DNA of 64,000 nt from Candidatus Brocadia pituitae (GTDB lineage: Bacteria; Planctomycetota; Brocadiia; Brocadiales; Brocadiaceae). The stretch lies in the NCBI GenBank assembly GCA_017347445.1, contig AP021856.1, positions 750,613 to 814,612 on the forward strand, written 5' to 3'. The notes under the pieces were generated by a model, which made no database searches, was not told the DNA's origin, and saw nothing but the letters and a program-made list of their open reading frames with translations. A program made the translations under genes and the position numbers. This document shows, one piece after another, positions 1 through 64,000 of this stretch. Each line of letters begins with the position of its first letter. Within the stretch, counting starts at the first letter, position 1.

Positions 1-863
1 CAGTATCCTACGGTAAACGCAAGACCTTCTCCGCTGCAAATCAACTTTCTTACGGCAAGAATAATTAAGAAGGGCACCCACCAGAGTCCAAAAGACCAAA
101 AAAACAGGGAAACCCCTTTTAAAAACGGGAGGAGGTCAGTCAAAGTGCCCCCTACTGTTTGTATATGCTGGTGCAATACGGCACCCGTAATTGCCGTTAC
201 GGCTGCTGCCCCAATATTCATCCAATAAGGCGAGAGAAGGGTGTTGCTATCAAACTGGTAAAACATCAGTCTTAGGATAAGCAATGCCATAAATATCAGA
301 TACAAGCTTGCCCCTACCGACCAGAGTGCAATTGAAAATACCTGAATGAAGAGCACCTGTTTTATGGTTTGCTCTGCAACGATAATTCCCAGCAAGGCCG
401 TAGATTGAGTGCCCACTGTCGCGAAAAACCATCCCCCATGCAAGACGTCCTTAATCCTTCTGTCTTCTGATTTCTGATTTAAGAAGAGGATACTAAACGT
501 GGAAAGTGATATTATTAACCACAGGCCAATGGAAACATACCAGAATATCTGTGCCGTTGTATGGAAGTGAAACATCCTGGAAAAACAAATGCCAAGAAAG
601 CTTACGGCACCCACAATCGTGAAGAGATAAAGGGTTTTCTCCGGATTCAATATTTCCTCTAAGACGTCTTTAAAGAATAATACCGTCTGTGCTGCCTTAA
701 AAATAACCACAGAGAAGAGTATGGCTAAACTTGCAAAAAAAAAGTAAGGGACAATTACCTCATAGCCATACCACTGAGTAAGAGAAGCAATCATAATCGT
801 AGCCATAACGGCAGTAAACCAACGGGTGTCCAATGAATAAGTTGCTATCTTTAGTACGCTCAT
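1..863 (-). CDS. TDT (TehA/SLAC1, C4-dicarboxylate/tellurite-resistance) family anion channel, 3'-truncated by the window edge
   Basis: Absent from the ORF track because it has no stop in the window. Manual translation from ATG 863 gives MSVLKIATYSLDTRWFTAVMAT...LHGGWFFATVGTQS...SPYWMNIGAAAVT, collinear with the 4239..5333 paralog. Confidence 0.9.
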   Translation of the reverse strand, partial: MSVLKIATYSLDTRWFTAVMATIMIASLTQWYGYEVIVPYFFFASLAILFSVVIFKAAQTVLFFKDVLEEILNPEKTLYLFTIVGAVSFLGICFSRMFHFHTTAQIFWYVSIGLWLIISLSTFSILFLNQKSEDRRIKDVLHGGWFFATVGTQSTALLGIIVAEQTIKQVLFIQVFSIALWSVGASLYLIFMALLILRLMFYQFDSNTLLSPYWMNIGAAAVTAITGAVLHQHIQTVGGTLTDLLPFLKGVSLFFWSFGLWWVPFLIILAVRKLICSGEGLAFTVGY

Positions 864-972
864 AAATCACTCAGCATAGCTGCAAAGAAAATTCATGTTA
901 ACTGTTGAAAACTGATAAATTCGGATTTCGATGTTCAAATTTCGGATTTGACTCAGGGGGTACTCCTTCTCC

Positions 973-2175
973 CTAAGTTACCCCCACAGCTTTTTTCGTA
1001 TGCATCTTTGGTATGGTCTTTTCTTCCATAAACGAGAGACACATAAGGCACACAAGGGAAACGAAGATAAATCCTAAAGAATAATTGTTCGTATAATCCC
1101 TGAGGGTACCCAGCATAATGGGAAGAAAGAATCCACCGAGACCGCCAGCAGCGCCTACCATTCCTCCAACAGCGCCAGTATCTTTGGGAAAATACTCCGC
1201 TACCAGCTTAAATACAACGCCATTCCCGATACCCAGACAAACACCCATCAAGTAAAAGATGGTGAGTGAAGTCATTAACAACACATTCATATTCAGGAAA
1301 ATGAGTATACCGAGTATCGCTATTGAGAGGACGATTAAAATGCGTCTTCCGGGGATACGATCACCAAGATAACCCCCCAGGATGCGGGAAAAGGTTGTGG
1401 CAAACACAAATATTGATGTGAGACTACCAGCCTTTACGGGGGTTAATTTATAAAAGTCCCGGAGGTAAGAAGGCAACCATAATGAGAAGGTAACAAAGAA
1501 TCCAAAGGTCATGAAATAAAACAGGCAAAAGATCCAGATGAGGTTAGAAGACTTGTATACCTTTATTTTATCACGAAAGGTTGGAGGTTTTATGTTGACG
1601 GGTTTTGGCGCATCTGCAGAGAAAAACCAGTAGACAAAGGCCATTACGAGTAATGGTATCGCGTAGATCATAAATACCTTGTTCCAGCCGAAAGACTCCG
1701 CAAGAAAAGGCGCTCCAAATGTGGCAGCGGCAGAGCCTATATTTCCAACGCCATAAATCCCTAATGCCAACCCCTGTTTTTCTTTTGGATACCACTGTGA
1801 AACTTGTGGAATCCCGATGGCGAATGACGTCCCTATGATACCGAAAAAGAATCCACAAACCAGCAGAAACCCGTAACTGTGCGCAAAGCTTGCCATAAAC
1901 ATGGGGAAAAAGCCAAACAGAAGCAGCACACTAAAAACACGTCTGCCACCAAATTTATCCGTTAAAACGCCAATCGGTACCCTGGCTATAGAACCAAGCA
2001 GCACCGGGGTTGCCAGGAGTAATCCTACGGATGTTGAAGACAACTTAAAGTCTGCTTTCATGTAAACTGCCAGGGGGGAAAAGAGTGTCCAACCTGCAAA
2101 ACAGGTTGCAAATGCAATGGTTGCAAGCACGAGTACCCTCAGATTCCCTGTTTGTACCTGAACAGCCGGATTCAT
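973..2175 (-). CDS. narK: NarK/NNP family nitrate/nitrite MFS transporter (copy 1)
   Basis: 12-TM pattern; both signature Arg present (GSIARVP, FSRILGGYLGD); glycine-rich nitrate signatures GIYGVGNIG and GGMVGAAGGLGGF. Confidence 0.93.
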   Translation of the reverse strand: MNPAVQVQTGNLRVLVLATIAFATCFAGWTLFSPLAVYMKADFKLSSTSVGLLLATPVLLGSIARVPIGVLTDKFGGRRVFSVLLLFGFFPMFMASFAHSYGFLLVCGFFFGIIGTSFAIGIPQVSQWYPKEKQGLALGIYGVGNIGSAAATFGAPFLAESFGWNKVFMIYAIPLLVMAFVYWFFSADAPKPVNIKPPTFRDKIKVYKSSNLIWIFCLFYFMTFGFFVTFSLWLPSYLRDFYKLTPVKAGSLTSIFVFATTFSRILGGYLGDRIPGRRILIVLSIAILGILIFLNMNVLLMTSLTIFYLMGVCLGIGNGVVFKLVAEYFPKDTGAVGGMVGAAGGLGGFFLPIMLGTLRDYTNNYSLGFIFVSLVCLMCLSFMEEKTIPKMHTKKAVGVT

Positions 2176-2397
2176 AATAGTATCTCCTAAAATTTCAGTT
2201 TAAAAATTTACGTAATAATGGATGGGCATCTCATTCTTTAACTTTTTCCCAGTAACATCATCAGGTGAGGTATATTCAAAAATCTTTGCCCCAAGACTGT
2301 TGATGTGAAAAATGATTCCGTCGTAAGAAGGTTTATATTCAAACCATGCTTTGGTTTCTTTTCCGTTAATAAGAGATTCTGATTTATGAGATATTTC

Positions 2398-3816
2398 TTA
2401 TGGTTTTACTTCCCAATTTGGCACAGACTCAGACCCTTCCGGCGTTTGGTTGTCATCACTTTTTACAGTTTCACTTTCCACATTCTCAGGGGAAGTGTTT
2501 CCAGGTTTGAAAGTGGGTAACACCCCCTTAAACTTAGAAATATTATCCTTAATAAAGTCTTCGTCTCTTTGCGTCACAATCGAGCCAAAAACGCTTAATG
2601 GATTCTGCACTTTATATTTCTGCTCCCGAAGATATCCACGTTCTTTTCTCAATTCGTAACCATCGATGATGGCTATTATAAACCCCACCATAATAATGCC
2701 GGTTACACCCAGAGCTGTCTTCGTTGGCAGGGACATGCCTTTCAGCACGCATCCAGTCGAAAGCTTCCGGCAAATTAACATTGCGAGGATAAAAGCGGGA
2801 ATTATCATTGCGACCATAAGCGGTCGTATCAGCGAATTAATATTATCTACTACACCAAGAGCCTCATCGGTATCCATTTCCACAATGAGCCCCATGTTTA
2901 AGTCTTTAAGCCATGTCCACGCACCCACGACCTTTAACCCATCATAATCTCTGTATCCCTTTAAATCATAACCGGTGGTTTTCCCCGTAATGCACCGTTT
3001 CACCCCTTTTGTCAGTAAGGTTGTAGTTGGATCCGCTACTTTATGACATGTCCTGCAGATATCATCGGTATTTTTGATCTGGTCTGAGAATCTCGATTGT
3101 GTGATCATGATACCGTCTTTGTTTACGAGATAAGCTTCTCCCGTTTTTCCCCAGGCAACATTTCTCATGCCGTTATTGAGCATGGACGCATCCATCCATA
3201 ACAAAACCGCACCAATTACATCGTGATTTCCCCCCTTAATCGGATAGGAAATAAAGAGAGAAGGTGAATCATCCGCTTGGCCGCCATCCGCAGCAGTATT
3301 CAAAGAATAGTGGATCACATCAGAGATGTATGTTTTGCCGTCGTATAACGTCTCCTGCACATTCCTGAATGGCTTTTCTTTTAAAATATTCACGCCAATC
3401 AGGGATTTTTCACTTTCGGTTGTTAGGTGGATTGTTCCTGCGGCATCACAAATAAATATCCCTTTATAGCCGTAATCTGCCTTTGACAACTCTAACTGTG
3501 TTTTTAGTCTTAAATATTCATGTTCACTTCTTCCACTTGCAAGGCTTACAAAATCCTCATCACCGCGAATAAGGAATTCACTTTGAATCGTGTCGGAGAT
3601 AGCCCTGGCATGTGACGTTCTTTCGTCCCACAGTAAGACAAGCATATCTTTCTGCTTGTTTAAGAATCCCTCCAGATTTCGTTGAACACCCACCATCAGT
3701 TCTTCGCTTGCCTTTGGAAATGCAAGCATTTTAAACAAAATAAGGGGAAATAGCCCTAAAAACACAAACATGGCAACAATAAAAACCCTGCCTTCCTTAA
3801 ACATCTTATTTATCAT
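2398..3816 (-). CDS. Membrane-anchored Cache-domain protein with c-type heme motif, no recognisable output domain
   Basis: N-terminal TM, Cache-like segment (WGKTGEAYLVNKDGIMITQSRF...YRDYDGLKVVGAW), CRTCH motif, then two more hydrophobic helices and a low-complexity tail. Confidence 0.8.
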   Translation of the reverse strand: MINKMFKEGRVFIVAMFVFLGLFPLILFKMLAFPKASEELMVGVQRNLEGFLNKQKDMLVLLWDERTSHARAISDTIQSEFLIRGDEDFVSLASGRSEHEYLRLKTQLELSKADYGYKGIFICDAAGTIHLTTESEKSLIGVNILKEKPFRNVQETLYDGKTYISDVIHYSLNTAADGGQADDSPSLFISYPIKGGNHDVIGAVLLWMDASMLNNGMRNVAWGKTGEAYLVNKDGIMITQSRFSDQIKNTDDICRTCHKVADPTTTLLTKGVKRCITGKTTGYDLKGYRDYDGLKVVGAWTWLKDLNMGLIVEMDTDEALGVVDNINSLIRPLMVAMIIPAFILAMLICRKLSTGCVLKGMSLPTKTALGVTGIIMVGFIIAIIDGYELRKERGYLREQKYKVQNPLSVFGSIVTQRDEDFIKDNISKFKGVLPTFKPGNTSPENVESETVKSDDNQTPEGSESVPNWEVKP

Positions 3817-4238
3817 ATTCCACCTTTTCTCATTGAATTCTCTTATGTGAAGTAAACTATTTTATGTTTAAATGTTAAATTCGTTAATACATGCTGCGAC
3901 ATCTTCCATCTTAATCATTTTACCAATTTAACCGGAAACAGAATTCGTTTCATGGTTAATTTATAGCTAAAGATATAATTATATAATATACAATAACATA
4001 AGGCAAATAACAAAATTAAATACGTGGAAACAATTTGGTTGCAATTTGTATTAATAAGCAAATGCGAACGACTTAAAGGAATTGCAACTCAAAGAACTAA
4101 TAAAATTTTTGGAAAGATAAGATTTGAAAGGCAAAGGGTTATGCTGAAATGACGTGGGGTAATGAGGAGAATTTTACCTAGCGTGATTACGCAATCTTAA
4201 CTTCACTTCTCCATTGCCCGTTAGTTTTTGTAGACCCA

Positions 4239-5333
4239 TTAGCCCTTGGCGATATTAGTCATCTGAGGTTGAACAACATTCTCATCTTTCATTTTAGGGG
4301 TTTCTTGTGCGATAGCCGCTTTTATCATAGAGATGATCATATGAATAAAGATAAAGATCCACGCAATATAAGCCACATAGATAAAATATTTTGATATAGT
4401 AGCGATAAAGGGAATCTGGATTGCCTGAGAAAGCTTTATGGTGCATGCAGTGTACATGCCTAAAGGGAAGACCATCGCCCAATAGAGCGAACTGTATTTA
4501 AATGGGGTTTTGTGAATGACGTATTTCCATACCCCAATAATTATCAAAAATGGTAACCACCAGGTGCCGAATGACCAGAAAAACAGGGTAAGTCCTTTTG
4601 TGAAACCTAAGAGATCGGTATAGGGACATGCCACTTTCGGAATATTGAGACAAAGCGCAGAGCCTGCCAGGGTTGTGATAGCGAGGGCGCCCATGTTTAT
4701 CCAATACGGCGGTACCAATGCGTCGGGTGATATCTTAAAAAACACGAGACGATAAATGATGAGCGTAATCAAGACCATATAAAGGGATGAACCAATCATC
4801 CACCATACAAACGAGGAAAATATTACAAAGCTACCACCGGTTCCAAATTGGGGCGCAAGTATGGCGCCAAGAACTGCGACAGATTGCGTTCCTACGGTTG
4901 CAGTTAACCATCCGCCATGTAATACCATCTCAATCCTTTGCTCACAGGCAATAAAGAGAATGCTGAATGTGGATAGCGAAACAATCACCCAGAGAAAAAT
5001 ACCAAAGTACCAAAATGCCTTTGCAACTTCCGGGTGGTTAACAACGATGGCAAACTGCGATCCCAGCACATTTGTACCCGCAACGGTGGTAAAAAAGACA
5101 AGGCTTAGTCTTGGATTGGAAAGATCGGCGTAAAGGTTATTCCAAAACAGCATTACCCGGAGTATCTGTAATAATAAAACAATTGCATAGGCAACGATGT
5201 TCAGATAAAAAAGCCCGTAACTAATTCCGGTGAAACCCAGCAACTTGGCTGCAATGGAAATTATTCCGGTAGACATCACCATTGCAAAATAGGCTGGGTG
5301 AAAAGTCCTGATGGTATTATGAATAACACCCAT
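4239..5333 (-). CDS. TDT (TehA/SLAC1) family anion channel (copy 2)
   Basis: HPAYFAMVMSTG N-terminal motif, about 10 TMs, YWAMVFPLGMY gate-helix motif. Confidence 0.92.
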   Translation of the reverse strand: MGVIHNTIRTFHPAYFAMVMSTGIISIAAKLLGFTGISYGLFYLNIVAYAIVLLLQILRVMLFWNNLYADLSNPRLSLVFFTTVAGTNVLGSQFAIVVNHPEVAKAFWYFGIFLWVIVSLSTFSILFIACEQRIEMVLHGGWLTATVGTQSVAVLGAILAPQFGTGGSFVIFSSFVWWMIGSSLYMVLITLIIYRLVFFKISPDALVPPYWINMGALAITTLAGSALCLNIPKVACPYTDLLGFTKGLTLFFWSFGTWWLPFLIIIGVWKYVIHKTPFKYSSLYWAMVFPLGMYTACTIKLSQAIQIPFIATISKYFIYVAYIAWIFIFIHMIISMIKAAIAQETPKMKDENVVQPQMTNIAKG

Positions 5334-5460
5334 TTGCGTTCATCTCGCCTTGTTAAAAAGATTAAGAATATGGCACAATAATTGGCAACATTCTATCTGA
5401 TAGTAATGAAGTTTTGCAATCCTTTATTTTGTCGTGTCAAATTTTTGATTCAATGCCTAA

Positions 5461-6183
5461 CCAGGATTTCTCACCGATATGTGAGGCAAACCTCCCTATT
5501 TATGGTATAAGATGTTTGTAAGTAACAGATTATGCACAACAAGAGGAGGGATGAAGGTGAAAACAGGGTGTACCGATGCAATAGAATATCAGGAGTTAAG
5601 CGGAGGGAAGGTAATATCGGGATTTTTAAAGGAGGGCAAATAACAACAGACGCTGGTGGGTCTTTTCCTGAGAGAAATAGAACAAGCACGAGGCTTCATG
5701 AAAGAGTTTTCCAAGTGCTTTAGCGATTATCGTCAGTGGCGTATGTGTTACTCAACGAATTAAGACGGGTAGGGCTTTGTTCAACAGAATTCTCACAGGC
5801 ACAGTGCAACACAATCCGTACAAAACTGCTCAAGATTGGCGCACAGGTGAAGGTAAGCGTAAGGAGAATAGCCGTTTGTTTGTCCAGCGCTCATCCCTCT
5901 AAAGAAATCTTTCAGCTTGCGTTCCAAAACATTCGCAAAGCGTATCCCATGCTCTGCTGAGGTTAAGAAAAGGTTTACCCGTGGAGTATGATTGCTAAGC
6001 CGGAGGGGAGCGCTACGCCAAAAATATGCCTTTTTGCGGTATGTCCCGGTGATAGTATCAGTGAAATCATGAAACTATTCATTTTTATTGCAGAACAACC
6101 GAAAAATCTATCCGATAAAGCAACCTTGTAACGCATCCTGAGACCTTTTGATATCACCAATTACCCTCCGTGAAAAATGCGGT
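5461..6183 (+). mobile_element. Internally deleted, non-autonomous IS1380-family element (723 bp)
   Basis: Ends CCAGGATTTCTCAC and GTGAAAAATGCGGT (imperfect inverted repeats), flanks CTAA/CTAG. Frameshifted transposase N-terminus (FKGGQITTDAG...FSKCFSDYR) is joined to the C-terminus (AYVLLNELRR...IRTKLLKIGAQVKVSVRRI). Confidence 0.85.
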
Positions 6184-6522
6184 CTAGATTGCGATCTCAC
6201 CTGACTCATTAGTACGAACACGGTAAACGTTTTCCACATGATAAACAAATATCTTCCCATCGCCAATACTCCCCGTCTGAGATACGTTGATGATGGTATT
6301 AACGATATTATCCATATCAATATCTTTTACGGTTATTTCAAGTTTGATCTTTGACAGCAGATCAATCCGAAATCTTCTCCCTTGCCATACCTGACTTACG
6401 CCCTTTTGAGTACCATGTCCGGTAACCATGGTAACAGTCATTCCGGGATAACCCAACTCTAATAAAGCATCTTTTACGACATCAAATTTATCCGGCCTGA
6501 TTATTGCTTCTACTTTTTTCAT
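6184..6522 (-). CDS. glnB: Nitrogen regulatory PII protein (GlnB/GlnK family) with divergent T-loop
   Basis: 112 aa, aligns without gaps to the canonical PII sequence; Q39, K58, GDGKIF and RVRT conserved. Confidence 0.95.
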   Translation of the reverse strand: MKKVEAIIRPDKFDVVKDALLELGYPGMTVTMVTGHGTQKGVSQVWQGRRFRIDLLSKIKLEITVKDIDMDNIVNTIINVSQTGSIGDGKIFVYHVENVYRVRTNESGEIAI

Positions 6523-6730
6523 AATAAAGCCTCCAATCCATTGAACTTTATCCGATGTCTAATTGGTTGCACTAACAACATTAGCTATGGGGTCTATCAT
6601 CCTAATTTTCCCCTATTACTGTATTATCCATCTCCAAACGTCAAGTTTTGCCTTGCGATTATCTTTGCATCAAACATTCGTATTCATAATCTTCTCTGAT
6701 TCCATTCTGTACACATTTGTATTCTTGTCA

Positions 6731-6759
6731 TTGACATAGGATACTTCATGATGTATACT
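6731..6759 (+). promoter_or_regulatory. Sigma-70 promoter of narK copy 2
   Basis: TTGACA (6731-6736), 17 bp spacer, TATACT (6754-6759). It overlaps the track's ATG at 6748, so the true start is ATG 6814 with RBS AGGAG at 6801-6805. Confidence 0.8.
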
Positions 6760-6813
6760 ATTTCAAGTATATTATCGGTTACTTTACGAAAAGGAAATAA
6801 AGGAGAATTATTT

Positions 6814-8037
6814 ATGAATATGGATGTGTCAGCGAACGAATCGACGCAAACACCCGATGGCAATACGAGGGTAATGATACTTGCAACCGTAGCATTTGCG
6901 CTATGTTTTGCCGGTTGGACCTTGTATGCTCCATTAGCAGTATATTTTCAGGATGAATTTAAACTGTCTTCCACTATGGTGGGATTATTACTTGCTACCC
7001 CGGTATTGCTTGGGTCCCTCGCAAAAATTCCTATGGGTATACTGACAGACAAATATGGAGGAAGGCTCGTTTTTACGATTATGCTCCTGTTTGGGTTTGT
7101 CTCTCTTTTTTTTACCGGTTTTGCCCGTAGTTATAGTCTTTTGTTAGTGTGTGGACTCTTTTATGGTTTAATAGGTTCCTCCTTTGCTGTCGGAATTCCG
7201 CATGTTTCAGGATGGTATCCGAAGAAAAAGCAAGGCCTTGCATTAGGGGTTTATGGTGTGGGAAACGCGGGCACTGCACTTTCCGCATTTGGGGCGCCAC
7301 TCATCGCAGAATCAATGGGATGGGATAAGGCATTTATTTTTTATGCATTTCCGTTACTTCTTATGGCATTTATCTACTGGTTTTTCACCTCCGATGCCCC
7401 AAAACCGGCGAATGTAAAGGTTTCAACACTGGGCGACAAACTAAAACTCTTTAAATCTTCCAGACTGGCATGGATCTTTTGCCTGTTTTATTTTATGTTT
7501 TTTGGATTCTTCGTATGCTTTTCGGTATGGTTACCATCGTATTTATGTGATTTTTATAGTATTTCACCGATAAAGGCCGGCAGTTACACTTCTATATTTG
7601 TATTTCTTTCAGCTTTTACCAGAATTTTAGGCGGTTATCTGGGTGATAAATTCAATGGAAGAAAAATAATGATACTCCTTACCGTAGTTGTACTTGTCGT
7701 AGTGGTGTTTCTCAATTTAAACTTGACACTAGCAACCTCACTCATGGTGTTTTATGTTATGGGAACTTGTCTTGGTATTGGCAATGGTGTCGTTTATAAA
7801 CTCGTGGCAGAATACTTTCCGAAAGACACGGGGGCTGTGGGCGGCCTGGTTGGTGCAGCAGGCGGTCTTGGAGGGTTCTTTCTTCCTATAATTTTAGGCA
7901 CGATTAAGGATTATACCGACAATTATTCCCTCGGATTTATCTTTGTTTCCCTCGTCTGCCTTATGTGTCTTTCGTTTATGGAGGAAAATACCTTGGCGAG
8001 CACAAACCAAAAAGTGGCAAATCCAATGCAGGCATGA
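6814..8037 (+). CDS. narK: NarK/NNP family nitrate/nitrite MFS transporter (copy 2)
   Basis: Close paralog of 973..2175; start reassigned from promoter and RBS; first signature Arg is Lys (GSLAKIP). Confidence 0.93.
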   Translation: MNMDVSANESTQTPDGNTRVMILATVAFALCFAGWTLYAPLAVYFQDEFKLSSTMVGLLLATPVLLGSLAKIPMGILTDKYGGRLVFTIMLLFGFVSLFFTGFARSYSLLLVCGLFYGLIGSSFAVGIPHVSGWYPKKKQGLALGVYGVGNAGTALSAFGAPLIAESMGWDKAFIFYAFPLLLMAFIYWFFTSDAPKPANVKVSTLGDKLKLFKSSRLAWIFCLFYFMFFGFFVCFSVWLPSYLCDFYSISPIKAGSYTSIFVFLSAFTRILGGYLGDKFNGRKIMILLTVVVLVVVVFLNLNLTLATSLMVFYVMGTCLGIGNGVVYKLVAEYFPKDTGAVGGLVGAAGGLGGFFLPIILGTIKDYTDNYSLGFIFVSLVCLMCLSFMEENTLASTNQKVANPMQA

Positions 8038-8698
8038 GATGAAGAAGGAAGAGTTTAACGTGCATCAGAGTGATGACGGGAGTTGGACTGCATTCGAGCC
8101 GTCTGGTATAAGACGGCTCGAACCAAAGTTTATCTATAGTGTGCGTCTTATATAAGTATACATGAAAATACCCATTGCGAACAGAGCAAAGCATTCCCTG
8201 TCTTAGAAGTTGCTTTGCTCTGATCGCATGCTGCTTTTTTTGTTGTTTACTATAATTTCGAATGGGCTTCCGCATGCGAGAGTTCAAATCAGGAGATGTG
8301 CTTACATGATGCAAGTTTGTTTCTTTAATTCTAAAGACATTTATCCTCCTGCAGGTTCAGGATGAAAACGAGATACGTACAAAACCGATCTTGGTTAGCC
8401 TTTTGCGCGGGATTTGTTGAACGCTTGTCAGACTATAATGGGCGGAGAACAAACTCTTGCTATGTCAGGGTAGGGCATCTTTGCTGCTTGGATGTTAAAA
8501 AATTTTTAAACTGACAATTCATATACAACAAATTATTTATTAATAATAAAATTAGAATATCTCTTTCTGATGGTGAATGAAATGGGGTAAAAAACAGGAT
8601 TTTTCGTAACAGTTTAGTTTTTTGAAAAAATAGGGAAATTTGAACCTACGCAGAACCATTCGTGGACGTTTTGAATAATAGGGGGTTGCCTGAGTCTC

Positions 8699-8822
8699 TA
8701 GTAAACGCATTAATTAAATTGACATGTGCTGGTCATTATGCGAGTACCTTCGCTTTGCTCAGTGTAAACTCCGCGAAGCAATCCCCCGATAAAGATTGCT
8801 TCTGGCTAAGCACCCTCATAAC
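8699..8822 (+). repeat. Palindromic REP/MITE-like element, family A (degenerate copy)
   Basis: Shares TAGTAAACG..TTAA..TGACATGTGCTGGTCATT..GCGAAGCAATC..AGATTGCTTC with 33215-33316. Confidence 0.75.
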
Positions 8823-8851
8823 AACAACTTTCTTTAAGCGTTTACGATAAT

Positions 8852-9574
8852 GTGGCAAATTATATGAATAAAAAAACATTGACACTATCTGCTTCAAAAG
8901 ATTTAAAATTAGGTGCATTGTTAACATTCATCGGAGTTAATCTTCGGTTTGTCGTAGGAAACATAATTCACGGCCTTATCTATTTTAATTTTCTTCAGTC
9001 TGGCAATCATGAACATAGGTATGAAGTGCACGTACCAAATCTGCCAGATATGTGCGGAGATATAGCAATAATGATGGTTTTTGCCTCCGCATATTTTTTC
9101 ATTACAGCCGGTTCTGTAAAGAAACGAAGAAACGGTAGTGCTGATAATTTTCCCCTGACGAATGCTCAAGATTTACCGCCCGTTGGAGAATCAATGTCTT
9201 GGGTAAAATCCCTCTTTTTTATAAGCATCATCGGTTTTGGTTTGTATTTTTTTTCAAAATATTTTTTTTCTATAGAACTAGAGACATTTTTTGAAGAAGA
9301 TGAGGAATCTGGCATCTCATTTATTTTGCATATTACAAACTACTTGGTCAGGTTATGTTCAGTTTTTGCTTTTGTTACCGTTTATTGCAGATATCTGTCA
9401 TTGAAAAGAACCACGACATTACTACTTTATGTTTTCTTTTTTACACGGTTCCTTTTTGCAACCAATATGCTCGAATTTGTCCATACCTATGATTTATATA
9501 TCGGTGCTTCTATTTTGGATTTTTTAACGCCCATTTTGATTGTTTATTCCATGATCAGTCTATTTATAATCTGA
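8852..9574 (+). CDS. Hypothetical multi-pass membrane protein
   Basis: 240-aa ORF with several hydrophobic segments; no family recognised; start uncertain. Confidence 0.5.
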   Translation: MANYMNKKTLTLSASKDLKLGALLTFIGVNLRFVVGNIIHGLIYFNFLQSGNHEHRYEVHVPNLPDMCGDIAIMMVFASAYFFITAGSVKKRRNGSADNFPLTNAQDLPPVGESMSWVKSLFFISIIGFGLYFFSKYFFSIELETFFEEDEESGISFILHITNYLVRLCSVFAFVTVYCRYLSLKRTTTLLLYVFFFTRFLFATNMLEFVHTYDLYIGASILDFLTPILIVYSMISLFII

Positions 9575-9951
9575 GCAGAAGATGTTGCGATTCAATAATC
9601 ACTACGAAACTGACGATATTTGTGTACAAGACTCTATATAAGTCTTTGAACTTTTGATAACTTCTTAGTATTCCCAATCCACCATCCTTGAAGTATTGAA
9701 GGAATTTTTTAGATCTCCTGATACAACAAAGTCTCTCATTCCTCATTTAGGCAATCCGTACTAACGTAAAAGTCGTTGAGCGTCTATTATGAACGGTATA
9801 CGCCCAATACAATTCGATTAATTATCAAGTTTTATTTCAAATTAACAATTTTTTTATTTATAATGCCTCTTTTATTTGTTCATTTTTCATTTGTTTTTAC
9901 TTTTGCCAAATTATGTATTTAGTTTGATTACCTTTAGAAAAAGGAGGTACC

Positions 9952-10554
9952 GTGCAGGTCAGAAAAGCTACAGCGATCAGGAGGCAGCAGATTGTAGATA
10001 TTATACGGAACATTATTTCTTCCAAGGGGATTGAATATGTTACCATAAGCGAAATAGCGGGAAAAATAGGAACTACCAAAGGCGCTATTTATCGGCATTT
10101 CAAGAGCAAAAGAGATATATTAAGCCTGCTTATAGATAACATTGAGGAAACTCTCATGGAAGCGCTGGATAGCGCAATGGTAGAAAAGGACCCAATACAG
10201 AATCTTAAGAATATTCTTTTTGCTCAACTTATTTTAGCAAAAAACCGACGTAAAACATCCTTTGTTGTTATCATGGGGGCTATACAGTTTAGTGATCCTT
10301 TTATCCGTAAAAAGATTTTAAAATTGATACAGAAGTATCTCCGGCGGATAGAAAAGTTGCTTCTGAGTGCAATAGGACTTGGATTACTAAAACGAGATAT
10401 TGACCCCAAGATATCTGCTATTGTATTTATGGGTCTCATTCAGTCTACCATAACGGTGTGGTCTTATAAAAATTTCAACTTTGCTCCTCAAAAAATCCAC
10501 GCCCATCTATGGAATGTTTATTGCGAGGGAATAGGAGTTTCGTCTGATGCGTGA
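9952..10554 (+). CDS. TetR/AcrR family transcriptional regulator
   Basis: HTH VTISEIAGKIGTTKGAIYRHFKSK; GTG start with AGGAGG RBS. Confidence 0.93.
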   Translation: MQVRKATAIRRQQIVDIIRNIISSKGIEYVTISEIAGKIGTTKGAIYRHFKSKRDILSLLIDNIEETLMEALDSAMVEKDPIQNLKNILFAQLILAKNRRKTSFVVIMGAIQFSDPFIRKKILKLIQKYLRRIEKLLLSAIGLGLLKRDIDPKISAIVFMGLIQSTITVWSYKNFNFAPQKIHAHLWNVYCEGIGVSSDA

Positions 10555-10558
10555 GGTC

Positions 10559-10921
10559 TTAAACGGACCATACCTCGAGGCGGTTTCCTTCCGGATCAAA
10601 TAAAAAAAAGGCGCGTCCTCCCCAGGGATGGTCCTTAATTTTGCCTACTTCAACCCCTTGTGTTTTCAAGGTCTGCCACGTCTCATCTGCTTTATCTACT
10701 TGAAAGGCTAGAGTTAAACCCTGCCCCCCGGAGCTCTTGATTGTTGCACGTTGTTCATGGGCAATACTTATCCGTACATGATCGGTTACTTTAAACTCTA
10801 CAAACCAGTCGTTTTCAAACGTAACCGGAAAACCTAACCTATGCCGATAAAAAGAGACCATTTCTTTCCAGCGTTGACAATAGAGTATGGTGTTAACAAC
10901 GAGTGTTACATCTTTCATCAT
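10559..10921 (-). CDS. VOC/glyoxalase family protein
   Basis: FYRHRLGF...LAFQVD...DHPWGGRAFFLFDPEGNRLEV. Confidence 0.92.
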   Translation of the reverse strand: MMKDVTLVVNTILYCQRWKEMVSFYRHRLGFPVTFENDWFVEFKVTDHVRISIAHEQRATIKSSGGQGLTLAFQVDKADETWQTLKTQGVEVGKIKDHPWGGRAFFLFDPEGNRLEVWSV

Positions 10922-10971
10922 TCACCGAGAAACTGTTTCATACGTATATTTAATACGAAAAATCACGCTGA

Positions 10972-13395
10972 TCATTTTGCTTTTACGAACGGTGAGGAAA
11001 GATTACTGTTGAGTTTTGATACAAAGGCATCATACGAAATGGAAAGCCTGGCATCGCTATTATATGAAGTATCATAAGCGTTCGGCGTTACAGGGAAGTT
11101 TGAAGACCGGGTCTCACCGACTGTATAAATATCTCCCTTCCGGTCTATAACAAAAGAGCGGGCAATGTCCCGGTAATTTCCGCCTAAAAAGGTAGAAGCA
11201 AGTAGCCTCGTTAACCTCTCATCTAGCTTTGTGAGAAAGGCATCAAAAAGGACACCTTTCGAGGTAGTATAAGCACCCGCGGTTGTTGGGAAATCAGACG
11301 AGCCGGTGTAACCGCCCACATACACATTGCCATCCGGACCCAAGGCAATAGAATTAGCAACATCATCATCTGCACCTCCCAAAAAGGTAGACGCAAGAAG
11401 TCTTGTTAAATCACCATTAAATTTTGACACAAAGGCATCCCCATTATGAAAACCAGTGTCATACGCGGAATGGGTCGTGGGAAAGTCTAACGACTCAGTT
11501 TGGCCAACCACGTAAACATGGTTCTGTGCATCCAGGGCGATAGCGGTCGCAGAATCATCGGTAACACCCCCCAAATATGTCGACGCAAGAATGTGAGTTA
11601 AATCCCAATTTAATTTTGTAAGGAAGGCATCGCCAAATCCTCCGCCAAAGGAAATACTAAAGGCATTGAGGCTGACGGGAAAGTCAAACGACCAGGTATC
11701 GCCAGCTACGTATATATTCCTTTGCGAGTCCACAACAATGGCGTTTCCATAATCGTTTGAAGTTCCGCCCAAATAGGTAGAAGAAACGATGTGGCTTAAA
11801 TTCCAATCGAGCTTTGCGATGAAGGCATCTCCATCTTTGAAACCAGCATCATAAACGCCGGGAGTTGTCGGAAAGTTTGGCGATAGTGTTCTGCCTGTGA
11901 CGCATAGGATAATTCCGCTTGGACCGAAGGTAATAGCATTTGCTGAATCGTCTGAAGAACCTCCCAGAAACGTGGATGCCAAAAGATCTGTCAAATCTCC
12001 GTTGAATTTTGCTAAAAAAGCGTCGCTGTAACCATTTTTGGTTGTATCGTAGGCATCGTCGGTTGTTGGAAAGTTTGACGATGAAGTCTGACCGGCCAGA
12101 TAAACATTGTTTTTCCGATCAAGAACGATAGAACGCACGTAGTCCTCAGACGAACCGCCCAGAAAAGTAGATGCAAGCAGTTGCGTGAGATCCGTATTGA
12201 GTTTTGATACAAAGATATCATCGGTGTTATAGGAAACATCAAAGGCACCTGTAGTTGTTGGAAAGTTTGGTGATGTGGTATAACCAGCAACATAAATATT
12301 ATGATCCGCATCTATGGCTATGGAGTTGCCATAGTCAGATTCAACCCCGCCAATATAGGTAGAGGCAAGGAGGGGATCGATAACAAGCTCCTTTGTTTTG
12401 TCGTAGGCAACAACCCTAAAACCGTAAACATTTTCGGCCTCATGATTTGGGTTTCGGGATTTGCATTTCTGACAGGGTAGATTTGTTTCCGTAGCCAGGT
12501 CTCCGCCTCCTGACTGTTGAATTTTATAATCTACCTGCACGATTACTTTTGTGCCATCAATTTCCTGATAAGCCGTAGGTTTTGTAAATTTGATCGTCCC
12601 CAAATCTGTTGCAACCTCAAGCTGGCCTGCACTATCAATACTTATTGCATGAGCTCCGCTGAGTTTCATGGTTATTATTTCCGGGTCTGCGTGTGGCTTC
12701 AGATAAAATCGTTTTTCGATATTGTTGCTATAAGCCCTCAGTCTTATTTGTATTCCCTCGTATACTTCTCCAAGATTTATCACCTTATAGGCAGGGACAT
12801 TCCTCCTCCATTGGGCAGGATCATTTCCTCTAAAATAGCTGACCTGAGTTAATACCTCTTCCTCACCCTGTACGGTATTAATGTTCCCGCCAGCAAATAC
12901 CTCTTTTAGGGCGAGCCCTCTTGACTGAGATTCCGGATGGTTGATGGTGGGTGGTGGGATGGTGCACTTACTATAAGGAGCAACAATTTTGAATATTGTA
13001 TCGTGGAATGAAACCAGGAATGTATCAGGAATTTTGGCTCTTAAGAGCATAACGTCATCAAGTAGTCGCTGCCCAAATGCCGTTTCCCGGGTTCCTGACT
13101 CCTTGCCCAGGACTCGTAGTTCTTTCTTCTTGTTCTTTGGTAGCAGGGAATAGACAATTTCTCCTTCTTTTGTGATGAATACCTTGCCCACAAAGGTATC
13201 GGCATGATACTTCACTTTCTCATGGGTTTGTCCTGCATTGGAGATAAAAGGCAGGTGCAACTGTTCTGCCTTTTGGATGAAGTCTTTATGAAACGGCTTG
13301 TTCTCACTGGCCTGAACGACTAAGAGTGGCAGACCTCCAAAAGCAAGATACAAGATAAGTTTAGAAATAAAAAGGACAGAGATTTTTATTGACAT
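10972..13395 (-). CDS. Secreted SBBP beta-propeller repeat protein
   Basis: Signal-like N-terminus from ATG 13395. N-terminal domain VSYFRGNDPAQW...YEGI, then about 7 repeats of LLASTxLGGxxxDxxxSIAxD...YVAGxTxSxNFPTT..AYD...DAFxxK. Confidence 0.88.
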   Translation of the reverse strand: MSIKISVLFISKLILYLAFGGLPLLVVQASENKPFHKDFIQKAEQLHLPFISNAGQTHEKVKYHADTFVGKVFITKEGEIVYSLLPKNKKKELRVLGKESGTRETAFGQRLLDDVMLLRAKIPDTFLVSFHDTIFKIVAPYSKCTIPPPTINHPESQSRGLALKEVFAGGNINTVQGEEEVLTQVSYFRGNDPAQWRRNVPAYKVINLGEVYEGIQIRLRAYSNNIEKRFYLKPHADPEIITMKLSGAHAISIDSAGQLEVATDLGTIKFTKPTAYQEIDGTKVIVQVDYKIQQSGGGDLATETNLPCQKCKSRNPNHEAENVYGFRVVAYDKTKELVIDPLLASTYIGGVESDYGNSIAIDADHNIYVAGYTTSPNFPTTTGAFDVSYNTDDIFVSKLNTDLTQLLASTFLGGSSEDYVRSIVLDRKNNVYLAGQTSSSNFPTTDDAYDTTKNGYSDAFLAKFNGDLTDLLASTFLGGSSDDSANAITFGPSGIILCVTGRTLSPNFPTTPGVYDAGFKDGDAFIAKLDWNLSHIVSSTYLGGTSNDYGNAIVVDSQRNIYVAGDTWSFDFPVSLNAFSISFGGGFGDAFLTKLNWDLTHILASTYLGGVTDDSATAIALDAQNHVYVVGQTESLDFPTTHSAYDTGFHNGDAFVSKFNGDLTRLLASTFLGGADDDVANSIALGPDGNVYVGGYTGSSDFPTTAGAYTTSKGVLFDAFLTKLDERLTRLLASTFLGGNYRDIARSFVIDRKGDIYTVGETRSSNFPVTPNAYDTSYNSDARLSISYDAFVSKLNSNLSSPFVKAK

Positions 13396-14094
13396 ATTAA
13401 TGCCTGAGAAGAAAATGAAGTTTACAAAAATAGTCACGATATAATAATGCAGTTTTGTAAATGATGCAATGAAATTGTAAAACTTTTCGGTAAAGAGATA
13501 GAGAATGTATCGCAACCATATTGACTACTCCAGCTTCGCAAGGAGGAACATTCGTCGTGAGCTTATTTGGGAAACAAAATATATATTCAAGATGAATTAT
13601 ACGATGGTAACAGGGTGGCATGGAAAAATTCGTGTGACCGTGTTGGGCTTGCACGACATTGTTTACGAAATCTTCATTCTAACATTGTGGATGGTCAATA
13701 CAAGGCAGACCACGCAGACACAAAATATGACGCAGTATTGCAAAAACACGGCATGCATTGCTTGGCCGTGCCACCCCATTAGTTTATAGCGAGCCTGCAT
13801 CAAGTTTATCAATCACAAATGGTGAGTTTCTTGAGTATGACTTTAGAAAAACGAAGGTTTTAAATAGTAGTCATGATGCATCGGACTGTTTCATGAGCAT
13901 TGCATATTTCATCTAAAATGATAAAATAAGAACTTATGCATAACAGTATGCTGTTGATTTAAGGTGGGTTTCGTGATTCGCATTGTTCCTCACATGGAAA
14001 GTCTGGATGTGTGGACGGTAAAGCTTTTACATCGAATGATATGAGGTAGAGAAGAAGGGTTGGGGTACATCGTAAATTAGGAGGAGAATGTATT

Positions 14095-17000
14095 ATGGTT
14101 TGGAAGTGTGTCGTGCGTAAAAGGGAAAATAGGATTGTCCTTGTTTCTTTTTCTCAAATGAGATTCTTTCTCTCTTTGAGTGTCTGCTTGTTATGGTTAT
14201 GTACGTGTGTGAATGCACAAGCACAAAGTGCTGAAAAAATGGATGTCGAAATAAAGCTTTCGGAAAAGGGCGTAATTGTAAGAGGTGAAGATTTTCAGAA
14301 GGCAAAAATAAGAGATGAAGAGATCAAGGCTGCAGCCTCAAAGTCGATAGAAGAGATAAATTCTTCTATTGCCAATGTAGAGCGTGACGTAAAAACAATG
14401 AGTATCCATCTTGAAAATCTCAAGCAGGAAAGAATGGATTGCTCGGGCAAGGACGTCAGTCAGAAATTTTTAGAATTACTGGAGAAGGAAATTGCCATTG
14501 TTCAGGAAAAGATTGATATCGACCATGAGCAGATAGAGACCTATAAAGACCGGATCGAGGTGCTTCGTGATCAATCAAAAGCTCATGACGAGATCGTGGT
14601 ATTGTTAAAGTCGATCCTTGGGCTGGAAGAGATCCTTTTGACTTCCCATGAACATGCTCCGATTGTGAAAAAAGAGGCAGAAATTGCAAAAAATTATATC
14701 ACCGCAGTGCAAGCCAGTATTAAAGAAAAGGAATCAGTCATCGTCTTTTTTACCAATAGATTGGAAGAGATTAAATTAAAGGTATCCGAAGACGAAAGAA
14801 AACTTGCAACGTATTTAGGATCTCTGAAAATGGAAATAGCGGATACCGGGCATGTTACTCCTTTACAGGAAAAGATTGAGAGTATTTTATTGTGGAAAAA
14901 AGCCATTGGCGCTCAGTGGATTACCATATTTGAAACACGGCTGGGTACGTCTAAGATCCGGTACGATAAGACGCTGATGGAATTAAAGAATGCAGAATTC
15001 AATGCGGCGTTTTTAGCTGAAAAGGCAAAGCGTTTGGAAGAAAAGGTGAAAACGGAAGAATTAGTAAAAAAACAGGAAGAATTGGATGCGGCGAAAAAGG
15101 CCGAGGAGGAAAGCCGGAAAATTGCTGAAAGAACGAAGGCTGAAGTTGAAAAGACCTTGCAGGAAGCGGCAAGGAAAAGTGAAGAAATTGCCCTGGAACA
15201 AATGACAACAACTTCCCCGGAAAAGAAGCGTATATTAGAGTTAGAGGCTGATATCCACAAACAAGCCGGGCTTGTTGCCAAAAGAAAAGAAGAACTTATT
15301 ACCGAGGGTGCGCAGATATACAAAGACTTTACCGAATACAAAAAGTTAGAGGCGGATATCGGCCTTTTATTGAACAGGGGAGGAACAACAAAAGAGATCG
15401 ACGAATCACTCATAAAAATAGAGACGGACATGAAGCGGTTCTCTGAGTCAATTTCAGCAGTGGAAAGCCTTCTCCCCCTGATAAAGGAAGAGAAAAAACT
15501 CATTTCCGAAAATATTGTTAAATCTAAAGAGGAGATAGCAAAAATCAAAAATGAAGCGACCTCTTTCACGGACAAAGAATTGGCGCGTCAGGCAATAGAG
15601 CATGCAAACCATATCATGAAAACGCTGGAAGAACAGGCTGAACTTCTATCTACGAGACTGGACAGATTACAGGAACGACGGAAAATCAAAAAAAATACAC
15701 TCCTCCTGCTGGAAGAGACCAAAGAAAAATTGATTACCCTGAAAGCAGCCAATGTTTGGATGAGAGTAGAAAGCACGATTTCCTTCCAGACAATCCAATC
15801 GGTGTTTAGTGATTTCGTGGATTGCTATAACCGGCTTGATTCGCTCTATCAAATAATTCCTGCACAGACAAAGAATTTCCTATCGTATATCTCCACTAAA
15901 AGGCTTTCATTTGCTTTCTGGATAAGATTCTGTGGATTAACAGGACTCATTGCCGTGTGGTATTTTTCAAAAAAATACCTTCGCCGGTGGAGCACGTTCA
16001 AAACACAGGCATGGTATGAAGCGTCAGACATATCTTACTATAAATCAAGGCTTTTTCCCAGCCTTTTCATTGTGCTCCAGAAGAGTATAAATGCCATATG
16101 GCTGGCTATCCTTTCCGTATCTATACCCGGTATTCTGGGTATAAAAGCCCCCGTAATAACAGGGACAATATATGTATTAACCTTTCTTGCGGTATATAAA
16201 ATCCTAAGACACCTCCTTTTTGAGTCTTTTAGCCCTGAAAAAGGGGATAGAAAGTTAGTCACCCCTTTGGCATATATTTCTCGTACACATCTTTATAAAT
16301 CATTAAATGTCATTGTATTGTTTTCCTTTGTTTCTTTGTCACTCATAGCCGTTCTCACTACGTTTGGATACAGAAATGATGTAGTCGAATTGTTCTGGTA
16401 TGTATACCGGATGGGGATTTTAATTCTTTTGCTATGGCTCGCAACACAGAAAACACTGATATTCAAATTGCTGCCGAGCGCCGAAACTCAATTTGGCAAA
16501 TTTATTCACCGCATAATAACGGTAATCTATCCCGTTTTTATTACCTTTGTTGTATTGTTATTTGCGATAAGGACTCTCGGATATCCGGTACTTTCCTATG
16601 TGTTATTAAGGACATGCATAAAGAGTTTTATCATCGTGTTTATCGCTTTCTGGGTATGGAAATATTTGTATCATCGTTTGGTTTACATAAGAGAAAAGCG
16701 TCTTAAGAGAGACAACCTCAAAAAAGACAGTCCTGAGGAAAAAAGATTTGGTGCGGTTACGGTGATCTATCATATTTCACTGAACTACCTCGTTTCACTT
16801 ATCGCAGCAATAATTGTTATCCGCCTATGGATCACGACCTTTCGTGATGCGGTAGGTTCCCCGGCGGCTCCTTATCTGGTCCAGAAGATATTTGGGCAGA
16901 TAGGGATAATTTTCGGGGCTATTGGCAGTGGACTACGGTATCGTTTCTTCCTGGAAGAAGGAAGATATACAACACCGATAAAGATTATCATAGCGTTATT

Positions 17001-17808
17001 TGTACTGTTTATATCCTTTTTTGCCGCACGGCATATAAAAAAACTGTTTGAGGAAAAGGTATTTTATAAGCTTCGTCTGGAACGCGGACTGAAGCAAACA
17101 CTCTCTACCCTGACACGCTATGTCATCATTGGTATCGCAGCACTGATCGGCCTCAGTATAGCCGGAATTCCCTTAAGAAGTCTGGCTTTTTTTGCAGGCG
17201 CTTTTGGTATTGGTATCGGGTTTGGCATGCAGAACATCATCAGCAACTTCGTTAGTGGTATCATCCTGCTCTTTGAGCGTCCCATGCGCGTTGGAGACGT
17301 TATCACCCTGGATGATGGTACCGTGGGTACCATCGACAAGATCAGCGCAAGGAGCACGACGCTTATTACCCCTGATGAGGTCACCATAACGGTACCCAAC
17401 TCAAAGTTTGTCGAGAGCAGAATAAACAACTTAACACATCCATCATCTCGTCTGAGAGGTTCAGTAAAGGTGGGAGTCGCATATGGCTCCGATGCCGCAT
17501 TGGTCAAAAAGTGTTTACTGGAAATTACCCGGCAAAATCCGAATGTAAGGACCTATCCGGAGCCATTCGTGCGGTTCTCCGAATTTGGTGATAGTGCGCT
17601 GAAATTCGAATTATATTTCTGGGCAGATGATCCGGGGAAACGTTGGTTTACTATGAGTGAACTCAATTTTGCTATTGATGAGATATTCAAAAAGAATCAT
17701 ATCAAATTTGCCTTTCCTCTGCGTGACGTTCATATCCGTTCTATCACACCTTATAAGAGTGAAATGATACAGGAGCATCTGCATGTAAAAGAAGATGAGA
17801 ATGGGTAA
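14095..17808 (+). CDS. Large MscS-family mechanosensitive channel (MscK-like) with long coiled-coil periplasmic region
   Basis: C-terminal MscS core (GIGIGFGMQNIISNFVSGIILLFERPMRVGD...VPNSKF); about 530 aa of helical coiled coil; multiple TMs. Confidence 0.92.
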   Translation: MVWKCVVRKRENRIVLVSFSQMRFFLSLSVCLLWLCTCVNAQAQSAEKMDVEIKLSEKGVIVRGEDFQKAKIRDEEIKAAASKSIEEINSSIANVERDVKTMSIHLENLKQERMDCSGKDVSQKFLELLEKEIAIVQEKIDIDHEQIETYKDRIEVLRDQSKAHDEIVVLLKSILGLEEILLTSHEHAPIVKKEAEIAKNYITAVQASIKEKESVIVFFTNRLEEIKLKVSEDERKLATYLGSLKMEIADTGHVTPLQEKIESILLWKKAIGAQWITIFETRLGTSKIRYDKTLMELKNAEFNAAFLAEKAKRLEEKVKTEELVKKQEELDAAKKAEEESRKIAERTKAEVEKTLQEAARKSEEIALEQMTTTSPEKKRILELEADIHKQAGLVAKRKEELITEGAQIYKDFTEYKKLEADIGLLLNRGGTTKEIDESLIKIETDMKRFSESISAVESLLPLIKEEKKLISENIVKSKEEIAKIKNEATSFTDKELARQAIEHANHIMKTLEEQAELLSTRLDRLQERRKIKKNTLLLLEETKEKLITLKAANVWMRVESTISFQTIQSVFSDFVDCYNRLDSLYQIIPAQTKNFLSYISTKRLSFAFWIRFCGLTGLIAVWYFSKKYLRRWSTFKTQAWYEASDISYYKSRLFPSLFIVLQKSINAIWLAILSVSIPGILGIKAPVITGTIYVLTFLAVYKILRHLLFESFSPEKGDRKLVTPLAYISRTHLYKSLNVIVLFSFVSLSLIAVLTTFGYRNDVVELFWYVYRMGILILLLWLATQKTLIFKLLPSAETQFGKFIHRIITVIYPVFITFVVLLFAIRTLGYPVLSYVLLRTCIKSFIIVFIAFWVWKYLYHRLVYIREKRLKRDNLKKDSPEEKRFGAVTVIYHISLNYLVSLIAAIIVIRLWITTFRDAVGSPAAPYLVQKIFGQIGIIFGAIGSGLRYRFFLEEGRYTTPIKIIIALFVLFISFFAARHIKKLFEEKVFYKLRLERGLKQTLSTLTRYVIIGIAALIGLSIAGIPLRSLAFFAGAFGIGIGFGMQNIISNFVSGIILLFERPMRVGDVITLDDGTVGTIDKISARSTTLITPDEVTITVPNSKFVESRINNLTHPSSRLRGSVKVGVAYGSDAALVKKCLLEITRQNPNVRTYPEPFVRFSEFGDSALKFELYFWADDPGKRWFTMSELNFAIDEIFKKNHIKFAFPLRDVHIRSITPYKSEMIQEHLHVKEDENG

Positions 17809-18056
17809 TACCTCTTATTCCGTGTGGTCGCGGAATATGATGGAAATGGTAGTTTAAGAAGGTGTATCCATTGGATAAAACCCAAAGATCATAGCCAAGA
17901 CTCTTTGTATGATTTGCTGAAATCAGGGTGGAGGCTCTTTTCCTATGCCTTTTCATGGGAATCCAATTGACATTTTTCATATCGGTGTGGTATAAACTTT
18001 CTTTCTTGTACGGTGGTTTAATATTAGGGTAATGTGCCAGGGGAAAAAAGGAGCTA

Positions 18057-19286
18057 TTGATGAAAAAACAATTGTGTTATAGGAAAAGCAGAAACCGGTA
18101 TCCTTTCCGCTTGGTACGATTGGGAATTGAAAGGTCAAAAATGTTTAACAGTAAAAGAAGTTTTTGCATGGTATCTCTGACAGCTTTTTTCATGACATGG
18201 ATATTTCTTATCGGAATGTCATATTCAGATGAGATAAAAACGATTGACGGTGTAGTTATGGAAGGAGAGATAATCAAAGTTACTGCAAATTCAATTTCTC
18301 TCCGGAAAAGTGATGGCATTGTAAGTGATCTTCAACTGGAGGCGGTAAGCCTTATTTCGAGGGGAAGTGAGATCTGTATTATACAACGAGAAGGGAAAAA
18401 GTTTTCTGTCCTGAGAATGCCGAAGCCAGAGCATTTTTCGATGAAAGATATCGTTTCAACAACGACAGAGGCATTAACCTTGCAAGATCTTAGCACGGAA
18501 ACGGCAAATGTTGCTGCACAGGTAAGCGCACCAGAAGCAAAAAGTGATGCAGGGCAACCGCCGGCTCCCAGTGGCGAAAAAAAGGCTCAGATAGAGGCAA
18601 TAACAGTGACACCACCGTCAAAGACATGGAAAGGGAATGTTGATGTGGGTCTGAATACAAAAGACGGAAATACGGAATCAACGAATACTTATATAAAGGG
18701 AGGCTATGTTAACGAAAGACAACGTGATAATATTTCCTTTAACGCAATTGCTTTATATGAAACCGTGACCAATAAAGATACAGATGTAGACGAGGAAACA
18801 GTCAATGAGCAAAGGGCTACCGGGAAATATGAATACAAACATACACCCAGATTCTACTCATTTTTCAACCAGTACTTTGAACATGATGAGCTCGAAAGCC
18901 TCAATTATCGGTCTATCTCATCACCAGGCGCTGGTTACAAGTTTATTGATATGGAGCGGTTGAAATACAAGGCAGAGGCAGGACCTGCGTACACATATGA
19001 AAGGTTTCATGGTGGAATTATCGATGATTATCTCGGTTTAAGGGTGGGTCAATATTTGGACTGGATCTTCTGGCGCGATACAAAATTTTATGCAAAATCA
19101 GAATATGTTCAGAGTGTTGAAGATACCAATGACTGGGTCATGTATTCTGGCTTGGGTGTACGGCATAACCTGACAAAATCCATCGCCGTGAGCCTCGAAT
19201 TCCTTGACCAGTATGACAACACCCCTGCTGAGTCTAAAGAGAAAGAAGACAGGACACTTATTGGCAGTGTGGGGTATAATTTTTAA
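18057..19286 (+). CDS. DUF481/YdiY-like outer-membrane beta-barrel with N-terminal extension
   Basis: WKGNVDVGLNTKDGNT, amphipathic strands, C-terminal VGYNF beta-signal; true start probably downstream of 18057. Confidence 0.8.
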   Translation: MMKKQLCYRKSRNRYPFRLVRLGIERSKMFNSKRSFCMVSLTAFFMTWIFLIGMSYSDEIKTIDGVVMEGEIIKVTANSISLRKSDGIVSDLQLEAVSLISRGSEICIIQREGKKFSVLRMPKPEHFSMKDIVSTTTEALTLQDLSTETANVAAQVSAPEAKSDAGQPPAPSGEKKAQIEAITVTPPSKTWKGNVDVGLNTKDGNTESTNTYIKGGYVNERQRDNISFNAIALYETVTNKDTDVDEETVNEQRATGKYEYKHTPRFYSFFNQYFEHDELESLNYRSISSPGAGYKFIDMERLKYKAEAGPAYTYERFHGGIIDDYLGLRVGQYLDWIFWRDTKFYAKSEYVQSVEDTNDWVMYSGLGVRHNLTKSIAVSLEFLDQYDNTPAESKEKEDRTLIGSVGYNF

Positions 19287-19302
19287 AGATGGCTTTTCCT
19301 GT

Positions 19303-20034
19303 ATGGCAGATGGTTGGGAATTACAAAAATGTTGGCATTGTGGTGAAGCATATCATACTGATGCGTTTCATGAGAATAAAAGGGTGAAATGTTTTGGCTG
19401 CGGTATGGAGCTGATTCCTCTTGTTGCTGAAGAAACGGCCACAAAAGGCGCAAACGAGTTTTATGCCTTGTTGGGATATTTTGGAATCATTGCCCTTGTG
19501 GGAGCAGTGGGTGGAATCATGGTGGCACATGGCTGGAATTTCTGGGTCACCTTTGTCATGCTTGGAGGAATAATTTACTTAACGGCAAAGGTGTTTGTGG
19601 CGAAATACTCGATCGGCCGCATACATGAGCAGATAGTGGGTGAATTTACTCCTGAGTATCAGATTTCTGGTCAGGTTGCCGTTTTCGATCAGTTGGTCGC
19701 TGATGCGATGAATGAATTACCCGGAAGGTTAAAGAACCGCTTGTCCAACATGTCCGTTGTGATCGAAGACCAGCCAAGTAGTTCCGTGTTGGAAAAATTG
19801 GGACTCATGAAGAACAAAACCTTGCTTGGACTCTTTCAGGGCATCCCACTGAATAAAAAAAGTGTTTGGCAAGCCGCCTCAATGCCAGAAAGGATTACGA
19901 TTTTCCAAAAAAATATTGAAATCCTTTGCCATTCTGACGAGGAGATCAAACAAAAGATCAAAGAGGTGGTACGTCATGAGGTTGCACATTTTGTTGGTTT
20001 TACCGAAGGAGAAATTAGGGGATTAGGTTATTAA
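19303..20034 (+). CDS. Zn-ribbon + 2 TM + minimal zincin metallopeptidase fusion
   Basis: CWHC...CFGC, two TM helices, LLGLFQG...ITIFQKNI...VVRHEVAHFVG (HExxH); start set to ATG 19303. Confidence 0.8.
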   Translation: MADGWELQKCWHCGEAYHTDAFHENKRVKCFGCGMELIPLVAEETATKGANEFYALLGYFGIIALVGAVGGIMVAHGWNFWVTFVMLGGIIYLTAKVFVAKYSIGRIHEQIVGEFTPEYQISGQVAVFDQLVADAMNELPGRLKNRLSNMSVVIEDQPSSSVLEKLGLMKNKTLLGLFQGIPLNKKSVWQAASMPERITIFQKNIEILCHSDEEIKQKIKEVVRHEVAHFVGFTEGEIRGLGY

Positions 20035-20123
20035 ACTCATGGTTTCCGGGATCATGAATCTTTATCTTGCTAAATCTTCTCTTTTTAGTAAGTTCCATTT
20101 TATATTTCAAGGAGATGTCCCTT

Positions 20124-20618
20124 ATGGCAGAAACGCATTCATACGATATTGTATGTAAGATCGAAATGCATGAAGTGAATAACGCCGTTGACCAGGCTAA
20201 AAAACAACTTGCTGCACGGTACGATTTTAAAGGGAGCAAGGCATCTCTTACGATAAATAGTGACAACTCGATAGCATTAATTGCCGACGACGATTATAAG
20301 CTGGGGAGTCTTACAGAGATTTTAAAAGAAAAACTGGAAAAGCGGGGCATTCCTCTGAAGGCGCTTAATTTTGGGAAGACTGAGAATGCGCTTGGAGGCA
20401 CTGTTCGTCAGACCGTTACCTTGCAATCGGGTATCCCCATGGAAAAAGCCAGGGAGATCGTAAAATTTATAAAAGGATTAAAGCTAAAGGTGCAGTCACA
20501 AATACAGGAAGACAAGATTAGGGTGACAGGGCAGAAGATTGATGATTTGCAGTCAATTATCAAGGCAATTAAGGATCAGGATTATGACTTTGCCATGCAA
20601 TTTATCAATTATAAATAA
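20124..20618 (+). CDS. yajQ: YajQ family nucleotide (c-di-GMP)-binding protein
   Basis: SYDIVCKIEMHEVNNAVDQAKKQLAARYDFKGS...KVQSQIQEDKIRVTG...LQ...MQFINYK. Confidence 0.95.
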   Translation: MAETHSYDIVCKIEMHEVNNAVDQAKKQLAARYDFKGSKASLTINSDNSIALIADDDYKLGSLTEILKEKLEKRGIPLKALNFGKTENALGGTVRQTVTLQSGIPMEKAREIVKFIKGLKLKVQSQIQEDKIRVTGQKIDDLQSIIKAIKDQDYDFAMQFINYK

Positions 20619-20960
20619 TCAAGAAGGGAACGACCGAAAATTTGCCACATGGCATAGAGAAGACTACCCCCTGCGGTATGCCGATTTGCTGGAATGGACA
20701 CGAAAAAAAATACCAGGGAATGTGGTAGGAAAGTGAGAAATTCATCTCTTTCTGCATAAAATAGTGATGTTGTGGTGAGATGTTATATCCGTAATTGGGC
20801 TTATTTTCGTTTTTATCATCTGGCACGTGTTTTTTGCCTCTTTGACTTCGTTTTTGAGCTATACCCTTTCTCTCACAATGCTTTTAACAGGCATTCCAGC
20901 CTTTGAGGAGGTATGCATGGGCTTAATAGAGTAACTGCCATGAAAACCTCTATCAGGCGA

Positions 20961-21788
20961 TCACCGTGAAGTGAGAGTTGCAGCAAATTTTAGGATTTCG
21001 TTTTTATTCAAATCAGAGGTAAGGCAATAGGTGACACCATCTTCTTCCCATAACACAGAATTAAAGCCCCTGCGATTTCCTATGTAAAATTCTTTATGCC
21101 CCACCCGGGTCCTTTTAAGGTTCGTAATTGGAGAACCGCTTTTCCGGACAACCTGAAGTGATAGCTTATTCCCTCCTTTGTCAAAAAGTATGCACGGACT
21201 GCTTGTGCCGTACAACTTAACCGGCATCCCGCCTTTAATGCTGACTTGTTCTGCATTGAGGAAAGGAGACGAATTACTCAGTTGTGAATTTATCGTATTT
21301 CCGAGATATTTATTAATATTGTCAACCACCGAGGTCTTTTCATTAAATACTAAATTGTCATTTACCGCTACCACATGATTTTTTACTGCATCATCAACGA
21401 TGGCTGTGGAATCGGCTTGATGGTAATTTGTATAATAAAAAATGCCACCTGCTATGGTAATAAGGATAGATGCTGCTATCGCATAGGATCGGGAAGAGAA
21501 TAACATGCGAGGTGCTTTAGTCTGGTAAATAGTTTCTTTGCCGTCGTGTACCGGGACGTTCATATCGGCAGAATTGAGACCTTTGAGTATTTTTTCACGC
21601 AGATAGGAAGGGGCAGTTGTCTTTATGCAACAGGCTTTTACCAACACCCGGACATCCATTTCAAATTTATACCTTCTATGACAATCATCGCAATTATCGA
21701 CATGATTTTTCACGATAAGATAATGAGATTTATTCAATTCCTTATCCACGAACTCATGAAAATGTTTGCCAGCTTCATTACAAGTCAT
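20961..21788 (-). CDS. Membrane-anchored zinc-binding anti-sigma factor (ZAS)
   Basis: HxxxCxxC (HVDNCDDC), single TM, periplasmic domain; overlaps the sigma gene stop by 1 bp. Confidence 0.9.
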   Translation of the reverse strand: MTCNEAGKHFHEFVDKELNKSHYLIVKNHVDNCDDCHRRYKFEMDVRVLVKACCIKTTAPSYLREKILKGLNSADMNVPVHDGKETIYQTKAPRMLFSSRSYAIAASILITIAGGIFYYTNYHQADSTAIVDDAVKNHVVAVNDNLVFNEKTSVVDNINKYLGNTINSQLSNSSPFLNAEQVSIKGGMPVKLYGTSSPCILFDKGGNKLSLQVVRKSGSPITNLKRTRVGHKEFYIGNRRGFNSVLWEEDGVTYCLTSDLNKNEILKFAATLTSR

Positions 21789-22378
21789 TATTTCTCCCTC
21801 TTAATAAAACCTCTATCTTTTGCATACGCTAATAAGCTTTTTTGGAGTAATCCTCTGCCCCGGTTCAGCCTTGATTTTACCGTACCAATCGGCACATTCG
21901 TGATTTCTGAAATATCTTTATACGATAATTCTTCCACATCTGAAAGCAAGATGGCTTCACGATATTCTACCGGCAGGCTATCTAAGGCATTTTTTACTTC
22001 ATCGTCAACCAAACTGCCCAAGTCGTTGTATTTTTTTTCTAAGGTATCTACAGACTCTCCGGATTTTGTTTCTTCTTCGTAAGGTACACTTGCCTGAACC
22101 GACTCAATGTCTTCAAAAAAGCTTTCACCCGGCGTACTTACTGTTTTCCGGTACTTATTGATAAAGGTGTTTCGAAGGATTTTGAAGAGCCATGCTTTTA
22201 TGTTTGTTCCTTTTTGAAAGGTGTTGAAAAACCGATAAGCTTTTAGATACGTTTCCTGAACAAGATCTTCTGCTTCTTCCTTATTGAATACCAATCTGAG
22301 AGCCATATTATAAAGGGAATCGACATATGCCATCGCATTTTCTTCAAATTCCCTTCTTCTGATAGTGTCATCCCTCAT
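21788..22378 (-). CDS. ECF sigma factor (SigR/SigH-like)
   Basis: AEDLVQETYLKAY...KAWLFKILRNTFIN; region 4 LSYKDISEITNVPIGTVKSRLNRGR. Confidence 0.95.
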   Translation of the reverse strand: MRDDTIRRREFEENAMAYVDSLYNMALRLVFNKEEAEDLVQETYLKAYRFFNTFQKGTNIKAWLFKILRNTFINKYRKTVSTPGESFFEDIESVQASVPYEEETKSGESVDTLEKKYNDLGSLVDDEVKNALDSLPVEYREAILLSDVEELSYKDISEITNVPIGTVKSRLNRGRGLLQKSLLAYAKDRGFIKREK

Positions 22379-22401
22379 TGCTTCAGATTTCCTTTTTTAT
22401 A

Positions 22402-22427
22402 AACAATAAATGTTTGAATAAAGTTCC
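22402..22427 (-). promoter_or_regulatory. Putative autoregulatory ECF promoter
   Basis: Minus-strand GGAAC-N18-GTT just upstream of the sigma start; matches the SigR/SigH-type consensus. Confidence 0.65.
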
Positions 22428-22845
22428 GGCCTTCTTGAAAAGGCATTATAAAGAATTACCTGTCTGGTTTCAATGGTTTCTGGAGATTTGCGGAAAACGT
22501 GAGTCTTATAATATATATATCCGAATGAAAAGTGTTATGATGAACAGGGCGTAATGGCATGGATGAAGGCCCCACCGCAATGCCGTGTGAGGCCATCTTT
22601 TGGACCCGTATTTTATGGTGGTTTACCCAATGATAGCATGTACGTTTCTCAGTTGAGAAGGTGTGAATACTAACAAAGACGGGTTCCCAAGATATTTTGG
22701 TATAGGTCCTTAAAAACAACGCCTCAAACACGCACATGGCAGAGCCTTTCTTGTTGCGTTCATATGGTAGCAATTAATATAATCCTAAGCAAGGGAAAAA
22801 CCTTTCCTGTGGATTTTCTTGACATAGGGCTTTTCTCTGGATAAC

Positions 22846-23868
22846 ATGAAAAACATGAAACTAGGGGCAAGCTATTTTGGAAACAGGATATTGCGTCACG
22901 TTCGTGAAGACATGAAAAAGATGGTCGATGACGGATGCAATTTTGTCGTTCACACCATGAGCGAACACGACATTGCCTACCATACAGGAACCATGTCCGA
23001 TATCGTAAAGGCAAGCCATGAGGCCGGGTTGGAAGTTTTCCTTGATCCATGGGGTGTCGGACGCGTATTCGGCGGAGAGTCATTTTCCACCTTTGTGAAG
23101 ACATATCCCCACTGCAGACAACAATTAAATTTCACCGAGGGTGAAATAAAAGTATACAAGGCATGCTTGAATACCAAAACGTTTCGCGATACTATGGTTG
23201 CATGGGTTGAACTCGCGGCACAAACAGGCGCAGAAGGCGTCTTTTGGGATGAACCACACCTGTTTTTTGGAGAGTTCGCACCCTTATTTGGCAAGAAGCG
23301 GGATATTTGGGGATGCACCTGTGATATTTGTAAAGATATTTTTAAACAACAGTATCGGTATGAGATGCCCGTGGATTTTACTGATGACGTGAAGGCATTT
23401 CGCCAAACGACCATCGTGAATTTTCTCGAATACCTTGCAAACGAAGCAGCAATGAAAGGACTAAAAAATTCGGTGTGTTTGTTTCCAACTACCGATCCTC
23501 GATATGGCATTTATGCATGGGAAAAGGTTGCCATGATCAAAAGCATGGACGTTTTTGGGAGTGACCCTTACTGGTATGCCTACAAACAAGACGTAACAGG
23601 GTTTGTTCGCCGTATCTCCCATGAGGTATACGCACTTTCAAAAAAATATGCCAAGGAACCGCAGATATGGATACAGGGGTACAGGGTGCCTGCCCAGAGG
23701 GAAGAGGAGATTGTAACCGCGGTAGATGTGGCGTATGACTCGGGAATCCGTAATATCGCCACGTGGAGCTTTGAAGGTACCGATTGCATGACATATGTCC
23801 GGTCTGACCGTCCCGATATTGTTTGGCAGCATGTCCGCAGTGCCTATCTGAAGTACAAGAACAAATAA
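22846..23868 (+). CDS. Glycoside hydrolase-like TIM-barrel protein, cytoplasmic
   Basis: GVFWDEPH and DVFGSDPY motifs in a barrel-like pattern; no signal peptide. Confidence 0.65.
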   Translation: MKNMKLGASYFGNRILRHVREDMKKMVDDGCNFVVHTMSEHDIAYHTGTMSDIVKASHEAGLEVFLDPWGVGRVFGGESFSTFVKTYPHCRQQLNFTEGEIKVYKACLNTKTFRDTMVAWVELAAQTGAEGVFWDEPHLFFGEFAPLFGKKRDIWGCTCDICKDIFKQQYRYEMPVDFTDDVKAFRQTTIVNFLEYLANEAAMKGLKNSVCLFPTTDPRYGIYAWEKVAMIKSMDVFGSDPYWYAYKQDVTGFVRRISHEVYALSKKYAKEPQIWIQGYRVPAQREEEIVTAVDVAYDSGIRNIATWSFEGTDCMTYVRSDRPDIVWQHVRSAYLKYKNK

Positions 23869-23905
23869 CAATAACAAACTATAGTAAATACGTACAGATA
23901 CAAGC

Positions 23906-23934
23906 GTCATTGCCCGGGCTTATCCCGAGCAATG
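23906..23934 (+). repeat. Short REP-like hairpin (possible terminator)
   Basis: GTCATTGCCCGGGCTTATCCCGAGCAATG inverted repeat 38 bp after the stop codon. Confidence 0.5.
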
Positions 23935-24064
23935 CGAACGTGTTCACAATGATGATTTTCTCTTTACATTTGTAAATTAACCACAAATAGTCATACGTGA
24001 AAAGAAAGGATTTTATTCACATACGGGCAAAGATGTGTCCATTCGTGGTTCATGATCATGGGTA

Positions 24065-25054
24065 ATGAATAATAAAATAAAACATATTGCAGACCAATCC
24101 CTCCGGAATGAGCCCATCAGCCGTACGGATGCCCTCTATCTCATGCAAGTCGGCCGTGATGAAATCTATGATCTCTTCTTTTGGGCGAATCAGATCCGCC
24201 TGCGATATTTCAGTCATTCGGTAAAGGCGTGTTCTATCGTTAGTGCGAGACAGGGGCGATGTACCGAGGACTGTAGTTTTTGTTCTCAATCCGCCCGCTA
24301 CCACACCGGTGTAGAAGAATTCCCCCTTGTTGATGCAAAAACGATACTTGATGTCGCTACATGCGCTGAACAAGCAGGCTCTTCCTCTCTTGGTATCGTT
24401 ACCAGCGGATACGGAATAAGTAATCCTGGCGATCTTCGTAAAATTTGCGATGCCGTAGAAGAAATTGCCAGACATACCCATATCCATCCACACGGTTCCT
24501 TTGGGATATTAACGCATGAAACCGCTCAATCTTTGGCAAAATCCGGATTGAAACGGCTCAACCACAACCTGGAGACGTCTGAAAGGTTTTTCCCAAAGGT
24601 TTGTTCTACCCATACATTTCATGACCGGATAAACACCATTCGTTGTGCAAAAGAGGCCGGATTAGAAATATGCAGTGGCGCAATTTTTGGCATCGGAGAG
24701 GAGGCAGAGGATCGTATCGATCTCGCATTTACCCTGAAAGATTTAGATGTCGATGTCGTTCCTCTCAATTTTTTACATCCCATATCCGGGACGCCTCTGA
24801 AGGACTCTCTGCCTTTAAAGCCCATGGAAGCGCTCAAAATTATCTCCGTATTTCGATTCGTTTTACCTGATAAGGAAATTAAGATTGCCGGTGGCCGCGA
24901 AAGGAATCTGAGGGACTTGCAGTCATGGATGTTTTACGCTGGCGCCAATAGTACCATGATCGGAAACTATCTGACAACTACGGGCAGAAAGGTTGAAGAT
25001 GACTTTCAAATGATCAGAGACCTGGGGTTAGAATTGGCCGGTAATTATGACTGA
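24065..25054 (+). CDS. bioB: Biotin synthase (radical SAM)
   Basis: CTEDCSFC, YNHNLET-like LNHNLETS, CSGAIFGIGE, VPLNFLHPISGTPL, IAGGRE, GNYLTTTG. Confidence 0.97.
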   Translation: MNNKIKHIADQSLRNEPISRTDALYLMQVGRDEIYDLFFWANQIRLRYFSHSVKACSIVSARQGRCTEDCSFCSQSARYHTGVEEFPLVDAKTILDVATCAEQAGSSSLGIVTSGYGISNPGDLRKICDAVEEIARHTHIHPHGSFGILTHETAQSLAKSGLKRLNHNLETSERFFPKVCSTHTFHDRINTIRCAKEAGLEICSGAIFGIGEEAEDRIDLAFTLKDLDVDVVPLNFLHPISGTPLKDSLPLKPMEALKIISVFRFVLPDKEIKIAGGRERNLRDLQSWMFYAGANSTMIGNYLTTTGRKVEDDFQMIRDLGLELAGNYD

Positions 25055-25280
25055 TGGTGTTTACTTTCTAAATGCCTGTTGCGTGTGAAGCAAAAATTTG
25101 CATTTTTTATGATTTTTTATAAGTGTCTGGAAGCGTGTCTTTTATGACTGTAATAGTTTGCGAAAAAATAACTTACGATACAATTTCATTTCCTGCTGAT
25201 TCCTGTGGAGTCATGCCTGTTTTCGTGAAGTCGGTCACGTTTTGGTCACGGTCAATTAAAGTAACAAACTATTGATGATG

Positions 25281-25691
25281 TCAATAAGGTTTCTTCTTTA
25301 ACCAATCCTGTATCGTTAAACCTTCTATCCTTTCAAAATGGTCTGTGTTATTCGTTACTAAAATATGGTTGTTAGCAGTAGCTATACTGGCAATTAAAAT
25401 GTCAAAGTCGTCGATAATTGTGCCTTTGGTTCTTAAATCCGATTTAATCTTCCCAAAAAGTCTCGTGGATTCCTCACTATCAGACAAAACGGAAAGATTC
25501 TTTTTAAACAAATCTATCCTCCCTAAATTTTCCTCAACTCTCTTTGAATTGTAAGCCCCAAAGTATAATTCAGCCAGTACGCAATTAGATATCGATAAAG
25601 AATAAACCCCAATTTCTTTAACCTTCCTTTTGAGAATCTCATTACCATTGAGCAAGTAAACACAAGTATTTGTATCGAGAAGATATTTCAA
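25281..25691 (-). CDS. vapC: PIN-domain toxin (VapC family)
   Basis: YLLDTN...ELYFGA...DFDILIASIA...LVTNNTDHF. Confidence 0.95.
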   Translation of the reverse strand: MKYLLDTNTCVYLLNGNEILKRKVKEIGVYSLSISNCVLAELYFGAYNSKRVEENLGRIDLFKKNLSVLSDSEESTRLFGKIKSDLRTKGTIIDDFDILIASIATANNHILVTNNTDHFERIEGLTIQDWLKKKPY

Positions 25692-25945
25692 AATACATGC
25701 TCCATTTTTGTAGATGATTTTCTACTCGAATAGATAACCTTTATTTGCTCCTCAACGCTTCTATCGTCTTCCCATGTTCCGCATACAGAAAGGAATTCTT
25801 CTGTTGCAGATTTTTCTTTGAGTTCAGGTTGAACAAACTCTTTTTTGAGAAGATGAATAATTTTAGCAAGTTTCTCTTGCATAGGTTCAGGCAAATCTTG
25901 TATGTCTTTTAAAATTTCTTTTTCATATATAGTTTTAGTTTTCAT
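25688..25945 (-). CDS. Cognate antitoxin (DUF2281-like)
   Basis: 85 aa, upstream of and overlapping the toxin start by 4 bp. Confidence 0.8.
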   Translation of the reverse strand: MKTKTIYEKEILKDIQDLPEPMQEKLAKIIHLLKKEFVQPELKEKSATEEFLSVCGTWEDDRSVEEQIKVIYSSRKSSTKMEHVF

Positions 25946-25983
25946 AGTTAACCCCCTACTTGTTCAAAGAATAAATTTTCTAC

Positions 25984-26178
25984 AGATTAATAATATGGAT
26001 TTTCTTTTTCTCAGGAAATATTACAAGGACTTCTGAAGTTCCCTGCGTTTCAGACTTTTCACTCAATTCAACCACCCAGTTGTGATATGCCTTTTTTTGA
26101 ATTCATATACTTATAGTACCTCTTACTGCTTTGTTTTTCATGCGGAGAATTGATAATGAGTTTATTAATATTTTTCAT
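25984..26178 (-). pseudogene. Gene debris: restriction-endonuclease-like N-terminus joined to an antitoxin-like fragment
   Basis: MKNINKLIINSPHE resembles the start of type III Res-like proteins; a shifted frame gives AYHNWVVELSEK...SEVLVIFPEKKK. Confidence 0.4.
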
Positions 26179-26202
26179 GGCTTATACTTACATTCTTCGA
26201 TC

Positions 26203-26589
26203 TTACCAGACGACAGGCACTATCCCTGCTTTCTCGATTTGCTCATCCCTTGTTATTAACCTGGCTTTGTAATAGAGAGCGGTTGCCACAATCAATTTGT
26301 CATGCATCTCCATATCTGTTTCAATCCTGTCCGCAGTTTTGAGAATATTTATATCCAGCGGCGCAATGTCAAAGTTTTCATATTCCTCTATCTTCTTCAC
26401 GGTTTCTTCAAAGGCCAAAGCAATCTTGCCCCGTTTCGATATATACATAATTTCGGCAAGAACCACAGCAGGGACAACTACTGTACCTTCTTTGATTGTC
26501 CCTTCAAAGGCTTTAATGGCTTTCTTGCTTAAACGAGCGTCTTCGGTAAAATACCATACCAATGAATGGGTATCGGTTACAAAATCCAT
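26203..26589 (-). CDS. vapC: Second PIN-domain toxin
   Basis: MDFVTDTHSLVWY...LAEIMY...HDKLIVATA...LITRD; start reassigned to ATG 26589. Confidence 0.92.
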   Translation of the reverse strand: MDFVTDTHSLVWYFTEDARLSKKAIKAFEGTIKEGTVVVPAVVLAEIMYISKRGKIALAFEETVKKIEEYENFDIAPLDINILKTADRIETDMEMHDKLIVATALYYKARLITRDEQIEKAGIVPVVW

Positions 26590-26596
26590 ACGTACC

Positions 26597-26824
26597 TCAA
26601 CGGGATTCATAAGGAAAGAGGGTTTTCCTGGCCTCAAAGAACAACGAGTCTTTGATACTGCTTCCTTTCCACAGTCCTTTCAAAGAACCGCGCTTTACGG
26701 GCTTCTTTGCGCCGGATATAAATTCGGTCGTTATCTGATGAATAACTTTGTAAAGCTTCGGCATTTGTTCTTCGGGAACCTTTCCCAATTCCTTTATTAT
26801 CCGCTCCTTATACGTTGAAAGCAT
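26597..26824 (-). CDS. Antitoxin of second PIN pair
   Basis: Short ORF directly upstream with the RGSLKGLWKG motif; similar layout to 25688..25945. Confidence 0.78.
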   Translation of the reverse strand: MLSTYKERIIKELGKVPEEQMPKLYKVIHQITTEFISGAKKPVKRGSLKGLWKGSSIKDSLFFEARKTLFPYESR

Positions 26825-26956
26825 AACTCCTCCATTCATTAATATTCATTTGATTGTATACCTTATAGAACATTTTTTCATTAGTTTAACAATTTCAATC
26901 CTTTGCGTCTAACTCTTTATCCATGTGTTAATCGATGTCTATTTTTTGAAGCAGGA

Positions 26957-29866
26957 TTAAACCTCATTCGCAGAAATTATCACATCAAAGTTAACGTCGA
27001 GTTTCTCGAAGTGTTTCCGTCCGCAACGAATCTTATCGGCTTCTGCATTACGCATTTTTTCAAAGTCTTTCGTGCCTTTTGTTTCTCTCACAAGATATAA
27101 AACCGTTTCATCATGTTTCAGAATTGCCCAGTCTGGATTATATGTGCCAATGGGTGTCTCCACTTTAAACCAGTCAGGTAATTTGACAAATAATTTTATG
27201 TCCTCACGCTTGTCTAAATCCTCTGCAAATTTTCTTTCAATTTCAGATTCATATACAATAGCATCATAGACAGAATGCTTAACCTCCAGTCGATTATTCA
27301 GATAACTGACAATCTCTTCATTCTCAAACAACATCATACTGTATTCCTCATTGGGTAGTTTCTCGTATTTGATGCCGTCTATTATAAGCTTGTGCAATTC
27401 CCTTTTAATAATTCCTGCCACAACATCCATAAATTTCTGGGGATTAATAATAAATTCTTCAATCCTGCCTGAATCTATTAATGTCTTTACGATTGTTGCC
27501 CTGGTAAGTTCCGTTTCCTTTTGCAAATAAGCCAAAATATCTGGCAGCGCCCCCAAATGCTCGACATTCGTTATTTGACTTCTGGTTTCGGCAACACAGA
27601 CCCCTCTGTTTTCTATATCTATTGATGCCTCTCTGTATGAAACCTTTACCGGCTCAATCTTATCCATTTTCCTAATAGCTCCAACGGCGTTGCTCACAAG
27701 CATTTCTGTGGAATACTCAACGGAATAGGTGGTTTTAGCCTTAATCTTATTCCAGAGCTTTTCAAAATCTTCGTCCAGAAACACCTGTTTGTTAATCCTC
27801 AGGGGACGCTTATCCTCGTCTCTTTTAATGTGTCGTTCGATTTGATATGACTCTAATACCCGTATAATCTCATTTTTTACATCTTCAAATTCATTACCCA
27901 ACTCCAGATCAAAACCAGGCGTCTTTGGATTAAATTTAGGAAGCAGTTTACCCGATGAATCTATAAAACCCTTCTGTTGTAAGGTATTCCAGATTTTCTC
28001 TGATGCGTCTTTTCCTAATAGCAACTCCTCTCCTTCAATGAACCGCGTTATTTTAGAAAAACCCATTTGAGGTATCTTGCCGAATGTCACCCCGCAATCT
28101 TCCTCATACTCTGTCTGAAGTGTCCTCGCAAAGTCTTCGTAACTTTCGTTGGCTACGACAAGCAGTTTATTGATATTCTCGTCAAATACCCTTTCTCCAT
28201 GTTGATTTACAGGCAGTCGTAATCCCCTGCCAATTTCCTGCCTTTTTTTCATTACGGACCTTGTTTCATTGAGGGTACAAATCTGGAACACATTGGGATT
28301 ATCCCAGCCCTCTCTTAATGCAGAATGGCTGAAAATAAAACGCAAGGGTTCGTTCAGTGAAAGCAATTGCTCCTTATTTCTCATGATTTTATTATATACA
28401 TCCTCATCAGCTTGTGAATTGCCTTTCGTATCTTTAAAAATGCCTTTGTTGTCCTGGGCAAAATAACCATCGTGGATTTTTTCTAATGGGAACGAAATAA
28501 GGTCTTTGTAACGGGGCTGTGAAGTAAGCTCTTTGTAATACTCCTCAAACCAAACAGCAAATTTCCCCATAACCGGATTACCCTGTTCATCATAAGAACG
28601 GTAGTTGGCAACCTTGTCTATAAAGAACAACGAAAGCGCCTTGAGTCCTTTGCCCTTTATCTGAATCTCCTTTTCCAGATGTTTTTTGATGGTGTTTTTA
28701 ATCTGCACCTTCATCAGGTCGTCCTTTAATCCGCCTAGTTCCTGTCCAAGATATACATACCTGCCGTTATTAAACTCTATGTATTCATTACCCGGCTCGG
28801 TATTAATTTCAGTTATCACATAACCGTCCCGGTATGCCGCTCTTTCATTGGAAAGTTCGTAAAGGTCGGCACCCTGTTTTACCTTTACTTTTTTCTCTCT
28901 CGTACCGTTAGGCGTATCTACGTTGATAGTGATTTTTGCAGAAATCCCATTTTTATTGTCAACTTCATTGAGTTTAACATAGGCATCGTTAAAGGCATTT
29001 GTCCCGGTAACGGAGGCAACAACGATCTGCTTTACTAATCTCAATTCGTACGCCTTGATAGGGTCGAGTTTGTAAACGAGATTATAGGGATTGATATGGG
29101 TTGCCGAGTACCGTAAGGTGCAAAGGGGGTTTAAAGACTTGATCGCTTCTTGCGCCTTTTCCGTGTTATCCACACTCTGTGGCTCATCAATGATAACTAT
29201 TGGATTTGTAGCCGAAATAAATTCGATAGGCTGCCTGCCTGATAACCTGTCATTTTCCTTGTAAATCACATTGCTTTTTACTTCATCCTCTGTGCCTATA
29301 AAGTTTTTGCGGAAGGCATCAATATTGATAATCAATATCTGTATCTGATTGCTTACAGCAAATTGTCTTAGTTTGTTAATCTTTTTGGAATCATATACGT
29401 AATACTCGTATTCAATATTGTTATACAAGGCCTTAAAATGGTCTTCCGTGATCTGTAAGTTTTTAAGCGCCCCTTCGCGGATAGCCACACCTGGCACCAC
29501 GATAATATATTTCTTAAATCCATACTTCTTGCTGAGTTCAAAAATCGTTCGCAAATATACATAGGTCTTGCCTGTGCCTGTTTCCATCTCTACAGAAAAG
29601 TTATATCCCTGCAAGGTTTTGGTTCTTTCAATATCGTTACGGTCTTGTATGGTATGGATATTCCTGAGTATTGTTTCATCGCTTATGAGTAAATTGTTGC
29701 CGATGCCTAATTCCGTTTGTACATGGCTAAAAAGCCTTCCCTGATATGCCGTTTCAATGGCAATCTCAAAATCGCCTTTGTTGAGCGGCTGTCCGTCAAA
29801 TACGTCTACCATGGCATTGACAGCATCAATCTGGTATTGCTGCTGTGCGTCAAACTGAATTTTCAT
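26957..29866 (-). CDS. res: Type III restriction enzyme Res subunit
   Basis: METGTGKT Walker A, DEPQ, SALREGWDNPNVFQICTL, C-terminal YNPDW...ETKG nuclease motif. Confidence 0.95.
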   Translation of the reverse strand: MKIQFDAQQQYQIDAVNAMVDVFDGQPLNKGDFEIAIETAYQGRLFSHVQTELGIGNNLLISDETILRNIHTIQDRNDIERTKTLQGYNFSVEMETGTGKTYVYLRTIFELSKKYGFKKYIIVVPGVAIREGALKNLQITEDHFKALYNNIEYEYYVYDSKKINKLRQFAVSNQIQILIINIDAFRKNFIGTEDEVKSNVIYKENDRLSGRQPIEFISATNPIVIIDEPQSVDNTEKAQEAIKSLNPLCTLRYSATHINPYNLVYKLDPIKAYELRLVKQIVVASVTGTNAFNDAYVKLNEVDNKNGISAKITINVDTPNGTREKKVKVKQGADLYELSNERAAYRDGYVITEINTEPGNEYIEFNNGRYVYLGQELGGLKDDLMKVQIKNTIKKHLEKEIQIKGKGLKALSLFFIDKVANYRSYDEQGNPVMGKFAVWFEEYYKELTSQPRYKDLISFPLEKIHDGYFAQDNKGIFKDTKGNSQADEDVYNKIMRNKEQLLSLNEPLRFIFSHSALREGWDNPNVFQICTLNETRSVMKKRQEIGRGLRLPVNQHGERVFDENINKLLVVANESYEDFARTLQTEYEEDCGVTFGKIPQMGFSKITRFIEGEELLLGKDASEKIWNTLQQKGFIDSSGKLLPKFNPKTPGFDLELGNEFEDVKNEIIRVLESYQIERHIKRDEDKRPLRINKQVFLDEDFEKLWNKIKAKTTYSVEYSTEMLVSNAVGAIRKMDKIEPVKVSYREASIDIENRGVCVAETRSQITNVEHLGALPDILAYLQKETELTRATIVKTLIDSGRIEEFIINPQKFMDVVAGIIKRELHKLIIDGIKYEKLPNEEYSMMLFENEEIVSYLNNRLEVKHSVYDAIVYESEIERKFAEDLDKREDIKLFVKLPDWFKVETPIGTYNPDWAILKHDETVLYLVRETKGTKDFEKMRNAEADKIRCGRKHFEKLDVNFDVIISANEV

Positions 29867-29874
29867 CTAAAAAT

Positions 29875-29962
29875 CCCCCTCACCCTAACCCTCTCCCGCA
29901 AGGGGAGAGGGAATATAAGCAATCTCCCCGCCCTTGATGGGAGGGGACAAAGGGGAGGGTGA
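29875..29962. repeat. Palindromic element, family B, between res and mod
   Basis: TCACCCT...AGGGTGA termini; internal hairpin CCCTCTCCC-GCAA-GGGGAGAGGG; related partial copies near 39306-39352, 52465-52503 and 57236-57270. Confidence 0.75.
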
Positions 29963-30008
29963 TAATTTTCATTCCCCTTTGTATCTTTCAGACATGTAAG
30001 TTTCATAG

Positions 30009-32033
30009 CTACACCGTTCTGAAATCAGTGATTTTCCTGGACTTCATTATCTGCACGGCATTGGTTTTAAGTTGATCGTTGCCTTTAAAACCTGCATCCA
30101 GGCATACAACACGGACGGGCATTTTTTCTGCAATGGCTTTCATAACCTCTGCTGTGAGTTCTTTTTCAAGGCAAATGAGCATAGCGCCATCCGCAATGCT
30201 AAATATAGTTTTGCCTGCAAGGGTGATCAGCTCGATCTTTGTCGTAAGCGGGAATCCTGATTTTAAAAGGATTTCATACAATATGTCTTCTTGCGAACTG
30301 GTGGGATTGATGTGGTCTACATGCAGAGATAGCTGCTTTTGTATAGCCTCTTTTTCCTTTGGTGCATTGGTATCCCATAGTTTGAAATTGGAGCTTGAGA
30401 GCTTGAAAACTTTGAAACCTAAATCTAATGCGGGATTCTTGTCGGGAAATAGTGGTAATCTGTTCTCTTTTATTCCTTTTTTAATCTTGTGTATTACCCT
30501 GCGGATACGCTCTTTGCCGATGTCGGCGATGGTTTTGTACCCAGCTTTGAACGCCTCGCTATCCTCAACACATGGTTCGGGAAGCTGAACCATAATAAAC
30601 TTGCGGTTGCCGCCGTCCTGTTTGTTGAGATCGAGAACGGCATGGGCGGTTGTTCCCGAACCTGCAAAGAAATCTAAAATGATGGCATTTTTATCATTTT
30701 CAAAAGAATCGACAAATGCTTTTATTATTGTTGTTGGCTTTGGATAAGAAAAATAGCTCTTACCATCGAAAATGTTTTCTACTTCAATTCCCCCATCACT
30801 TTTAGTTGACAAAATGGAACGCAATAAAAATCTTTTGACTTCATCAAAATATGTTATTGAACTGGCCTGTGTCGTCTCATCTTTATCAAACCATATTTTA
30901 CCACAAACAAAAGAACCATCATGTAATTTTTTGATAGAAGAATATTTCCCATCTTTTATTCCAGCGGCTTCATTGAAAGTTTCCTCCTTCCAACGCCAGC
31001 CTCTGTCAGGAATTTTAACAGGTTTTCCAGTTTCGGGATGCTTAACCTCATATTTTGGGCCAAATGTGTTCGCATTAGGCCAACTCATGTTTATTTTGCC
31101 CCATAGTCTATAATTTTCGTCTAGGGCATTATATAAAGTAATCCCTCTATCATAATCTTTCTTGTTATAGAGTTTACGGATTTCCTGCTCTGCCTCTTTT
31201 AATGGTATGCCATTAATTTTAAGCTTGCTAATAAAATCTTCAATTTCTTCAAGACCGCTTTTAGTTGATGTAAATTCATGTTTTAATGATGAATCTTTAA
31301 CATATACAATAATATACTCATGTATGCTTCCAATACCCTTGTCATTTTTTGGTACTCGCTTATTCCAAGTGATACATTCGATGAAATTATCCTCTCCGAA
31401 CACCTCATCACAAATTTTTCTTAGGTTAGCCATTTCAATATTATCAATACTTATAAAAATTACCCCATCCTCTCTTAACAAATTACGGGCAAGAAAAAGC
31501 CGTGGATACATCATACTGAGCCATTTCGAGTGAAACCTGCCATCCGTTTCAGTATTTGTGGAGTATCTCCTGCCTTCGCTGTCCAACTGGCCTGTGTAGC
31601 GTAAGTATGTATCCAAGCTTTCGGTGTAGTTATCCGGGTAAATGAAATCATTCCCCGTATTATACGGAGGATCAATAGAAATCATTTTGATTTTACCAAG
31701 ATACGATTTTTGCAGGAGCTTGAGTACCTCTAAGTTATCGCCTTCAATAAACAGGTTTTCAGTGGTATCAAAATTTACCGATTCCTTACGGACGGGCACA
31801 AGGGTGCCGATACTGGGCTGCTGTATAATCTTAAAGCAGTCAGCCTTACCCGGCCAGTTCATGCCATAGCGCTCCTTGCCTGTATCAACAGATTCGCCAA
31901 GAGTGGTTTTGAGTTTCTCAAAATCAACTTTATTACCTTCGGTAATTACTTCAGGGAAAAGCTGTTTCAGCTTTTGAACCTTATCTTCGGTAATGTTCAT
32001 AGATTTCAGGTCTAATTTCTCAATTTTAGTCAT
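30009..32033 (-). CDS. mod: Type III restriction-modification N6-adenine methyltransferase (Mod)
   Basis: IEGDNLEVLK, DPPY catalytic motif, central TRD, LDFFAGSGTT SAM-binding motif. Confidence 0.96.
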   Translation of the reverse strand: MTKIEKLDLKSMNITEDKVQKLKQLFPEVITEGNKVDFEKLKTTLGESVDTGKERYGMNWPGKADCFKIIQQPSIGTLVPVRKESVNFDTTENLFIEGDNLEVLKLLQKSYLGKIKMISIDPPYNTGNDFIYPDNYTESLDTYLRYTGQLDSEGRRYSTNTETDGRFHSKWLSMMYPRLFLARNLLREDGVIFISIDNIEMANLRKICDEVFGEDNFIECITWNKRVPKNDKGIGSIHEYIIVYVKDSSLKHEFTSTKSGLEEIEDFISKLKINGIPLKEAEQEIRKLYNKKDYDRGITLYNALDENYRLWGKINMSWPNANTFGPKYEVKHPETGKPVKIPDRGWRWKEETFNEAAGIKDGKYSSIKKLHDGSFVCGKIWFDKDETTQASSITYFDEVKRFLLRSILSTKSDGGIEVENIFDGKSYFSYPKPTTIIKAFVDSFENDKNAIILDFFAGSGTTAHAVLDLNKQDGGNRKFIMVQLPEPCVEDSEAFKAGYKTIADIGKERIRRVIHKIKKGIKENRLPLFPDKNPALDLGFKVFKLSSSNFKLWDTNAPKEKEAIQKQLSLHVDHINPTSSQEDILYEILLKSGFPLTTKIELITLAGKTIFSIADGAMLICLEKELTAEVMKAIAEKMPVRVVCLDAGFKGNDQLKTNAVQIMKSRKITDFRTV

Positions 32034-32080
32034 TTTAGTATCCTCTACATTTTATTGTTTGACCTGCATGGGTATCTCGA

Positions 32081-33115
32081 TTATTTTATATCATCCATTA
32101 ATTTGGCAATTTGTTCCGGTGCGGGAAGCTCTTTCCTGAGCGTACTCGGAAGTTTCGTAACTATCTGATATTTTGCAACGCCTATCGGTTTCTTGCTTTC
32201 GCGCAGGGCATATTCCACAATTGTCCGGCTTTTGTCCTTGCACAAAATAATTCCAATTGAAGGGTTCTCGCCCTTTTCTTTTACCATAGAATCCAATGCG
32301 GCAAGATAAAACTGTATTTTCCCGGCGTATTCCGGTTTGAAATCGCCTGTTTTCAGCTCAATAGCGACGAGGCATTTCAGCCGCCGGTGATACAATAAAA
32401 TATCAATAAAAAATTCCCTTCCTTCAATCTCAAGACGAAACTGGTTGCCAACAAAAGTAAACGCCCCACCCATCTCAATGAGGAACCGGTTTACTTTGTT
32501 CATTATGGCACGCTCAAGCTCAATCTCGCTGTGTTCATCGCCAAGCTCAAGAAAGTCAAAAGTATATTCGTCTTTGACCGCCAGTTTTGCCTGATTCCTG
32601 ATTTTCTCCGGCAGCGCCTTGTCGAAATTGGTCTGATTTAGAAGAGTTTTTTCATAGGTCTTATTGTCAATCTGGTGGATGAGAACATTTTTGGTCCAGC
32701 CATACTTTCTGGTCATGCGGATATAAAATTCGCGTTCCAAATCAGTATCGCACGACTCCATTACAACTACAAGTTTAGTCCAGCTGATTTCTTGCACCAA
32801 TGGTGCAAGTTTTTCGTTATTTTTAAACATCAGATAAAATTTCCGCATTCTCCATAGATTATCCCGTGAATAACCGGCAACACCTGGAAATTCAGCCTGG
32901 AGATCCTTGGCGAGTCTCTCGACAATGGTTTTTCCCCAGCCTTCTTTCTCCTGCCGCGCAACAATCATACTGCCAATGTCCCAATATAACGCAATAAGCT
33001 CTTTGTTCACCGCTTTAAGGGCATCATACTGCGCCTGCCGGATACGCGCCTTGACGGAATTAAGAAGCACTACATATTCATTTTGCTTGGCAATCCTGGA
33101 CATCTTCCTCTCCAT
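32081..33115 (-). CDS. YhcG/DUF1016 PD-(D/E)xK nuclease
   Basis: VNKELIALYWDIG, KDEYTFDFL, IDILLYHRRLKCLVAIELK, NPSIGIILC. Confidence 0.93.
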   Translation of the reverse strand: MERKMSRIAKQNEYVVLLNSVKARIRQAQYDALKAVNKELIALYWDIGSMIVARQEKEGWGKTIVERLAKDLQAEFPGVAGYSRDNLWRMRKFYLMFKNNEKLAPLVQEISWTKLVVVMESCDTDLEREFYIRMTRKYGWTKNVLIHQIDNKTYEKTLLNQTNFDKALPEKIRNQAKLAVKDEYTFDFLELGDEHSEIELERAIMNKVNRFLIEMGGAFTFVGNQFRLEIEGREFFIDILLYHRRLKCLVAIELKTGDFKPEYAGKIQFYLAALDSMVKEKGENPSIGIILCKDKSRTIVEYALRESKKPIGVAKYQIVTKLPSTLRKELPAPEQIAKLMDDIK

Positions 33116-33214
33116 CGTGATATTAGACGATAAATAATTTCCATGTAAATAAATTCAAGGATGTTTTTAGCAAGTCTGCTTAGGCCTTCCCATGTTTTTT
33201 GCACTACCACTTTA

Positions 33215-33316
33215 TAGTAAACGTATTAAATAAGCTGACATGTGCTGGTCATTGCGAGCGACAGCGAAGCAATCCCACTATAGAGATTGCTTCGAGCTGG
33301 CGCCCTCGCAATGACA
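33215..33316 (+). repeat. Palindromic REP/MITE-like element, family A
   Basis: GTCATTGCGAG...GAAGCAATC...GATTGCTTC...CTCGCAATGAC nested inverted repeats. Confidence 0.85.
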
Positions 33317-33347
33317 ACTTTCTTTATGTGTTTACTATAGATCACCG

Positions 33348-36251
33348 TTACTTTAGTATCCAGCGAATCGTAAACAATGACACTTCGGACACCGTTTGCT
33401 TTAACTTCTTTTCAATCTCGTCAATCAAATCATCTTTTTTAAGCTCGATCTCTTTAGCAGCTTGATCATATTCCTTCCATGCCTCATCACGCTTATTTTC
33501 GAGCAGTCGTTTTTCTTTCTCGTGTTTTAGCTTTTCCGGCAGATTAGGGGACAACCTCGACTGTTTTTTCAATTCCTTTATCTGCTCGTCAAGTTCTCTT
33601 AAGAGAAGCCTGAGGGAATTTCTTCTATCTTCCCCCCACTTATCCAATTTATCAAGTTCTGCCTCAAAATAGTTGGTATTCTTAAGGCTTATACTATCAA
33701 TGATTTCATTCTTCCTTCTTTCGGACTGTAATTTGACTTGTTCTATTATATTTCCATGATCCTCTCTTTTAATGGAAAATTCCTGTGCCGGCAAAGAGAA
33801 TAAGCGGTGGCATTGACCTTCCTCAAGGAAAGAGCCATCGTCACAGATACCGGATAATATGACATAATCTTCTGTTTCAAACGATGTAATAGTAAGATTA
33901 ATCACAGAGAGCCAGCCTGATTTACCAATAAGAGCTTCCAGTATGGAAATTTTTGTTGGTGTATCTGAATAATTAAAAATAAGTCCGCTTTGGTTATCCG
34001 GGGCGGTCTCAACATGAAAAGATTTGCATTGTTCAATAATACGTTGTGCTAAAGGATGTCCGATCCTGTAAATATTGACGTCTTCAATGTTCTTGCCAAG
34101 TCGATAGTGTCCCGGATGTATCTTTTCTTCTGTGAAAGGATTTTTCCGTAGGGTAAAAGAATACTCATCTGGTACAAAATCAGCATAAGGTTCAAGGTAG
34201 TATTTGGTAATCTGCCACAACCAGTTTTCGTATTGTGTCAGGTATTCCTTGCTTTCACGCAGGCTTACCTTTAATTTTTCATGCACTTCTTCGTCAAAAT
34301 TCTCCAGTAATTTTTGTCTGGCAGTTTTCAGGTGATCTTCAATGTGTTCCTCTAACTCCCTTTGTAACTGGTCAAATGAAGACTGTATCTCTTCAGGAGT
34401 CCTGCAATTCTGGTAAATCTGTGCAATGCGCTTTTCAAAATCAACCCCCGACTCGATGCTTCCCAATACTTCATCGCTAGCGCCAAAGACGCCGCTAAAA
34501 AGTCTGAATTTTTCGGCCAATATCTGGTAAACCCTCTGGTCTGCTGCATTGTTTTTGTTCAAAAAATTCACCACAACCACGTCAAATTTTTGTCCATAGC
34601 GATGACATCGCCCAATCCTCTGTTCAATGCGCTGTGGATTCCATGGCAGGTCGTAATTTACCACAAAAGAGCAAAATTGCAGGTTGATACCTTCGGCAGC
34701 GGCCTCGGTTGCTATCATAATTACCGCCTCATCTTTAAAGTAATCAACGATTGCAGCGCGCAAATTCGCCGTCTTTGAGTCTGTTACCGTATCGGTATCC
34801 TTATACTTTTCCAGCCATTGCCGATAAATTTCTCGTGATTTTGGATCGCTGTTAGAACCGTTGAATAGAACTATCTTCCCTTTAAATTCTGTACTTTCGA
34901 GAATATTTTTCAGGTATTCCTGTGTTCGTGTTGACTCAGTGAAGATAATAGCCTTCTTATTACCGCCCAGACGTTCTGTCTCCGCAAAGCCTTTTTTGAG
35001 CGCTGTCAACAGAACTTCACCTTTTGAGTTTCGGGTAATAGACTTTGCAAGCCACTCAAATTCCCTGAGATCGTGAATCTCTTTCTTCATGCTCCTGATC
35101 TCTTCGGGAGAATATTGTCTTTCCTGCTCAGTGGGAAGTGGTTGCGGTTCTTCCTCATCTTCCTGCCATTCGTCCTTTAATTCATCAAAGGTTTCAAGAT
35201 TCTGCGCTATATATTTTTCCACTTCTTCGTCTAATTGTTCTTGCCTTTCCACAATATTTTCAAGCTTATTCGCCAGGGCTTCTAACGTCCCCGATATTGC
35301 AAAGGTAGATGATGCCAGTAATTTTCTCAGAATCAAGGTCATCAATTGTCGTTGACTCGGAGGAAGGGCAAAAAGGTCTTCTCTTTGAAGATAGGATGAC
35401 ACCAGATCATAGAGTTTTTGTTCATCAAAAGACGGGATAAACTCCTGTGTTATTGCCATTCTATTCGTGTATTTAACATATTCCAGGACCTGGTGGCGAA
35501 GTGTTCTTATACAAACAGGCTTCAATCGTTCTTTCAGGCTATAAAAATCGTTCTCATCGGCTAACCTGGAATACTGGCTCTTAAAACTCTTTACATCACC
35601 AAAGGTATAATCGTCAATGACACTCACGAGACCATAGAGTTCTAAGAGAGAATTCTGGAGTGGCGTTGCCGTAAGGAGAATCTTGGGAACGTTGGCAACG
35701 GCATTTTTGACGGCATTGGCAATTTTATTTGATGGCTTATAAACATTTCTCAAGCGGTGGGCTTCATCAATAACCACTAAATCCCAGTTGATATTTTTAA
35801 TGTAAACATCTTTAGCCCGTGCAAAATGGTATGAGCATATGACTATTTCATTCTGATTGAAGGGATTTAAGTTTCTATTTTTGATTTCCTGATTAAAAGA
35901 AGACGTTTCCAATATAAGGGATGAAAGGAAAAATTTATCCAGTAATTCCTGATTCCATTGTTTACGCAGATTTGATGGTACGATGACCAGAATTTTTCGT
36001 TTTCTTTCAGCCCATTTTTGAGAGATAACCAGACCTGCTTCAATGGTTTTCCCCAGTCCTACCTCATCCGCCAGTATAGCGCCCTTGGAAAGCGGGGAAT
36101 GGAAGGCAAATAAGGCTGCCTCAACCTGATGTGGATTTAAATCTACCTGGGCATCTAAAAGAGAAGAAGCCAGTTTTTGTAAGCTATCTGATGAGCTGCG
36201 TTTTGTGAGTTCGAATGTAAAATATTTGGCATGATAAGGCGTTATTTGCAT
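33348..36251 (-). CDS. SNF2-family helicase/ATPase associated with the type III RM genes
   Basis: LADEVGLGKT, DEAH, TATP, QRIGRCHRYGQ motifs; C-terminal coiled coil. Confidence 0.93.
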   Translation of the reverse strand: MQITPYHAKYFTFELTKRSSSDSLQKLASSLLDAQVDLNPHQVEAALFAFHSPLSKGAILADEVGLGKTIEAGLVISQKWAERKRKILVIVPSNLRKQWNQELLDKFFLSSLILETSSFNQEIKNRNLNPFNQNEIVICSYHFARAKDVYIKNINWDLVVIDEAHRLRNVYKPSNKIANAVKNAVANVPKILLTATPLQNSLLELYGLVSVIDDYTFGDVKSFKSQYSRLADENDFYSLKERLKPVCIRTLRHQVLEYVKYTNRMAITQEFIPSFDEQKLYDLVSSYLQREDLFALPPSQRQLMTLILRKLLASSTFAISGTLEALANKLENIVERQEQLDEEVEKYIAQNLETFDELKDEWQEDEEEPQPLPTEQERQYSPEEIRSMKKEIHDLREFEWLAKSITRNSKGEVLLTALKKGFAETERLGGNKKAIIFTESTRTQEYLKNILESTEFKGKIVLFNGSNSDPKSREIYRQWLEKYKDTDTVTDSKTANLRAAIVDYFKDEAVIMIATEAAAEGINLQFCSFVVNYDLPWNPQRIEQRIGRCHRYGQKFDVVVVNFLNKNNAADQRVYQILAEKFRLFSGVFGASDEVLGSIESGVDFEKRIAQIYQNCRTPEEIQSSFDQLQRELEEHIEDHLKTARQKLLENFDEEVHEKLKVSLRESKEYLTQYENWLWQITKYYLEPYADFVPDEYSFTLRKNPFTEEKIHPGHYRLGKNIEDVNIYRIGHPLAQRIIEQCKSFHVETAPDNQSGLIFNYSDTPTKISILEALIGKSGWLSVINLTITSFETEDYVILSGICDDGSFLEEGQCHRLFSLPAQEFSIKREDHGNIIEQVKLQSERRKNEIIDSISLKNTNYFEAELDKLDKWGEDRRNSLRLLLRELDEQIKELKKQSRLSPNLPEKLKHEKEKRLLENKRDEAWKEYDQAAKEIELKKDDLIDEIEKKLKQTVSEVSLFTIRWILK

Positions 36252-36506
36252 TTATTATAGTGTTCAGATAATTATTTACGCTTAAAGCTAAAGACCTAAA
36301 CGGAAATTATCTATTTTTTTTAGGTATGTGCATGGAGTATAAGTCATTCAAAAGCGTATTTCAATACTATTTTAAGCAAATTCACGTGCTGAGTTGAACA
36401 TTAGTTTACGCGAAAGAATAACGTAGCATATTTTGTCGATTTTGCTACAAATAAGGACTTTAAAAAGATTGAAAAATAGTCGAGGTAAAACTAAGAGCGG
36501 AGTTAA

Positions 36507-36780
36507 TTGAAGGTAAATGCTTCGATAAATATGCTGGTGCTTCATACGGCATCCTTAAAACATCTTTCAGGTTTTTTTGGTGATATGGTTTTATCTGAAA
36601 TTACCTCCAAAAAGATTAACGAGTACAAACAAGCACAAAAGAAAGCCGATGGGAGGCGTCCCAAGCATCAACCAAGATTGCCAGGATTCTTGAGGGGAGT
36701 GAATATATTAGAGAATTCAGGTCACGATTTGGTCGCCCTAGGGGGAAACCGGATATGTCAACTGCCTGAAACCCCTGATT
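36507..36780 (+). pseudogene. Tyrosine integrase relic (internally deleted)
   Basis: SLKHLSGFFGDMVLSEITSKKINEYK resembles an integrase core-binding domain; no catalytic domain; abuts the tRNA 3' end. Confidence 0.6.
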
Positions 36781-36784
36781 TGTA

Positions 36785-38726
36785 TGGTGGGCGCTAGCCC
36801 TAAAACAAGCGAGGTTTTAAAACCTCGCCTGCAACCGTAATTTTTGATCTATTTCTAGCACTATTTTGAAGCACTTTTTCTTGGCAAAGGCGTTTTTTGC
36901 TCTCTCATCTGGAGAAATAATCCATTTATGTGGGAAACAACACTTTTGCAGTTGAAATTCACGAAAAATCACAGACTCAGGACATACCTTCCCCTTATCC
37001 GCATCCCGTGTGCTTCGTCTCCTGCCTCTTGCAGACAGACCAGATTATTTTAATCCTCAATTACGCACATTTAAGTCGTCGGATTCGTTCCCACGTCTCA
37101 AAAAAATCTTTCAGCCAATCATTGTATCCAAGCACACGATACACAATCTTTCTGCCTGTCCTGAGTATCTGACAGGGCAAGAATATCAGAGAGTTCAGGA
37201 ACCGCCTGAACTCCATTTTCACTACCTGTGTTCCCCTCCCTTCGTTCGGCATCAAGAGCCCAAACCACGCCTTCAAATTCCACGCCAACGCAGCCATCAC
37301 CATATATGCCCAGTTGCTTTCCAAATCCCTTACCGGCATCCTCATCGCATTTACCCCATTCTTCAATTGCTCTATCACATTCTCCTGATTGCATCGTTCA
37401 TTCGCCAATTCCACTACCTCTTGTGCCGTTCTATCTCTGAGTGTTGTTATATAAAAAAAGTATCGAATATCGTCTATCAACGCCTTCTTTCCCTCTTCCA
37501 CCGTCAGATTCTTTTTCAGCGCCACCACACGATACCCCTTTTTACATTTTCCCGGTTTATATTCAAATTCCGCTACCCATTCACTCTCCAATCGGATATT
37601 CTTGTAGCCCTTCTCTTTGACTATTTCCTCTTTTACGTTCTCCGGTTTCTGCCTCTGCTGCGTTTTTACCGAATTCTTCTCTTTCCGCTTTAATGCCTTC
37701 CATGCCTCCTTGGGCAATTCTTCCGTACATTTTATCAGACAAGCATGGGCATCCATCCTAAAGACAAAGTCCGCCTTCTCTGACCATCTGTCAAAATTCC
37801 CGGTCAATGAAAAGTCCGTATCCCCACGAATACATACCCCTTCCGCATTTGCTTTCACCATCTCTATCGCACGATCTATCCACCCTGCCGCCCCATCGTG
37901 GCTCGCTACGTTCCCAGAACGATTTACCACATACAACACCTCTTTCGTATTTGCAAGCGACAAAATCAGCGGCGCATACCCCCATATCCCCTTATACGAT
38001 ATGCTCATCCCGCCCTTGCATTCTCCATAGACACCCGCTATCGTCCCATCCACATCTATCAACGCCACTTTAAACTTCTCTTTCCTTCCTTCTTTCCACA
38101 CCCGACTCCTCACCGTGTTTATGCTTTCCATGAGATTCCCGATATCCTCCGGCGTAAACCGCCTCGTAAAATCACCCGCCGTTGTCGGATCCGGTATCCT
38201 TTGCGCTCCCACCGCATTCAGATACCCCTCATTACTCCTGTTCAACTCTCTATCCTCCAATCTCATCCCACCAGCATATTGTACGCTATATTCAACACAT
38301 GGTCTGATTCATGGTATGGCACATGTGCCTTCAGTAGCTTTACCTTTGCATTTATCTCCTCTACCAACCCACACCTCTGCACCATCTGATGGATCGCTCC
38401 TATACCACCACAATTGATCGCCTGACTCTTCTCCGCCACCTCGTAATGGATATTTCTCCCCTTCAACATCGGACTCTCTTGATCTTCCCACTGCTTCCTC
38501 TTCAGCCGCCCCTTGATTTCCTGTTTCCTTCTCTTCAGTATTCTGCTATACTGACGTTGTGATTTTTTGCTCATCTGAAATGCCCCTTTTTCTGGTTAGT
38601 AAGATTTTCACGTATCCTTATTTTGACCAAAAATCGGGCATTTCAACCATCTTCACCTCTCTCTGCAAAATTATCACGCTTGTGTTAGGGCTAGTGGATT
38701 CGAACCACTGATCCCTTGCGTGTGAA
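36785..38726 (-). tRNA. 3' half of tRNA-Val(CAC) (att-like fragment), interrupted by IS1380; not a functional tRNA
   Basis: Removing the IS and one CTAG gives minus-strand TTCACAC-GCAAG-GGATC-AGTGG-TTCGAAT-CCACT-AGCGCCC-ACCA (anticodon loop to CCA); no D-arm or 5' acceptor strand upstream. Confidence 0.85.
36798..38690 (-). mobile_element. IS1380-family element, 1893 bp, frameshifted transposase
   Basis: TIRs CCCTAAAACAAGCG / CCCTAACACAAGCG; perfect CTAG target duplication (36794-36797, 38691-38694); DDE transposase split into 38263..38574 and 37061..38266. Confidence 0.95.
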
Positions 38727-38775
38727 ACAATAAAACATTCTTTTTTTTCATGTGTTCGGGTCAGGGTATTACTTT

Positions 38776-39228
38776 TCATGCTTTTTTTCGCCCCTTCTGT
38801 TTATAAAGGGTTGGTCTGAAAATAATTTCTGGTTTGTAGTCGTTTAGCATTCTATAAGTAAGAAAATAGGTGAGTGAATGTACGGGATTATACAGCTGGT
38901 CGCAGAACACATGAATTGCAAGCCCCAAGGTGGTGAAGGATAAAAGATAATTGAAATGGGTAATAAAACAGAGAGCTGTCAGGATCAATAAAAGCTCATA
39001 ACTGTGAAGGTAAAAATAAGCCTTTTTTATTTTGCCAGTGTCCATTGCATGCCCAAATCTTTTAATGCTAAAACCCCTACACCCATTTTTATAAAAATCC
39101 CATATATGATCAACATCGATCAACCACCCTGCCAGAAAGCAAGCAACACTCGGCAAAATTGCCCTGGTTGTGAAAAAAGTCACAACGCCTGTGATAAGAG
39201 ATACACCAACATGGCTGACGGGTTTCAT
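38776..39228 (-). CDS. Membrane-bound metal-dependent hydrolase-like protein (YdjM-like)
   Basis: Spaced motifs H...IDVDH...LHSYE...HVFCD within hydrophobic helices. Confidence 0.65.
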   Translation of the reverse strand: MKPVSHVGVSLITGVVTFFTTRAILPSVACFLAGWLIDVDHIWDFYKNGCRGFSIKRFGHAMDTGKIKKAYFYLHSYELLLILTALCFITHFNYLLSFTTLGLAIHVFCDQLYNPVHSLTYFLTYRMLNDYKPEIIFRPTLYKQKGRKKA

Positions 39229-39549
39229 AACATTGCCCTTTTAGAAATTATCGTATTGCCGCATAAAATCTTTCTTTTTTTCGGAAGTTTTTTTACGTCA
39301 CTCTTTCCACTCCCTCTTTCACCTCAGAGGGAGGACAGGGGATTGGGTTGAGGCTCTGCTGCATGAAAAATTTTCACATATATTTTTTTGGATACGGATG
39401 TTATAACCATCCAGGACATACAAAACACAATATTAATCTATTGATAAAGCTCAAATTAACGTTTCAACAGCAGATTAAACAGAGGTGATTATATATTTAT
39501 AAGTTTGTGTGTCAACTACTTTCGGTTGATACGGTAAAGAAAGAATGTT

Positions 39550-39967
39550 GCAAACGTGTTCCATACAAATAGTGATTTTATTGCTAAGGAGGTACAACAC
39601 CCTCGTTCAGAGTTCTGCTGTTTAAACGGAATGCAATACTGAGAATGCTTATAGTAGATTCCCTTGGGACCGAATATTGCCGGTTCAAGGGCTTTTGCCT
39701 CCTGACGAATTTTTGCCGCAAGTACAATTTGGATTAGATTTCACGGCACGGGAAAGGCAGGATTACAAGACAGCCAGCTTGTTGCTGAAGTCCGTAGTTG
39801 ACCGGTATCTCAGGAGCCACAGTGCCCCGAAGGCCCAGTATTGGTATGGTGTTTCAGAATACAAAGCTTCACATAAAGTGAATGCTTTGCTTAATGCGTG
39901 GAGGAAGATCAGGAAAGATTATGCTCGCAGCATTTGGGCAAAGAAAGTGTCCTTTGTAAAGAACTGA
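39550..39967 (+). pseudogene. Degraded thioredoxin-like/TPR protein
   Basis: LIVDSLGTEYCRFKG (one frame) continues as LPPDEFLPQVQFGL...APKAQYWYGVSEYK...YARSIWAKK (next frame); no intact 5' part. Confidence 0.55.
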
Positions 39968-39971
39968 TGTC

Positions 39972-40574
39972 TCAGGTTTCCTTCCAGTCAATTACTTGGG
40001 GGACTTTTGAAGGTGGGGTATAACGGATAAGCTCTGCCAGGAGTTTCTCAGGGTCGTTTGATGTTATAATCAATCGACGATGCTTAGTCTGGATGAAACG
40101 TTCCTGCAATACGTGGTGTACAAAGGCCAGCAGCAAATCATAATAACCTTCTACATTCAGCAACCCAATGGGCTTGGTATGAATGCCCAACTGCGCCCAG
40201 GTGAGTATTTCGAAGAGCTCATCAAATGTGCCAAAGCCGCCAGGCATTGCAATAAAGGCGTCGGACAACTCTGCCATCATGGTTTTTCGCTCATGCATGC
40301 TCGATACCATCCGGAGTTCTGTCAGGCCGGTGTGGGCAAACTCTTTCGAGGCGAGGGCATGAGGAATTACGCCAATAACGTTTCCCTTTTCCCGTAAGAC
40401 GGCGTCTGCAATGTCTCCCATGAGACCAATGCTCCCCCCGCCGTAGACAAGTCCGATTCCCTGTGAGACCAACGATTTGCCAAGTTGCCGGGCGGTGGCT
40501 GAATACACAGACCGTGAGCCGCGCTTAGATCCGCAAAACACACAGATGCGTTTAATGGAATGAGTCTCACTCAT
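39972..40574 (-). CDS. LOG family (TIGR00730-type) nucleotide phosphoribohydrolase
   Basis: ICVFCGS, LVYGGGSIGLMG, MHERK, PGGFGTFDELFE. Confidence 0.95.
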   Translation of the reverse strand: MSETHSIKRICVFCGSKRGSRSVYSATARQLGKSLVSQGIGLVYGGGSIGLMGDIADAVLREKGNVIGVIPHALASKEFAHTGLTELRMVSSMHERKTMMAELSDAFIAMPGGFGTFDELFEILTWAQLGIHTKPIGLLNVEGYYDLLLAFVHHVLQERFIQTKHRRLIITSNDPEKLLAELIRYTPPSKVPQVIDWKET

Positions 40575-40581
40575 AGATTCG

Positions 40582-40752
40582 TTATATTTTTACCCCTGTC
40601 TTATATAAGGTATTCAGGATGTTCATGGCGAGCTCCGTTGCCTGGGCTTTTGACAGGAGCAATTCATAGTCATCGGTGTCATTTTCACCCTCCACAATAA
40701 GTTCGATACCCTCTGTCCTTGCAACAACGACAATTTTTTTCTTTTCGTCCAT
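40582..40752 (-). CDS. Unannotated 56-aa acidic protein
   Basis: MDEKKKIVVVARTEGIELIVEGENDTDDYELLLSKAQATELAMNILNTLYKTGVKI; GAAAGGA RBS; fills the gap between sdhB and LOG exactly. Confidence 0.7.
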   Translation of the reverse strand: MDEKKKIVVVARTEGIELIVEGENDTDDYELLLSKAQATELAMNILNTLYKTGVKI

Positions 40753-40768
40753 ACCGGTCATCCTTTCT

Positions 40769-41515
40769 TTAAAAACATTTTTGCTGAATTTTGTGCTTAA
40801 TAATTTCCATCTTTAAGTGGGCAATGGAGCCGCTCGGATTCAGGTCCTTCGGACAAACCTCCTGGCAGTTGAAAACCGTATGGCAGCGCCACACACCATG
40901 TTCGTCGTTTACCATTTCCAGACGCTCTTCCCGTGCGCCATCCCTGGTGTCAGACACGAAGCGATCCGCTGCAAGAAAAGCCATAGGGCCAAGGTATTTT
41001 TCGTGCGATGCCGTGATGGGACACGACGAATGACAGCAGGCACAGAGGATGCAATCGATCAGGATGTCCACTTTTGCCCTTTCATCGGGACTCTGCAACC
41101 GTTCCCCGCTTGCGGGAAATGGTTTGCCGGGCATCAGGTACGGCTTCATTTGTTCATACTTTTCCCAAAACAATTTCATGTCAACCACAAGGTCTTTTAC
41201 AATCGGCATATGGGCAAGGGGGCGAATGGTAATATGCCTTGTTTTGAGTTTCAGAACCGGGGTATTACAGGCAAGGCGATACTTTCCGTTAATATGCATG
41301 GCACAGGAACCGCAGATAGCCGCCCGGCATGAAGACCGAAACGCAAGAGAATCATCCAATCGCTGCTGGATATAGTAAAGCCCCTCCAGAACGGTCAGGT
41401 CTTTCCGGAGAAAAGGGACTTCAAATTCCTGAAAGGACGGTTCCTTGTCTTGATCCGGATGAAACCGGAAAATTTTGAACAACACCGTTTCTTTTTTTTG
41501 CATGCGATTACTCAA
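40769..41515 (-). CDS. sdhB: Succinate dehydrogenase/fumarate reductase iron-sulfur subunit
   Basis: SCRAAICGSC...C, CILCACCHSSC, CHTVFNCQEVCP. Confidence 0.95.
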   Translation of the reverse strand: MSNRMQKKETVLFKIFRFHPDQDKEPSFQEFEVPFLRKDLTVLEGLYYIQQRLDDSLAFRSSCRAAICGSCAMHINGKYRLACNTPVLKLKTRHITIRPLAHMPIVKDLVVDMKLFWEKYEQMKPYLMPGKPFPASGERLQSPDERAKVDILIDCILCACCHSSCPITASHEKYLGPMAFLAADRFVSDTRDGAREERLEMVNDEHGVWRCHTVFNCQEVCPKDLNPSGSIAHLKMEIIKHKIQQKCF

Positions 41516-42848
41516 ACAAGGCGTTTACAAAGGCGTCGGGGTCAAATTTTTCTATATCATCCGCTTTTTCACCGAGTCCGACATATTTCACAGGGATGTT
41601 TATTTCATTCCGCATCCCCAGCACAAAACCGCCTTTTGCCGTGCCGTCCAGCTTTGCCAGGAATATCCCGGTAACGTCCACTGCCTGCTTAAACGTCTTT
41701 GCCTGGGAAAGGGCATTTTGCCCTGTGGTGGCATCGAGCACCATAAGCACCTCGTGAGGGGCGCCGGGAATCCTTTTGGAAATAACCCGTTTCATCTTGC
41801 CCAGCTCGTTCATGAGGTTTTCATGGGTATGGAGCCGTCCCGCCGTATCGATAATTACCACATCGATGCCTCTTGCGATGCTTGCCTCCAGGGCATCGTA
41901 TGCCACAGCAGCCGGATCAGAACCGGTTTGATGTTTTACAATATCCGCCCCGATGCGTTTACTCCAGATGTCAAGTTGTTCCACTGCAGCCGCCCGAAAG
42001 GTATCGCTTGCAGCGACCATGACCTTTTTGCCATCCCGAATAAAGGTGTTTGCAAGTTTTGCGATGGCCGTTGTCTTGCCCACGCCGTTTACCCCTACAA
42101 CCATAATGACCGTTGGGAGAGCTGAGGAGTAATTGATGCCGGTTTGAAGAGACCGCAAGCTTTCTTTGAGTTTGTCTTTAATAAAATCATGTATCTGAGA
42201 GGTTTCCGTTATTGTCTTTGCTTTCCATGCCTCACGTAACTCGTCCACCAATTTTTGAACGGACTTTGCGCCAATGTCTGCTCCAATCAGGATGTCCTCT
42301 AATTCTTCAAGGACGGATTCATCGATCTTTTTTCTGAAGGAAAAGAGGCCTTTTAAACGGGACCAGAAACGGATACGGGTTTTCTCCAGACCCCTTTTGA
42401 GCTTTTCTGTTGTTACGGGAATTTCTTCTCTTATTACAACCGGCTCTTCACCCAGGACGATCTCCGGCAACGGAGCAACCAATTCTTCGGGAGTCAGCAA
42501 GGTCTGGCTTTCCGCTTCACCTTTGTCAATCGGCGCTTCTACAACAACTGCGGTCAATTCTTCCGTGGTTGCGGAGATATCCTTTTCGGCAACCGCGGTT
42601 TCTTCCTCTGTCGTAATGAGTACCAGCCTTATCGTGTCACCTTCCACCATGACCTTTTTTGGCGGCTCAAAGGTAAACGTCTTGAACCTGGTCCAGAAAC
42701 TACGCCGGGGTTTTCCTGAATCATTCCTCTGTTTTTGCAAGGAATCCGGCGATTGCTTTTCTCTGATTCCCTGCGTAATAATCGTTTTTGGTGTTTCTCT
42801 CTTTTTATCTCCAGCGGTATTTTTTTCGTTTTGTGATGGGCGTTCCAT
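41508..42848 (-). CDS. ftsY: Signal recognition particle receptor
   Basis: Acidic N-terminal domain, GVNGVGKTT, DTFRAAA, DTAGR, TKLD-like AKLDGTAKGG. Confidence 0.97.
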   Translation of the reverse strand: MERPSQNEKNTAGDKKRETPKTIITQGIREKQSPDSLQKQRNDSGKPRRSFWTRFKTFTFEPPKKVMVEGDTIRLVLITTEEETAVAEKDISATTEELTAVVVEAPIDKGEAESQTLLTPEELVAPLPEIVLGEEPVVIREEIPVTTEKLKRGLEKTRIRFWSRLKGLFSFRKKIDESVLEELEDILIGADIGAKSVQKLVDELREAWKAKTITETSQIHDFIKDKLKESLRSLQTGINYSSALPTVIMVVGVNGVGKTTAIAKLANTFIRDGKKVMVAASDTFRAAAVEQLDIWSKRIGADIVKHQTGSDPAAVAYDALEASIARGIDVVIIDTAGRLHTHENLMNELGKMKRVISKRIPGAPHEVLMVLDATTGQNALSQAKTFKQAVDVTGIFLAKLDGTAKGGFVLGMRNEINIPVKYVGLGEKADDIEKFDPDAFVNALFE

Positions 42849-42872
42849 CAGGGTATTACCTCCATGGTGTTT

Positions 42873-44156
42873 TTAGCGGGAAGGGCATCTTTGTTTCAGT
42901 TTGTCAACGAGGTCGCCTGGTATGGTGACTTTGGCAATGGGGCAGTCCAGCCTTCTTTCACCGTGAAAATCCGAGCCACCGGTTACTGCAAGATTATACT
43001 TCTTTGCAAGCTTCAGGTACTTTTTGACAGCTTGCGGGGTATGCGTAGGATAATATACCTCGATCCCCTGTAATCCGCATTTTACCAAATCTTCGATAAT
43101 ATGGTCTCTCTGCGTGAGTCCCGGATGGGCCAGCGCCGCCACACCCCCCGCATCTCTGATCAGTTCAATGGCCTGTTGTGACGTCAAGGTTTTTTTAGGA
43201 ACATATGCTGGCTTATTATCTCCTATGTATTTTGAAAATGATTCTAAAATCGTATCGCAATAACCGCGCTTCCAGAGTATTTCCGCCACATGCATGCGCC
43301 CCGGTGATCCTTGGCCGGCAAGGGTAAAGATTTCCTGCGCATCAACATCAACGTGGAGCGTATGCAACTTGTCAACCATGTCGTGAATACGATTCACACG
43401 ATCATTGCGGGATTGTTGTATCATTTGTTGCAAAGATATATTATTCACATCGATAAAATATCCCAGGATATGGACCTCAGAGGGGCTGAGGTATGACGAA
43501 AATTCTATACCCGGTATAATATGGATATTTTTGCCCTGCCCGTAGCGGCAGGCAATAACGAGCCCGTCAACGGTATCATGATCCGTAATCGCAATTGTAG
43601 AGACGCCGCAGCGGAGGGCGTCATCGACAACTTCCTCCGGTGTCATGGTGCCATCTGAATAGGTGGTATGGATATGGAGGTCTGCATCTCCGTAATGAAT
43701 CTCTGGCGCGTCCTGAAGCGCAGTCTGGCAGGTATTCCCATTCAAATTTCCATTTCCAAATTGGGAGTAAATTTTATCTAAAATCCCGTTCACAAATGTT
43801 CCGGAGTTTTTTGTGCTGAATTTTTTGGCTAATTCTATGGCCTCGTTAATCGATACCTTGGGGGGAATATCGTTTCGATACAATAGTTCGTAAACTCCCA
43901 AACGGAGGATATTTTTATCGATAATGGCCATGCGTCGCAATTCCCAATGTTCCGTGATTCCCGATATCTTTTCATCGATTTCTTTCATGTGTACCCGGCA
44001 ACCGTTGGTAAGCGCTATGGCGAACTGATACACGTCGGGGTTTTTCGTGCTTTTCTTGCAGAAACTCTCTATATCATTAAGGATTTCATCCCCACGCAGA
44101 TCAAGCTGATAAAGGGCTTGAAGGGCAAGCTCGCGGGCAATTGTTCTGTTGCGCAT
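42873..44156 (-). CDS. nusB: NusB fused to a PHP (TrpH/YciV-like) phosphoesterase domain
   Basis: Residues 1-135 are NusB (ARELALQALYQ, INEAIELAKKFST, FVNGILD). C-terminal domain has HIHTTYSDG, ITDHD, GIEFS, HILGY, GRMH, AHPG, GGSDFHG. No stop between the two. Confidence 0.93.
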   Translation of the reverse strand: MRNRTIARELALQALYQLDLRGDEILNDIESFCKKSTKNPDVYQFAIALTNGCRVHMKEIDEKISGITEHWELRRMAIIDKNILRLGVYELLYRNDIPPKVSINEAIELAKKFSTKNSGTFVNGILDKIYSQFGNGNLNGNTCQTALQDAPEIHYGDADLHIHTTYSDGTMTPEEVVDDALRCGVSTIAITDHDTVDGLVIACRYGQGKNIHIIPGIEFSSYLSPSEVHILGYFIDVNNISLQQMIQQSRNDRVNRIHDMVDKLHTLHVDVDAQEIFTLAGQGSPGRMHVAEILWKRGYCDTILESFSKYIGDNKPAYVPKKTLTSQQAIELIRDAGGVAALAHPGLTQRDHIIEDLVKCGLQGIEVYYPTHTPQAVKKYLKLAKKYNLAVTGGSDFHGERRLDCPIAKVTIPGDLVDKLKQRCPSR

Positions 44157-44238
44157 GGGCTACCGTTATTATTGTAAAAGTCAGAAATAAGGAGTCACAC
44201 AGGAGATCCGCTGAAATGAAAGAAAACAGAAGGGATCA

Positions 44239-44730
44239 TCATTTTTCTGCTGCTGTTACGCCGGTTTGTATCTGATCAATGAGATTTGCCATTTCTATCG
44301 CCGATAAGGCAGCTTCTGCCCCTTTATTTCCTGTCTTTGCGCCAGCGCGGTTAATGGCCTGTTCCAGGGTTTCTGTCGTTATGACGCCATAAATGGTTGG
44401 CACGCCGGTAGATATTCCCACGTGTGCAATACCCTTCGCGGATTCATTTGCGACATAATCAAAATGAGGAGTTTCTCCGCGAAGAATGGCTCCCAAACAA
44501 ATCAATGCATGATACTTACGTGTCTCTGCTGCCTTCAGTGCCGCAATGGGTATTTCACATGCGCCCGGTACCCAAAAAATATCAATATCTTTCTCATGTA
44601 CGCCATGCCTGACAAGCCCATCAAGTGCACCATCCAGCAAACGCCGGGTGATAAAGTTATTGTAACGGCTAATAATGATCCCAAAAACCTTTCCCGCACC
44701 AAGTAAATTCCCCTGAAATTCCTTAACCAT
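44239..44730 (-). CDS. ribH: 6,7-dimethyl-8-ribityllumazine synthase
   Basis: [38 protein letters not shown]; conserved ribH-nusB synteny. Confidence 0.97.
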
Positions 44731-45016
44731 ACCAAGTCCTTACCTTACGGTAAAATAGTAGTTATTATTTCCTGGGTAAAAGCTTCTTTTTCGTTCGCAT
44801 TTTTTCACACAATACACGGAGTGCTGCGTTACCCGGAGTATAGATACAATTATCCATTATTTTTGGTTGCTATAATAGCACATACCGGTAAATCTTGCAA
44901 GGCTTTTCCGTCGAATTGTTCCTTGTAATTTTAGAATTCTGCCTGTATCATACACCTTTTGTTTTCGTATTGCCGGGATAGACATTTCATATTGATCCAA
45001 TTAACAGGGGCATGAT

Positions 45017-46363
45017 GTGGAAGAAGCGAAGCCAGAAGACACAGTGTCTGAAATTGAAGGCTTAAGAATGCCGTTGGGAGCGCATCTTGAAGAGTTACGG
45101 AGACGGGTCGTATATTCTCTTATCTCAATTGTTCTCTGTTTTATCTTGTGCTGGTTTTTTAAAGTCCAGATACTGGATATGGCCAAAAGACCTCATAAAT
45201 TTGCCATGGAAAAGGTAGGCCTTTCAACAGAATTGCAGGTGCTGAGCTACCAGGAGGGCTTCTATGCGTATATGAAATTGTGCTTCATAACGTCGGTTTT
45301 TTTGGCCTATCCCTTTGTGATATACCAGATATGGCAATTTGTCAGCGCCGGCCTTTATAAAAAAGAGCAAAGGTACGTGCTATTGTTCCTCCCTGTCTCA
45401 TATGCAGCATTTGTGGTTGGCGGACTCTTTGGGTATTTTTTACTCATTCCCTTTGGTCTGCAATTTTTAATCGGCATCCTTGGTCCCGGTATTCAACCTA
45501 TCATCACGATGAAGGACTACGTCTCCTTCGTTTTCATGCTCACGGTTGCACTAGGTTTGGTGTTTCAGTTGCCGCTTGTTATGCTGCTTCTTTCGAAGAT
45601 CAGATTCATCACCCCTGATAAATTTATTGCATGGAGAAAGTACGCCATTCTGGTAATTTTTATTATTGCCGCTATTGTCACGCCGCCCGACCCTTTTACC
45701 CAGTCGATGACCGCTATTCCTATGATTGTCCTCTATGAGCTGGGAATACTCATCGCACGGCCCACAAAGAAGGGATTTTTCCTTTTAGGCACCATCGTTG
45801 GAGGGGGGATTCTGCTGTTGTTAATGTTTTATTTTTATTTTACCCACAAGGGAGGCGAAGTCAATCTGCTAGACACCCGGGGAGAGGTTCAATTTTTGCA
45901 TCCTGAAGGGCAGGAATGGGAAAAGGTGGCAAACCATACCCGTTTCCGGAACGGCGTTACCCTGAAAACCGGCAGTGAAGGGATGACCGCTCTCTCTACC
46001 AGAAAGGGTATTGATATAGGTATGGATGCAAATACCGAAGTGCATATTGTTGATTCTTTGAAGTTAAGGATGAAATCAGGCCAGATCCTCATTTCGGTAA
46101 AGGGGTTAAAAACACCACTGGAAATTGATACGCCAAATGGGCGGATTAGGACCGAACGGGGAACGTTAAATATTGTGGCAAAGGATTTTATTACCATTGT
46201 AACTGCGGTGAAGGGTGATGCCGTTCTGGTCACAGAGGGTGAAGAAAAAAAGTTACTGGAAGGACGTCAGCATAAGATGTCCATTGGCGGTGAGCCCGTT
46301 GACATTGGTGCTATTATTAATTGGTCTGAAGGCGTGATCAACAAATCAGCGGGTGGAGAATAA
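45017..46363 (+). CDS. tatC: TatC with an extra TM and a C-terminal FecR-like domain
   Basis: MPLGAHLEELRRR, YQIWQFVSAGLYKKE, FQLP, TPPDPFTQ, LYELGI; then a 7th TM and a FecR-like beta domain (LKTG...GQILISV...LEIDTPNG...TIVTAVKG). Confidence 0.93.
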   Translation: MEEAKPEDTVSEIEGLRMPLGAHLEELRRRVVYSLISIVLCFILCWFFKVQILDMAKRPHKFAMEKVGLSTELQVLSYQEGFYAYMKLCFITSVFLAYPFVIYQIWQFVSAGLYKKEQRYVLLFLPVSYAAFVVGGLFGYFLLIPFGLQFLIGILGPGIQPIITMKDYVSFVFMLTVALGLVFQLPLVMLLLSKIRFITPDKFIAWRKYAILVIFIIAAIVTPPDPFTQSMTAIPMIVLYELGILIARPTKKGFFLLGTIVGGGILLLLMFYFYFTHKGGEVNLLDTRGEVQFLHPEGQEWEKVANHTRFRNGVTLKTGSEGMTALSTRKGIDIGMDANTEVHIVDSLKLRMKSGQILISVKGLKTPLEIDTPNGRIRTERGTLNIVAKDFITIVTAVKGDAVLVTEGEEKKLLEGRQHKMSIGGEPVDIGAIINWSEGVINKSAGGE

Positions 46364-46402
46364 CTGTATTAATTAGTGTCATTGGATTATGTCTTGCAAA
46401 GT

Positions 46403-46448
46403 GTGACATGACACACTTGTGTGATGGCACATAAGTGTGCCATGTCAC
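46403..46448. promoter_or_regulatory. Compound palindrome: enhancer-binding-protein UAS or tatC terminator
   Basis: GTGACATGACACACTT-N14-AAGTGTGCCATGTCAC (15/16 match), built from TGTGNCA units, followed by a T-run. Confidence 0.55.
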
Positions 46449-46573
46449 GCTTTTTTCGTACGCTTTTAAAACGTTCATTCCCTCAAGTATTGCTCTTTAT
46501 ATAATTACAACTTCAATCTAAAAAAGGCCTTATATCACATATAGCATGAATAGCCCTTGTTTTTTCTTTTTCA

Positions 46574-46589
46574 TGGCATTTGTATTGCT
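46574..46589 (+). promoter_or_regulatory. Sigma-54 (-24/-12) promoter
   Basis: TGGCATTTGTATTGCT: GG-N10-GC with TGGCA and TTGCT consensus. Confidence 0.75.
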
Positions 46590-46616
46590 TTTTATCTTAA
46601 GTCAGCTACATGAATG

Positions 46617-46737
46617 CATCACGACAATGGTAAACCATGAGTGATCTTGGGGCGCAAGGAAAAGGGTCTTGTGGGCCGTTAAACAGCCTAAACTGTTCAA
46701 AACGGCTGAGATAAAGATAGCCTTACTCCCGAAGATG
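46617..46737 (+). ncRNA. c-di-GMP-I (GEMM-I) riboswitch aptamer
   Basis: P1 CATCACG/CGAAGATG, GGTAAACC, GTGA (GNRA) loop, GGGGCGCAAG, AGGGTCT...AGATAGCC, conserved C before the P1 3' strand; long P2 hairpin GCCGTT/AACGGC. Confidence 0.85.
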
Positions 46738-46774
46738 TGTTACAGAAAATCTTTGCAGTAAGGCTTTTGTTTTT
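46719..46774 (+). terminator. Riboswitch expression-platform intrinsic terminator
   Basis: AGCCTTACT (46719-46727) pairs with AGTAAGGCT (46757-46765), followed by TTTGTTTTT; the 5' arm overlaps the aptamer. Confidence 0.75.
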
Positions 46775-46789
46775 AAAGGATAAACGTAT

Positions 46790-48751
46790 ATGAATACTAT
46801 TTTCTCCTGCGTCTTCCGTACGAAGGACCATCTGTGCCGCATACTGCCCCTATTTTTATTCAGTCTCTCTGCCTTTGTGTCCCCTCTCCTTGCGGTATCA
46901 AACGATACGGAACCTGGCGTACATTTTGTTCGTGGCATTTTGCCCTCCCGGCAATATTTTGAAAACCATGAGATCCAGCGCTATGCTGTTGTGATTGGCA
47001 TATCGGATTATAAGGATCCGGGGATAGCCGATCTGGAATATGCGGACGCTGATGCCCAGGTATTTTATGATTTTCTTACCAGCCCGGCCGGTGGTGATTT
47101 CAAGAAAGAACACGTCTTGCTCCTGAAGAATGAGCAGGCAACCCTGAAAAACGTCACCCTTGCCATTACCAATTTTCTTAAAAAGACAAATGACCCTGAT
47201 TTTGTCGTCATCTTCATGGCATGTCATGGCGAGCCGGAACCTGACCGCCCCGGCAATCTCTATTTACTCATGCACGATTCTGAGCCCGGCAGCTTGTCTG
47301 CAACTGCTTATCACATGGAAGATGTCAATGCTGACATGAAACGATACATTTCGGCAAAGAGGCTTGTTTTATTTGCAGATGCCTGCCACAGTTCGGGGCT
47401 TGGCGAAGGTATCATGAATACCCGGGGAAGCACAAATACGATTCCTGCAGCGCTTTCCACACTCAAATCAACGAGGGAGGGATGGGGAATTGTAAGTGCA
47501 AGCAGGGCAAGGGAAGTTTCAAGGGAGTCACATCAGTTTGGTGGCGGTCATGGGGTATTTACTCACTACCTGCTGGAAGGTTTACAAGGAAAAGCCGATG
47601 CGGAAGGAAACAAAAATGGGATCGTTACCCTTACGGAGGCATTCGATTTTGTGGCTGAAAATGTGAAAAAGGCAACGCACAACGCACAGCATCCTGACCT
47701 ATCAGGAAATTTCGACAATAACCTTCCCCTGGGATTTCCCGGAGTAGAAACCGGCACCAAAGGAACTGCCCAAAAGACAGCTATGCCACCCTTAGGCGTT
47801 CTGAAAATTCATGGCATGCCCGAAGGGTCACGGGTATATATAAAAGGAAAAGAGGTCGGCGTCACCCCTCTGGACCTAAAACTCATGAGCGGGACATATC
47901 CTGTTAAGATAAAAACGAGAGGCCATCCCGATGTGTCGGAGACGGTATTTGTTAATCCCGATGAATTGACGGAGATCTGTGCTGAGCAACTCTTTGAGCG
48001 ATTCTATTTTGGGGCGGAATCCGGCACCTCCAGCGGCACCCATCTGGCCTATGCCGGGTCGGGCGGATACGCGCCGGATTACCTGGAATCGGATGATAAA
48101 ACGCATGATGTTGCACCAGCAAAAGCTATGTCCCCTGGCAGCGCTCCGACACCACAGGCAGAAACGGTGCACAAGCAGGCAGATTTGCAGAAAACAAAGG
48201 AAAACATCGATACACTCATAAAAGAACTAGAGATCATGGCAGAGAAACAAACCAGGGGAGAAAAACCCATGCCTGCTAAAAAACCGGGAGAAAAGAGACA
48301 TGAAACCGCAGACGTTCCACACTGCGTCCCTATATCTCTTAAGGAATTTAATGTAAAAATGGGCGCGTTATCAAACAGACATACCACGGAATTGCTCCGG
48401 CAAAGGATTATTGACGCCCTCTTGTCCCAAAACGGCTTACATGTGATGGAAAGGGATTTGGAATTGCAGGAGGCGATTTTACGGGAACAAAGGCTCGGTG
48501 GCTCTATGCTTGCCGATGAGCTGTATAGAATTGAGCTGGGAAAGATACAGGGAGCCCAATTCCTCTGTTTTGGAGAAGTATATCCGGGAAAAACGCCCGA
48601 TCAGCACATAGTAAGAATAGAATTGGTTGACACGGCAACAACGCTTATCGATACGCTTGAATGCGCCTTTCGGAGTGAAGAAGATCCGGGGGCCGTGGCA
48701 CGTGATATCGCCGCAAAGATGAAGGCAAAGATTGTCGCAAAAAGAAAATGA
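46790..48751 (+). CDS. Secreted caspase-like (C14, clan CD) peptidase + PEGA + CsgG-like domain
   Basis: Signal peptide; YAVVIGISDY, FMACHG (His), FADACHS (Cys); PEGA-like GSRVYIKGKEVGVTP; C-terminal VMERDLELQEAILREQRL...RIELVDTAT. Confidence 0.9.
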   Translation: MNTIFSCVFRTKDHLCRILPLFLFSLSAFVSPLLAVSNDTEPGVHFVRGILPSRQYFENHEIQRYAVVIGISDYKDPGIADLEYADADAQVFYDFLTSPAGGDFKKEHVLLLKNEQATLKNVTLAITNFLKKTNDPDFVVIFMACHGEPEPDRPGNLYLLMHDSEPGSLSATAYHMEDVNADMKRYISAKRLVLFADACHSSGLGEGIMNTRGSTNTIPAALSTLKSTREGWGIVSASRAREVSRESHQFGGGHGVFTHYLLEGLQGKADAEGNKNGIVTLTEAFDFVAENVKKATHNAQHPDLSGNFDNNLPLGFPGVETGTKGTAQKTAMPPLGVLKIHGMPEGSRVYIKGKEVGVTPLDLKLMSGTYPVKIKTRGHPDVSETVFVNPDELTEICAEQLFERFYFGAESGTSSGTHLAYAGSGGYAPDYLESDDKTHDVAPAKAMSPGSAPTPQAETVHKQADLQKTKENIDTLIKELEIMAEKQTRGEKPMPAKKPGEKRHETADVPHCVPISLKEFNVKMGALSNRHTTELLRQRIIDALLSQNGLHVMERDLELQEAILREQRLGGSMLADELYRIELGKIQGAQFLCFGEVYPGKTPDQHIVRIELVDTATTLIDTLECAFRSEEDPGAVARDIAAKMKAKIVAKRK

Positions 48752-48827
48752 CCAGAATTCCTCATTTTTACGAGAATTGATGCAAGTCAACCGTCCCGGT
48801 GGCATCATAACGCAACAAAGCTGATGG

Positions 48828-49898
48828 ATGGAGGTGAGCGGCATGAAGAGAAATAGCTTGCACGCAAAAATCAGATGCAATGCACTCATGGTGTTCCTGG
48901 TATCGCCTTTTATCAGCGGCGTTACCCTTTTTTCAGCCACTGCAAAGGATACGACGCCGCCTGTGGTACAGACGGACGTAACAACCGCAGTGATCTATGA
49001 TACAAACCTCTTCCTGAGTGGCGAGGCTCTCGATGAGAGCGGTGTTGCCCAGGTCTTCGTAAATGAATGTCCTCTGGAAATCCGCGCTGGAAGGCGCGTC
49101 TTTTCCAACCATTTACACATCCTTGATAAAGGGGAAAATATCATCACCGTGAAAGCCATTGATGCAAACGGAAACACCTCGGCACCTTCACCGGTGAAAA
49201 TTATCAGAAAGTCCTTCGCTCTGCCGGAGACAGGTTTCCGGTATGCCGTTGCCCTGCTTCCGGTAAAGACCTTTGCAGAACGGGAGATGCCCACAGAGGC
49301 CATCTCCTCCCTGCTCCTGAAGGCATTCAGTGAAGAACCGAAGAGGTTTCATTTTGTAGAGCGGGATCATGCAAGACTCGAAGAAATCCTCCGTGAGCAA
49401 AAAATTAGCGCTACCGGGCTTCTATCTTCCGATACCGCCATCAAGATCGGCAGGATCGTCGCCGCAGACGGGATATTCTTGGGAACGGTAGATGAAGATG
49501 CCGGCGGCATGGGCATTACCTTGCGTCTCGTGGATACCGAAACGGCCCGCATACGTGCAACTGCCAGGGTGCATACGGAAGATAAGAGCATAGAAAATCT
49601 CGAATGGCTTGTCTATGGTCTGTCTTTGAAGATAAAGCAGCAGCTTCCCATGATGCAGGGAAGCGTTATTCGTGTTTCTGACCGGGGTTTTTACGTCAAT
49701 GCAGGCTCTGCAAATGGCATAGAGGTGGGTATGAAATTATTACTCTTCCGTGAAATCCGGGAAGGGAATTTCGTTTTAAAAGAACCGCTTGATACGGTTG
49801 CACGGGTGGCGCGGGTTTTGCCCCATACTTCCTTTGTTGCCATCACCAGAGAAGGCAGTTCAAAAGTGAAAAAGGGAGACTTTGTCTTGCTAAAGTAA
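48828..49898 (+). CDS. Secreted Ig-like + CsgG-like + FlgT-C-like protein
   Basis: DTTPPVV Ig domain; FVERDHARLEEILREQK...AIKIGRIVAADG...LRLVDTET; VNAGSANGIEVGMKL tail. Confidence 0.8.
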   Translation: MEVSGMKRNSLHAKIRCNALMVFLVSPFISGVTLFSATAKDTTPPVVQTDVTTAVIYDTNLFLSGEALDESGVAQVFVNECPLEIRAGRRVFSNHLHILDKGENIITVKAIDANGNTSAPSPVKIIRKSFALPETGFRYAVALLPVKTFAEREMPTEAISSLLLKAFSEEPKRFHFVERDHARLEEILREQKISATGLLSSDTAIKIGRIVAADGIFLGTVDEDAGGMGITLRLVDTETARIRATARVHTEDKSIENLEWLVYGLSLKIKQQLPMMQGSVIRVSDRGFYVNAGSANGIEVGMKLLLFREIREGNFVLKEPLDTVARVARVLPHTSFVAITREGSSKVKKGDFVLLK

Positions 49899-49975
49899 AA
49901 GGTAGCCTGATTGTATAGGAATTTCAAAGTTGTTGCAGAGCGAAGAGCTTCTTTGTTCTCCATGGAAAAGCAGTA

Positions 49976-50066
49976 CACCGAATATCGAACAGGGAATGAT
50001 GAGGTAGGGACAAGGAGCACCGTGTCCCTGCTAAATTCCTTGTTCTGCGGTTCGGTGTTCTCTTTA
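49976..50066. repeat. Imperfect palindromic spacer element
   Basis: CACCGAATATCGAACAGGGAAT...ATTCCTTGTTC...TTCGGTG; the same GAATATCGAACAGGGAAT-ATGA occurs at about 58614-58636. Confidence 0.55.
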
Positions 50067-50136
50067 CACTGCTGTCGCGAATATCTATTTAAACTGCGGA
50101 AACAAAGAAAGGTCTCGTGAGTTGAAGGTGTAACAC

Positions 50137-52326
50137 ATGGTAAAGACCTTTTGCCAAATATTCAAATTCATCGTTATGTTACCCGTATTTCTCTTGCCTT
50201 TTGCAGGATGTACAACGACTTCTCAGATCGGCACGGACAACTGGCGGGATTATTTTGAGCCGGGCCACACGAAAGAGGAGATTGGCAGAGATTTCAACCT
50301 TCATAGGGGTAAGTGGTGGAACTATTACATCCGTGGCCGCTGGTTTGCCGACGGTGGGCACTATGATGAGGCCGTCCGGGACTTTCAAAAGTCTATCAAT
50401 CTGAGAAGCCGTGACCAGCGTTCAGCCAGGAGTTACGGGATGCATTTTTGGGAATACTTTGCCCATCGTGAGCTGGGGATTGTGTATTACCATCAGGAAA
50501 GGTTTGCAGATGCGAAAAAGGAGTTGGAAACATCCCTTTCAACGGCAGATTCTGCTCGTGCCAAATTTTACCTGAACAAATGCAACGAGAGAATCCTGAA
50601 AGAAACGAAGAGAGACCGGCAGCCGCCGGTGATACAAATCACCTCTCACACCGGTGGGGAGATTGTCAATACGCCCGTGGTAGAGTTGCAGGGGGCCGCT
50701 ACCGACGATTCCTATGTAAACAGCATGTTTGTTCAGGAGAGACGGCTCTTCATAGAACTTGCCGAAAGGGCGCTTCCGTTTGATGAAACCATTGCCCTGC
50801 AACCGGGAGAAAATCTGGTTCGTCTGGAGGCAACAGACCTTTCGGGCAAAAGCGTCCAGCGGGATTTGAAACTCACACTGGATCTGCGTCCACCGGTTTT
50901 GTATCTGGATGATATACAAATACAGAAAAGAGACGGCAGGAATATTGCCGTTGTCACGGGAACTATCACGGACGATAATGGGGTGCAGCGTCTCTCTATT
51001 AACGACATCGAGATACCCATTCCTCCGGATAAAGCGGTGAATTTTAAACAGGATGTTGTCCTGACGGACGGCCATAAATTCTCAGTAAAAGCAGTCGATG
51101 TGGCTGGTAACGAAACAATGGGCGAAGAGCAGTTAGACATTAAGGCATCACTGTGGCCCGGCGGCATATGGGACAAGCACATCCGGCACGCGCAACGGAC
51201 AACGGGTAAGCCTGTCATGGTTGCCCAAGGCAAAATGGACGGGGCTGAAGTAAAGAGGATGCTGGCTTCTTACGACACAGGCGCACCATCAGCTTTTACA
51301 AGTCCTTCCTCAGGAAACGCTGAAAATGCAGGAAAGGAAGCAAAAGGGGCTTCGGTCTCACCGGTAGTGGCGAAAGACACTGTCCCTCCGGTAGTATATA
51401 CTGATTTAAAAGCTGCGATTGTCCATGACGCAACCCTCTTCTTCGGTATCCACGCGCACGACGATGGCGGTGTTGCCAGGCTCTTTGTCAATCAGCAGCC
51501 TTTAGAGATCCGCCCGGCGAAGCACGTCTTCCTCAATCACCTGTTGACGCTCAGCGAAGGAGAGAATACCGTACTGGTAAAAGCCGTTGATACCCAGGGA
51601 AACGAAACGCAGCTTGCACCGGTGAAAATTACCAGAAAGGCCTTTTATCTGCTGGAAACGGATGCCCGGTATACCGTGGCGTTGCTTCCGTTAAGGACGT
51701 TTGCAGCAGACGGGGTTCTCCCGGAGACCCTCTACTCACTGTTGCTCAGGTCATTTGATGAAGAGCCGAGGAGATTTAACTTTGTGGAACGTGACCGGGC
51801 AAAACTTGAGGAGATCCTTCGTGAGCAAAAGATTAACGATAAGGCGCTTACTTCTCCGGATGCAGCCATAAGGGTTGGGAAGATCCGCGCAGCCGAGGGC
51901 ATGCTCTTTGGCGCGGTGGAAGAGAATGCGAAGGGTATTAACGTTACCCTGCGGCTGGTAGATACGGAAACAACCCAGGTACTGGTCAATACGGACGTAT
52001 ACAGCGAGGATAAGAGTGCGGAGAATCTTGCATGGCTTATGCATGGTTTGTCACTCAAGGTGAAACGGCAATATCCCATGGTGCAGGGAAGCATTATCCG
52101 TGTTTCGGGGAATGGATTTCATGTCGATGCCGGCGCAACGAGCGGTATCAGGATAGGTATGAAATTGCTCATCTTTCGGGAGATACAGGAGGGTAATGTT
52201 GTGATAAAAGAACCCCTGGATACTATTGCCCGAATAACACAGATAGAGACTGAAACCTCGTTTGCCAGAATCAGCAGCAAAGGGAATAAAAAGATAGAAA
52301 AGAAGGACTGTGCTATCACGAAGTAA
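50137..52326 (+). CDS. Lipoprotein with TPR, three Ig-like domains and CsgG/FlgT-like module
   Basis: Lipobox FAGC; TPR helices (YYIRGRWF..., HRELGIVYYHQ); repeated Ig domains; C-terminal about 310 aa paralogous to 48828..49898. Confidence 0.85.
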   Translation: MVKTFCQIFKFIVMLPVFLLPFAGCTTTSQIGTDNWRDYFEPGHTKEEIGRDFNLHRGKWWNYYIRGRWFADGGHYDEAVRDFQKSINLRSRDQRSARSYGMHFWEYFAHRELGIVYYHQERFADAKKELETSLSTADSARAKFYLNKCNERILKETKRDRQPPVIQITSHTGGEIVNTPVVELQGAATDDSYVNSMFVQERRLFIELAERALPFDETIALQPGENLVRLEATDLSGKSVQRDLKLTLDLRPPVLYLDDIQIQKRDGRNIAVVTGTITDDNGVQRLSINDIEIPIPPDKAVNFKQDVVLTDGHKFSVKAVDVAGNETMGEEQLDIKASLWPGGIWDKHIRHAQRTTGKPVMVAQGKMDGAEVKRMLASYDTGAPSAFTSPSSGNAENAGKEAKGASVSPVVAKDTVPPVVYTDLKAAIVHDATLFFGIHAHDDGGVARLFVNQQPLEIRPAKHVFLNHLLTLSEGENTVLVKAVDTQGNETQLAPVKITRKAFYLLETDARYTVALLPLRTFAADGVLPETLYSLLLRSFDEEPRRFNFVERDRAKLEEILREQKINDKALTSPDAAIRVGKIRAAEGMLFGAVEENAKGINVTLRLVDTETTQVLVNTDVYSEDKSAENLAWLMHGLSLKVKRQYPMVQGSIIRVSGNGFHVDAGATSGIRIGMKLLIFREIQEGNVVIKEPLDTIARITQIETETSFARISSKGNKKIEKKDCAITK

Positions 52327-52352
52327 ATTATCGTAAACGGTGAAAGAAAAGG

Positions 52353-52443
52353 TATCATTGCGCTGGTGTTAGCCCGAAGCAATCTCTCCAGTGGGATTGC
52401 TTCGCTGTCGCTCGCAATGACCAGTACATATCAACTTATTTAA
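52353..52443 (-). repeat. Palindromic element, family A (inverted copy)
   Basis: Reverse complement closely matches 33228-33316. Confidence 0.85.
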
Positions 52444-52933
52444 CTGTTAAGGAATTTCAAGCAATTTCCTCCCCCTCGATGGGGAGGTTAGGTGGGGGTG
52501 ATCGAGCGGTGAGAGAGGAGTATCAACATATAGCTAAAATTCTGAGAAAAAGGTCTACCGGTGTAATGGTAATTTTATTTCACCCCTTCAGGGTTGTGTA
52601 TTTTATCTGCCCATGGTTCTATAATCATTTCAGCCCTTCGGGCTTTTTTACTGCAGAGCGGATTTTGTTTTTCTTACGTGTGGATACCTGCAGGTACGCA
52701 TCTACAGAGAAAGGTGTTTTTCAAAAAGCTAAAGCTTGAACCCGCAGGAAGCGTTAGACCAAGGATATCTTTGTAAAAAAAGAGAGGTTCGGCCAATTAT
52801 ACAATTCCTCAAACGATATGAACTAAATGATCAAAAGGCTTAATAATCGATCTCAATAATACAGAAATTAATGGCCAAAAATACAAAAAGCAGTAACTCT
52901 AAACGTTAAATCTGAAACACGAATGGTGTCAAT

Positions 52934-54283
52934 ATGAGATTCATACGGCCTCTTTTTATGTTACTGTTTGCTTGTAGTGTTATACAACAGCACCAGACCT
53001 CTTTTGCTCAAACAGTACCTCCCACCATAAATGCGATTCCCCTTCCCATTGGTTCAGGCGCAAGGGCATTAGGCATGGGCGGGGCATTTATTGCCGTTGC
53101 CGACGATGCCACGGCGGCATCGTGGAACCCCGGAGGTCTGACACAACTGGAACGGCCAGAACTCTCTGTAGTAGGCTCTTTCTTATCTACACAACAGGAT
53201 TGGAATCCTGGCAGTACCGGATTGTTGTCATTGGATCAAGAGAGAATATCGTCAGGTGACTTGAATTATGCCAGTGTTGCATATCCATTTAGGGTCTGTG
53301 GGAAAAACTTAGTTGCCGCCTTGAATTATCAGCAGAAATACGATTTTCACATAGAGTTTGATTATGATCGGATATTTGAAGACCCAGAGGCTAAATTTTT
53401 TGATAAGTCATCAACCGATTTTAAATCAAGGGGCGGAATAGCAGCCCTGACACCTTCCATCGCTCTGCAGGTGATACCAAAATTGTCACTTGGCATAGCC
53501 GTAAATTTTTATACCGATGAATTATTCGGAGACTTTGCATGGAGAGGAAAATTCAAAAGAATAACCAAGGGGTCGAATTCAGGTAATGATTTTAGCAGTT
53601 CATTTAATGAAGAACAAACATTTAAAAATTTTCAGGCAGTCAATGTAACGGTAGGTATGCTCATGAACGTGTGGGAAAGGGAGGAGAAACATCTTACCTT
53701 TGGTGCTGTTTTCCATTCCCCCTATACAGCAGATATGGATCGTATTCTAGATAGTGTGTCTGTTGGAATTGATGAAACCGGAACAACTATAGACATAAAA
53801 CATTTACCAGAACATTTTAAAATAGATTTTCCCATGTCCTTTGGCGCTGGTCTGGGTTTCCGTTATACCGATGCCTTATCCTTTTCTTTAGACGTGACGT
53901 GGACCGATTGGTCTGAATTTGAACAAGAGGATGAGCTTGGCAATGAGTCGCGTCCGTTAGGTTTTGTATCTACCGACCGGGAAATTGATGATACCCATGC
54001 AGCGAGGTTTGGTACAGAATACCTGATATTCCGGCAAAAGATGATTATTCCCGTGCGTGGGGGATTTTTTTATGAGCCTCGTCCCTCCTTAGACGACTCT
54101 ACAGATGTATATGGCGTTAGCGTGGGCAGCGGCATTACCTCTAAAAGGTTTAGCATTGACGCTGCCTATCAGTTCCGGTGGGCAAACGACGTAGATGGTG
54201 AAGATTTTGGCGGTGTTCTTAATGGGACTCATTTTGATCTCAACGAGCACCTGTTCCTCGCCTCCGTCATTGTGTATTTTTGA
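52934..54283 (+). CDS. FadL/OmpP1/PorV-like outer-membrane beta-barrel
   Basis: Signal peptide; GSGARALGMGGAFIAVADDATAASWNPGGL hatch motif; C-terminal VIVYF beta-signal. Confidence 0.88.
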   Translation: MRFIRPLFMLLFACSVIQQHQTSFAQTVPPTINAIPLPIGSGARALGMGGAFIAVADDATAASWNPGGLTQLERPELSVVGSFLSTQQDWNPGSTGLLSLDQERISSGDLNYASVAYPFRVCGKNLVAALNYQQKYDFHIEFDYDRIFEDPEAKFFDKSSTDFKSRGGIAALTPSIALQVIPKLSLGIAVNFYTDELFGDFAWRGKFKRITKGSNSGNDFSSSFNEEQTFKNFQAVNVTVGMLMNVWEREEKHLTFGAVFHSPYTADMDRILDSVSVGIDETGTTIDIKHLPEHFKIDFPMSFGAGLGFRYTDALSFSLDVTWTDWSEFEQEDELGNESRPLGFVSTDREIDDTHAARFGTEYLIFRQKMIIPVRGGFFYEPRPSLDDSTDVYGVSVGSGITSKRFSIDAAYQFRWANDVDGEDFGGVLNGTHFDLNEHLFLASVIVYF

Positions 54284-54386
54284 TCTTTTTGAATTTAAGC
54301 TCTACACTTAAGACTCACAACTCAAAAAAGGTATTGGGTATGTACTCCACCTTTATTAAAAATAAGGTTTCAAAGGAGGAAAGACG

Positions 54387-54815
54387 ATGCGTTTAAGAAA
54401 CAGGTCTACACAGTTTTATGGGTTGATGGCAGTATTTGTTCTGTTGTTCAGTGTATCGATTTGTGGGTGCATAACGATTACTATTAATGAGTGTTGTCAA
54501 GGCTCGTGTAAAGTCGCTTCTGGAGGGGGTGGAACTACTCCTACACCATGGCCTAATCCGGGAAGATTTTATGGAAAGGTAACAAGTGGTCCGAGCGGTC
54601 AAGGTATAGGTGGTGCGCAAATGGCCTTTGATGGTCCTAGCGATACGACTAAGATTAGAAATGCCGATGGCACTTATACGAGTAACTTGATGGCTCCAGG
54701 TACTTACACAATAACCGTTACTGCTTCTGGTTATAAAACAATAACCAACAAAGGGGTATCTTTACCGCCGGACGGGTATGTAAAGAAAAACTATTCGATG
54801 ACTCCAAATCCATAA
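54387..54815 (+). CDS. Probable lipoprotein with carboxypeptidase-regulatory-like beta-sandwich
   Basis: Lipobox-like ICGC; GKVTSG...IGGAQ...DGTY...PGTYTITVTASGYKT. Confidence 0.75.
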   Translation: MRLRNRSTQFYGLMAVFVLLFSVSICGCITITINECCQGSCKVASGGGGTTPTPWPNPGRFYGKVTSGPSGQGIGGAQMAFDGPSDTTKIRNADGTYTSNLMAPGTYTITVTASGYKTITNKGVSLPPDGYVKKNYSMTPNP

Positions 54816-54932
54816 TAAATCGTAATCTTTGACCAAGGTTGGATTAAACAAAGCGAAACCCAACAGTACCAATTGTGATGTTGTTGGAGATTTTGAGTTT
54901 CGCCATTCACGTGAGGGTAAGGAGGAAACATT

Positions 54933-55886
54933 ATGAAAATAGCGATCCTAAAGCGATTATTCAGGCCATGTAATCAGTTTTTTTTTCTTACAATGTTGAT
55001 TTCAATCTTCATAATATCAGGTTTTGCGTATACCAAAGAAGCAAGTGAGCCAACACCATCACCAGACAGTCAAGCATCCAAAGAAACGCCCACGAAAGAA
55101 AAAGATGTGGTTAAGCCAGTACCGCTACAGGACTACCTGATCAAAATACCCTCTGTTGAAAGAATCGAGGGCATTGCCTGGGACGAGGGCAAAAAAAATC
55201 TTTTCGTGTTAGATGGCGAGAAGAAAAAAATCGATAGGATTAATCCTATTTCAGGCCAACTTTTACAATCACTTGTTTTCGATCCGGTACAATTATTTGT
55301 CTTGGATCAGAAAAACTTAAAAGGTTTAGCCTTTGATAGAGAAGCAAAAGTATTATGGGTTGCCGCTGAAGAAAAAGCCAAAGAAAAAAAAGCCCCGATC
55401 TTGATTATGGTTGATCCCGTGAGTGGAAAGACAATAAAAACAATAGACATGGAAATCCCCGAAGAGAAAGGGTTTGATTCCATTGAGGGCATTACCTGGG
55501 ATGAGAAAAGGAAAGACCTCTGGGTTGCTATTTATGCAGGGTTTTCGAGTTCGTTTAACCAGATTAATCCTGAGACCGGAGAGATCATAAGAAGTGTATT
55601 TGCTGACTGTTATCCCCGGGGTATTGCAACGGATGGAGAAAACCTCTGGAGCATTTGTTACAACGGTGAGAAATTCCCTTCAAAAATAGATAAGAGAAAA
55701 ATACAAGAAAAAGATTATGAAATGTTTCATTCGCGTACCTTCATCGAAGACATACCGGAGGCCAAACAGCCGACCAGCCTTGTTTTTGACGGTACACATC
55801 TCTGGTACGCAGACAGAAAAACAAAGAGTGCCATAAGGTTTACGCCACCTGTTACCGCACCTGATAAGACACCTGTTAAAAAGTAA
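54933..55886 (+). CDS. Exported beta-propeller protein (YncE/glutaminyl-cyclase-like)
   Basis: Repeats IEGIAWDEG, KGLAFD, IEGITWD, RGIATDG, TSLVFDG each followed by LW; signal peptide. Confidence 0.75.
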   Translation: MKIAILKRLFRPCNQFFFLTMLISIFIISGFAYTKEASEPTPSPDSQASKETPTKEKDVVKPVPLQDYLIKIPSVERIEGIAWDEGKKNLFVLDGEKKKIDRINPISGQLLQSLVFDPVQLFVLDQKNLKGLAFDREAKVLWVAAEEKAKEKKAPILIMVDPVSGKTIKTIDMEIPEEKGFDSIEGITWDEKRKDLWVAIYAGFSSSFNQINPETGEIIRSVFADCYPRGIATDGENLWSICYNGEKFPSKIDKRKIQEKDYEMFHSRTFIEDIPEAKQPTSLVFDGTHLWYADRKTKSAIRFTPPVTAPDKTPVKK

Positions 55887-55915
55887 TAATTACAAACTCT
55901 AAAAGGGGGAATGCC

Positions 55916-56965
55916 ATGCAAAGATATTTAAAGAGATTTTATTATATCTCTCTGCTATGTTTTATTCTTTTTGGAGGCTGCACCACATTTGAATACACAC
56001 GTGTACCTACATCTGAAAAGAAGTCGGCACTAAAGCATAGTCATTGTTATAGTTGTTTATGTAGTATGCCTGAGCCTATTCCTGAATCCATACTTGAAGA
56101 AACTATATCTGAAGAATCTCTGTCTAAAACCACACCGGCATCTAAAACTGGCCCCACAAGGAAATACGCAGTTTTAATCAGTGCCGGTGTAACCAAAGCA
56201 GATAATTCATGGGGTGATTCCGAATATTGGTATGACCTCGTATCGCAATATCAGCTGTTGAAGGATCATGGGTTTGAAGATGGCAATATTTATGTCCTTT
56301 ACGGTACCGGAACAGATTTTGTATCCGGCAATCACAAATATAATTCTGCAAGACGATTTGGACATTCAATTACTAAAGCTGCTGCTAATGCTACGGATGC
56401 TGCCGTTACCAAGGCCAATATCGAAGGCGTGTTCAAGGAATTAAATGGCAAAGTAACGAAAAATGACCATTTGTATGTATGGTGGATGGGACATGGTTCG
56501 TCTCTCCCAAGAGATCCTTGTTACCTTTCCCTTTTCATTGGTTATACGGACGAACATGTTCATTCTCTTGATGATGAAGAATTGAGCAAATACATTGGCC
56601 TTGTTTCAAATTATAAAAAACGTACTATTGCAATAATGACCTGCCACTCTGGCGGTTTCATTGATGATATGAGTATTGTAGATAATAAAACGGTTACCCT
56701 TGTATCATCAAAATGTGAAGAATCTTCTTATTCTTATGTTAATTCATCAGCCTGTGATGATATTTTCCATGCAGAATTTAATTATACCCTAACAAACGCA
56801 CTACGTCAGAAGGACCCATGTGATTCACCCATTCTATCAAACACATATAGAGATGGTTATGTATCATTATTGGAAACACATCAATATAATGAAAAAGAAA
56901 TGGCATGGTCAACCCCTCTGATGGGCGATCCTGATGGGATAAGTCGTTTGGAACCATTTAAATAA
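55916..56965 (+). CDS. Lipoprotein with clan CD (legumain/C13-like) cysteine peptidase domain
   Basis: Lipobox FGGC; KYAVLISAG, LLKDHGF..NIYVLY, WWMGHG (His), IMTCHSGGF (Cys). Confidence 0.8.
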   Translation: MQRYLKRFYYISLLCFILFGGCTTFEYTRVPTSEKKSALKHSHCYSCLCSMPEPIPESILEETISEESLSKTTPASKTGPTRKYAVLISAGVTKADNSWGDSEYWYDLVSQYQLLKDHGFEDGNIYVLYGTGTDFVSGNHKYNSARRFGHSITKAAANATDAAVTKANIEGVFKELNGKVTKNDHLYVWWMGHGSSLPRDPCYLSLFIGYTDEHVHSLDDEELSKYIGLVSNYKKRTIAIMTCHSGGFIDDMSIVDNKTVTLVSSKCEESSYSYVNSSACDDIFHAEFNYTLTNALRQKDPCDSPILSNTYRDGYVSLLETHQYNEKEMAWSTPLMGDPDGISRLEPFK

Positions 56966-57071
56966 GGACGAACCATACATAACTCTTTCATTGGGTGCAT
57001 TCCCAATTTTTTGTAAATATTCGCACTTGCCTGTCGGCTAACATATTGTATCGCAAATATCTTGCATGATT

Positions 57072-57104
57072 AACCCTGACAGGGTTTGGAACCCTGTCAG
57101 GGTT
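57072..57104. repeat. REP-like double palindrome
   Basis: AACCCTGACAGGGTT-TGG-AACCCTGTCAGGGTT. Confidence 0.8.
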
Positions 57105-57338
57105 GTTTTTCCAGACCCCATTACAGTTGCAAAAAACAGGAATGCTCCCGATAAAACAAAAACACTTGCAATTTTCTTTGCTTCTGCTAAATTAACTGGA
57201 TGTATAGTATTTCAAAGTATCTATTATGGCGACCAAACACCCCCCTGAGTTCCCCTTTTCTAAGGGGGTTGTGTTTTTTTGCTGGCATTGCCATGCATCT
57301 GAAAGTCGCTGCTAAAGGCAGCCTAATGTAATATAATC

Positions 57339-58517
57339 ATGATCAAAAAGTCATTCACTTTCTTCGTACCGTTAATGCTGCTGGTAATGCTGGCGGCAAC
57401 ACCGCTCCGTGCCCAACAACATGTTGCGCGCCGGTTAGGGCATCCCTCCACGCGCTTTGCCGATCCGGTCCATACCATTGAAGAGTTGCGCGCCCGGTTA
57501 ACCTCGGAAGCGCTCTTTGCCGACATTGATGGTGTCCTGAATCTCTGCGACGGCTGGCAGGGTAGCATTGAGGATTTCCGTTATGCGGCGACGACTGCTC
57601 CGGTTACAGAGCTGCAAATCCCCGTCGGTACCCGCCTGCCGGCAATGTCCTCGCGCAAGAATGGCAAGCCGATTCTGATCCATGACTTAATTTGGGGGGG
57701 GGAGGAGCCAATCGATGCCTATGAATTCTCCTTTTACTCCAAAGGCCGCCGTTATCGTTGTGTGACGCCTAAACTCTGCTGCAATTTCTGGGTTGAAGAC
57801 CTCGGCCCGGACACCCGCACCCCTGCCCTGACGATCGAGTGTAATACACCAGAGGAGATTCCGGTTCACCGCACTGTGCGGGTCTGCCTGACCGTGAAGA
57901 ATACCGGTGATGCGCCGGAGGAGTTAGTTACCGTAACGCTGCCAGTTCCCGCGGGTGCGATATTCACAAAACCAGACGGCACAACTCGTACCGATGCACG
58001 CCGCATTATCTGGCGTATTCCCCATCTTGCACCCGGCATGAGCAAACTCCTCTGCGCAAACTTTATCGTGCAACAACCCGGAGCTCTGCTGTTTGCCTCC
58101 ACCGCGCGCGGCTCCATTGCCCAGCCGGTGGATACGCAGTGTGCCACCCACGTCACCGGCATCCCTGCGATTTTACTTGAGGTCATTGACCTTGATGACC
58201 CTATTGAGGTAAACCAGCAGGAGACCTATGAACTCAGCGTAATCAATCAGGGTTCGACCATGCTTACTAATGTGACAATAGTTTGTACACTGGAAGACGA
58301 CCAGGAGTTTGTGTCGGGGACTGGCGCGACGACCGCCCAGGCGCAAGGCCGTATCATAACCTTTGCACCACTGTCCACACTCTCACCAAAGGACACGGCC
58401 AAATGGCAAGTCGTCGTAAAGGCCCTTACCGCTGGTGACGTCCGCTTTACAACAGAACTCACGAGCGATCAATTCAAACGCCCCATCAGCGAAACAGAGG
58501 CAACCCGGCAATATTGA
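57339..58517 (+). CDS. Secreted protein with two DUF11/OmcB-like Ig domains
   Basis: Signal peptide; LTVKNTGDAP and LEVIDLDDPIEV...YELSVINQGS domains. Confidence 0.8.
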   Translation: MIKKSFTFFVPLMLLVMLAATPLRAQQHVARRLGHPSTRFADPVHTIEELRARLTSEALFADIDGVLNLCDGWQGSIEDFRYAATTAPVTELQIPVGTRLPAMSSRKNGKPILIHDLIWGGEEPIDAYEFSFYSKGRRYRCVTPKLCCNFWVEDLGPDTRTPALTIECNTPEEIPVHRTVRVCLTVKNTGDAPEELVTVTLPVPAGAIFTKPDGTTRTDARRIIWRIPHLAPGMSKLLCANFIVQQPGALLFASTARGSIAQPVDTQCATHVTGIPAILLEVIDLDDPIEVNQQETYELSVINQGSTMLTNVTIVCTLEDDQEFVSGTGATTAQAQGRIITFAPLSTLSPKDTAKWQVVVKALTAGDVRFTTELTSDQFKRPISETEATRQY

Positions 58518-58655
58518 ACAACAGAGCAAGCGGCAAGGGGTTGCGTTCCTTTTCCAGCGATGTTTGGTGGGAGATACCCCATAAGCGCTCAGTTGTTTTG
58601 ATAGTCCAACATCGAATATCGAACAGGGAATAATGAGCGTTACAGGATAATAGTC

Positions 58656-58683
58656 GTAGGGGTGTATTGCAATACGCCCCTGC
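58656..58683. repeat. REP-like palindrome
   Basis: GTAGGGGTGTATTGCAATACGCCCCTGC. Confidence 0.7.
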
Positions 58684-58688
58684 AATCT

Positions 58689-58845
58689 TCATAGATTTTG
58701 CCGTAAGGATTATTCGTGCAGCGGAATCCTCGCCAAAAACAAGGGCGGGAAATCACCTTGCCGGGCAACGTATTCGTTAAGAAGTTGCGTGAAACAAGAA
58801 TATGGTTATTGATGATGGCAAAAGCCCATCTTATAAAAAATGAAA
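58689..58845 (+). pseudogene. Four-helix-bundle (23S rRNA IVS-like) protein remnant
   Basis: FIDFAVRIIRAAESSPKTRAGNHLAGQRIR joined out of frame to KLRETRIWLLMMAKAHLIK; central helix missing. Confidence 0.7.
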
Positions 58846-58863
58846 CCCACCGGAGACCATGGA

Positions 58864-59553
58864 ATGCAGGGAAAACTGATTGTCCTTACCGGTATAGACG
58901 GCAGCGGTAAGACGGTGCAGACAAAGCTCCTGTGCAAACGGTTGCGGGAGGAGGGATATCCCGTTGATATTACCGACTTCCCCCAATATGGCAAGACCTT
59001 CTTTGCTGACATGGTTGCGAAATATCTGAAAGGTGACTTTGGCAGTGCAGACGCTGTAAGCCCCTACTTGGCAGCGATGCTCTATGCAGGAGACCGCTGG
59101 GAGTGCAAGGACAAGATCAACGGATGGCTCAGGGAAGGCAAGATTATCGTGTCAAACCGATACGTGTGCGATAATATGGCCCATCAGGGTGGTAAAATGA
59201 GGAGCACCGCAGAGAAAGAGGAATTTTTCCGGTGGCTGGACACTCTGGAACATCAGGTATTTGCCGTCCCGCGGTCAAATCTCAATATCCTGTTGTATGT
59301 GCCGGCCGAAATTGCTTACCGCCTCGTTGAAAAAAAGGAACAGCGCGCTTATCTGGCAGGCGCAAGGAAGGACGTCCATGAGGAAGACATTAACCACCTG
59401 CGGTACGCGCAACAAACATTTCTGGAAATTGCTCAGGGAAAAAAGGATTGGGTAACGATTGACTGCACAGAAAACGGCACGTTGTTACCGGAACAACTCA
59501 TTGCAGATAAGGTGTGGCAGACGGTGAAGGACATATTGCAAAAAAATGAATGA
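58864..59553 (+). CDS. tmk: Thymidylate kinase
   Basis: LIVLTGIDGSGKT P-loop, FPQY, DRW/NRY motifs; start set to ATG 58864. Confidence 0.93.
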   Translation: MQGKLIVLTGIDGSGKTVQTKLLCKRLREEGYPVDITDFPQYGKTFFADMVAKYLKGDFGSADAVSPYLAAMLYAGDRWECKDKINGWLREGKIIVSNRYVCDNMAHQGGKMRSTAEKEEFFRWLDTLEHQVFAVPRSNLNILLYVPAEIAYRLVEKKEQRAYLAGARKDVHEEDINHLRYAQQTFLEIAQGKKDWVTIDCTENGTLLPEQLIADKVWQTVKDILQKNE

Positions 59554-59671
59554 GCGATATGGTTGGGTGCATCTTATAAAATTGTAGCGACAAGGCATGT
59601 CTTGCCATCGCAGGAGGGCGGGCATCGCCCACCAATAATCATGAATTCTGGCTAAAACAGGAGCAATCCTT

Positions 59672-60991
59672 ATGGCAAGCAGGAAAAAGGTTTTGATTAT
59701 GGGAGCCGCGGGGCGGGATTTTCACAATTTTAATCTCTGCTTTCGCGACCATCCTGAATACGAAGTCATCGCCTTTACGGCGGCCCAGATACCAAATATT
59801 GAAGGGAGACGCTATCCCCCTTCCCTGGCAGGCAAATTCTATCCCCGTGGAATCCCCATCGAACCTGAACAAAAGCTGGCAACACTCATAAAACTCCATG
59901 TAATTGATGAGGTGGTATTCTCTTACAGCGATGTGTCACATGAGTACGTTATGCACAAGGCCAGCTTGGTAAACGCATCCGGGGCTCAATTTACCCTTCT
60001 GGGCACAAGGCAAACGATGTTAAAGAGTCTCAGGCCAGTTATCGCTGTTTGTGCGGTAAGAACCGGCAGTGGCAAGAGTCCCGTCTCGCGAAGGGTCTGT
60101 GAGATTCTCAAAGGAATGGGGAAAAAGGTGGTTGTTATACGGCATCCCATGCCCTATGGTGACCTTTCCCGGCAGCGTCTGCAGCGGTTTGCTTCATATG
60201 AGGATTGCCAGAAGCATGACTGCACCATCGAAGAGGTTGAGGAATATGAACCCCATCTGGAACAGCATACCGTCGTTTACGCCGGTGTGGATTATGCAGC
60301 GATCCTGGCAGAGGCGGAAAAGGAGGCGGACGTTGTCGTATGGGACGGAGGCAATAATGACACCCCCTTCTACATGCCCGATGTTCATATTACTCTTATT
60401 GACCCGCACCGTCCGGGGCATGAGCTTGCCTATTATCCCGGTGAAACGAACTTCCTCATGGCAGACATTATTGTTATTAATAAAGAAGACACCGCAAAGC
60501 CAGAAAACATAGATCTTCTTAAGGAACACATTCAGCAGGCGAATCCAAAGGCTGCTGTTATAGATGCCGCATTACCCATAACGGTTGAAAACGCTGGGCT
60601 TATACAGGGGAAACGCGCCCTGGTGGTCGAAGACGGGCCAACCCTGACACATGGCGGAATGGCCTTCGGTGCCGGGATCCTTGCTGCCGAACGTTATGAA
60701 GCAAAAGAGATCATCGACCCAAGACCGTATGCGGTAGGGTCCATTGCCGGAATTTTTGGGAAATATCCCCACATAGGGAAACTTCTGCCTGCTATGGGAT
60801 ACGGGCATGCGCAGATGGAAGAGTTGAGGGAAACGATACACCGCACTCCATGTGACGTGGTGATTATTGGCACCCCGGTCGATCTGAGAAGGCTCATATC
60901 CATTGATAAACCTACTGACCGTGTCCGGTATCATTTCCAGGAAATCGGCACACCCACGCTCAAAGAACTCATTGAAGCACGGCTGCGATGA
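59672..60991 (+). CDS. COG2403-type P-loop NTPase (usually labelled cyclic 2,3-diphosphoglycerate synthetase); probable arginine synthetase
   Basis: MGAAGRDFHNFN, AVRTGSGKS, RHPMPYGDL, WDGGNND, VEDGPTLTHG, LPAMGY; ATGA-coupled to carbamate kinase. Confidence 0.8.
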   Translation: MASRKKVLIMGAAGRDFHNFNLCFRDHPEYEVIAFTAAQIPNIEGRRYPPSLAGKFYPRGIPIEPEQKLATLIKLHVIDEVVFSYSDVSHEYVMHKASLVNASGAQFTLLGTRQTMLKSLRPVIAVCAVRTGSGKSPVSRRVCEILKGMGKKVVVIRHPMPYGDLSRQRLQRFASYEDCQKHDCTIEEVEEYEPHLEQHTVVYAGVDYAAILAEAEKEADVVVWDGGNNDTPFYMPDVHITLIDPHRPGHELAYYPGETNFLMADIIVINKEDTAKPENIDLLKEHIQQANPKAAVIDAALPITVENAGLIQGKRALVVEDGPTLTHGGMAFGAGILAAERYEAKEIIDPRPYAVGSIAGIFGKYPHIGKLLPAMGYGHAQMEELRETIHRTPCDVVIIGTPVDLRRLISIDKPTDRVRYHFQEIGTPTLKELIEARLR

Positions 60992-61935
60992 AGAGAAAGA
61001 TTGTTGTCATTGCCCTGGGGGGTAATGCCCTTATCGGGGAAGGGCAGCAGGGTACCGTTGCGGAACAATTCGAAAATGTCCGAAAGAGTCTGGACGGGAT
61101 CATCTCCTGCTTAAAAATGGGCTTCGAGGTAGTCATCACCCATGGAAACGGGCCACAGGTTGGGAATTTGCTGCTTATGGTAGAGGCCAGCCGGAATCAG
61201 GTGCCGGAGCTTTCCCTGGGCGTCTGTGTTGCAGACACCGAAGGTGCCATCGGGTATATGATCCAGCAATCCTTAACGAATCGTCTCCGAAAGGAGGGTA
61301 TCGATCGGTGCGTTGTTACCGTGCTGACGCAGGTTGTTGTCAATAAAGATGACCCGGCCTTTTTGAATCCAACCAAACCCATCGGCCCCTTTTTTACCCG
61401 GGAAGAAGTGGAACGTTTCCGCCGGGAGAAAGGCTGGTATGTTGCTGAAGATAGTCACAGAGGGTACCGCCGGGTTGTTGCTTCACCCAATCCGCTGAAA
61501 ATCGTGGAAGAGAGGGCAGTCAAGACCCTGTTAAAAACCGGAGATATTGTCATTGCGGCAGGGGGTGGTGGTATTCCGGTGATAATAAACGAAGGGGGAG
61601 ATCTTGAGGGTGTTGACGTGGTGATCGACAAAGACCTTGCCTCTGCTGTTTTGGCCAGAGAGCTTGGAGCGCATGGTCTTATAATGCTTACCGGCGTTGA
61701 TCAGGTCTTCTTGAATTTCAGGCAACCAGGCGAGCAGATGCTGAGCAGATTAACGATAAATGAGGCAAAAAAATATTTACAGGAGGGACACTTTCCGCCG
61801 GGGAGTATGGGTCCAAAGGTTCAGGCGGCCATGAATTTTTTAGGCTGGGGTGGAGAACTGGCGATTATCACATCCATCGACAAGGTCAAAGAGGCATTGG
61901 ACGGCCGGACAGGCACGATGATTATCAGGGATTAA
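60988..61935 (+). CDS. arcC: Carbamate kinase
   Basis: IALGGNAL, THGNGPQVG, KPIGPF, RRVVASP, GGGGIPV, DKDLAS, GSMGPKV. Confidence 0.96.
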   Translation: MKRKIVVIALGGNALIGEGQQGTVAEQFENVRKSLDGIISCLKMGFEVVITHGNGPQVGNLLLMVEASRNQVPELSLGVCVADTEGAIGYMIQQSLTNRLRKEGIDRCVVTVLTQVVVNKDDPAFLNPTKPIGPFFTREEVERFRREKGWYVAEDSHRGYRRVVASPNPLKIVEERAVKTLLKTGDIVIAAGGGGIPVIINEGGDLEGVDVVIDKDLASAVLARELGAHGLIMLTGVDQVFLNFRQPGEQMLSRLTINEAKKYLQEGHFPPGSMGPKVQAAMNFLGWGGELAIITSIDKVKEALDGRTGTMIIRD

Positions 61936-62147
61936 TGTGGAATATCTGGTATGGTTACCTCCGGTTAAAAAAGGCAATAGAAGCTATGGGAGAAAAAGGT
62001 GGTTATTGCCATTCAAACCTCGTACGATGTGCTGTAGAGCCTGCGCAGAAATATAAAAACCCCATGGGAAATAAGGTAAGCGAGACGAATGAAAGAGTAA
62101 CCACATTTTTCCCGGAGATGCAATTATGACCTCAAGACAGGGAATTG

Positions 62148-63791
62148 TCAGACCGGCGATTTTTTGCGACTCAGACCGGGTTTCGGCCTTTTCATGGTAA
62201 TGTGTCTCTTCCAGTGAGGGTTGTCTGTCTTGGGATAATCAGCGCGATGATGAACGCCTCGGGATTCCGTACGTTTACGGGCTGAGACTACAATAAGACG
62301 GGAAACCAGCAGCATATTTTGCAATTCCCATCCCGTTGGATTGGCAAACTCTTTGTCCATCACATACCGGCACCACATTTCAATCATCTCTTCCGCCTCA
62401 AGCAGGTGTTTTTCGTCCCGCTCTATCCCGGCATCCCTCCACATAAGACTCTTGAGTGAATTTCCAATATCATTCAGATCCAGCCAGCTAATCTTTGATC
62501 CGCCCGCAAATTCCTGTATGGGATAAGGAAACAATTCACGTTTCGACCGCTGGATTGACTTGCCGGCATCTTTCCCGGCGACAGAACCCGCCACCAGCCC
62601 TTCAAGCAAAGAATTGCTGCCGAGCCGGTTGGCTCCATGCATCCCGGTGCAGGCCACCTCACCACAGGCGTAAAGTTGTCTGATGGTCGTTCCGGAAAGG
62701 CGGTTGACCTTCACGCCACCAATCATATAGTGAGCGCTCGGACGCACCGGAATGAGGTCTTTGGCAATGTCAATCCCAAAAGATGCACAGATCTCCCTGA
62801 TCCTGGGGAAACGGGCATATAATCGTTCCTTCGGAATATGTCGGATATCGATATACACGTGGGTCTGATCGGTCTTCTGCATCTCTTTCAGGATGCTCTG
62901 GCTGACAACATCCCGTGGCGCCAGCTCCGCTTGCATATGATACTTTGGCATGAACCGTTCACCCTTTTTATTCCTTAAGATACCCCCTTCACCGCGCACT
63001 GTCTCCGTGATGAGAAACCGAACTGCACCGGCAATATAGAGCGTTGTAGGATGAAACTGCACAAATTCCATATCCTGAAGGGTAGCCCCTGCCCGGTAGG
63101 CCATTGCCAACCCATCCCCCGTGGCTATGCCTGGATTCGTTGTCTCGCGGTAGACCTGTCCGCATCCCCCCGTAGCGAGAATTGTTCTCTTCGCCCAGAT
63201 CAGCATATTTCCCTTCTTTTCGTGCCAGGCAATTGCACCGTGACAAACTTCGTCTCCGGTGATCAAATCAACTACAAAGGTATGTTCAAAGACCTTGATA
63301 TTTTTATTTTCCTTTGCAACCCTGACGAGGGTTTGTTCTATTTCTTTTCCGGTGGAGTCGCCCTGGGCATGAATAATGCGAGGAAAGTGGTGGCCGCCCT
63401 CCTGAGTAAAAACCAAATGGTCGTCTTCTTTGTCAAATGACGCGCCCCATTCAATCAATTCACTTACCCGCTTCGGACCTTCGCCAATAATGGCTTTTAC
63501 TGTAGCTGTGTCACACAAACCCTGACCTGCATCCAGGGTGTCCTTGATGTGTTTTGATACCGTGTCCCCGGCAGAGAGAACTACCGCCACTCCCCCCTGG
63601 GCGTAAGCAGTGTTATTTTCATCAACCCTTTCCTTGGTGACAATCAAAACGGTATTGTTTCTTGCTGCCTGTATGGCGGCGCTGAGCCCGGCCACTCCGC
63701 TTCCAATCACCAGGACGTCGGTGAAAACGTGAGCGGTAGTGCGACTGTCGAAGGAAATAAGGTATCTTTTGGGTTCTGTCTGTTTTTTCAA
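62148..63791 (-). CDS. nadB: L-aspartate oxidase
   Basis: IGSGVAGL, AYAQGG, EGGH, QFHPT, LITETVRGEG, HYMIGG, GMHGANRLGSNSLLE, ESRGVH. Confidence 0.93.
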   Translation of the reverse strand: MKKQTEPKRYLISFDSRTTAHVFTDVLVIGSGVAGLSAAIQAARNNTVLIVTKERVDENNTAYAQGGVAVVLSAGDTVSKHIKDTLDAGQGLCDTATVKAIIGEGPKRVSELIEWGASFDKEDDHLVFTQEGGHHFPRIIHAQGDSTGKEIEQTLVRVAKENKNIKVFEHTFVVDLITGDEVCHGAIAWHEKKGNMLIWAKRTILATGGCGQVYRETTNPGIATGDGLAMAYRAGATLQDMEFVQFHPTTLYIAGAVRFLITETVRGEGGILRNKKGERFMPKYHMQAELAPRDVVSQSILKEMQKTDQTHVYIDIRHIPKERLYARFPRIREICASFGIDIAKDLIPVRPSAHYMIGGVKVNRLSGTTIRQLYACGEVACTGMHGANRLGSNSLLEGLVAGSVAGKDAGKSIQRSKRELFPYPIQEFAGGSKISWLDLNDIGNSLKSLMWRDAGIERDEKHLLEAEEMIEMWCRYVMDKEFANPTGWELQNMLLVSRLIVVSARKRTESRGVHHRADYPKTDNPHWKRHITMKRPKPGLSRKKSPV

Positions 63792-63801
63792 GGGATGGCG
63801 A

Positions 63802-64000
63802 TTATTTCAAAATATCTTTTAAAATATTGCCTAAAGGTAATTCTTTTTGCCTTTGATCTTTATCTTCGCCCTTTTGGTCCTTATCATCTTTTTTGGGGAA
63901 TCCTATCTTTTCGCCCAATTTTTCCAATTCCTTTTTACCGTAATATTTAGCCGTGGCGCTGGTTACATAGGGGATATCAAGGATAGGAGTTGGTTTCCGA
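63802..64000 (-). CDS. 3' end of an upstream gene (65 aa visible), unknown product
   Basis: Open frame RKPTPILDIPYV...KELPLGNILKDILK* ends 11 bp before the nadB start. Confidence 0.6.
   Translation of the reverse strand, partial: RKPTPILDIPYVTSATAKYYGKKELEKLGEKIGFPKKDDKDQKGEDKDQRQKELPLGNILKDILK

Follow-up and report, generated by a model that had tools for sequence, protein, structure and literature searches.

The window analysed here is a stretch of 64,000 nt from the Candidatus Brocadia pituitae genome (AP021856.1, 750613-814612). Three consecutive ORFs were confirmed on its + strand: g1 (46790-48751), g2 (48828/48843-49898) and g3 (50137-52326). Each product begins with an export signal, read from its N-terminal sequence, from which export is predicted and an envelope compartment suggested; anammox bacteria may also use Sec signals to direct proteins to the anammoxosome. 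All three share a homologous alpha/beta domain that belongs to the CsgG/LpoB/FlgO/TolB-N superfamily, in agreement with the initial annotation, which had described three adjacent exported proteins with a common CsgG-like domain. Through a literature search, we found no publication on this gene system.

g1 encodes a putative exported caspase-family protease of 653 aa, composed of a signal peptide, a Peptidase_C14 domain (PF00656, aa 64-306, E 2e-15, 57.6 bits against a cut-off of 21.4), a PEGA domain (Pfam, aa 336-396, E 1e-12), a linker of low complexity that includes a conserved helix, and finally a CsgG/FlgT-N-like domain (aa 513-653, nt 48326-48748). The caspase dyad, described earlier as intact, is so: His146 (nt 47225-47227, motif ACH146G) and Cys199 (nt 47384-47386, motif DAC199HSSG) were located, and 15 orthologues all retain His146-Gly147 and Cys199-His200 unchanged. 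By profile and dyad g1 is assigned to Peptidase C14, with predicted protease activity. The NCBIfam caspase_w_EACC1 domain matched g1 at 95 bits, under the subfamily cut-off of 140, and the closest solved relative was, weakly, Arabidopsis metacaspase-4 (6W8S).

g2 (48828-49898, + strand) was called as 356 aa; translation probably starts at the ATG at 48843, which would make it 351 aa long like its orthologues. The protein has an Ig-like domain followed by an alpha/beta domain (aa 130-272) and a small beta-barrel (aa 273-356); it matched Pfam CsgG (E 2.6e-7, 30.6 bits against a cut-off of 20.8) and, more weakly, LpoB and FlgO. g3 (50137-52326, + strand) encodes a lipoprotein of 729 aa (lipobox FAG/C) with TPR repeats, three Ig-like domains (Glucodextran_B/Big_13), and again an alpha/beta domain (aa 503-645, Pfam CsgG E 3.8e-6) and a beta-barrel (aa 646-729). 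Alignment of g2 with residues 404-729 of g3 gave 54% identity over 326 residues without a gap, which bears out the annotated duplication between g2 and the C-terminal part of g3 and, at the level of sequence, demonstrably makes g2 a recent duplicate of the g3 C-terminus. The dN/dS of g2 was 0.24-0.30 against three other Brocadia species, so g2 is kept intact under purifying selection; against the nearest relative, where about 5% of synonymous sites differ, it was 0.49.

The AlphaFold model of g2 residues 125-356 (pLDDT 85.6) had FlgT as its top PDB matches in Foldseek (3W1E, E 4.8e-13; 8Z5N; both E ~5e-13), followed by TolB, LpoB, GNA1162, PelC and CsgG, and the reading of the shared domain as CsgG/FlgT-like is thereby upheld. 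The modelled C-terminal module of g2 and g3 shows a FlgT-like fold, and some orthologues and relatives of this module matched Pfam FlgT_C or FlgT_M. Over 277 aligned columns the TM-score to FlgT was only 0.44, with about 12% identity and an rmsd of 14 A, the last of which means that the orientation of the two domains differs from that in FlgT. For the g1 C-terminal domain, AlphaFold gave a low-quality model (pLDDT 70) for which Foldseek found no match, so sequence homology is the only basis for its fold. That homology was found in two ways: residues 550-620 of g1 were 32-35% identical to this domain in g2 and g3 when aligned, and a profile-profile comparison gave a probability of 98.6% (E 9e-16, 114 columns). 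When g1 residues 513-653 were searched against 1.84 billion representatives, Pfam CsgG was present in 52 of the 56 matches past the closest six, and ten of the 56 also contained Peptidase_C14.

FlgT resides in the periplasm, where it is assembled at the outer membrane. The g2/g3 module resembles Vibrio FlgT of the H-ring (3W1E; 8Z5N, the LPHT-ring cryo-EM structure) in the arrangement of its two domains, a small beta-barrel coming after a TolB-N/CsgG-like alpha/beta domain, but differs in being fused, in g3, to TPR repeats, Ig domains and a lipid anchor, and in being paired with a protease. Neither the scanned ORFs of the window nor the syntenic loci contained flagellar genes; a FlgT role in an H-ring has the two-domain fold in its favour and lacks the flagellar context. 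The CsgG-like reading held for the small alpha/beta part, with Pfam CsgG above the gathering score in g2 (model positions 37-98 of 210) and g3 (53-98), and failed for the CsgG channel: unlike CsgG, the proteins here have only a core of ~140 residues, without the transmembrane hairpins that build the 36-strand barrel of the curli secretion channel, and Foldseek placed CsgG after FlgT, TolB, LpoB, GNA1162 and PelC. No curli family (csgA, csgB, csgE or csgF partners) was matched among neighbours in the window or in related loci.

A c-di-GMP-I (GEMM-I) riboswitch aptamer was found in the 5' leader of g1 (46619-46734, + strand), as the sole Rfam match above gathering score in the window (RF01051, 37.5 bits against a gathering score of 35). 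Against the clan member RF03167 it scored 39.7 bits (E 1.7e-6; gathering score 59), and with this model the elements at the same position before the caspase gene of relatives reached 63 bits (L019, above the gathering score), 58 bits (L017) and 54 bits (L007). The best-scoring model is the GGC variant; the anammox RNAs have CGCAAAG against CGCGAAG in the variant consensus (canonical letter). The riboswitch sequence is conserved in six Brocadia loci and confined to the Brocadia clade, with none in the Kuenenia, Anammoxibacter and groundwater loci examined. By its covariance-model scores the leader is classed as a c-di-GMP-I riboswitch, with c-di-GMP as its predicted ligand, and the link to c-di-GMP, previously stated without evidence, gains backing from this element just upstream of g1. 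In anammox granules, raised c-di-GMP and extracellular matrix are correlated (PMC11224092).

The expression platform (46719-46775, + strand), detected through folding energy and alignment A5, consists of an intrinsic terminator hairpin and then a U-run, 15-70 nt before the g1 ATG; the riboswitch with this platform lies 56 nt upstream of g1. The minimum free energy was -21.6 kcal/mol (z -3.5) in the window and -27.5 kcal/mol (z -4.9) in L019. The terminator is conserved in the alignment, with a compensatory change from CTGCC/GCAG to CTACC/GTAG in L015. The sequence that forms the 5' arm of the terminator also supplies the 3' strands of stems P2 and P1 in the aptamer. Because ligand-stabilised aptamer stems would sequester this 5' arm, the overlap between aptamer and terminator predicts an ON switch.

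Downstream of g3, and on the same + strand, we found a FadL/TodX-family outer-membrane beta-barrel gene (52934-54283; Pfam Toluene_X, E 8e-19), which synteny revealed as the most constant neighbour of g3 and which was missed when the neighbourhood was read as g1-g2-g3 alone. Three further genes follow: a small lipoprotein with a CarboxypepD_reg domain, a PEGA-like beta-sandwich (54387-54815), part of the cluster in Brocadia and Jettenia; an exported protein with weak beta-propeller-like (SdiA-regulated/SGL) matches (54933-55886), in Brocadia and Jettenia only; and a second putative clan-CD cysteine protease, a Peptidase_C13/legumain-like lipoprotein (55916-56965; Pfam Peptidase_C13 E 1.2e-8, above cut-off). 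A strong terminator-like hairpin with a 16-bp stem and a T-run (57071-57115, + strand) closes the downstream transcription unit.

Metatranscriptome contigs, which are unstranded and possibly include DNA, covered the leader and g1 (46362-47382), the g1-g2 junction (47725-49150) and the region from the FadL-like gene to the C13 gene (52705-57023), indicating that the genes are expressed. The contigs break in the g2-g3 and g3-FadL spacers, both of which bear repeats, and there is a terminator-like site at 52632; considering both, contig support for co-transcription ends at g2. Co-transcription of the trio, as presumed earlier, is therefore supported for g1 and g2, the contigs being broken on either side of g3.

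The core conserved in Brocadiales is the caspase, then g3, then the FadL/PorV-like barrel, in an order kept in Brocadia, Jettenia, Kuenenia, Anammoxibacter and groundwater Brocadiales (at least five genera). The trio was expected to be conserved together: g1 and g3 are indeed syntenic across Brocadiales, whereas g2 is limited to one Brocadia subclade, and the constant third partner is the barrel. In one distant relative (5.1-Mb contig) the caspase is located ~22 kb from the g3/FadL pair, so strict co-location is not universal.

Considering these parts, which are real and conserved, we propose a complex and a target for it. The general reading, an envelope protease module of anammox bacteria under second-messenger control, is tentative, with a chance just short of even. 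The riboswitch and its terminator platform would gate transcription into g1, g2 and probably g3; at high c-di-GMP the aptamer stems would hold the terminator 5' arm, giving the predicted ON state. g1 would then be Sec-exported as a clan-CD (C14) cysteine protease; its C-terminal domain and the N-domain of the g2 and g3 FlgT-like modules are homologues. Among the Foldseek matches after FlgT, PelC and CsgG form rings, and LpoB and TolB dock partners; LpoB and TolB-N are not known to form rings. By association of their like domains, possibly in a ring, g1, g2 and g3 may fix the protease to a scaffold located at the inner side of the outer membrane, anchored through the lipid of g3 and acting together with the neighbouring FadL/PorV-like barrel; there the protease would cut envelope or surface proteins at high c-di-GMP, that is, in the aggregated state. 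The more specific form of this proposal is possible and rather doubtful: an outer-membrane-anchored proteolytic assembly in which the FlgT-like g3 (with g2 in some Brocadia) joins the caspase C-terminal domain beside the FadL-like barrel, is turned on by c-di-GMP in Brocadia or wired to CHASE2 elsewhere, and processes S-layer or matrix proteins during aggregation. If true, it would give a bacterial caspase a non-death, extracytoplasmic role, in a previously unrecognised proteolytic assembly.

Envelope proteases controlled by c-di-GMP that cut adhesins are known in Pseudomonas (LapG/LapD) and Clostridioides difficile (PPEP-1, or Zmp1). LapG is a DUF920 cysteine protease, and PPEP-1 is a metalloprotease behind a c-di-GMP-I (GEMM-I) riboswitch that is an OFF switch. 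The module proposed here is similar in that a secreted or periplasmic protease would follow c-di-GMP and act on surface proteins. It differs in that both protease families are unrelated to g1, no LapD-type receptor is present here, and the riboswitch is predicted to be ON, not OFF as for PPEP-1. No substrate gene was identified at this locus.

An unlikely alternative to matrix remodelling is a signalling device, in which the exported caspase, g3 and the FadL-like barrel serve a CHASE2 receptor cyclase in the periplasm, as its input or as a processing partner, making or destroying its ligand or cleaving its sensor, with cAMP or cGMP as output. In other genera a CHASE2 nucleotide cyclase constantly heads the core: in Kuenenia, Brocadia MAG_8, Anammoxibacter and groundwater Brocadiales a CHASE2/Guanylate_cyc gene immediately precedes the caspase gene in the same orientation, with a gap of as little as 3 nt, and in L003 the CHASE2 gene is convergent with the caspase. 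Related caspases in Ignavibacteria, Acidiferrales and another MAG (L033, L050, L067 and L086) likewise have flanking CHASE2 genes, and caspase-CHASE2 fusion proteins are reported (PMC3501461; PMC8195603). However, no CHASE2 gene was found in the locus in the window or its nearest relatives, yet the protease genes are kept there under selection; on this alternative, the clade of the window would have lost the cyclase link and gained c-di-GMP control of expression instead. Direct contact between caspase and CHASE2 is purely hypothetical, and the extra N-terminal domain of the CHASE2-linked orthologues matched no recognisable family.

It is also improbable, and should be judged as such, that there is no dedicated complex and that these are separate envelope proteins carrying a common promiscuous periplasmic domain, which would bind peptidoglycan or outer membrane independently in each protein, the genes being neighbours because g2 arose from g3 by a duplication in place and because they are regulated together. 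The domain is indeed spread over many unrelated architectures, including LpoB, FlgO, TPR proteins, kinases and TIR proteins, and both the recent origin of g2 and the separable caspase of the distant relative agree with this explanation. Against it, the order of caspase, g3 and FadL-like barrel persists in the genera listed above, and one protein (P0284) joins a signal peptide, caspase, TPR, CsgG-like domain and FlgT_C in a single chain, which reads as a g1-g3 fusion. Fusions of caspase and CsgG-like domains, this protein among them, are present in other phyla.

With orthocaspases and metacaspases such as Microcystis MaOC1, g1 shares the Peptidase_C14 domain with its H-G and D-x-C-H-S motifs; unlike them, it is exported, is fused to PEGA and a CsgG-like domain, and has no linked NACHT, WD40 or EACC conflict-system partners. 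A 2012 survey of prokaryotic caspase homologues listed neither PEGA nor CsgG among the partner domains (PMC3501461). A role as death or defence effector, of the kind suggested for many caspase homologues of bacteria, in which the protease would kill or arrest the cell once phage or stress is sensed, is very improbable: the PADLOC generic caspase model matches g1 (E 5e-13) and relatives of the shared domain are fused to TIR and CHAT domains, but g1 has a signal peptide, NTPase, STAND and EACC partners are absent, the five other cluster proteins gave no PADLOC match (g2, g3, FadL-like and propeller-like proteins) except a weak generic one on the C13-like protease (E 9e-4), with no system-specific model matched, the position is stable across an order instead of in a variable island, and riboswitch control of this kind is typical of envelope and motility genes (PMC7266159).

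Compared with the systems above, the locus is an uncharacterised envelope protease module. A further likeness is with the attachment complex of the T9SS (the clan-CD protease PorU with PorV/PorQ), since here also a clan-CD protease, of which the cluster has two, is beside a FadL-fold barrel. The proteases are C14 and C13, not C25, and no other T9SS genes were seen; the likeness is one of analogy only. The barrel itself was below the NCBIfam cut-offs for BamG (73 bits against 250), PorV_fam (56.6 against 90) and PorV (30 against 250), and membership in PorV/PorQ was rejected; its PDB match was a weak one to 3DWO. The C13-like protein contains a lipobox (FGG/C) and the motifs MGHG and MTCHSGG, with a weak PDB match to legumain (6YSA).

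Three plus-strand open reading frames were found where the initial annotation had placed an exported caspase and two companions: the caspase gene g1 (46790-48751, 653 aa), g2 (48828-49898, 356 aa) and the lipoprotein gene g3 (50137-52326, 729 aa). In all three proteins a basic segment precedes a hydrophobic one at the N-terminus, and from this reading the proteins are predicted to be exported. In g1, residues 64-306 matched Pfam Peptidase_C14 and residues 336-396 matched PEGA. An alignment of 15 orthologues (32-75% identity) shows no variation at His146-Gly147 and Cys199-His200, so the intact His-Cys caspase described initially is borne out, and g1 is a Peptidase_C14 protein by membership. PDB sequence search with g1 alone gave no match, and with the g1 profile the sole caspase-family match was a weak one to metacaspase-4. 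The DNA is that of an anammox planctomycete, and the closest genome match of g1 was Candidatus Brocadia sp. DTUAMX2 with 94% protein identity; full-length orthologues were restricted to Brocadiales, in Brocadia, Jettenia, Kuenenia, Wunengus, Anammoxibacter and groundwater lineages.

The g2 protein contained an Ig-like domain and a CsgG match above the Pfam threshold, with weaker LpoB and FlgO matches, and g3 contained TPR repeats, three Ig-like (Glucodextran_B/Big_13) domains, a CsgG match and a lipobox (FAG|C) of which the Cys is conserved within the g3 family. The proposed duplication between g2 and the C-terminus of g3 was confirmed, with 54% identity between g2 and g3 residues 404-729 over 326 ungapped residues; it is detectable only at the protein level. 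Internal DNA repeats were rejected as the source of the shared motif, only short chance-level repeats being present.

The C-terminus of g1 showed 32-35% identity with the same region of g2 and g3 over 71 residues, and a profile of g1 residues 513-653 matched the g2/g3 domain profile with 98.6% probability (E 9e-16, 114 columns). A phmmer search with the g1 domain against 1.84 billion representative proteins returned 62 hits, and 56 were scanned, leaving out the six closest, which were anammox caspase orthologues or short fragments. Pfam found CsgG in 52 of the 56, LpoB in 17, FlgO in 13, Peptidase_C14 in ten, CHAT and FlgT_C in four each, and TIR in three. The AlphaFold model of g2 residues 125-356 (pLDDT 85.6, pTM 0.78) comprised an alpha/beta domain and then a small beta-barrel; its top PDB matches were Vibrio FlgT (3W1E, E 4.8e-13) and FlgT within the LPHT-ring structure 8Z5N, followed at lower rank by TolB, LpoB, GNA1162, PelC and CsgG. 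The CsgG/FlgT-like label first given to the shared domain is thus correct, although “FlgT-like two-domain module” describes g2 and g3 more precisely. The match is limited to positions 37-98 of the 210 in the CsgG model, so the domain is not a CsgG channel; the module belongs to the CsgG/TolB-N superfamily, and g2 and g3 are neither FlgT orthologues nor CsgG channels. PDB sequence search with g2 alone gave no match, and the g2/g3 family profile gave only TPR and Ig noise. The g1 C-terminal domain modelled alone reached pLDDT 70 with its first strand built as a helix, and Foldseek returned no match at E <= 0.001; the assignment for g1 therefore rests on sequence profiles.

We mapped gene order by tblastn across 23 loci. 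The ancestral order is CHASE2/class-III cyclase, caspase, g3 and FadL-family barrel, and this cyclase-headed order was found in Kuenenia (with 3 nt between the end of the cyclase gene and the caspase gene), Brocadia MAG_8, two Anammoxibacter MAGs and one groundwater lineage. Jettenia has neither g2 nor the cyclase, and its downstream genes are as in the window, encoding a CarboxypepD_reg lipoprotein, a propeller-like protein and a Peptidase_C13-like lipoprotein. In the window's clade a TatC gene with a C-terminal FecR-like extension lies upstream, g2 has been added, and the caspase is without the N-terminal domain of about 100 residues present elsewhere. In one distant relative the caspase and its CHASE2 gene lie about 22 kb from the g3/FadL-like pair, whose two genes overlap. 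Relatives of g3 were nearly all within Brocadiales. The g2 gene was restricted to a subset of Brocadia species, with 351 aa in every case; dN/dS was 0.24-0.30 in comparisons with three other Brocadia species and 0.49 with the nearest relative. Given this narrow range of g2 and the caspase/g3/FadL order kept across loci, the conserved unit is not the g1-g2-g3 triad expected at first, but the caspase, g3 and the FadL-like outer-membrane barrel (52934-54283, +, in the window) with a second-messenger element in front.

The TatC gene (45017-46363, +; Pfam E 3e-65) encodes a C-terminal extension of about 200 residues after an extra hydrophobic segment, with a FecR-like domain at 23.8 bits, just below the cut-off of 24. 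This fusion is kept upstream of the caspase in four Brocadia loci (L007, L008, L009 and L019); none turned up in locus L010 of B. carolinensis or in the other examined genera. A FecR-like identity, akin to the TatC-fused domain, was considered for the N-terminal domain of the non-Brocadia caspases and dropped; five such fragments gave no Pfam hit to FecR at E up to 10, and BLASTP of the domain against the TatC C-terminus found nothing. The TatC stop codon is immediately followed by a long, nearly perfect palindrome (GTGTGACATGACACACTTGTGTGATGGCACATAAGTGTGCCATGTCACGC) with a T-run behind it (46385-46463, +). This element, probably the TatC terminator, also gave spurious miRNA-family hits.

An Rfam scan of the whole 64-kb window at gathering thresholds gave one hit only, the c-di-GMP-I riboswitch RF01051 at 46619-46733 (+; 37.5 bits, threshold 35), ending 56 nt before the g1 ATG. 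The GGC variant model RF03167 scored 39.7 bits in the window and, at the same pre-caspase position, 63, 58 and 54 bits in Brocadia sp. WS118, BIN37 and another Brocadia, respectively; nhmmer detected matching sequence at this position in DTUAMX2 and B. carolinensis too. At a position where the GGC variant has G, the anammox RNAs have the canonical A, and no ligand of that variant was found in the literature searched. Judged by its sequence, the leader is a riboswitch of the c-di-GMP-I class. On the 3' side of the aptamer, AGCCUUACU(..)AGUAAGGCU and then UUUUGUUUUU form a hairpin (-21.6 kcal/mol, z -3.5), and the WS118 counterpart reaches -27.5 kcal/mol (z -4.9). Because the 3' strand of stems P2 and P1 of the aptamer doubles as the 5' arm of this terminator, we infer an ON switch, in which ligand binding blocks termination. 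The connection with c-di-GMP drawn in the initial annotation is thus supported by a riboswitch sequence directly upstream of g1, but for this clade only; none was present in the CHASE2-headed loci of Kuenenia, Anammoxibacter and groundwater lineages.

A second riboswitch copy (55.4 bits) was found in L015, a Brocadia MAG whose cluster retains the CHASE2 cyclase, at 16189-16302 (+), 3' of the FadL-like gene. It shows a compensatory change in the terminator stem and precedes a 514-aa ORF (16491-18035) whose N-terminus reads as signal-peptide-like, which points to a small set of envelope proteins in Brocadia that may form a c-di-GMP riboswitch regulon.

Beyond anammox bacteria, the representative protein P0284 has a signal peptide and, in the same chain, Peptidase_C14, TPR repeats, FlgT_C and a CsgG-like domain; by its domain content it amounts to a fusion of g1 with g3. 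In other phyla, the closest relatives of the caspase include proteins of an Anaerolineaceae MAG and of an Acidiferrales MAG that also contain the CsgG-like domain, the gene in the Acidiferrales MAG adjoining a CHASE2 gene; a Gemmatimonadetes MAG encodes the CsgG-like domain beside the caspase gene, and in Ignavibacteria the caspase is flanked by CHASE2 genes. The caspase/CsgG-like and caspase/CHASE2 associations recur in Acidobacteriota, Chloroflexota, Ignavibacteriota and Gemmatimonadota; a function found here would probably generalise. Three proteins (P0295, P0327 and P0280) carry a cytoplasmic-looking N-terminal TIR domain, no signal peptide, and a caspase and/or CsgG-like domain; either these proteins are membrane-spanning or the CsgG-like domain is in some cases not periplasmic. 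On a 12.8-kb metagenome contig (L006), a Ser/Thr kinase gene with TPR repeats and a weak CsgG-like hit (7654-10098, -), then an FHA-guanylate cyclase, adjoins a distant g3-like gene with its FadL-like neighbour, which is another signalling link for the CsgG-like domain.

A survey of caspase homologues in prokaryotes published in 2012 names CHASE2 fusions and not PEGA or CsgG partners (PMC3501461), and caspase-CHASE2 fusions in conflict systems were mentioned in 2021 (PMC8195603). Our literature searches on caspases with CsgG or PEGA, anammox caspases and anammox c-di-GMP riboswitches found nothing on this module. Every part comes from a known family and similar fusions already stand unannotated in databases; the combination of parts, its regulation and its order-wide conservation are undescribed.

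The best-supported reading, which we hold tentatively, is a regulated envelope protease: a caspase held at the outer membrane that cuts envelope or surface proteins. The g1 C-terminal domain would associate with its homologues in the lipoprotein g3 and, where present, in g2; this would hold the exported caspase at the outer membrane beside the FadL-like barrel, to cut its substrates when the second-messenger state calls for it. CsgG, PelC and FlgT form rings, and LpoB and TolB-N dock partners, so by analogy with these relatives an association through the shared domain is plausible. The fusion protein P0284 and the synteny both favour a functional link. Adhesins are trimmed by c-di-GMP-linked proteases in Pseudomonas (LapG/LapD) and in Clostridioides difficile (PPEP-1, behind a c-di-GMP-I riboswitch). 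By logic they are the closest parallels to the anammox module, but their components are unrelated to it; the analogy to PorU/PorV comes from sub-threshold scores only. Bacterial caspase homologues are mostly treated as cytoplasmic death or immunity effectors. An exported caspase with a FlgT/CsgG-type tether behind a c-di-GMP riboswitch, if true, would give the family a regulated envelope-remodelling or signalling role, and the module would be a concrete molecular handle on the planktonic/granular switch of anammox bacteria, which is relevant to wastewater nitrogen removal.

The main rival, unlikely in our judgement, is that the module is a periplasmic signal processor serving the CHASE2 receptor. 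A CHASE2 cyclase heads the module in most genera and a c-di-GMP riboswitch heads it in this Brocadia clade, a natural experiment in second-messenger rewiring; tblastn found no CHASE2 gene in the window. The null model of independent envelope proteins ranks next and appears doubtful. A death or defence role is very improbable: the PADLOC generic caspase model matches g1, but the export signal, the stable genomic position and the lack of partner NTPases or any more specific PADLOC hit all disfavour it.

Wastewater and bioreactor metatranscriptomes contained as much as 89% of the 31-mers sampled from the region; their contigs are unstranded and may include DNA. One contig (46362-47382) spans the leader and the 5' end of g1, two (47725-49150 and 48706-49242) bridge g1 and g2, g3 is covered at 50025-52419, and a single contig (52705-57023) spans all four downstream genes. 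Contigs break in both long spacers (49914-50066 and 52392-52734), where depth is 5-10 times higher; of two terminator-like sites, at 52632 and 57071, the second is strong. In the g2-g3 spacer (49914-50066) depth is 5-8 times as high as in the genes on either side, with breaks at both edges in three runs, and at one contig joint 50066 is connected to 52446 by 25 foreign letters. The excess could reflect a multi-copy element or an abundant small RNA; elsewhere in the window this spacer has just one 29-nt match (58609-58637). The g3/FadL spacer contains a dispersed REP-like repeat that includes GCTCGCAATGAC and a hairpin (52329-52443), with copies at 33226-33339 (-) and 8773-8851 (-), which coincides with the 5-10-fold depth excess and the breaks at 52392-52734.

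Directly after the cluster terminator lies a DUF11/CARDB repeat protein, likely of the cell-surface type (57339-58517, +). A restriction-modification-like block at 26957-36251 (-) encodes a 968-aa ResIII helicase that also has an endonuclease domain, a 673-aa N6_N4 DNA methylase and a 966-aa SNF2-family helicase.

Follow-up and report, generated by a model that had tools for sequence, protein, structure and literature searches.

A predicted arginine synthetase and carbamate kinase operon in the anammox bacterium Candidatus Brocadia pituitae

The arginine synthetase ArcE has been described in Thermococcus kodakarensis as the product of TK2200, which takes part in an ArcE-ArcB-ArcC pathway (Michimori, Yokooji & Atomi, PNAS 2024, PMC11032458; Michimori et al. 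2026, PMC13260591). The arginine synthetase reaction of TK2200p has been shown biochemically, and the enzyme is specific for L-arginine and prefers ADP. Homologues of TK2200 were formerly annotated as "putative GTPase" and bear a weak resemblance to cyclic 2,3-diphosphoglycerate (cDPG) synthase (PMC11032458). A report from 2024 had already covered the family and its wide distribution, with nitrifiers and Planctomycetota among the carriers, and the locus presented here extends this known biology. Our searches of the searchable literature found no enzyme assay of a bacterial or mesophilic ArcE, and no paper linking ArcE to anammox.

The pathway that we propose for Candidatus Brocadia pituitae would share with the arginine deiminase (ADI) pathway encoded by arcABC both the OTC and carbamate kinase steps and the net outcome, in which arginine yields ornithine, CO2 and 2 NH3. 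In contrast, its first step would be catalyzed by a reversible P-loop synthetase conserving a second ATP, whereas ArcA is a hydrolytic enzyme of the guanidino-modifying superfamily. The organism itself also differs from T. kodakarensis, being a mesophilic autotrophic anammox bacterium rather than a peptide-fermenting hyperthermophilic archaeon.

Within the window, the whole stretch of 64,000 nucleotides that was analyzed and to which all positions refer, ORF A (arcE; 59672..60991, forward strand) encodes a 439 aa P-loop NTPase homologous to arginine synthetase, and ORF B (arcC; 60988..61935, forward strand) encodes a 315 aa carbamate kinase. Read directly from the sequence, the two genes overlap through an ATGA at 60988..60991 of the forward strand (ctgcgATGAagaga), the arcC ATG (60988-60990) overlapping the arcE TGA (60989-60991), an arrangement that identifies arcE and arcC as a predicted two-gene operon with translational coupling. 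This layout departs from that of T. kodakarensis, in which TK2200 and TK2158 lie apart. An AGGAG sequence (59659..59663, forward strand) located 8 nt 5' of the arcE ATG resembles a Shine-Dalgarno element and may function as such, and scans for promoters and terminators around arcE-arcC returned sites no more numerous than those found in shuffled sequence. The absence of arginine deiminase and OTC from the window, pointed out in a preliminary description of this DNA, was corroborated: Pfam searches of 34 window ORFs and tblastn searches with E. coli ArgI, ArgG, ArgH, CarA and CarB detected none of OTC, ADI, argG, argH and carAB within the 64 kb.

Assignment of the ORF A and ORF B products

To place ORF A relative to the characterized enzyme, we compared it with a TK2200 orthologue of the Thermococcus lineage (ORF 2399..3745 of L006), a close proxy rather than the TK2200 sequence itself, and obtained 64% identity over 432 residues without gaps (588 bits). 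The 3' 22 nt of this orthologue are those of the published TK2200 cloning primer ExTK2200_R, as revealed by an exact DNA pattern search; the match fell in a Thermococci MAG, not in strain KOD1, and the flanking KOD1 primers had no match on the L006 contig. The 90%-identity cluster of the orthologue includes Thermococcus and Palaeococcus, in which arcE is present as a single copy per genome, and Thermococcus does not appear among the named members of the 50%-cluster representatives. The authors of the ArcE study defined homologues by a BLASTP E-value of at most 1e-10. By full-length homology, established via this close orthologue, the predicted ORF A product belongs to the ArcE/TK2200 family, in agreement with the family membership that the preliminary description had put forward.

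The ORF A protein presents a Walker A motif (GSGKS, residues 132-136), an invariant WDGGNND (224-230) and an NKED (270-273). Its AlphaFold model (pLDDT 91.1, pTM 0.90) retrieved with Foldseek the cDPG synthetase structure 8ORU (E-value 1.7e-17, 15% identity), followed by LpxK (4EHY; E-value 1.9e-8). The predicted fold is thus that described for TK2200p, with an LpxK-like (4EHY) ATP-Mg pocket and a weak similarity to cDPG synthetase. Like T. kodakarensis ArcE, the ORF A product combines full-length homology to the Thermococcales orthologue, a predicted P-loop fold, an association with carbamate kinase and a history of "GTPase" annotation. At the level of sequence, ORF A clearly adds a new member to an enzyme family already known, that of the arginine synthetase ArcE, and the Brocadia enzyme is predicted to catalyze the same reaction.

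Sequence searches also returned weaker matches that point to other identities. Pfam yielded only a borderline cobW match, and a search of PDB sequences only a weak match to cDPG synthetase, both of which fit the label of a COG2403-type P-loop NTPase for this putative protein. The latter match, together with the fact that many homologues in NCBI and UniRef carry the name "cyclic 2,3-diphosphoglycerate synthase" and that cDPG synthetase is the nearest solved fold, would suggest that ORF A encodes a cDPG synthetase. CpgS of Methanothermus fervidus (PDB 8ORK/8ORU; 9SXB) is indeed a distant homologue with a shared P-loop architecture and the best fold match in the PDB, but ORF A aligns with 9SXB only locally (residues 213-323, 28.2 bits, E-value 7.5e-6), reaches 15.6 bits against 8ORU/8ORK and differs from CpgS in its low identity (~15%), in its genomic context and, by homology to ArcE, in its predicted substrate. 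The comparison with ArcE and CpgS proposed in the preliminary description hence returned 588 bits for the Thermococcus orthologue versus 28 bits for CpgS, and clustering with true cDPG synthetases was not borne out. Furthermore, the same label sits on the Thermococcus orthologues of the proven arginine synthetase, and ORF A is coupled to carbamate kinase rather than to 2-phosphoglycerate kinase, no gene for which, nor for other steps of cDPG metabolism, was detected among the window ORFs scanned. A cDPG synthetase activity is accordingly given almost no credence.

The borderline cobW match raised the alternative that ORF A encodes a G3E/SIMIBI GTPase, a CobW-, HypB- or UreG-like metallochaperone or regulator whose adjacency to carbamate kinase carries no meaning. 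The Pfam score (PF02492, 20.8 bits) just exceeds its cutoff of 20.7, an NKxD motif is present, HypB, UreG and MeaB appear among the distant fold matches, and several sources annotate the protein as a "GTPase". Nevertheless, the match is limited to residues 234-297, corresponding to profile positions 113-179; TK2200p prefers ADP, with GDP supporting 8.4% of the activity seen with ADP; and the overlap with arcC is conserved, while carbamate kinase and OTC repeatedly accompany ArcE across unrelated lineages. We regard this alternative as very improbable, and both the cDPG synthetase and the G3E GTPase readings were set aside. The labels "GTPase" and "cyclic 2,3-diphosphoglycerate synthase" that public records attach to the gene have a practical consequence, in that reconstructions of metabolism, for anammox and for many other bacteria, pass over it.

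The assignment of ORF B is supported by scores above the cutoffs of the carbamate kinase equivalog TIGR00746 (393 bits, cutoff 358.25) and of NF009007 (391.5 bits, cutoff 266). Known carbamate kinases include that of Pyrococcus furiosus (1E19), its best PDB match with an E-value of 1.6e-99, and Enterococcus faecalis ArcC (1B7B), and the catalytic motifs are kept: GGNA (position 11), HGNGPQVG (52), GGGGIP (192) and DKD (214). The predicted ORF B product is therefore, by equivalog score and catalytic motifs, a genuine carbamate kinase ArcC, with no notable difference from known ArcC proteins beyond its coupling to arcE instead of residence in an arcABC cluster. These scores, along with the gene coordinates and the overlap, uphold the earlier description of a COG2403-type NTPase coupled via ATGA to carbamate kinase.

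Conservation, gene neighborhoods and transcription

For each ORF, full-length homologues number in the hundreds, with E-values down to 1e-279, and their best named homologues are 82-88% identical. Compared with a Brocadia relative, the dN/dS values of the two ORFs are 0.117 and 0.123, and both arcE and arcC are under purifying selection. The abundance of full-length homologues and a dN/dS of about 0.12 indicate that ORF A and ORF B are real genes rather than chance ORFs. Metatranscriptome contigs from four runs cover both genes and cross their junction (60836-61304), although these contigs are unstranded, their depth is a poor measure of expression and they may contain DNA.

The arcE-arcC pair is kept across the Brocadiales while the flanking genes vary. 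The junction ATGA is also present in Brocadia (L001), Loosdrechtia (L092), Brocadiaceae (L093) and a Planctomycetes MAG (L094), and the called arcE and arcC genes of Kuenenia (L004) share one base. No OTC was identified at the Brocadiales loci L001-L004 and L092-L094. Beyond this order, carbamate kinase is encoded at 26 and OTC at 14 of the 80 metagenome ArcE loci, with either of them at 31, and the carbamate kinase gene is the first ORF downstream of ArcE in 20 of the 25 clustered cases; neither gene lies nearby at about 60% of the ArcE loci elsewhere. We also identified one in-frame fusion of carbamate kinase and ArcE, and argS immediately precedes arcE at 10 loci. Gene neighborhoods elsewhere thus confirm, at the level of gene order, the predicted functional link of ArcE to carbamate kinase and OTC, and the partnership of the three enzymes invoked in the preliminary description is in line with these 31 loci.

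These neighborhoods also bear on the possibility that ORF A encodes an ArcE-family enzyme acting on another guanidino or ureido substrate, and feeding carbamate kinase via another carbamoyltransferase. The family is large, comprising 3773 representative clusters at E-values of at most 1e-3 and 668 at E-values of at most 1e-30, with a single characterized member, and OTC is not adjacent in the Brocadiales. However, at loci with a similarity like that of ORF A (59-66%), OTC adjoins ArcE and carbamate kinase, the ungapped 64% identity to the characterized clade makes a change of substrate unlikely, and TK2200p does not accept agmatine, guanidine, D-arginine or Arg-dipeptides. A different substrate for the Brocadia enzyme hence appears improbable.

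Predicted direction of the pathway

The prevailing view of anammox bacteria is that of strict chemolithoautotrophs, which obtain their ATP from the proton motive force of the anammoxosome. In Brocadia, ArcE would reversibly convert L-arginine, ADP and Pi into L-citrulline, ATP and NH3; OTC, presumably encoded elsewhere in the genome, would interconvert citrulline and Pi with ornithine and carbamoyl phosphate; and ArcC would reversibly convert carbamoyl phosphate and ADP into ATP and carbamate, which would in turn decompose to CO2 and NH3. Together, the three enzymes would make up the "arginine synthetase pathway" as known from T. kodakarensis. Run towards breakdown, it would yield ornithine, CO2, 2 NH3 and 2 ATP per arginine by substrate-level phosphorylation, using arginine that protein turnover or the biofilm would supply. 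Since ArcE would operate near equilibrium, reversal would be possible when energy charge and ammonium are both high. We consider it probable that the arcE-arcC operon serves this pathway together with OTC, and that in Brocadia the pathway runs towards breakdown.

Breakdown is favored here on two grounds, namely that Kuenenia expresses CarB, ArgF and ArgG and that the only characterized ArcE binds ammonia weakly. In the proteome of Kuenenia stuttgartiensis, CarB, ArgF (Q1PXA2) and ArgG are detected as proteins, and flux analysis of Kuenenia traces fumarate back to aspartate by way of arginine synthesis. An anammox relative, albeit one of a genus other than Brocadia, thus runs the canonical anabolic arginine route. 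The Kuenenia ArcE (Q1PYU2) and carbamate kinase were not among the Kuenenia proteome entries listed. The canonical CPS/ArgG route probably coexists with ArcE in Brocadia, in a further departure from T. kodakarensis, and the role of the Brocadia enzyme, be it in energy conservation, ammonium release, supply of ornithine and carbamoyl phosphate or synthesis, may differ as a result. For TK2200p, the reported Ks is about 110 mM ammonium, which corresponds to 3.7 mM NH3, and the equilibrium lies on the citrulline and ATP side (K = 10.1). The authors of the ArcE study took the enzyme to be catabolic where ArgG and ArgH coexist with it (PMC11032458). Anammox bacteria, however, are autotrophs grown on mineral medium, which leaves the supply of arginine for catabolism not obvious. 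Of the two directions, both offered in the preliminary description, our analysis leans to breakdown.

The same enzymes could also operate in the synthetic direction, with carbamate kinase producing carbamoyl phosphate from carbamate, OTC producing citrulline and ArcE fixing ammonia into arginine. This route would convert 2 ATP to ADP, one at carbamate kinase and one at ArcE, compared to about 4 ATP equivalents for CPS, ArgG and ArgH, and energy is limiting for anammox bacteria, which live at high ammonium, in habitats rich in both ammonium and bicarbonate. Several features of related systems point the same way: ArcE is reversible in vitro and in T. kodakarensis supports the formation of arginine from citrulline in vivo, the P. 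furiosus carbamate kinase, to which ORF B is closest among solved structures, was at one time put forward as a CPS, and argS lies immediately upstream of arcE at 10 of the 80 loci. A biosynthetic role was also proposed by the ArcE authors for organisms without ArgG and ArgH, such as the planctomycete Ca. Uabimicrobium amorphum (PMC11032458). Against this direction stand the expression of CarB, ArgF and ArgG in Kuenenia, with a flux that fits the aspartate-dependent route, the poor ammonia binding of TK2200p and its equilibrium on the breakdown side, and the inability of carbamate kinase to replace CPS in supplying carbamoyl phosphate in T. kodakarensis. We therefore deem a synthetic role for the Brocadia operon rather unlikely.

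More speculatively, arcE-arcC might act in anammox bacteria as a reversible, lifestyle-specific valve between ammonium and ATP. On one possibility, it would convert organic nitrogen, in the form of arginine supplied by the biofilm or by cellular protein, to the catabolic substrate NH4+ and 2 ATP, and so sustain cells when ammonium or nitrite is short; on the other, it would run in reverse at high ammonium, as a half-price route to carbamoyl phosphate and arginine independent of aspartate and glutamine. We put this proposal forward tentatively, as a minority possibility. Should the predicted breakdown take place, a module generating 2 ATP and 2 ammonia per arginine would provide anammox cells with a fermentative maintenance option and would give them access to organic nitrogen as a source of their own substrate, with relevance for starvation survival and for cross-feeding in wastewater granules.

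The upstream tmk-like gene

Upstream of arcE lies a tmk-like gene of the dTMP kinase family (58840..59553, forward strand, 237 aa), which matches the Pfam Thymidylate_kin profile with an E-value of 2.3e-21 and scores 83.1 bits against TIGR00041, slightly below the cutoff of 83.25. Its position next to arcE-arcC is kept within the Brocadiales only and may be mere synteny; given this restriction, we do not claim the gene as a link to pyrimidine or carbamoyl phosphate metabolism. Treated here as context, the gene may be co-transcribed with arcE-arcC: the tmk-arcE-arcC order is repeated at loci L001-L003 and L092-L094, and one RNA contig covers positions 58677-59713.

Identification of the arcE-arcC gene pair

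ORF A (arcE, the arginine synthetase homologue; 59672..60991, plus strand, 439 aa) carries an AGGAG motif 8 nt 5' of its start and is followed on the same strand by ORF B (arcC; 60988..61935, 315 aa). The junction reads ctgcgATGAagag, with the ORF B start overlapping the ORF A stop by four bases, in agreement with the ATGA-coupled pair of the preliminary description. The pair lies downstream of a same-strand thymidylate-kinase-like gene (tmk; 58840..59553), which scores just below the TIGR00041 cutoff (83.1 vs 83.25), and upstream of nadB, encoding L-aspartate oxidase on the opposite strand (62148..63791). The closest named homologues of ORF A come from Candidatus Brocadia (82-88% identity), followed by Kuenenia, Loosdrechtia and Wunengus, confirming that the host is an anammox planctomycete.

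ORF B exceeds the cutoff of the TIGR00746 equivalog model (393 vs 358 bits), retains the GGNA, HGNGPQVG, GGGGIP and DKD motifs, and resembles carbamate kinases of known structure from P. furiosus (E 1.6e-99), Aeropyrum, Enterococcus and Giardia; it is a carbamate kinase, as initially proposed. Pfam analysis of 34 ORFs and tblastn with E. coli ArgI, ArgG, ArgH, CarA, CarB, ArgB and ArgC revealed no ornithine carbamoyltransferase (OTC), arginine deiminase, argG, argH or carAB within the 64-kb window, upholding the earlier remark that arginine deiminase and OTC are missing from it.

ORF A falls in no curated family, with only a borderline partial cobW match in Pfam and no match in NCBIfam. Its sole sequence relatives in the PDB are cyclic 2,3-diphosphoglycerate (cDPG) synthetases (28 and 15.6 bits), and among solved folds its AlphaFold model, a confident prediction from an alignment of 30 homologues (pLDDT 91.1, pTM 0.90), comes closest to cDPG synthetase (15% identity), followed by LpxK (4EHY). 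The same profile has been published for TK2200 of Thermococcus kodakarensis, annotated as hypothetical or 'putative GTPase' before being shown in 2024 to be the arginine synthetase ArcE; its similarity to cDPG synthase is low, its ATP-Mg pocket is LpxK-like and its gene sometimes adjoins arcB or arcC (PMC11032458).

An ArcE reference was located using the gene-specific 3' part of primer ExTK2200_R (PMC13260591 supplement) as an exact pattern against the genome collection. The pattern matches a single contig, from a Thermococci MAG (L006), at the end of a 448-aa ORF (2399-3745). At 90% identity the product of this ORF falls in a cluster whose 201 sequences represent many Thermococcus species as well as Palaeococcus; according to the authors of the primer paper, genomes of this order each have a single arcE (PMC13260591). 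Flanking primers for strain KOD1 had no match on the L006 contig, which makes its protein a close orthologue of TK2200 and not that protein itself. ORF A aligns with this orthologue over 432 gapless residues at 64% identity and 80% similarity (588 bits), bearing out the ArcE-like assignment. With 588 bits to the ArcE orthologue against 28 to cDPG synthetase, ORF A sides with ArcE; the clustering with cDPG synthetases that the preliminary description had raised against its own proposal is thus not seen, and a cDPG synthetase identity was rejected. Across a 30-sequence alignment spanning Planctomycetota, Chloroflexota, Bacteroidota, KSB1 and Odinarchaeota, ~140 positions are invariant, including Walker A GSGKS and WDGGNND, and the ArcE family is strongly conserved. 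The identification of ORF A and ORF B as ArcE and ArcC is supported.

The NKxD motif, which specifies guanine in GTPases, is kept in ArcE homologues (NKED at ORF A residues 270-273, NKID in Thermococcus), in contrast with the preference of the L-arginine-specific TK2200 protein (TK2200p) for ADP (GDP, 8.4% of activity). In a library-wide family search, 3773 clusters were represented at E <= 1e-3 and 668 at E <= 1e-30. One ArcE homologue from the representatives search (P0231, 806 aa) is split by a LAGLIDADG homing-endonuclease intein, and its alignment to ORF A residues 136-436 restarts directly after the intein, which places the insertion at the P-loop.

A 2024 paper described the ArcE family together with its pathway and broad occurrence, naming among other taxa Planctomycetota (Gimesia, Ca. 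Uabimicrobium), Nitrosococcus and Nitrospira (PMC11032458); the T. kodakarensis enzyme is the only member studied experimentally in the searchable literature. Literature searches found nothing combining 'arginine synthetase' with anammox, and nothing on anammox and carbamate kinase that deals with the present locus. It is well supported that the Brocadia arcE-arcC pair is a newly recognised member of this already described family. In RefSeq and UniRef, the Brocadiales homologues and the Thermococcus and Palaeococcus orthologues carry the names 'GTPase' or 'cyclic 2,3-diphosphoglycerate synthase', labels that are propagated misannotations.

Conservation, gene neighbourhoods and transcription

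The arcE-arcC pair recurs, mostly with the ATGA overlap and with varying flanking genes, in Brocadia, Loosdrechtia, a Brocadiaceae MAG, another planctomycete MAG and Kuenenia. A tmk-like gene lies directly 5' of the pair in all of these except Kuenenia (L001-L003, L092-L094), a glycosyltransferase taking its place in Kuenenia hertensis. The arrangement of overlapping arcE-arcC with tmk upstream, and presumably with OTC elsewhere, is conserved in Brocadiales. Relative to a Brocadia locus (L001), dN/dS is ~0.12 for both genes.

Of 80 metagenome loci (L011-L090) whose ArcE proteins share 59-66% identity with ORF A, 26 contain carbamate kinase, 14 contain OTC and 31 contain at least one of the two; where at least 2.5 kb is available on both sides, 16/38 have one or both. 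Carbamate kinase is the first same-strand downstream ORF in 20 of 25 clustered cases, and argG, argH and carAB are beside none of the 80 loci. Arginyl-tRNA synthetase lies directly upstream of arcE in 10/80 loci, an aldehyde dehydrogenase of the glutamate/2-ketoglutarate-semialdehyde type lies beside it in 10/80, and rarer recurrent neighbours are TatC, succinyl-CoA synthetase beta and phosphate butyryltransferase. Furthermore, a single 2.8-kb contig (L091) encodes an in-frame carbamate kinase-ArcE fusion (P0124; 134-2434, 766 aa), whose N-terminal carbamate kinase part scores 337 bits on the arcC model and whose ArcE part is 53% identical to ORF A; the following gene begins like a planctomycete cytochrome (CxxCH) protein.

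Contigs from four metatranscriptome runs, which are strandless, measure expression poorly by depth and may include DNA, cover both arcE and arcC. Single contigs cross the junction in three runs (60836-61304 and 60946-61151), and one contig extends from tmk into arcE. The tmk-arcE spacer varies among strains via indel or replacement: 52 nt (59563-59614) are skipped by contigs of three runs, and other contigs are wholly divergent between ~59562 and 59653.

Pathway and direction

By homology, ArcE would catalyse L-arginine + ADP + Pi <=> L-citrulline + ATP + NH3; OTC, probably encoded outside the window, would convert citrulline to ornithine and carbamoyl phosphate, from which carbamate kinase would yield a second ATP. 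We infer both the third enzyme (OTC) and the direction of the pathway. In the synthetic direction, the pathway would make arginine at the lower cost of 2 ATP instead of ~4 ATP equivalents. We regard this as an unlikely but live alternative. CarB, ArgF and ArgG are listed in the published Kuenenia stuttgartiensis proteome, and 13C flux analysis of this organism derives fumarate from aspartate by way of arginine synthesis, indicating that the canonical anabolic route is present and active there; where ArgG/ArgH coexist with ArcE, its authors argue for an arginine-to-citrulline role (PMC11032458). Breakdown is likewise indicated by the equilibrium towards citrulline + ATP (K = 10.1; PMC11032458) and by the low affinity for ammonia (Ks ~110 mM ammonium) of TK2200p, whose reverse reaction takes free ammonia only. 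Arginine breakdown, with 2 ATP and 2 NH3 per arginine, is therefore favoured in Brocadia. Confidence in this direction is only moderate, given the near-equilibrium reaction, the ammonium-rich habitats and energy-limited cells of anammox bacteria, and kinetic values that come from the T. kodakarensis enzyme. The putative physiological role of the pair is potentially interesting; that it constitutes a lifestyle-specific ammonium/ATP valve, or cheap ammonia-driven arginine synthesis, seems doubtful.

Other features of the window

On the minus strand, positions 26957-38266 form a region of defence and mobile-element genes. These encode a type III restriction enzyme (res) bearing an endonuclease domain, along with a DNA methylase, a YhcG/DUF1016 PDDEXK nuclease, an SNF2-family helicase and a DDE transposase. 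Two ORFs (42873-44156 and 45017-46363) encode a 427-aa protein in which NusB and PHP phosphoesterase domains are combined and a neighbouring TatC of 448 aa, which exceeds the length of its Pfam TatC domain by ~200 aa. A gene cluster at 46790-52326 specifies a caspase-domain (Peptidase_C14) protein that also contains a PEGA domain, together with two proteins that weakly resemble CsgG; one of these two additionally carries TPR and Ig-like domains.
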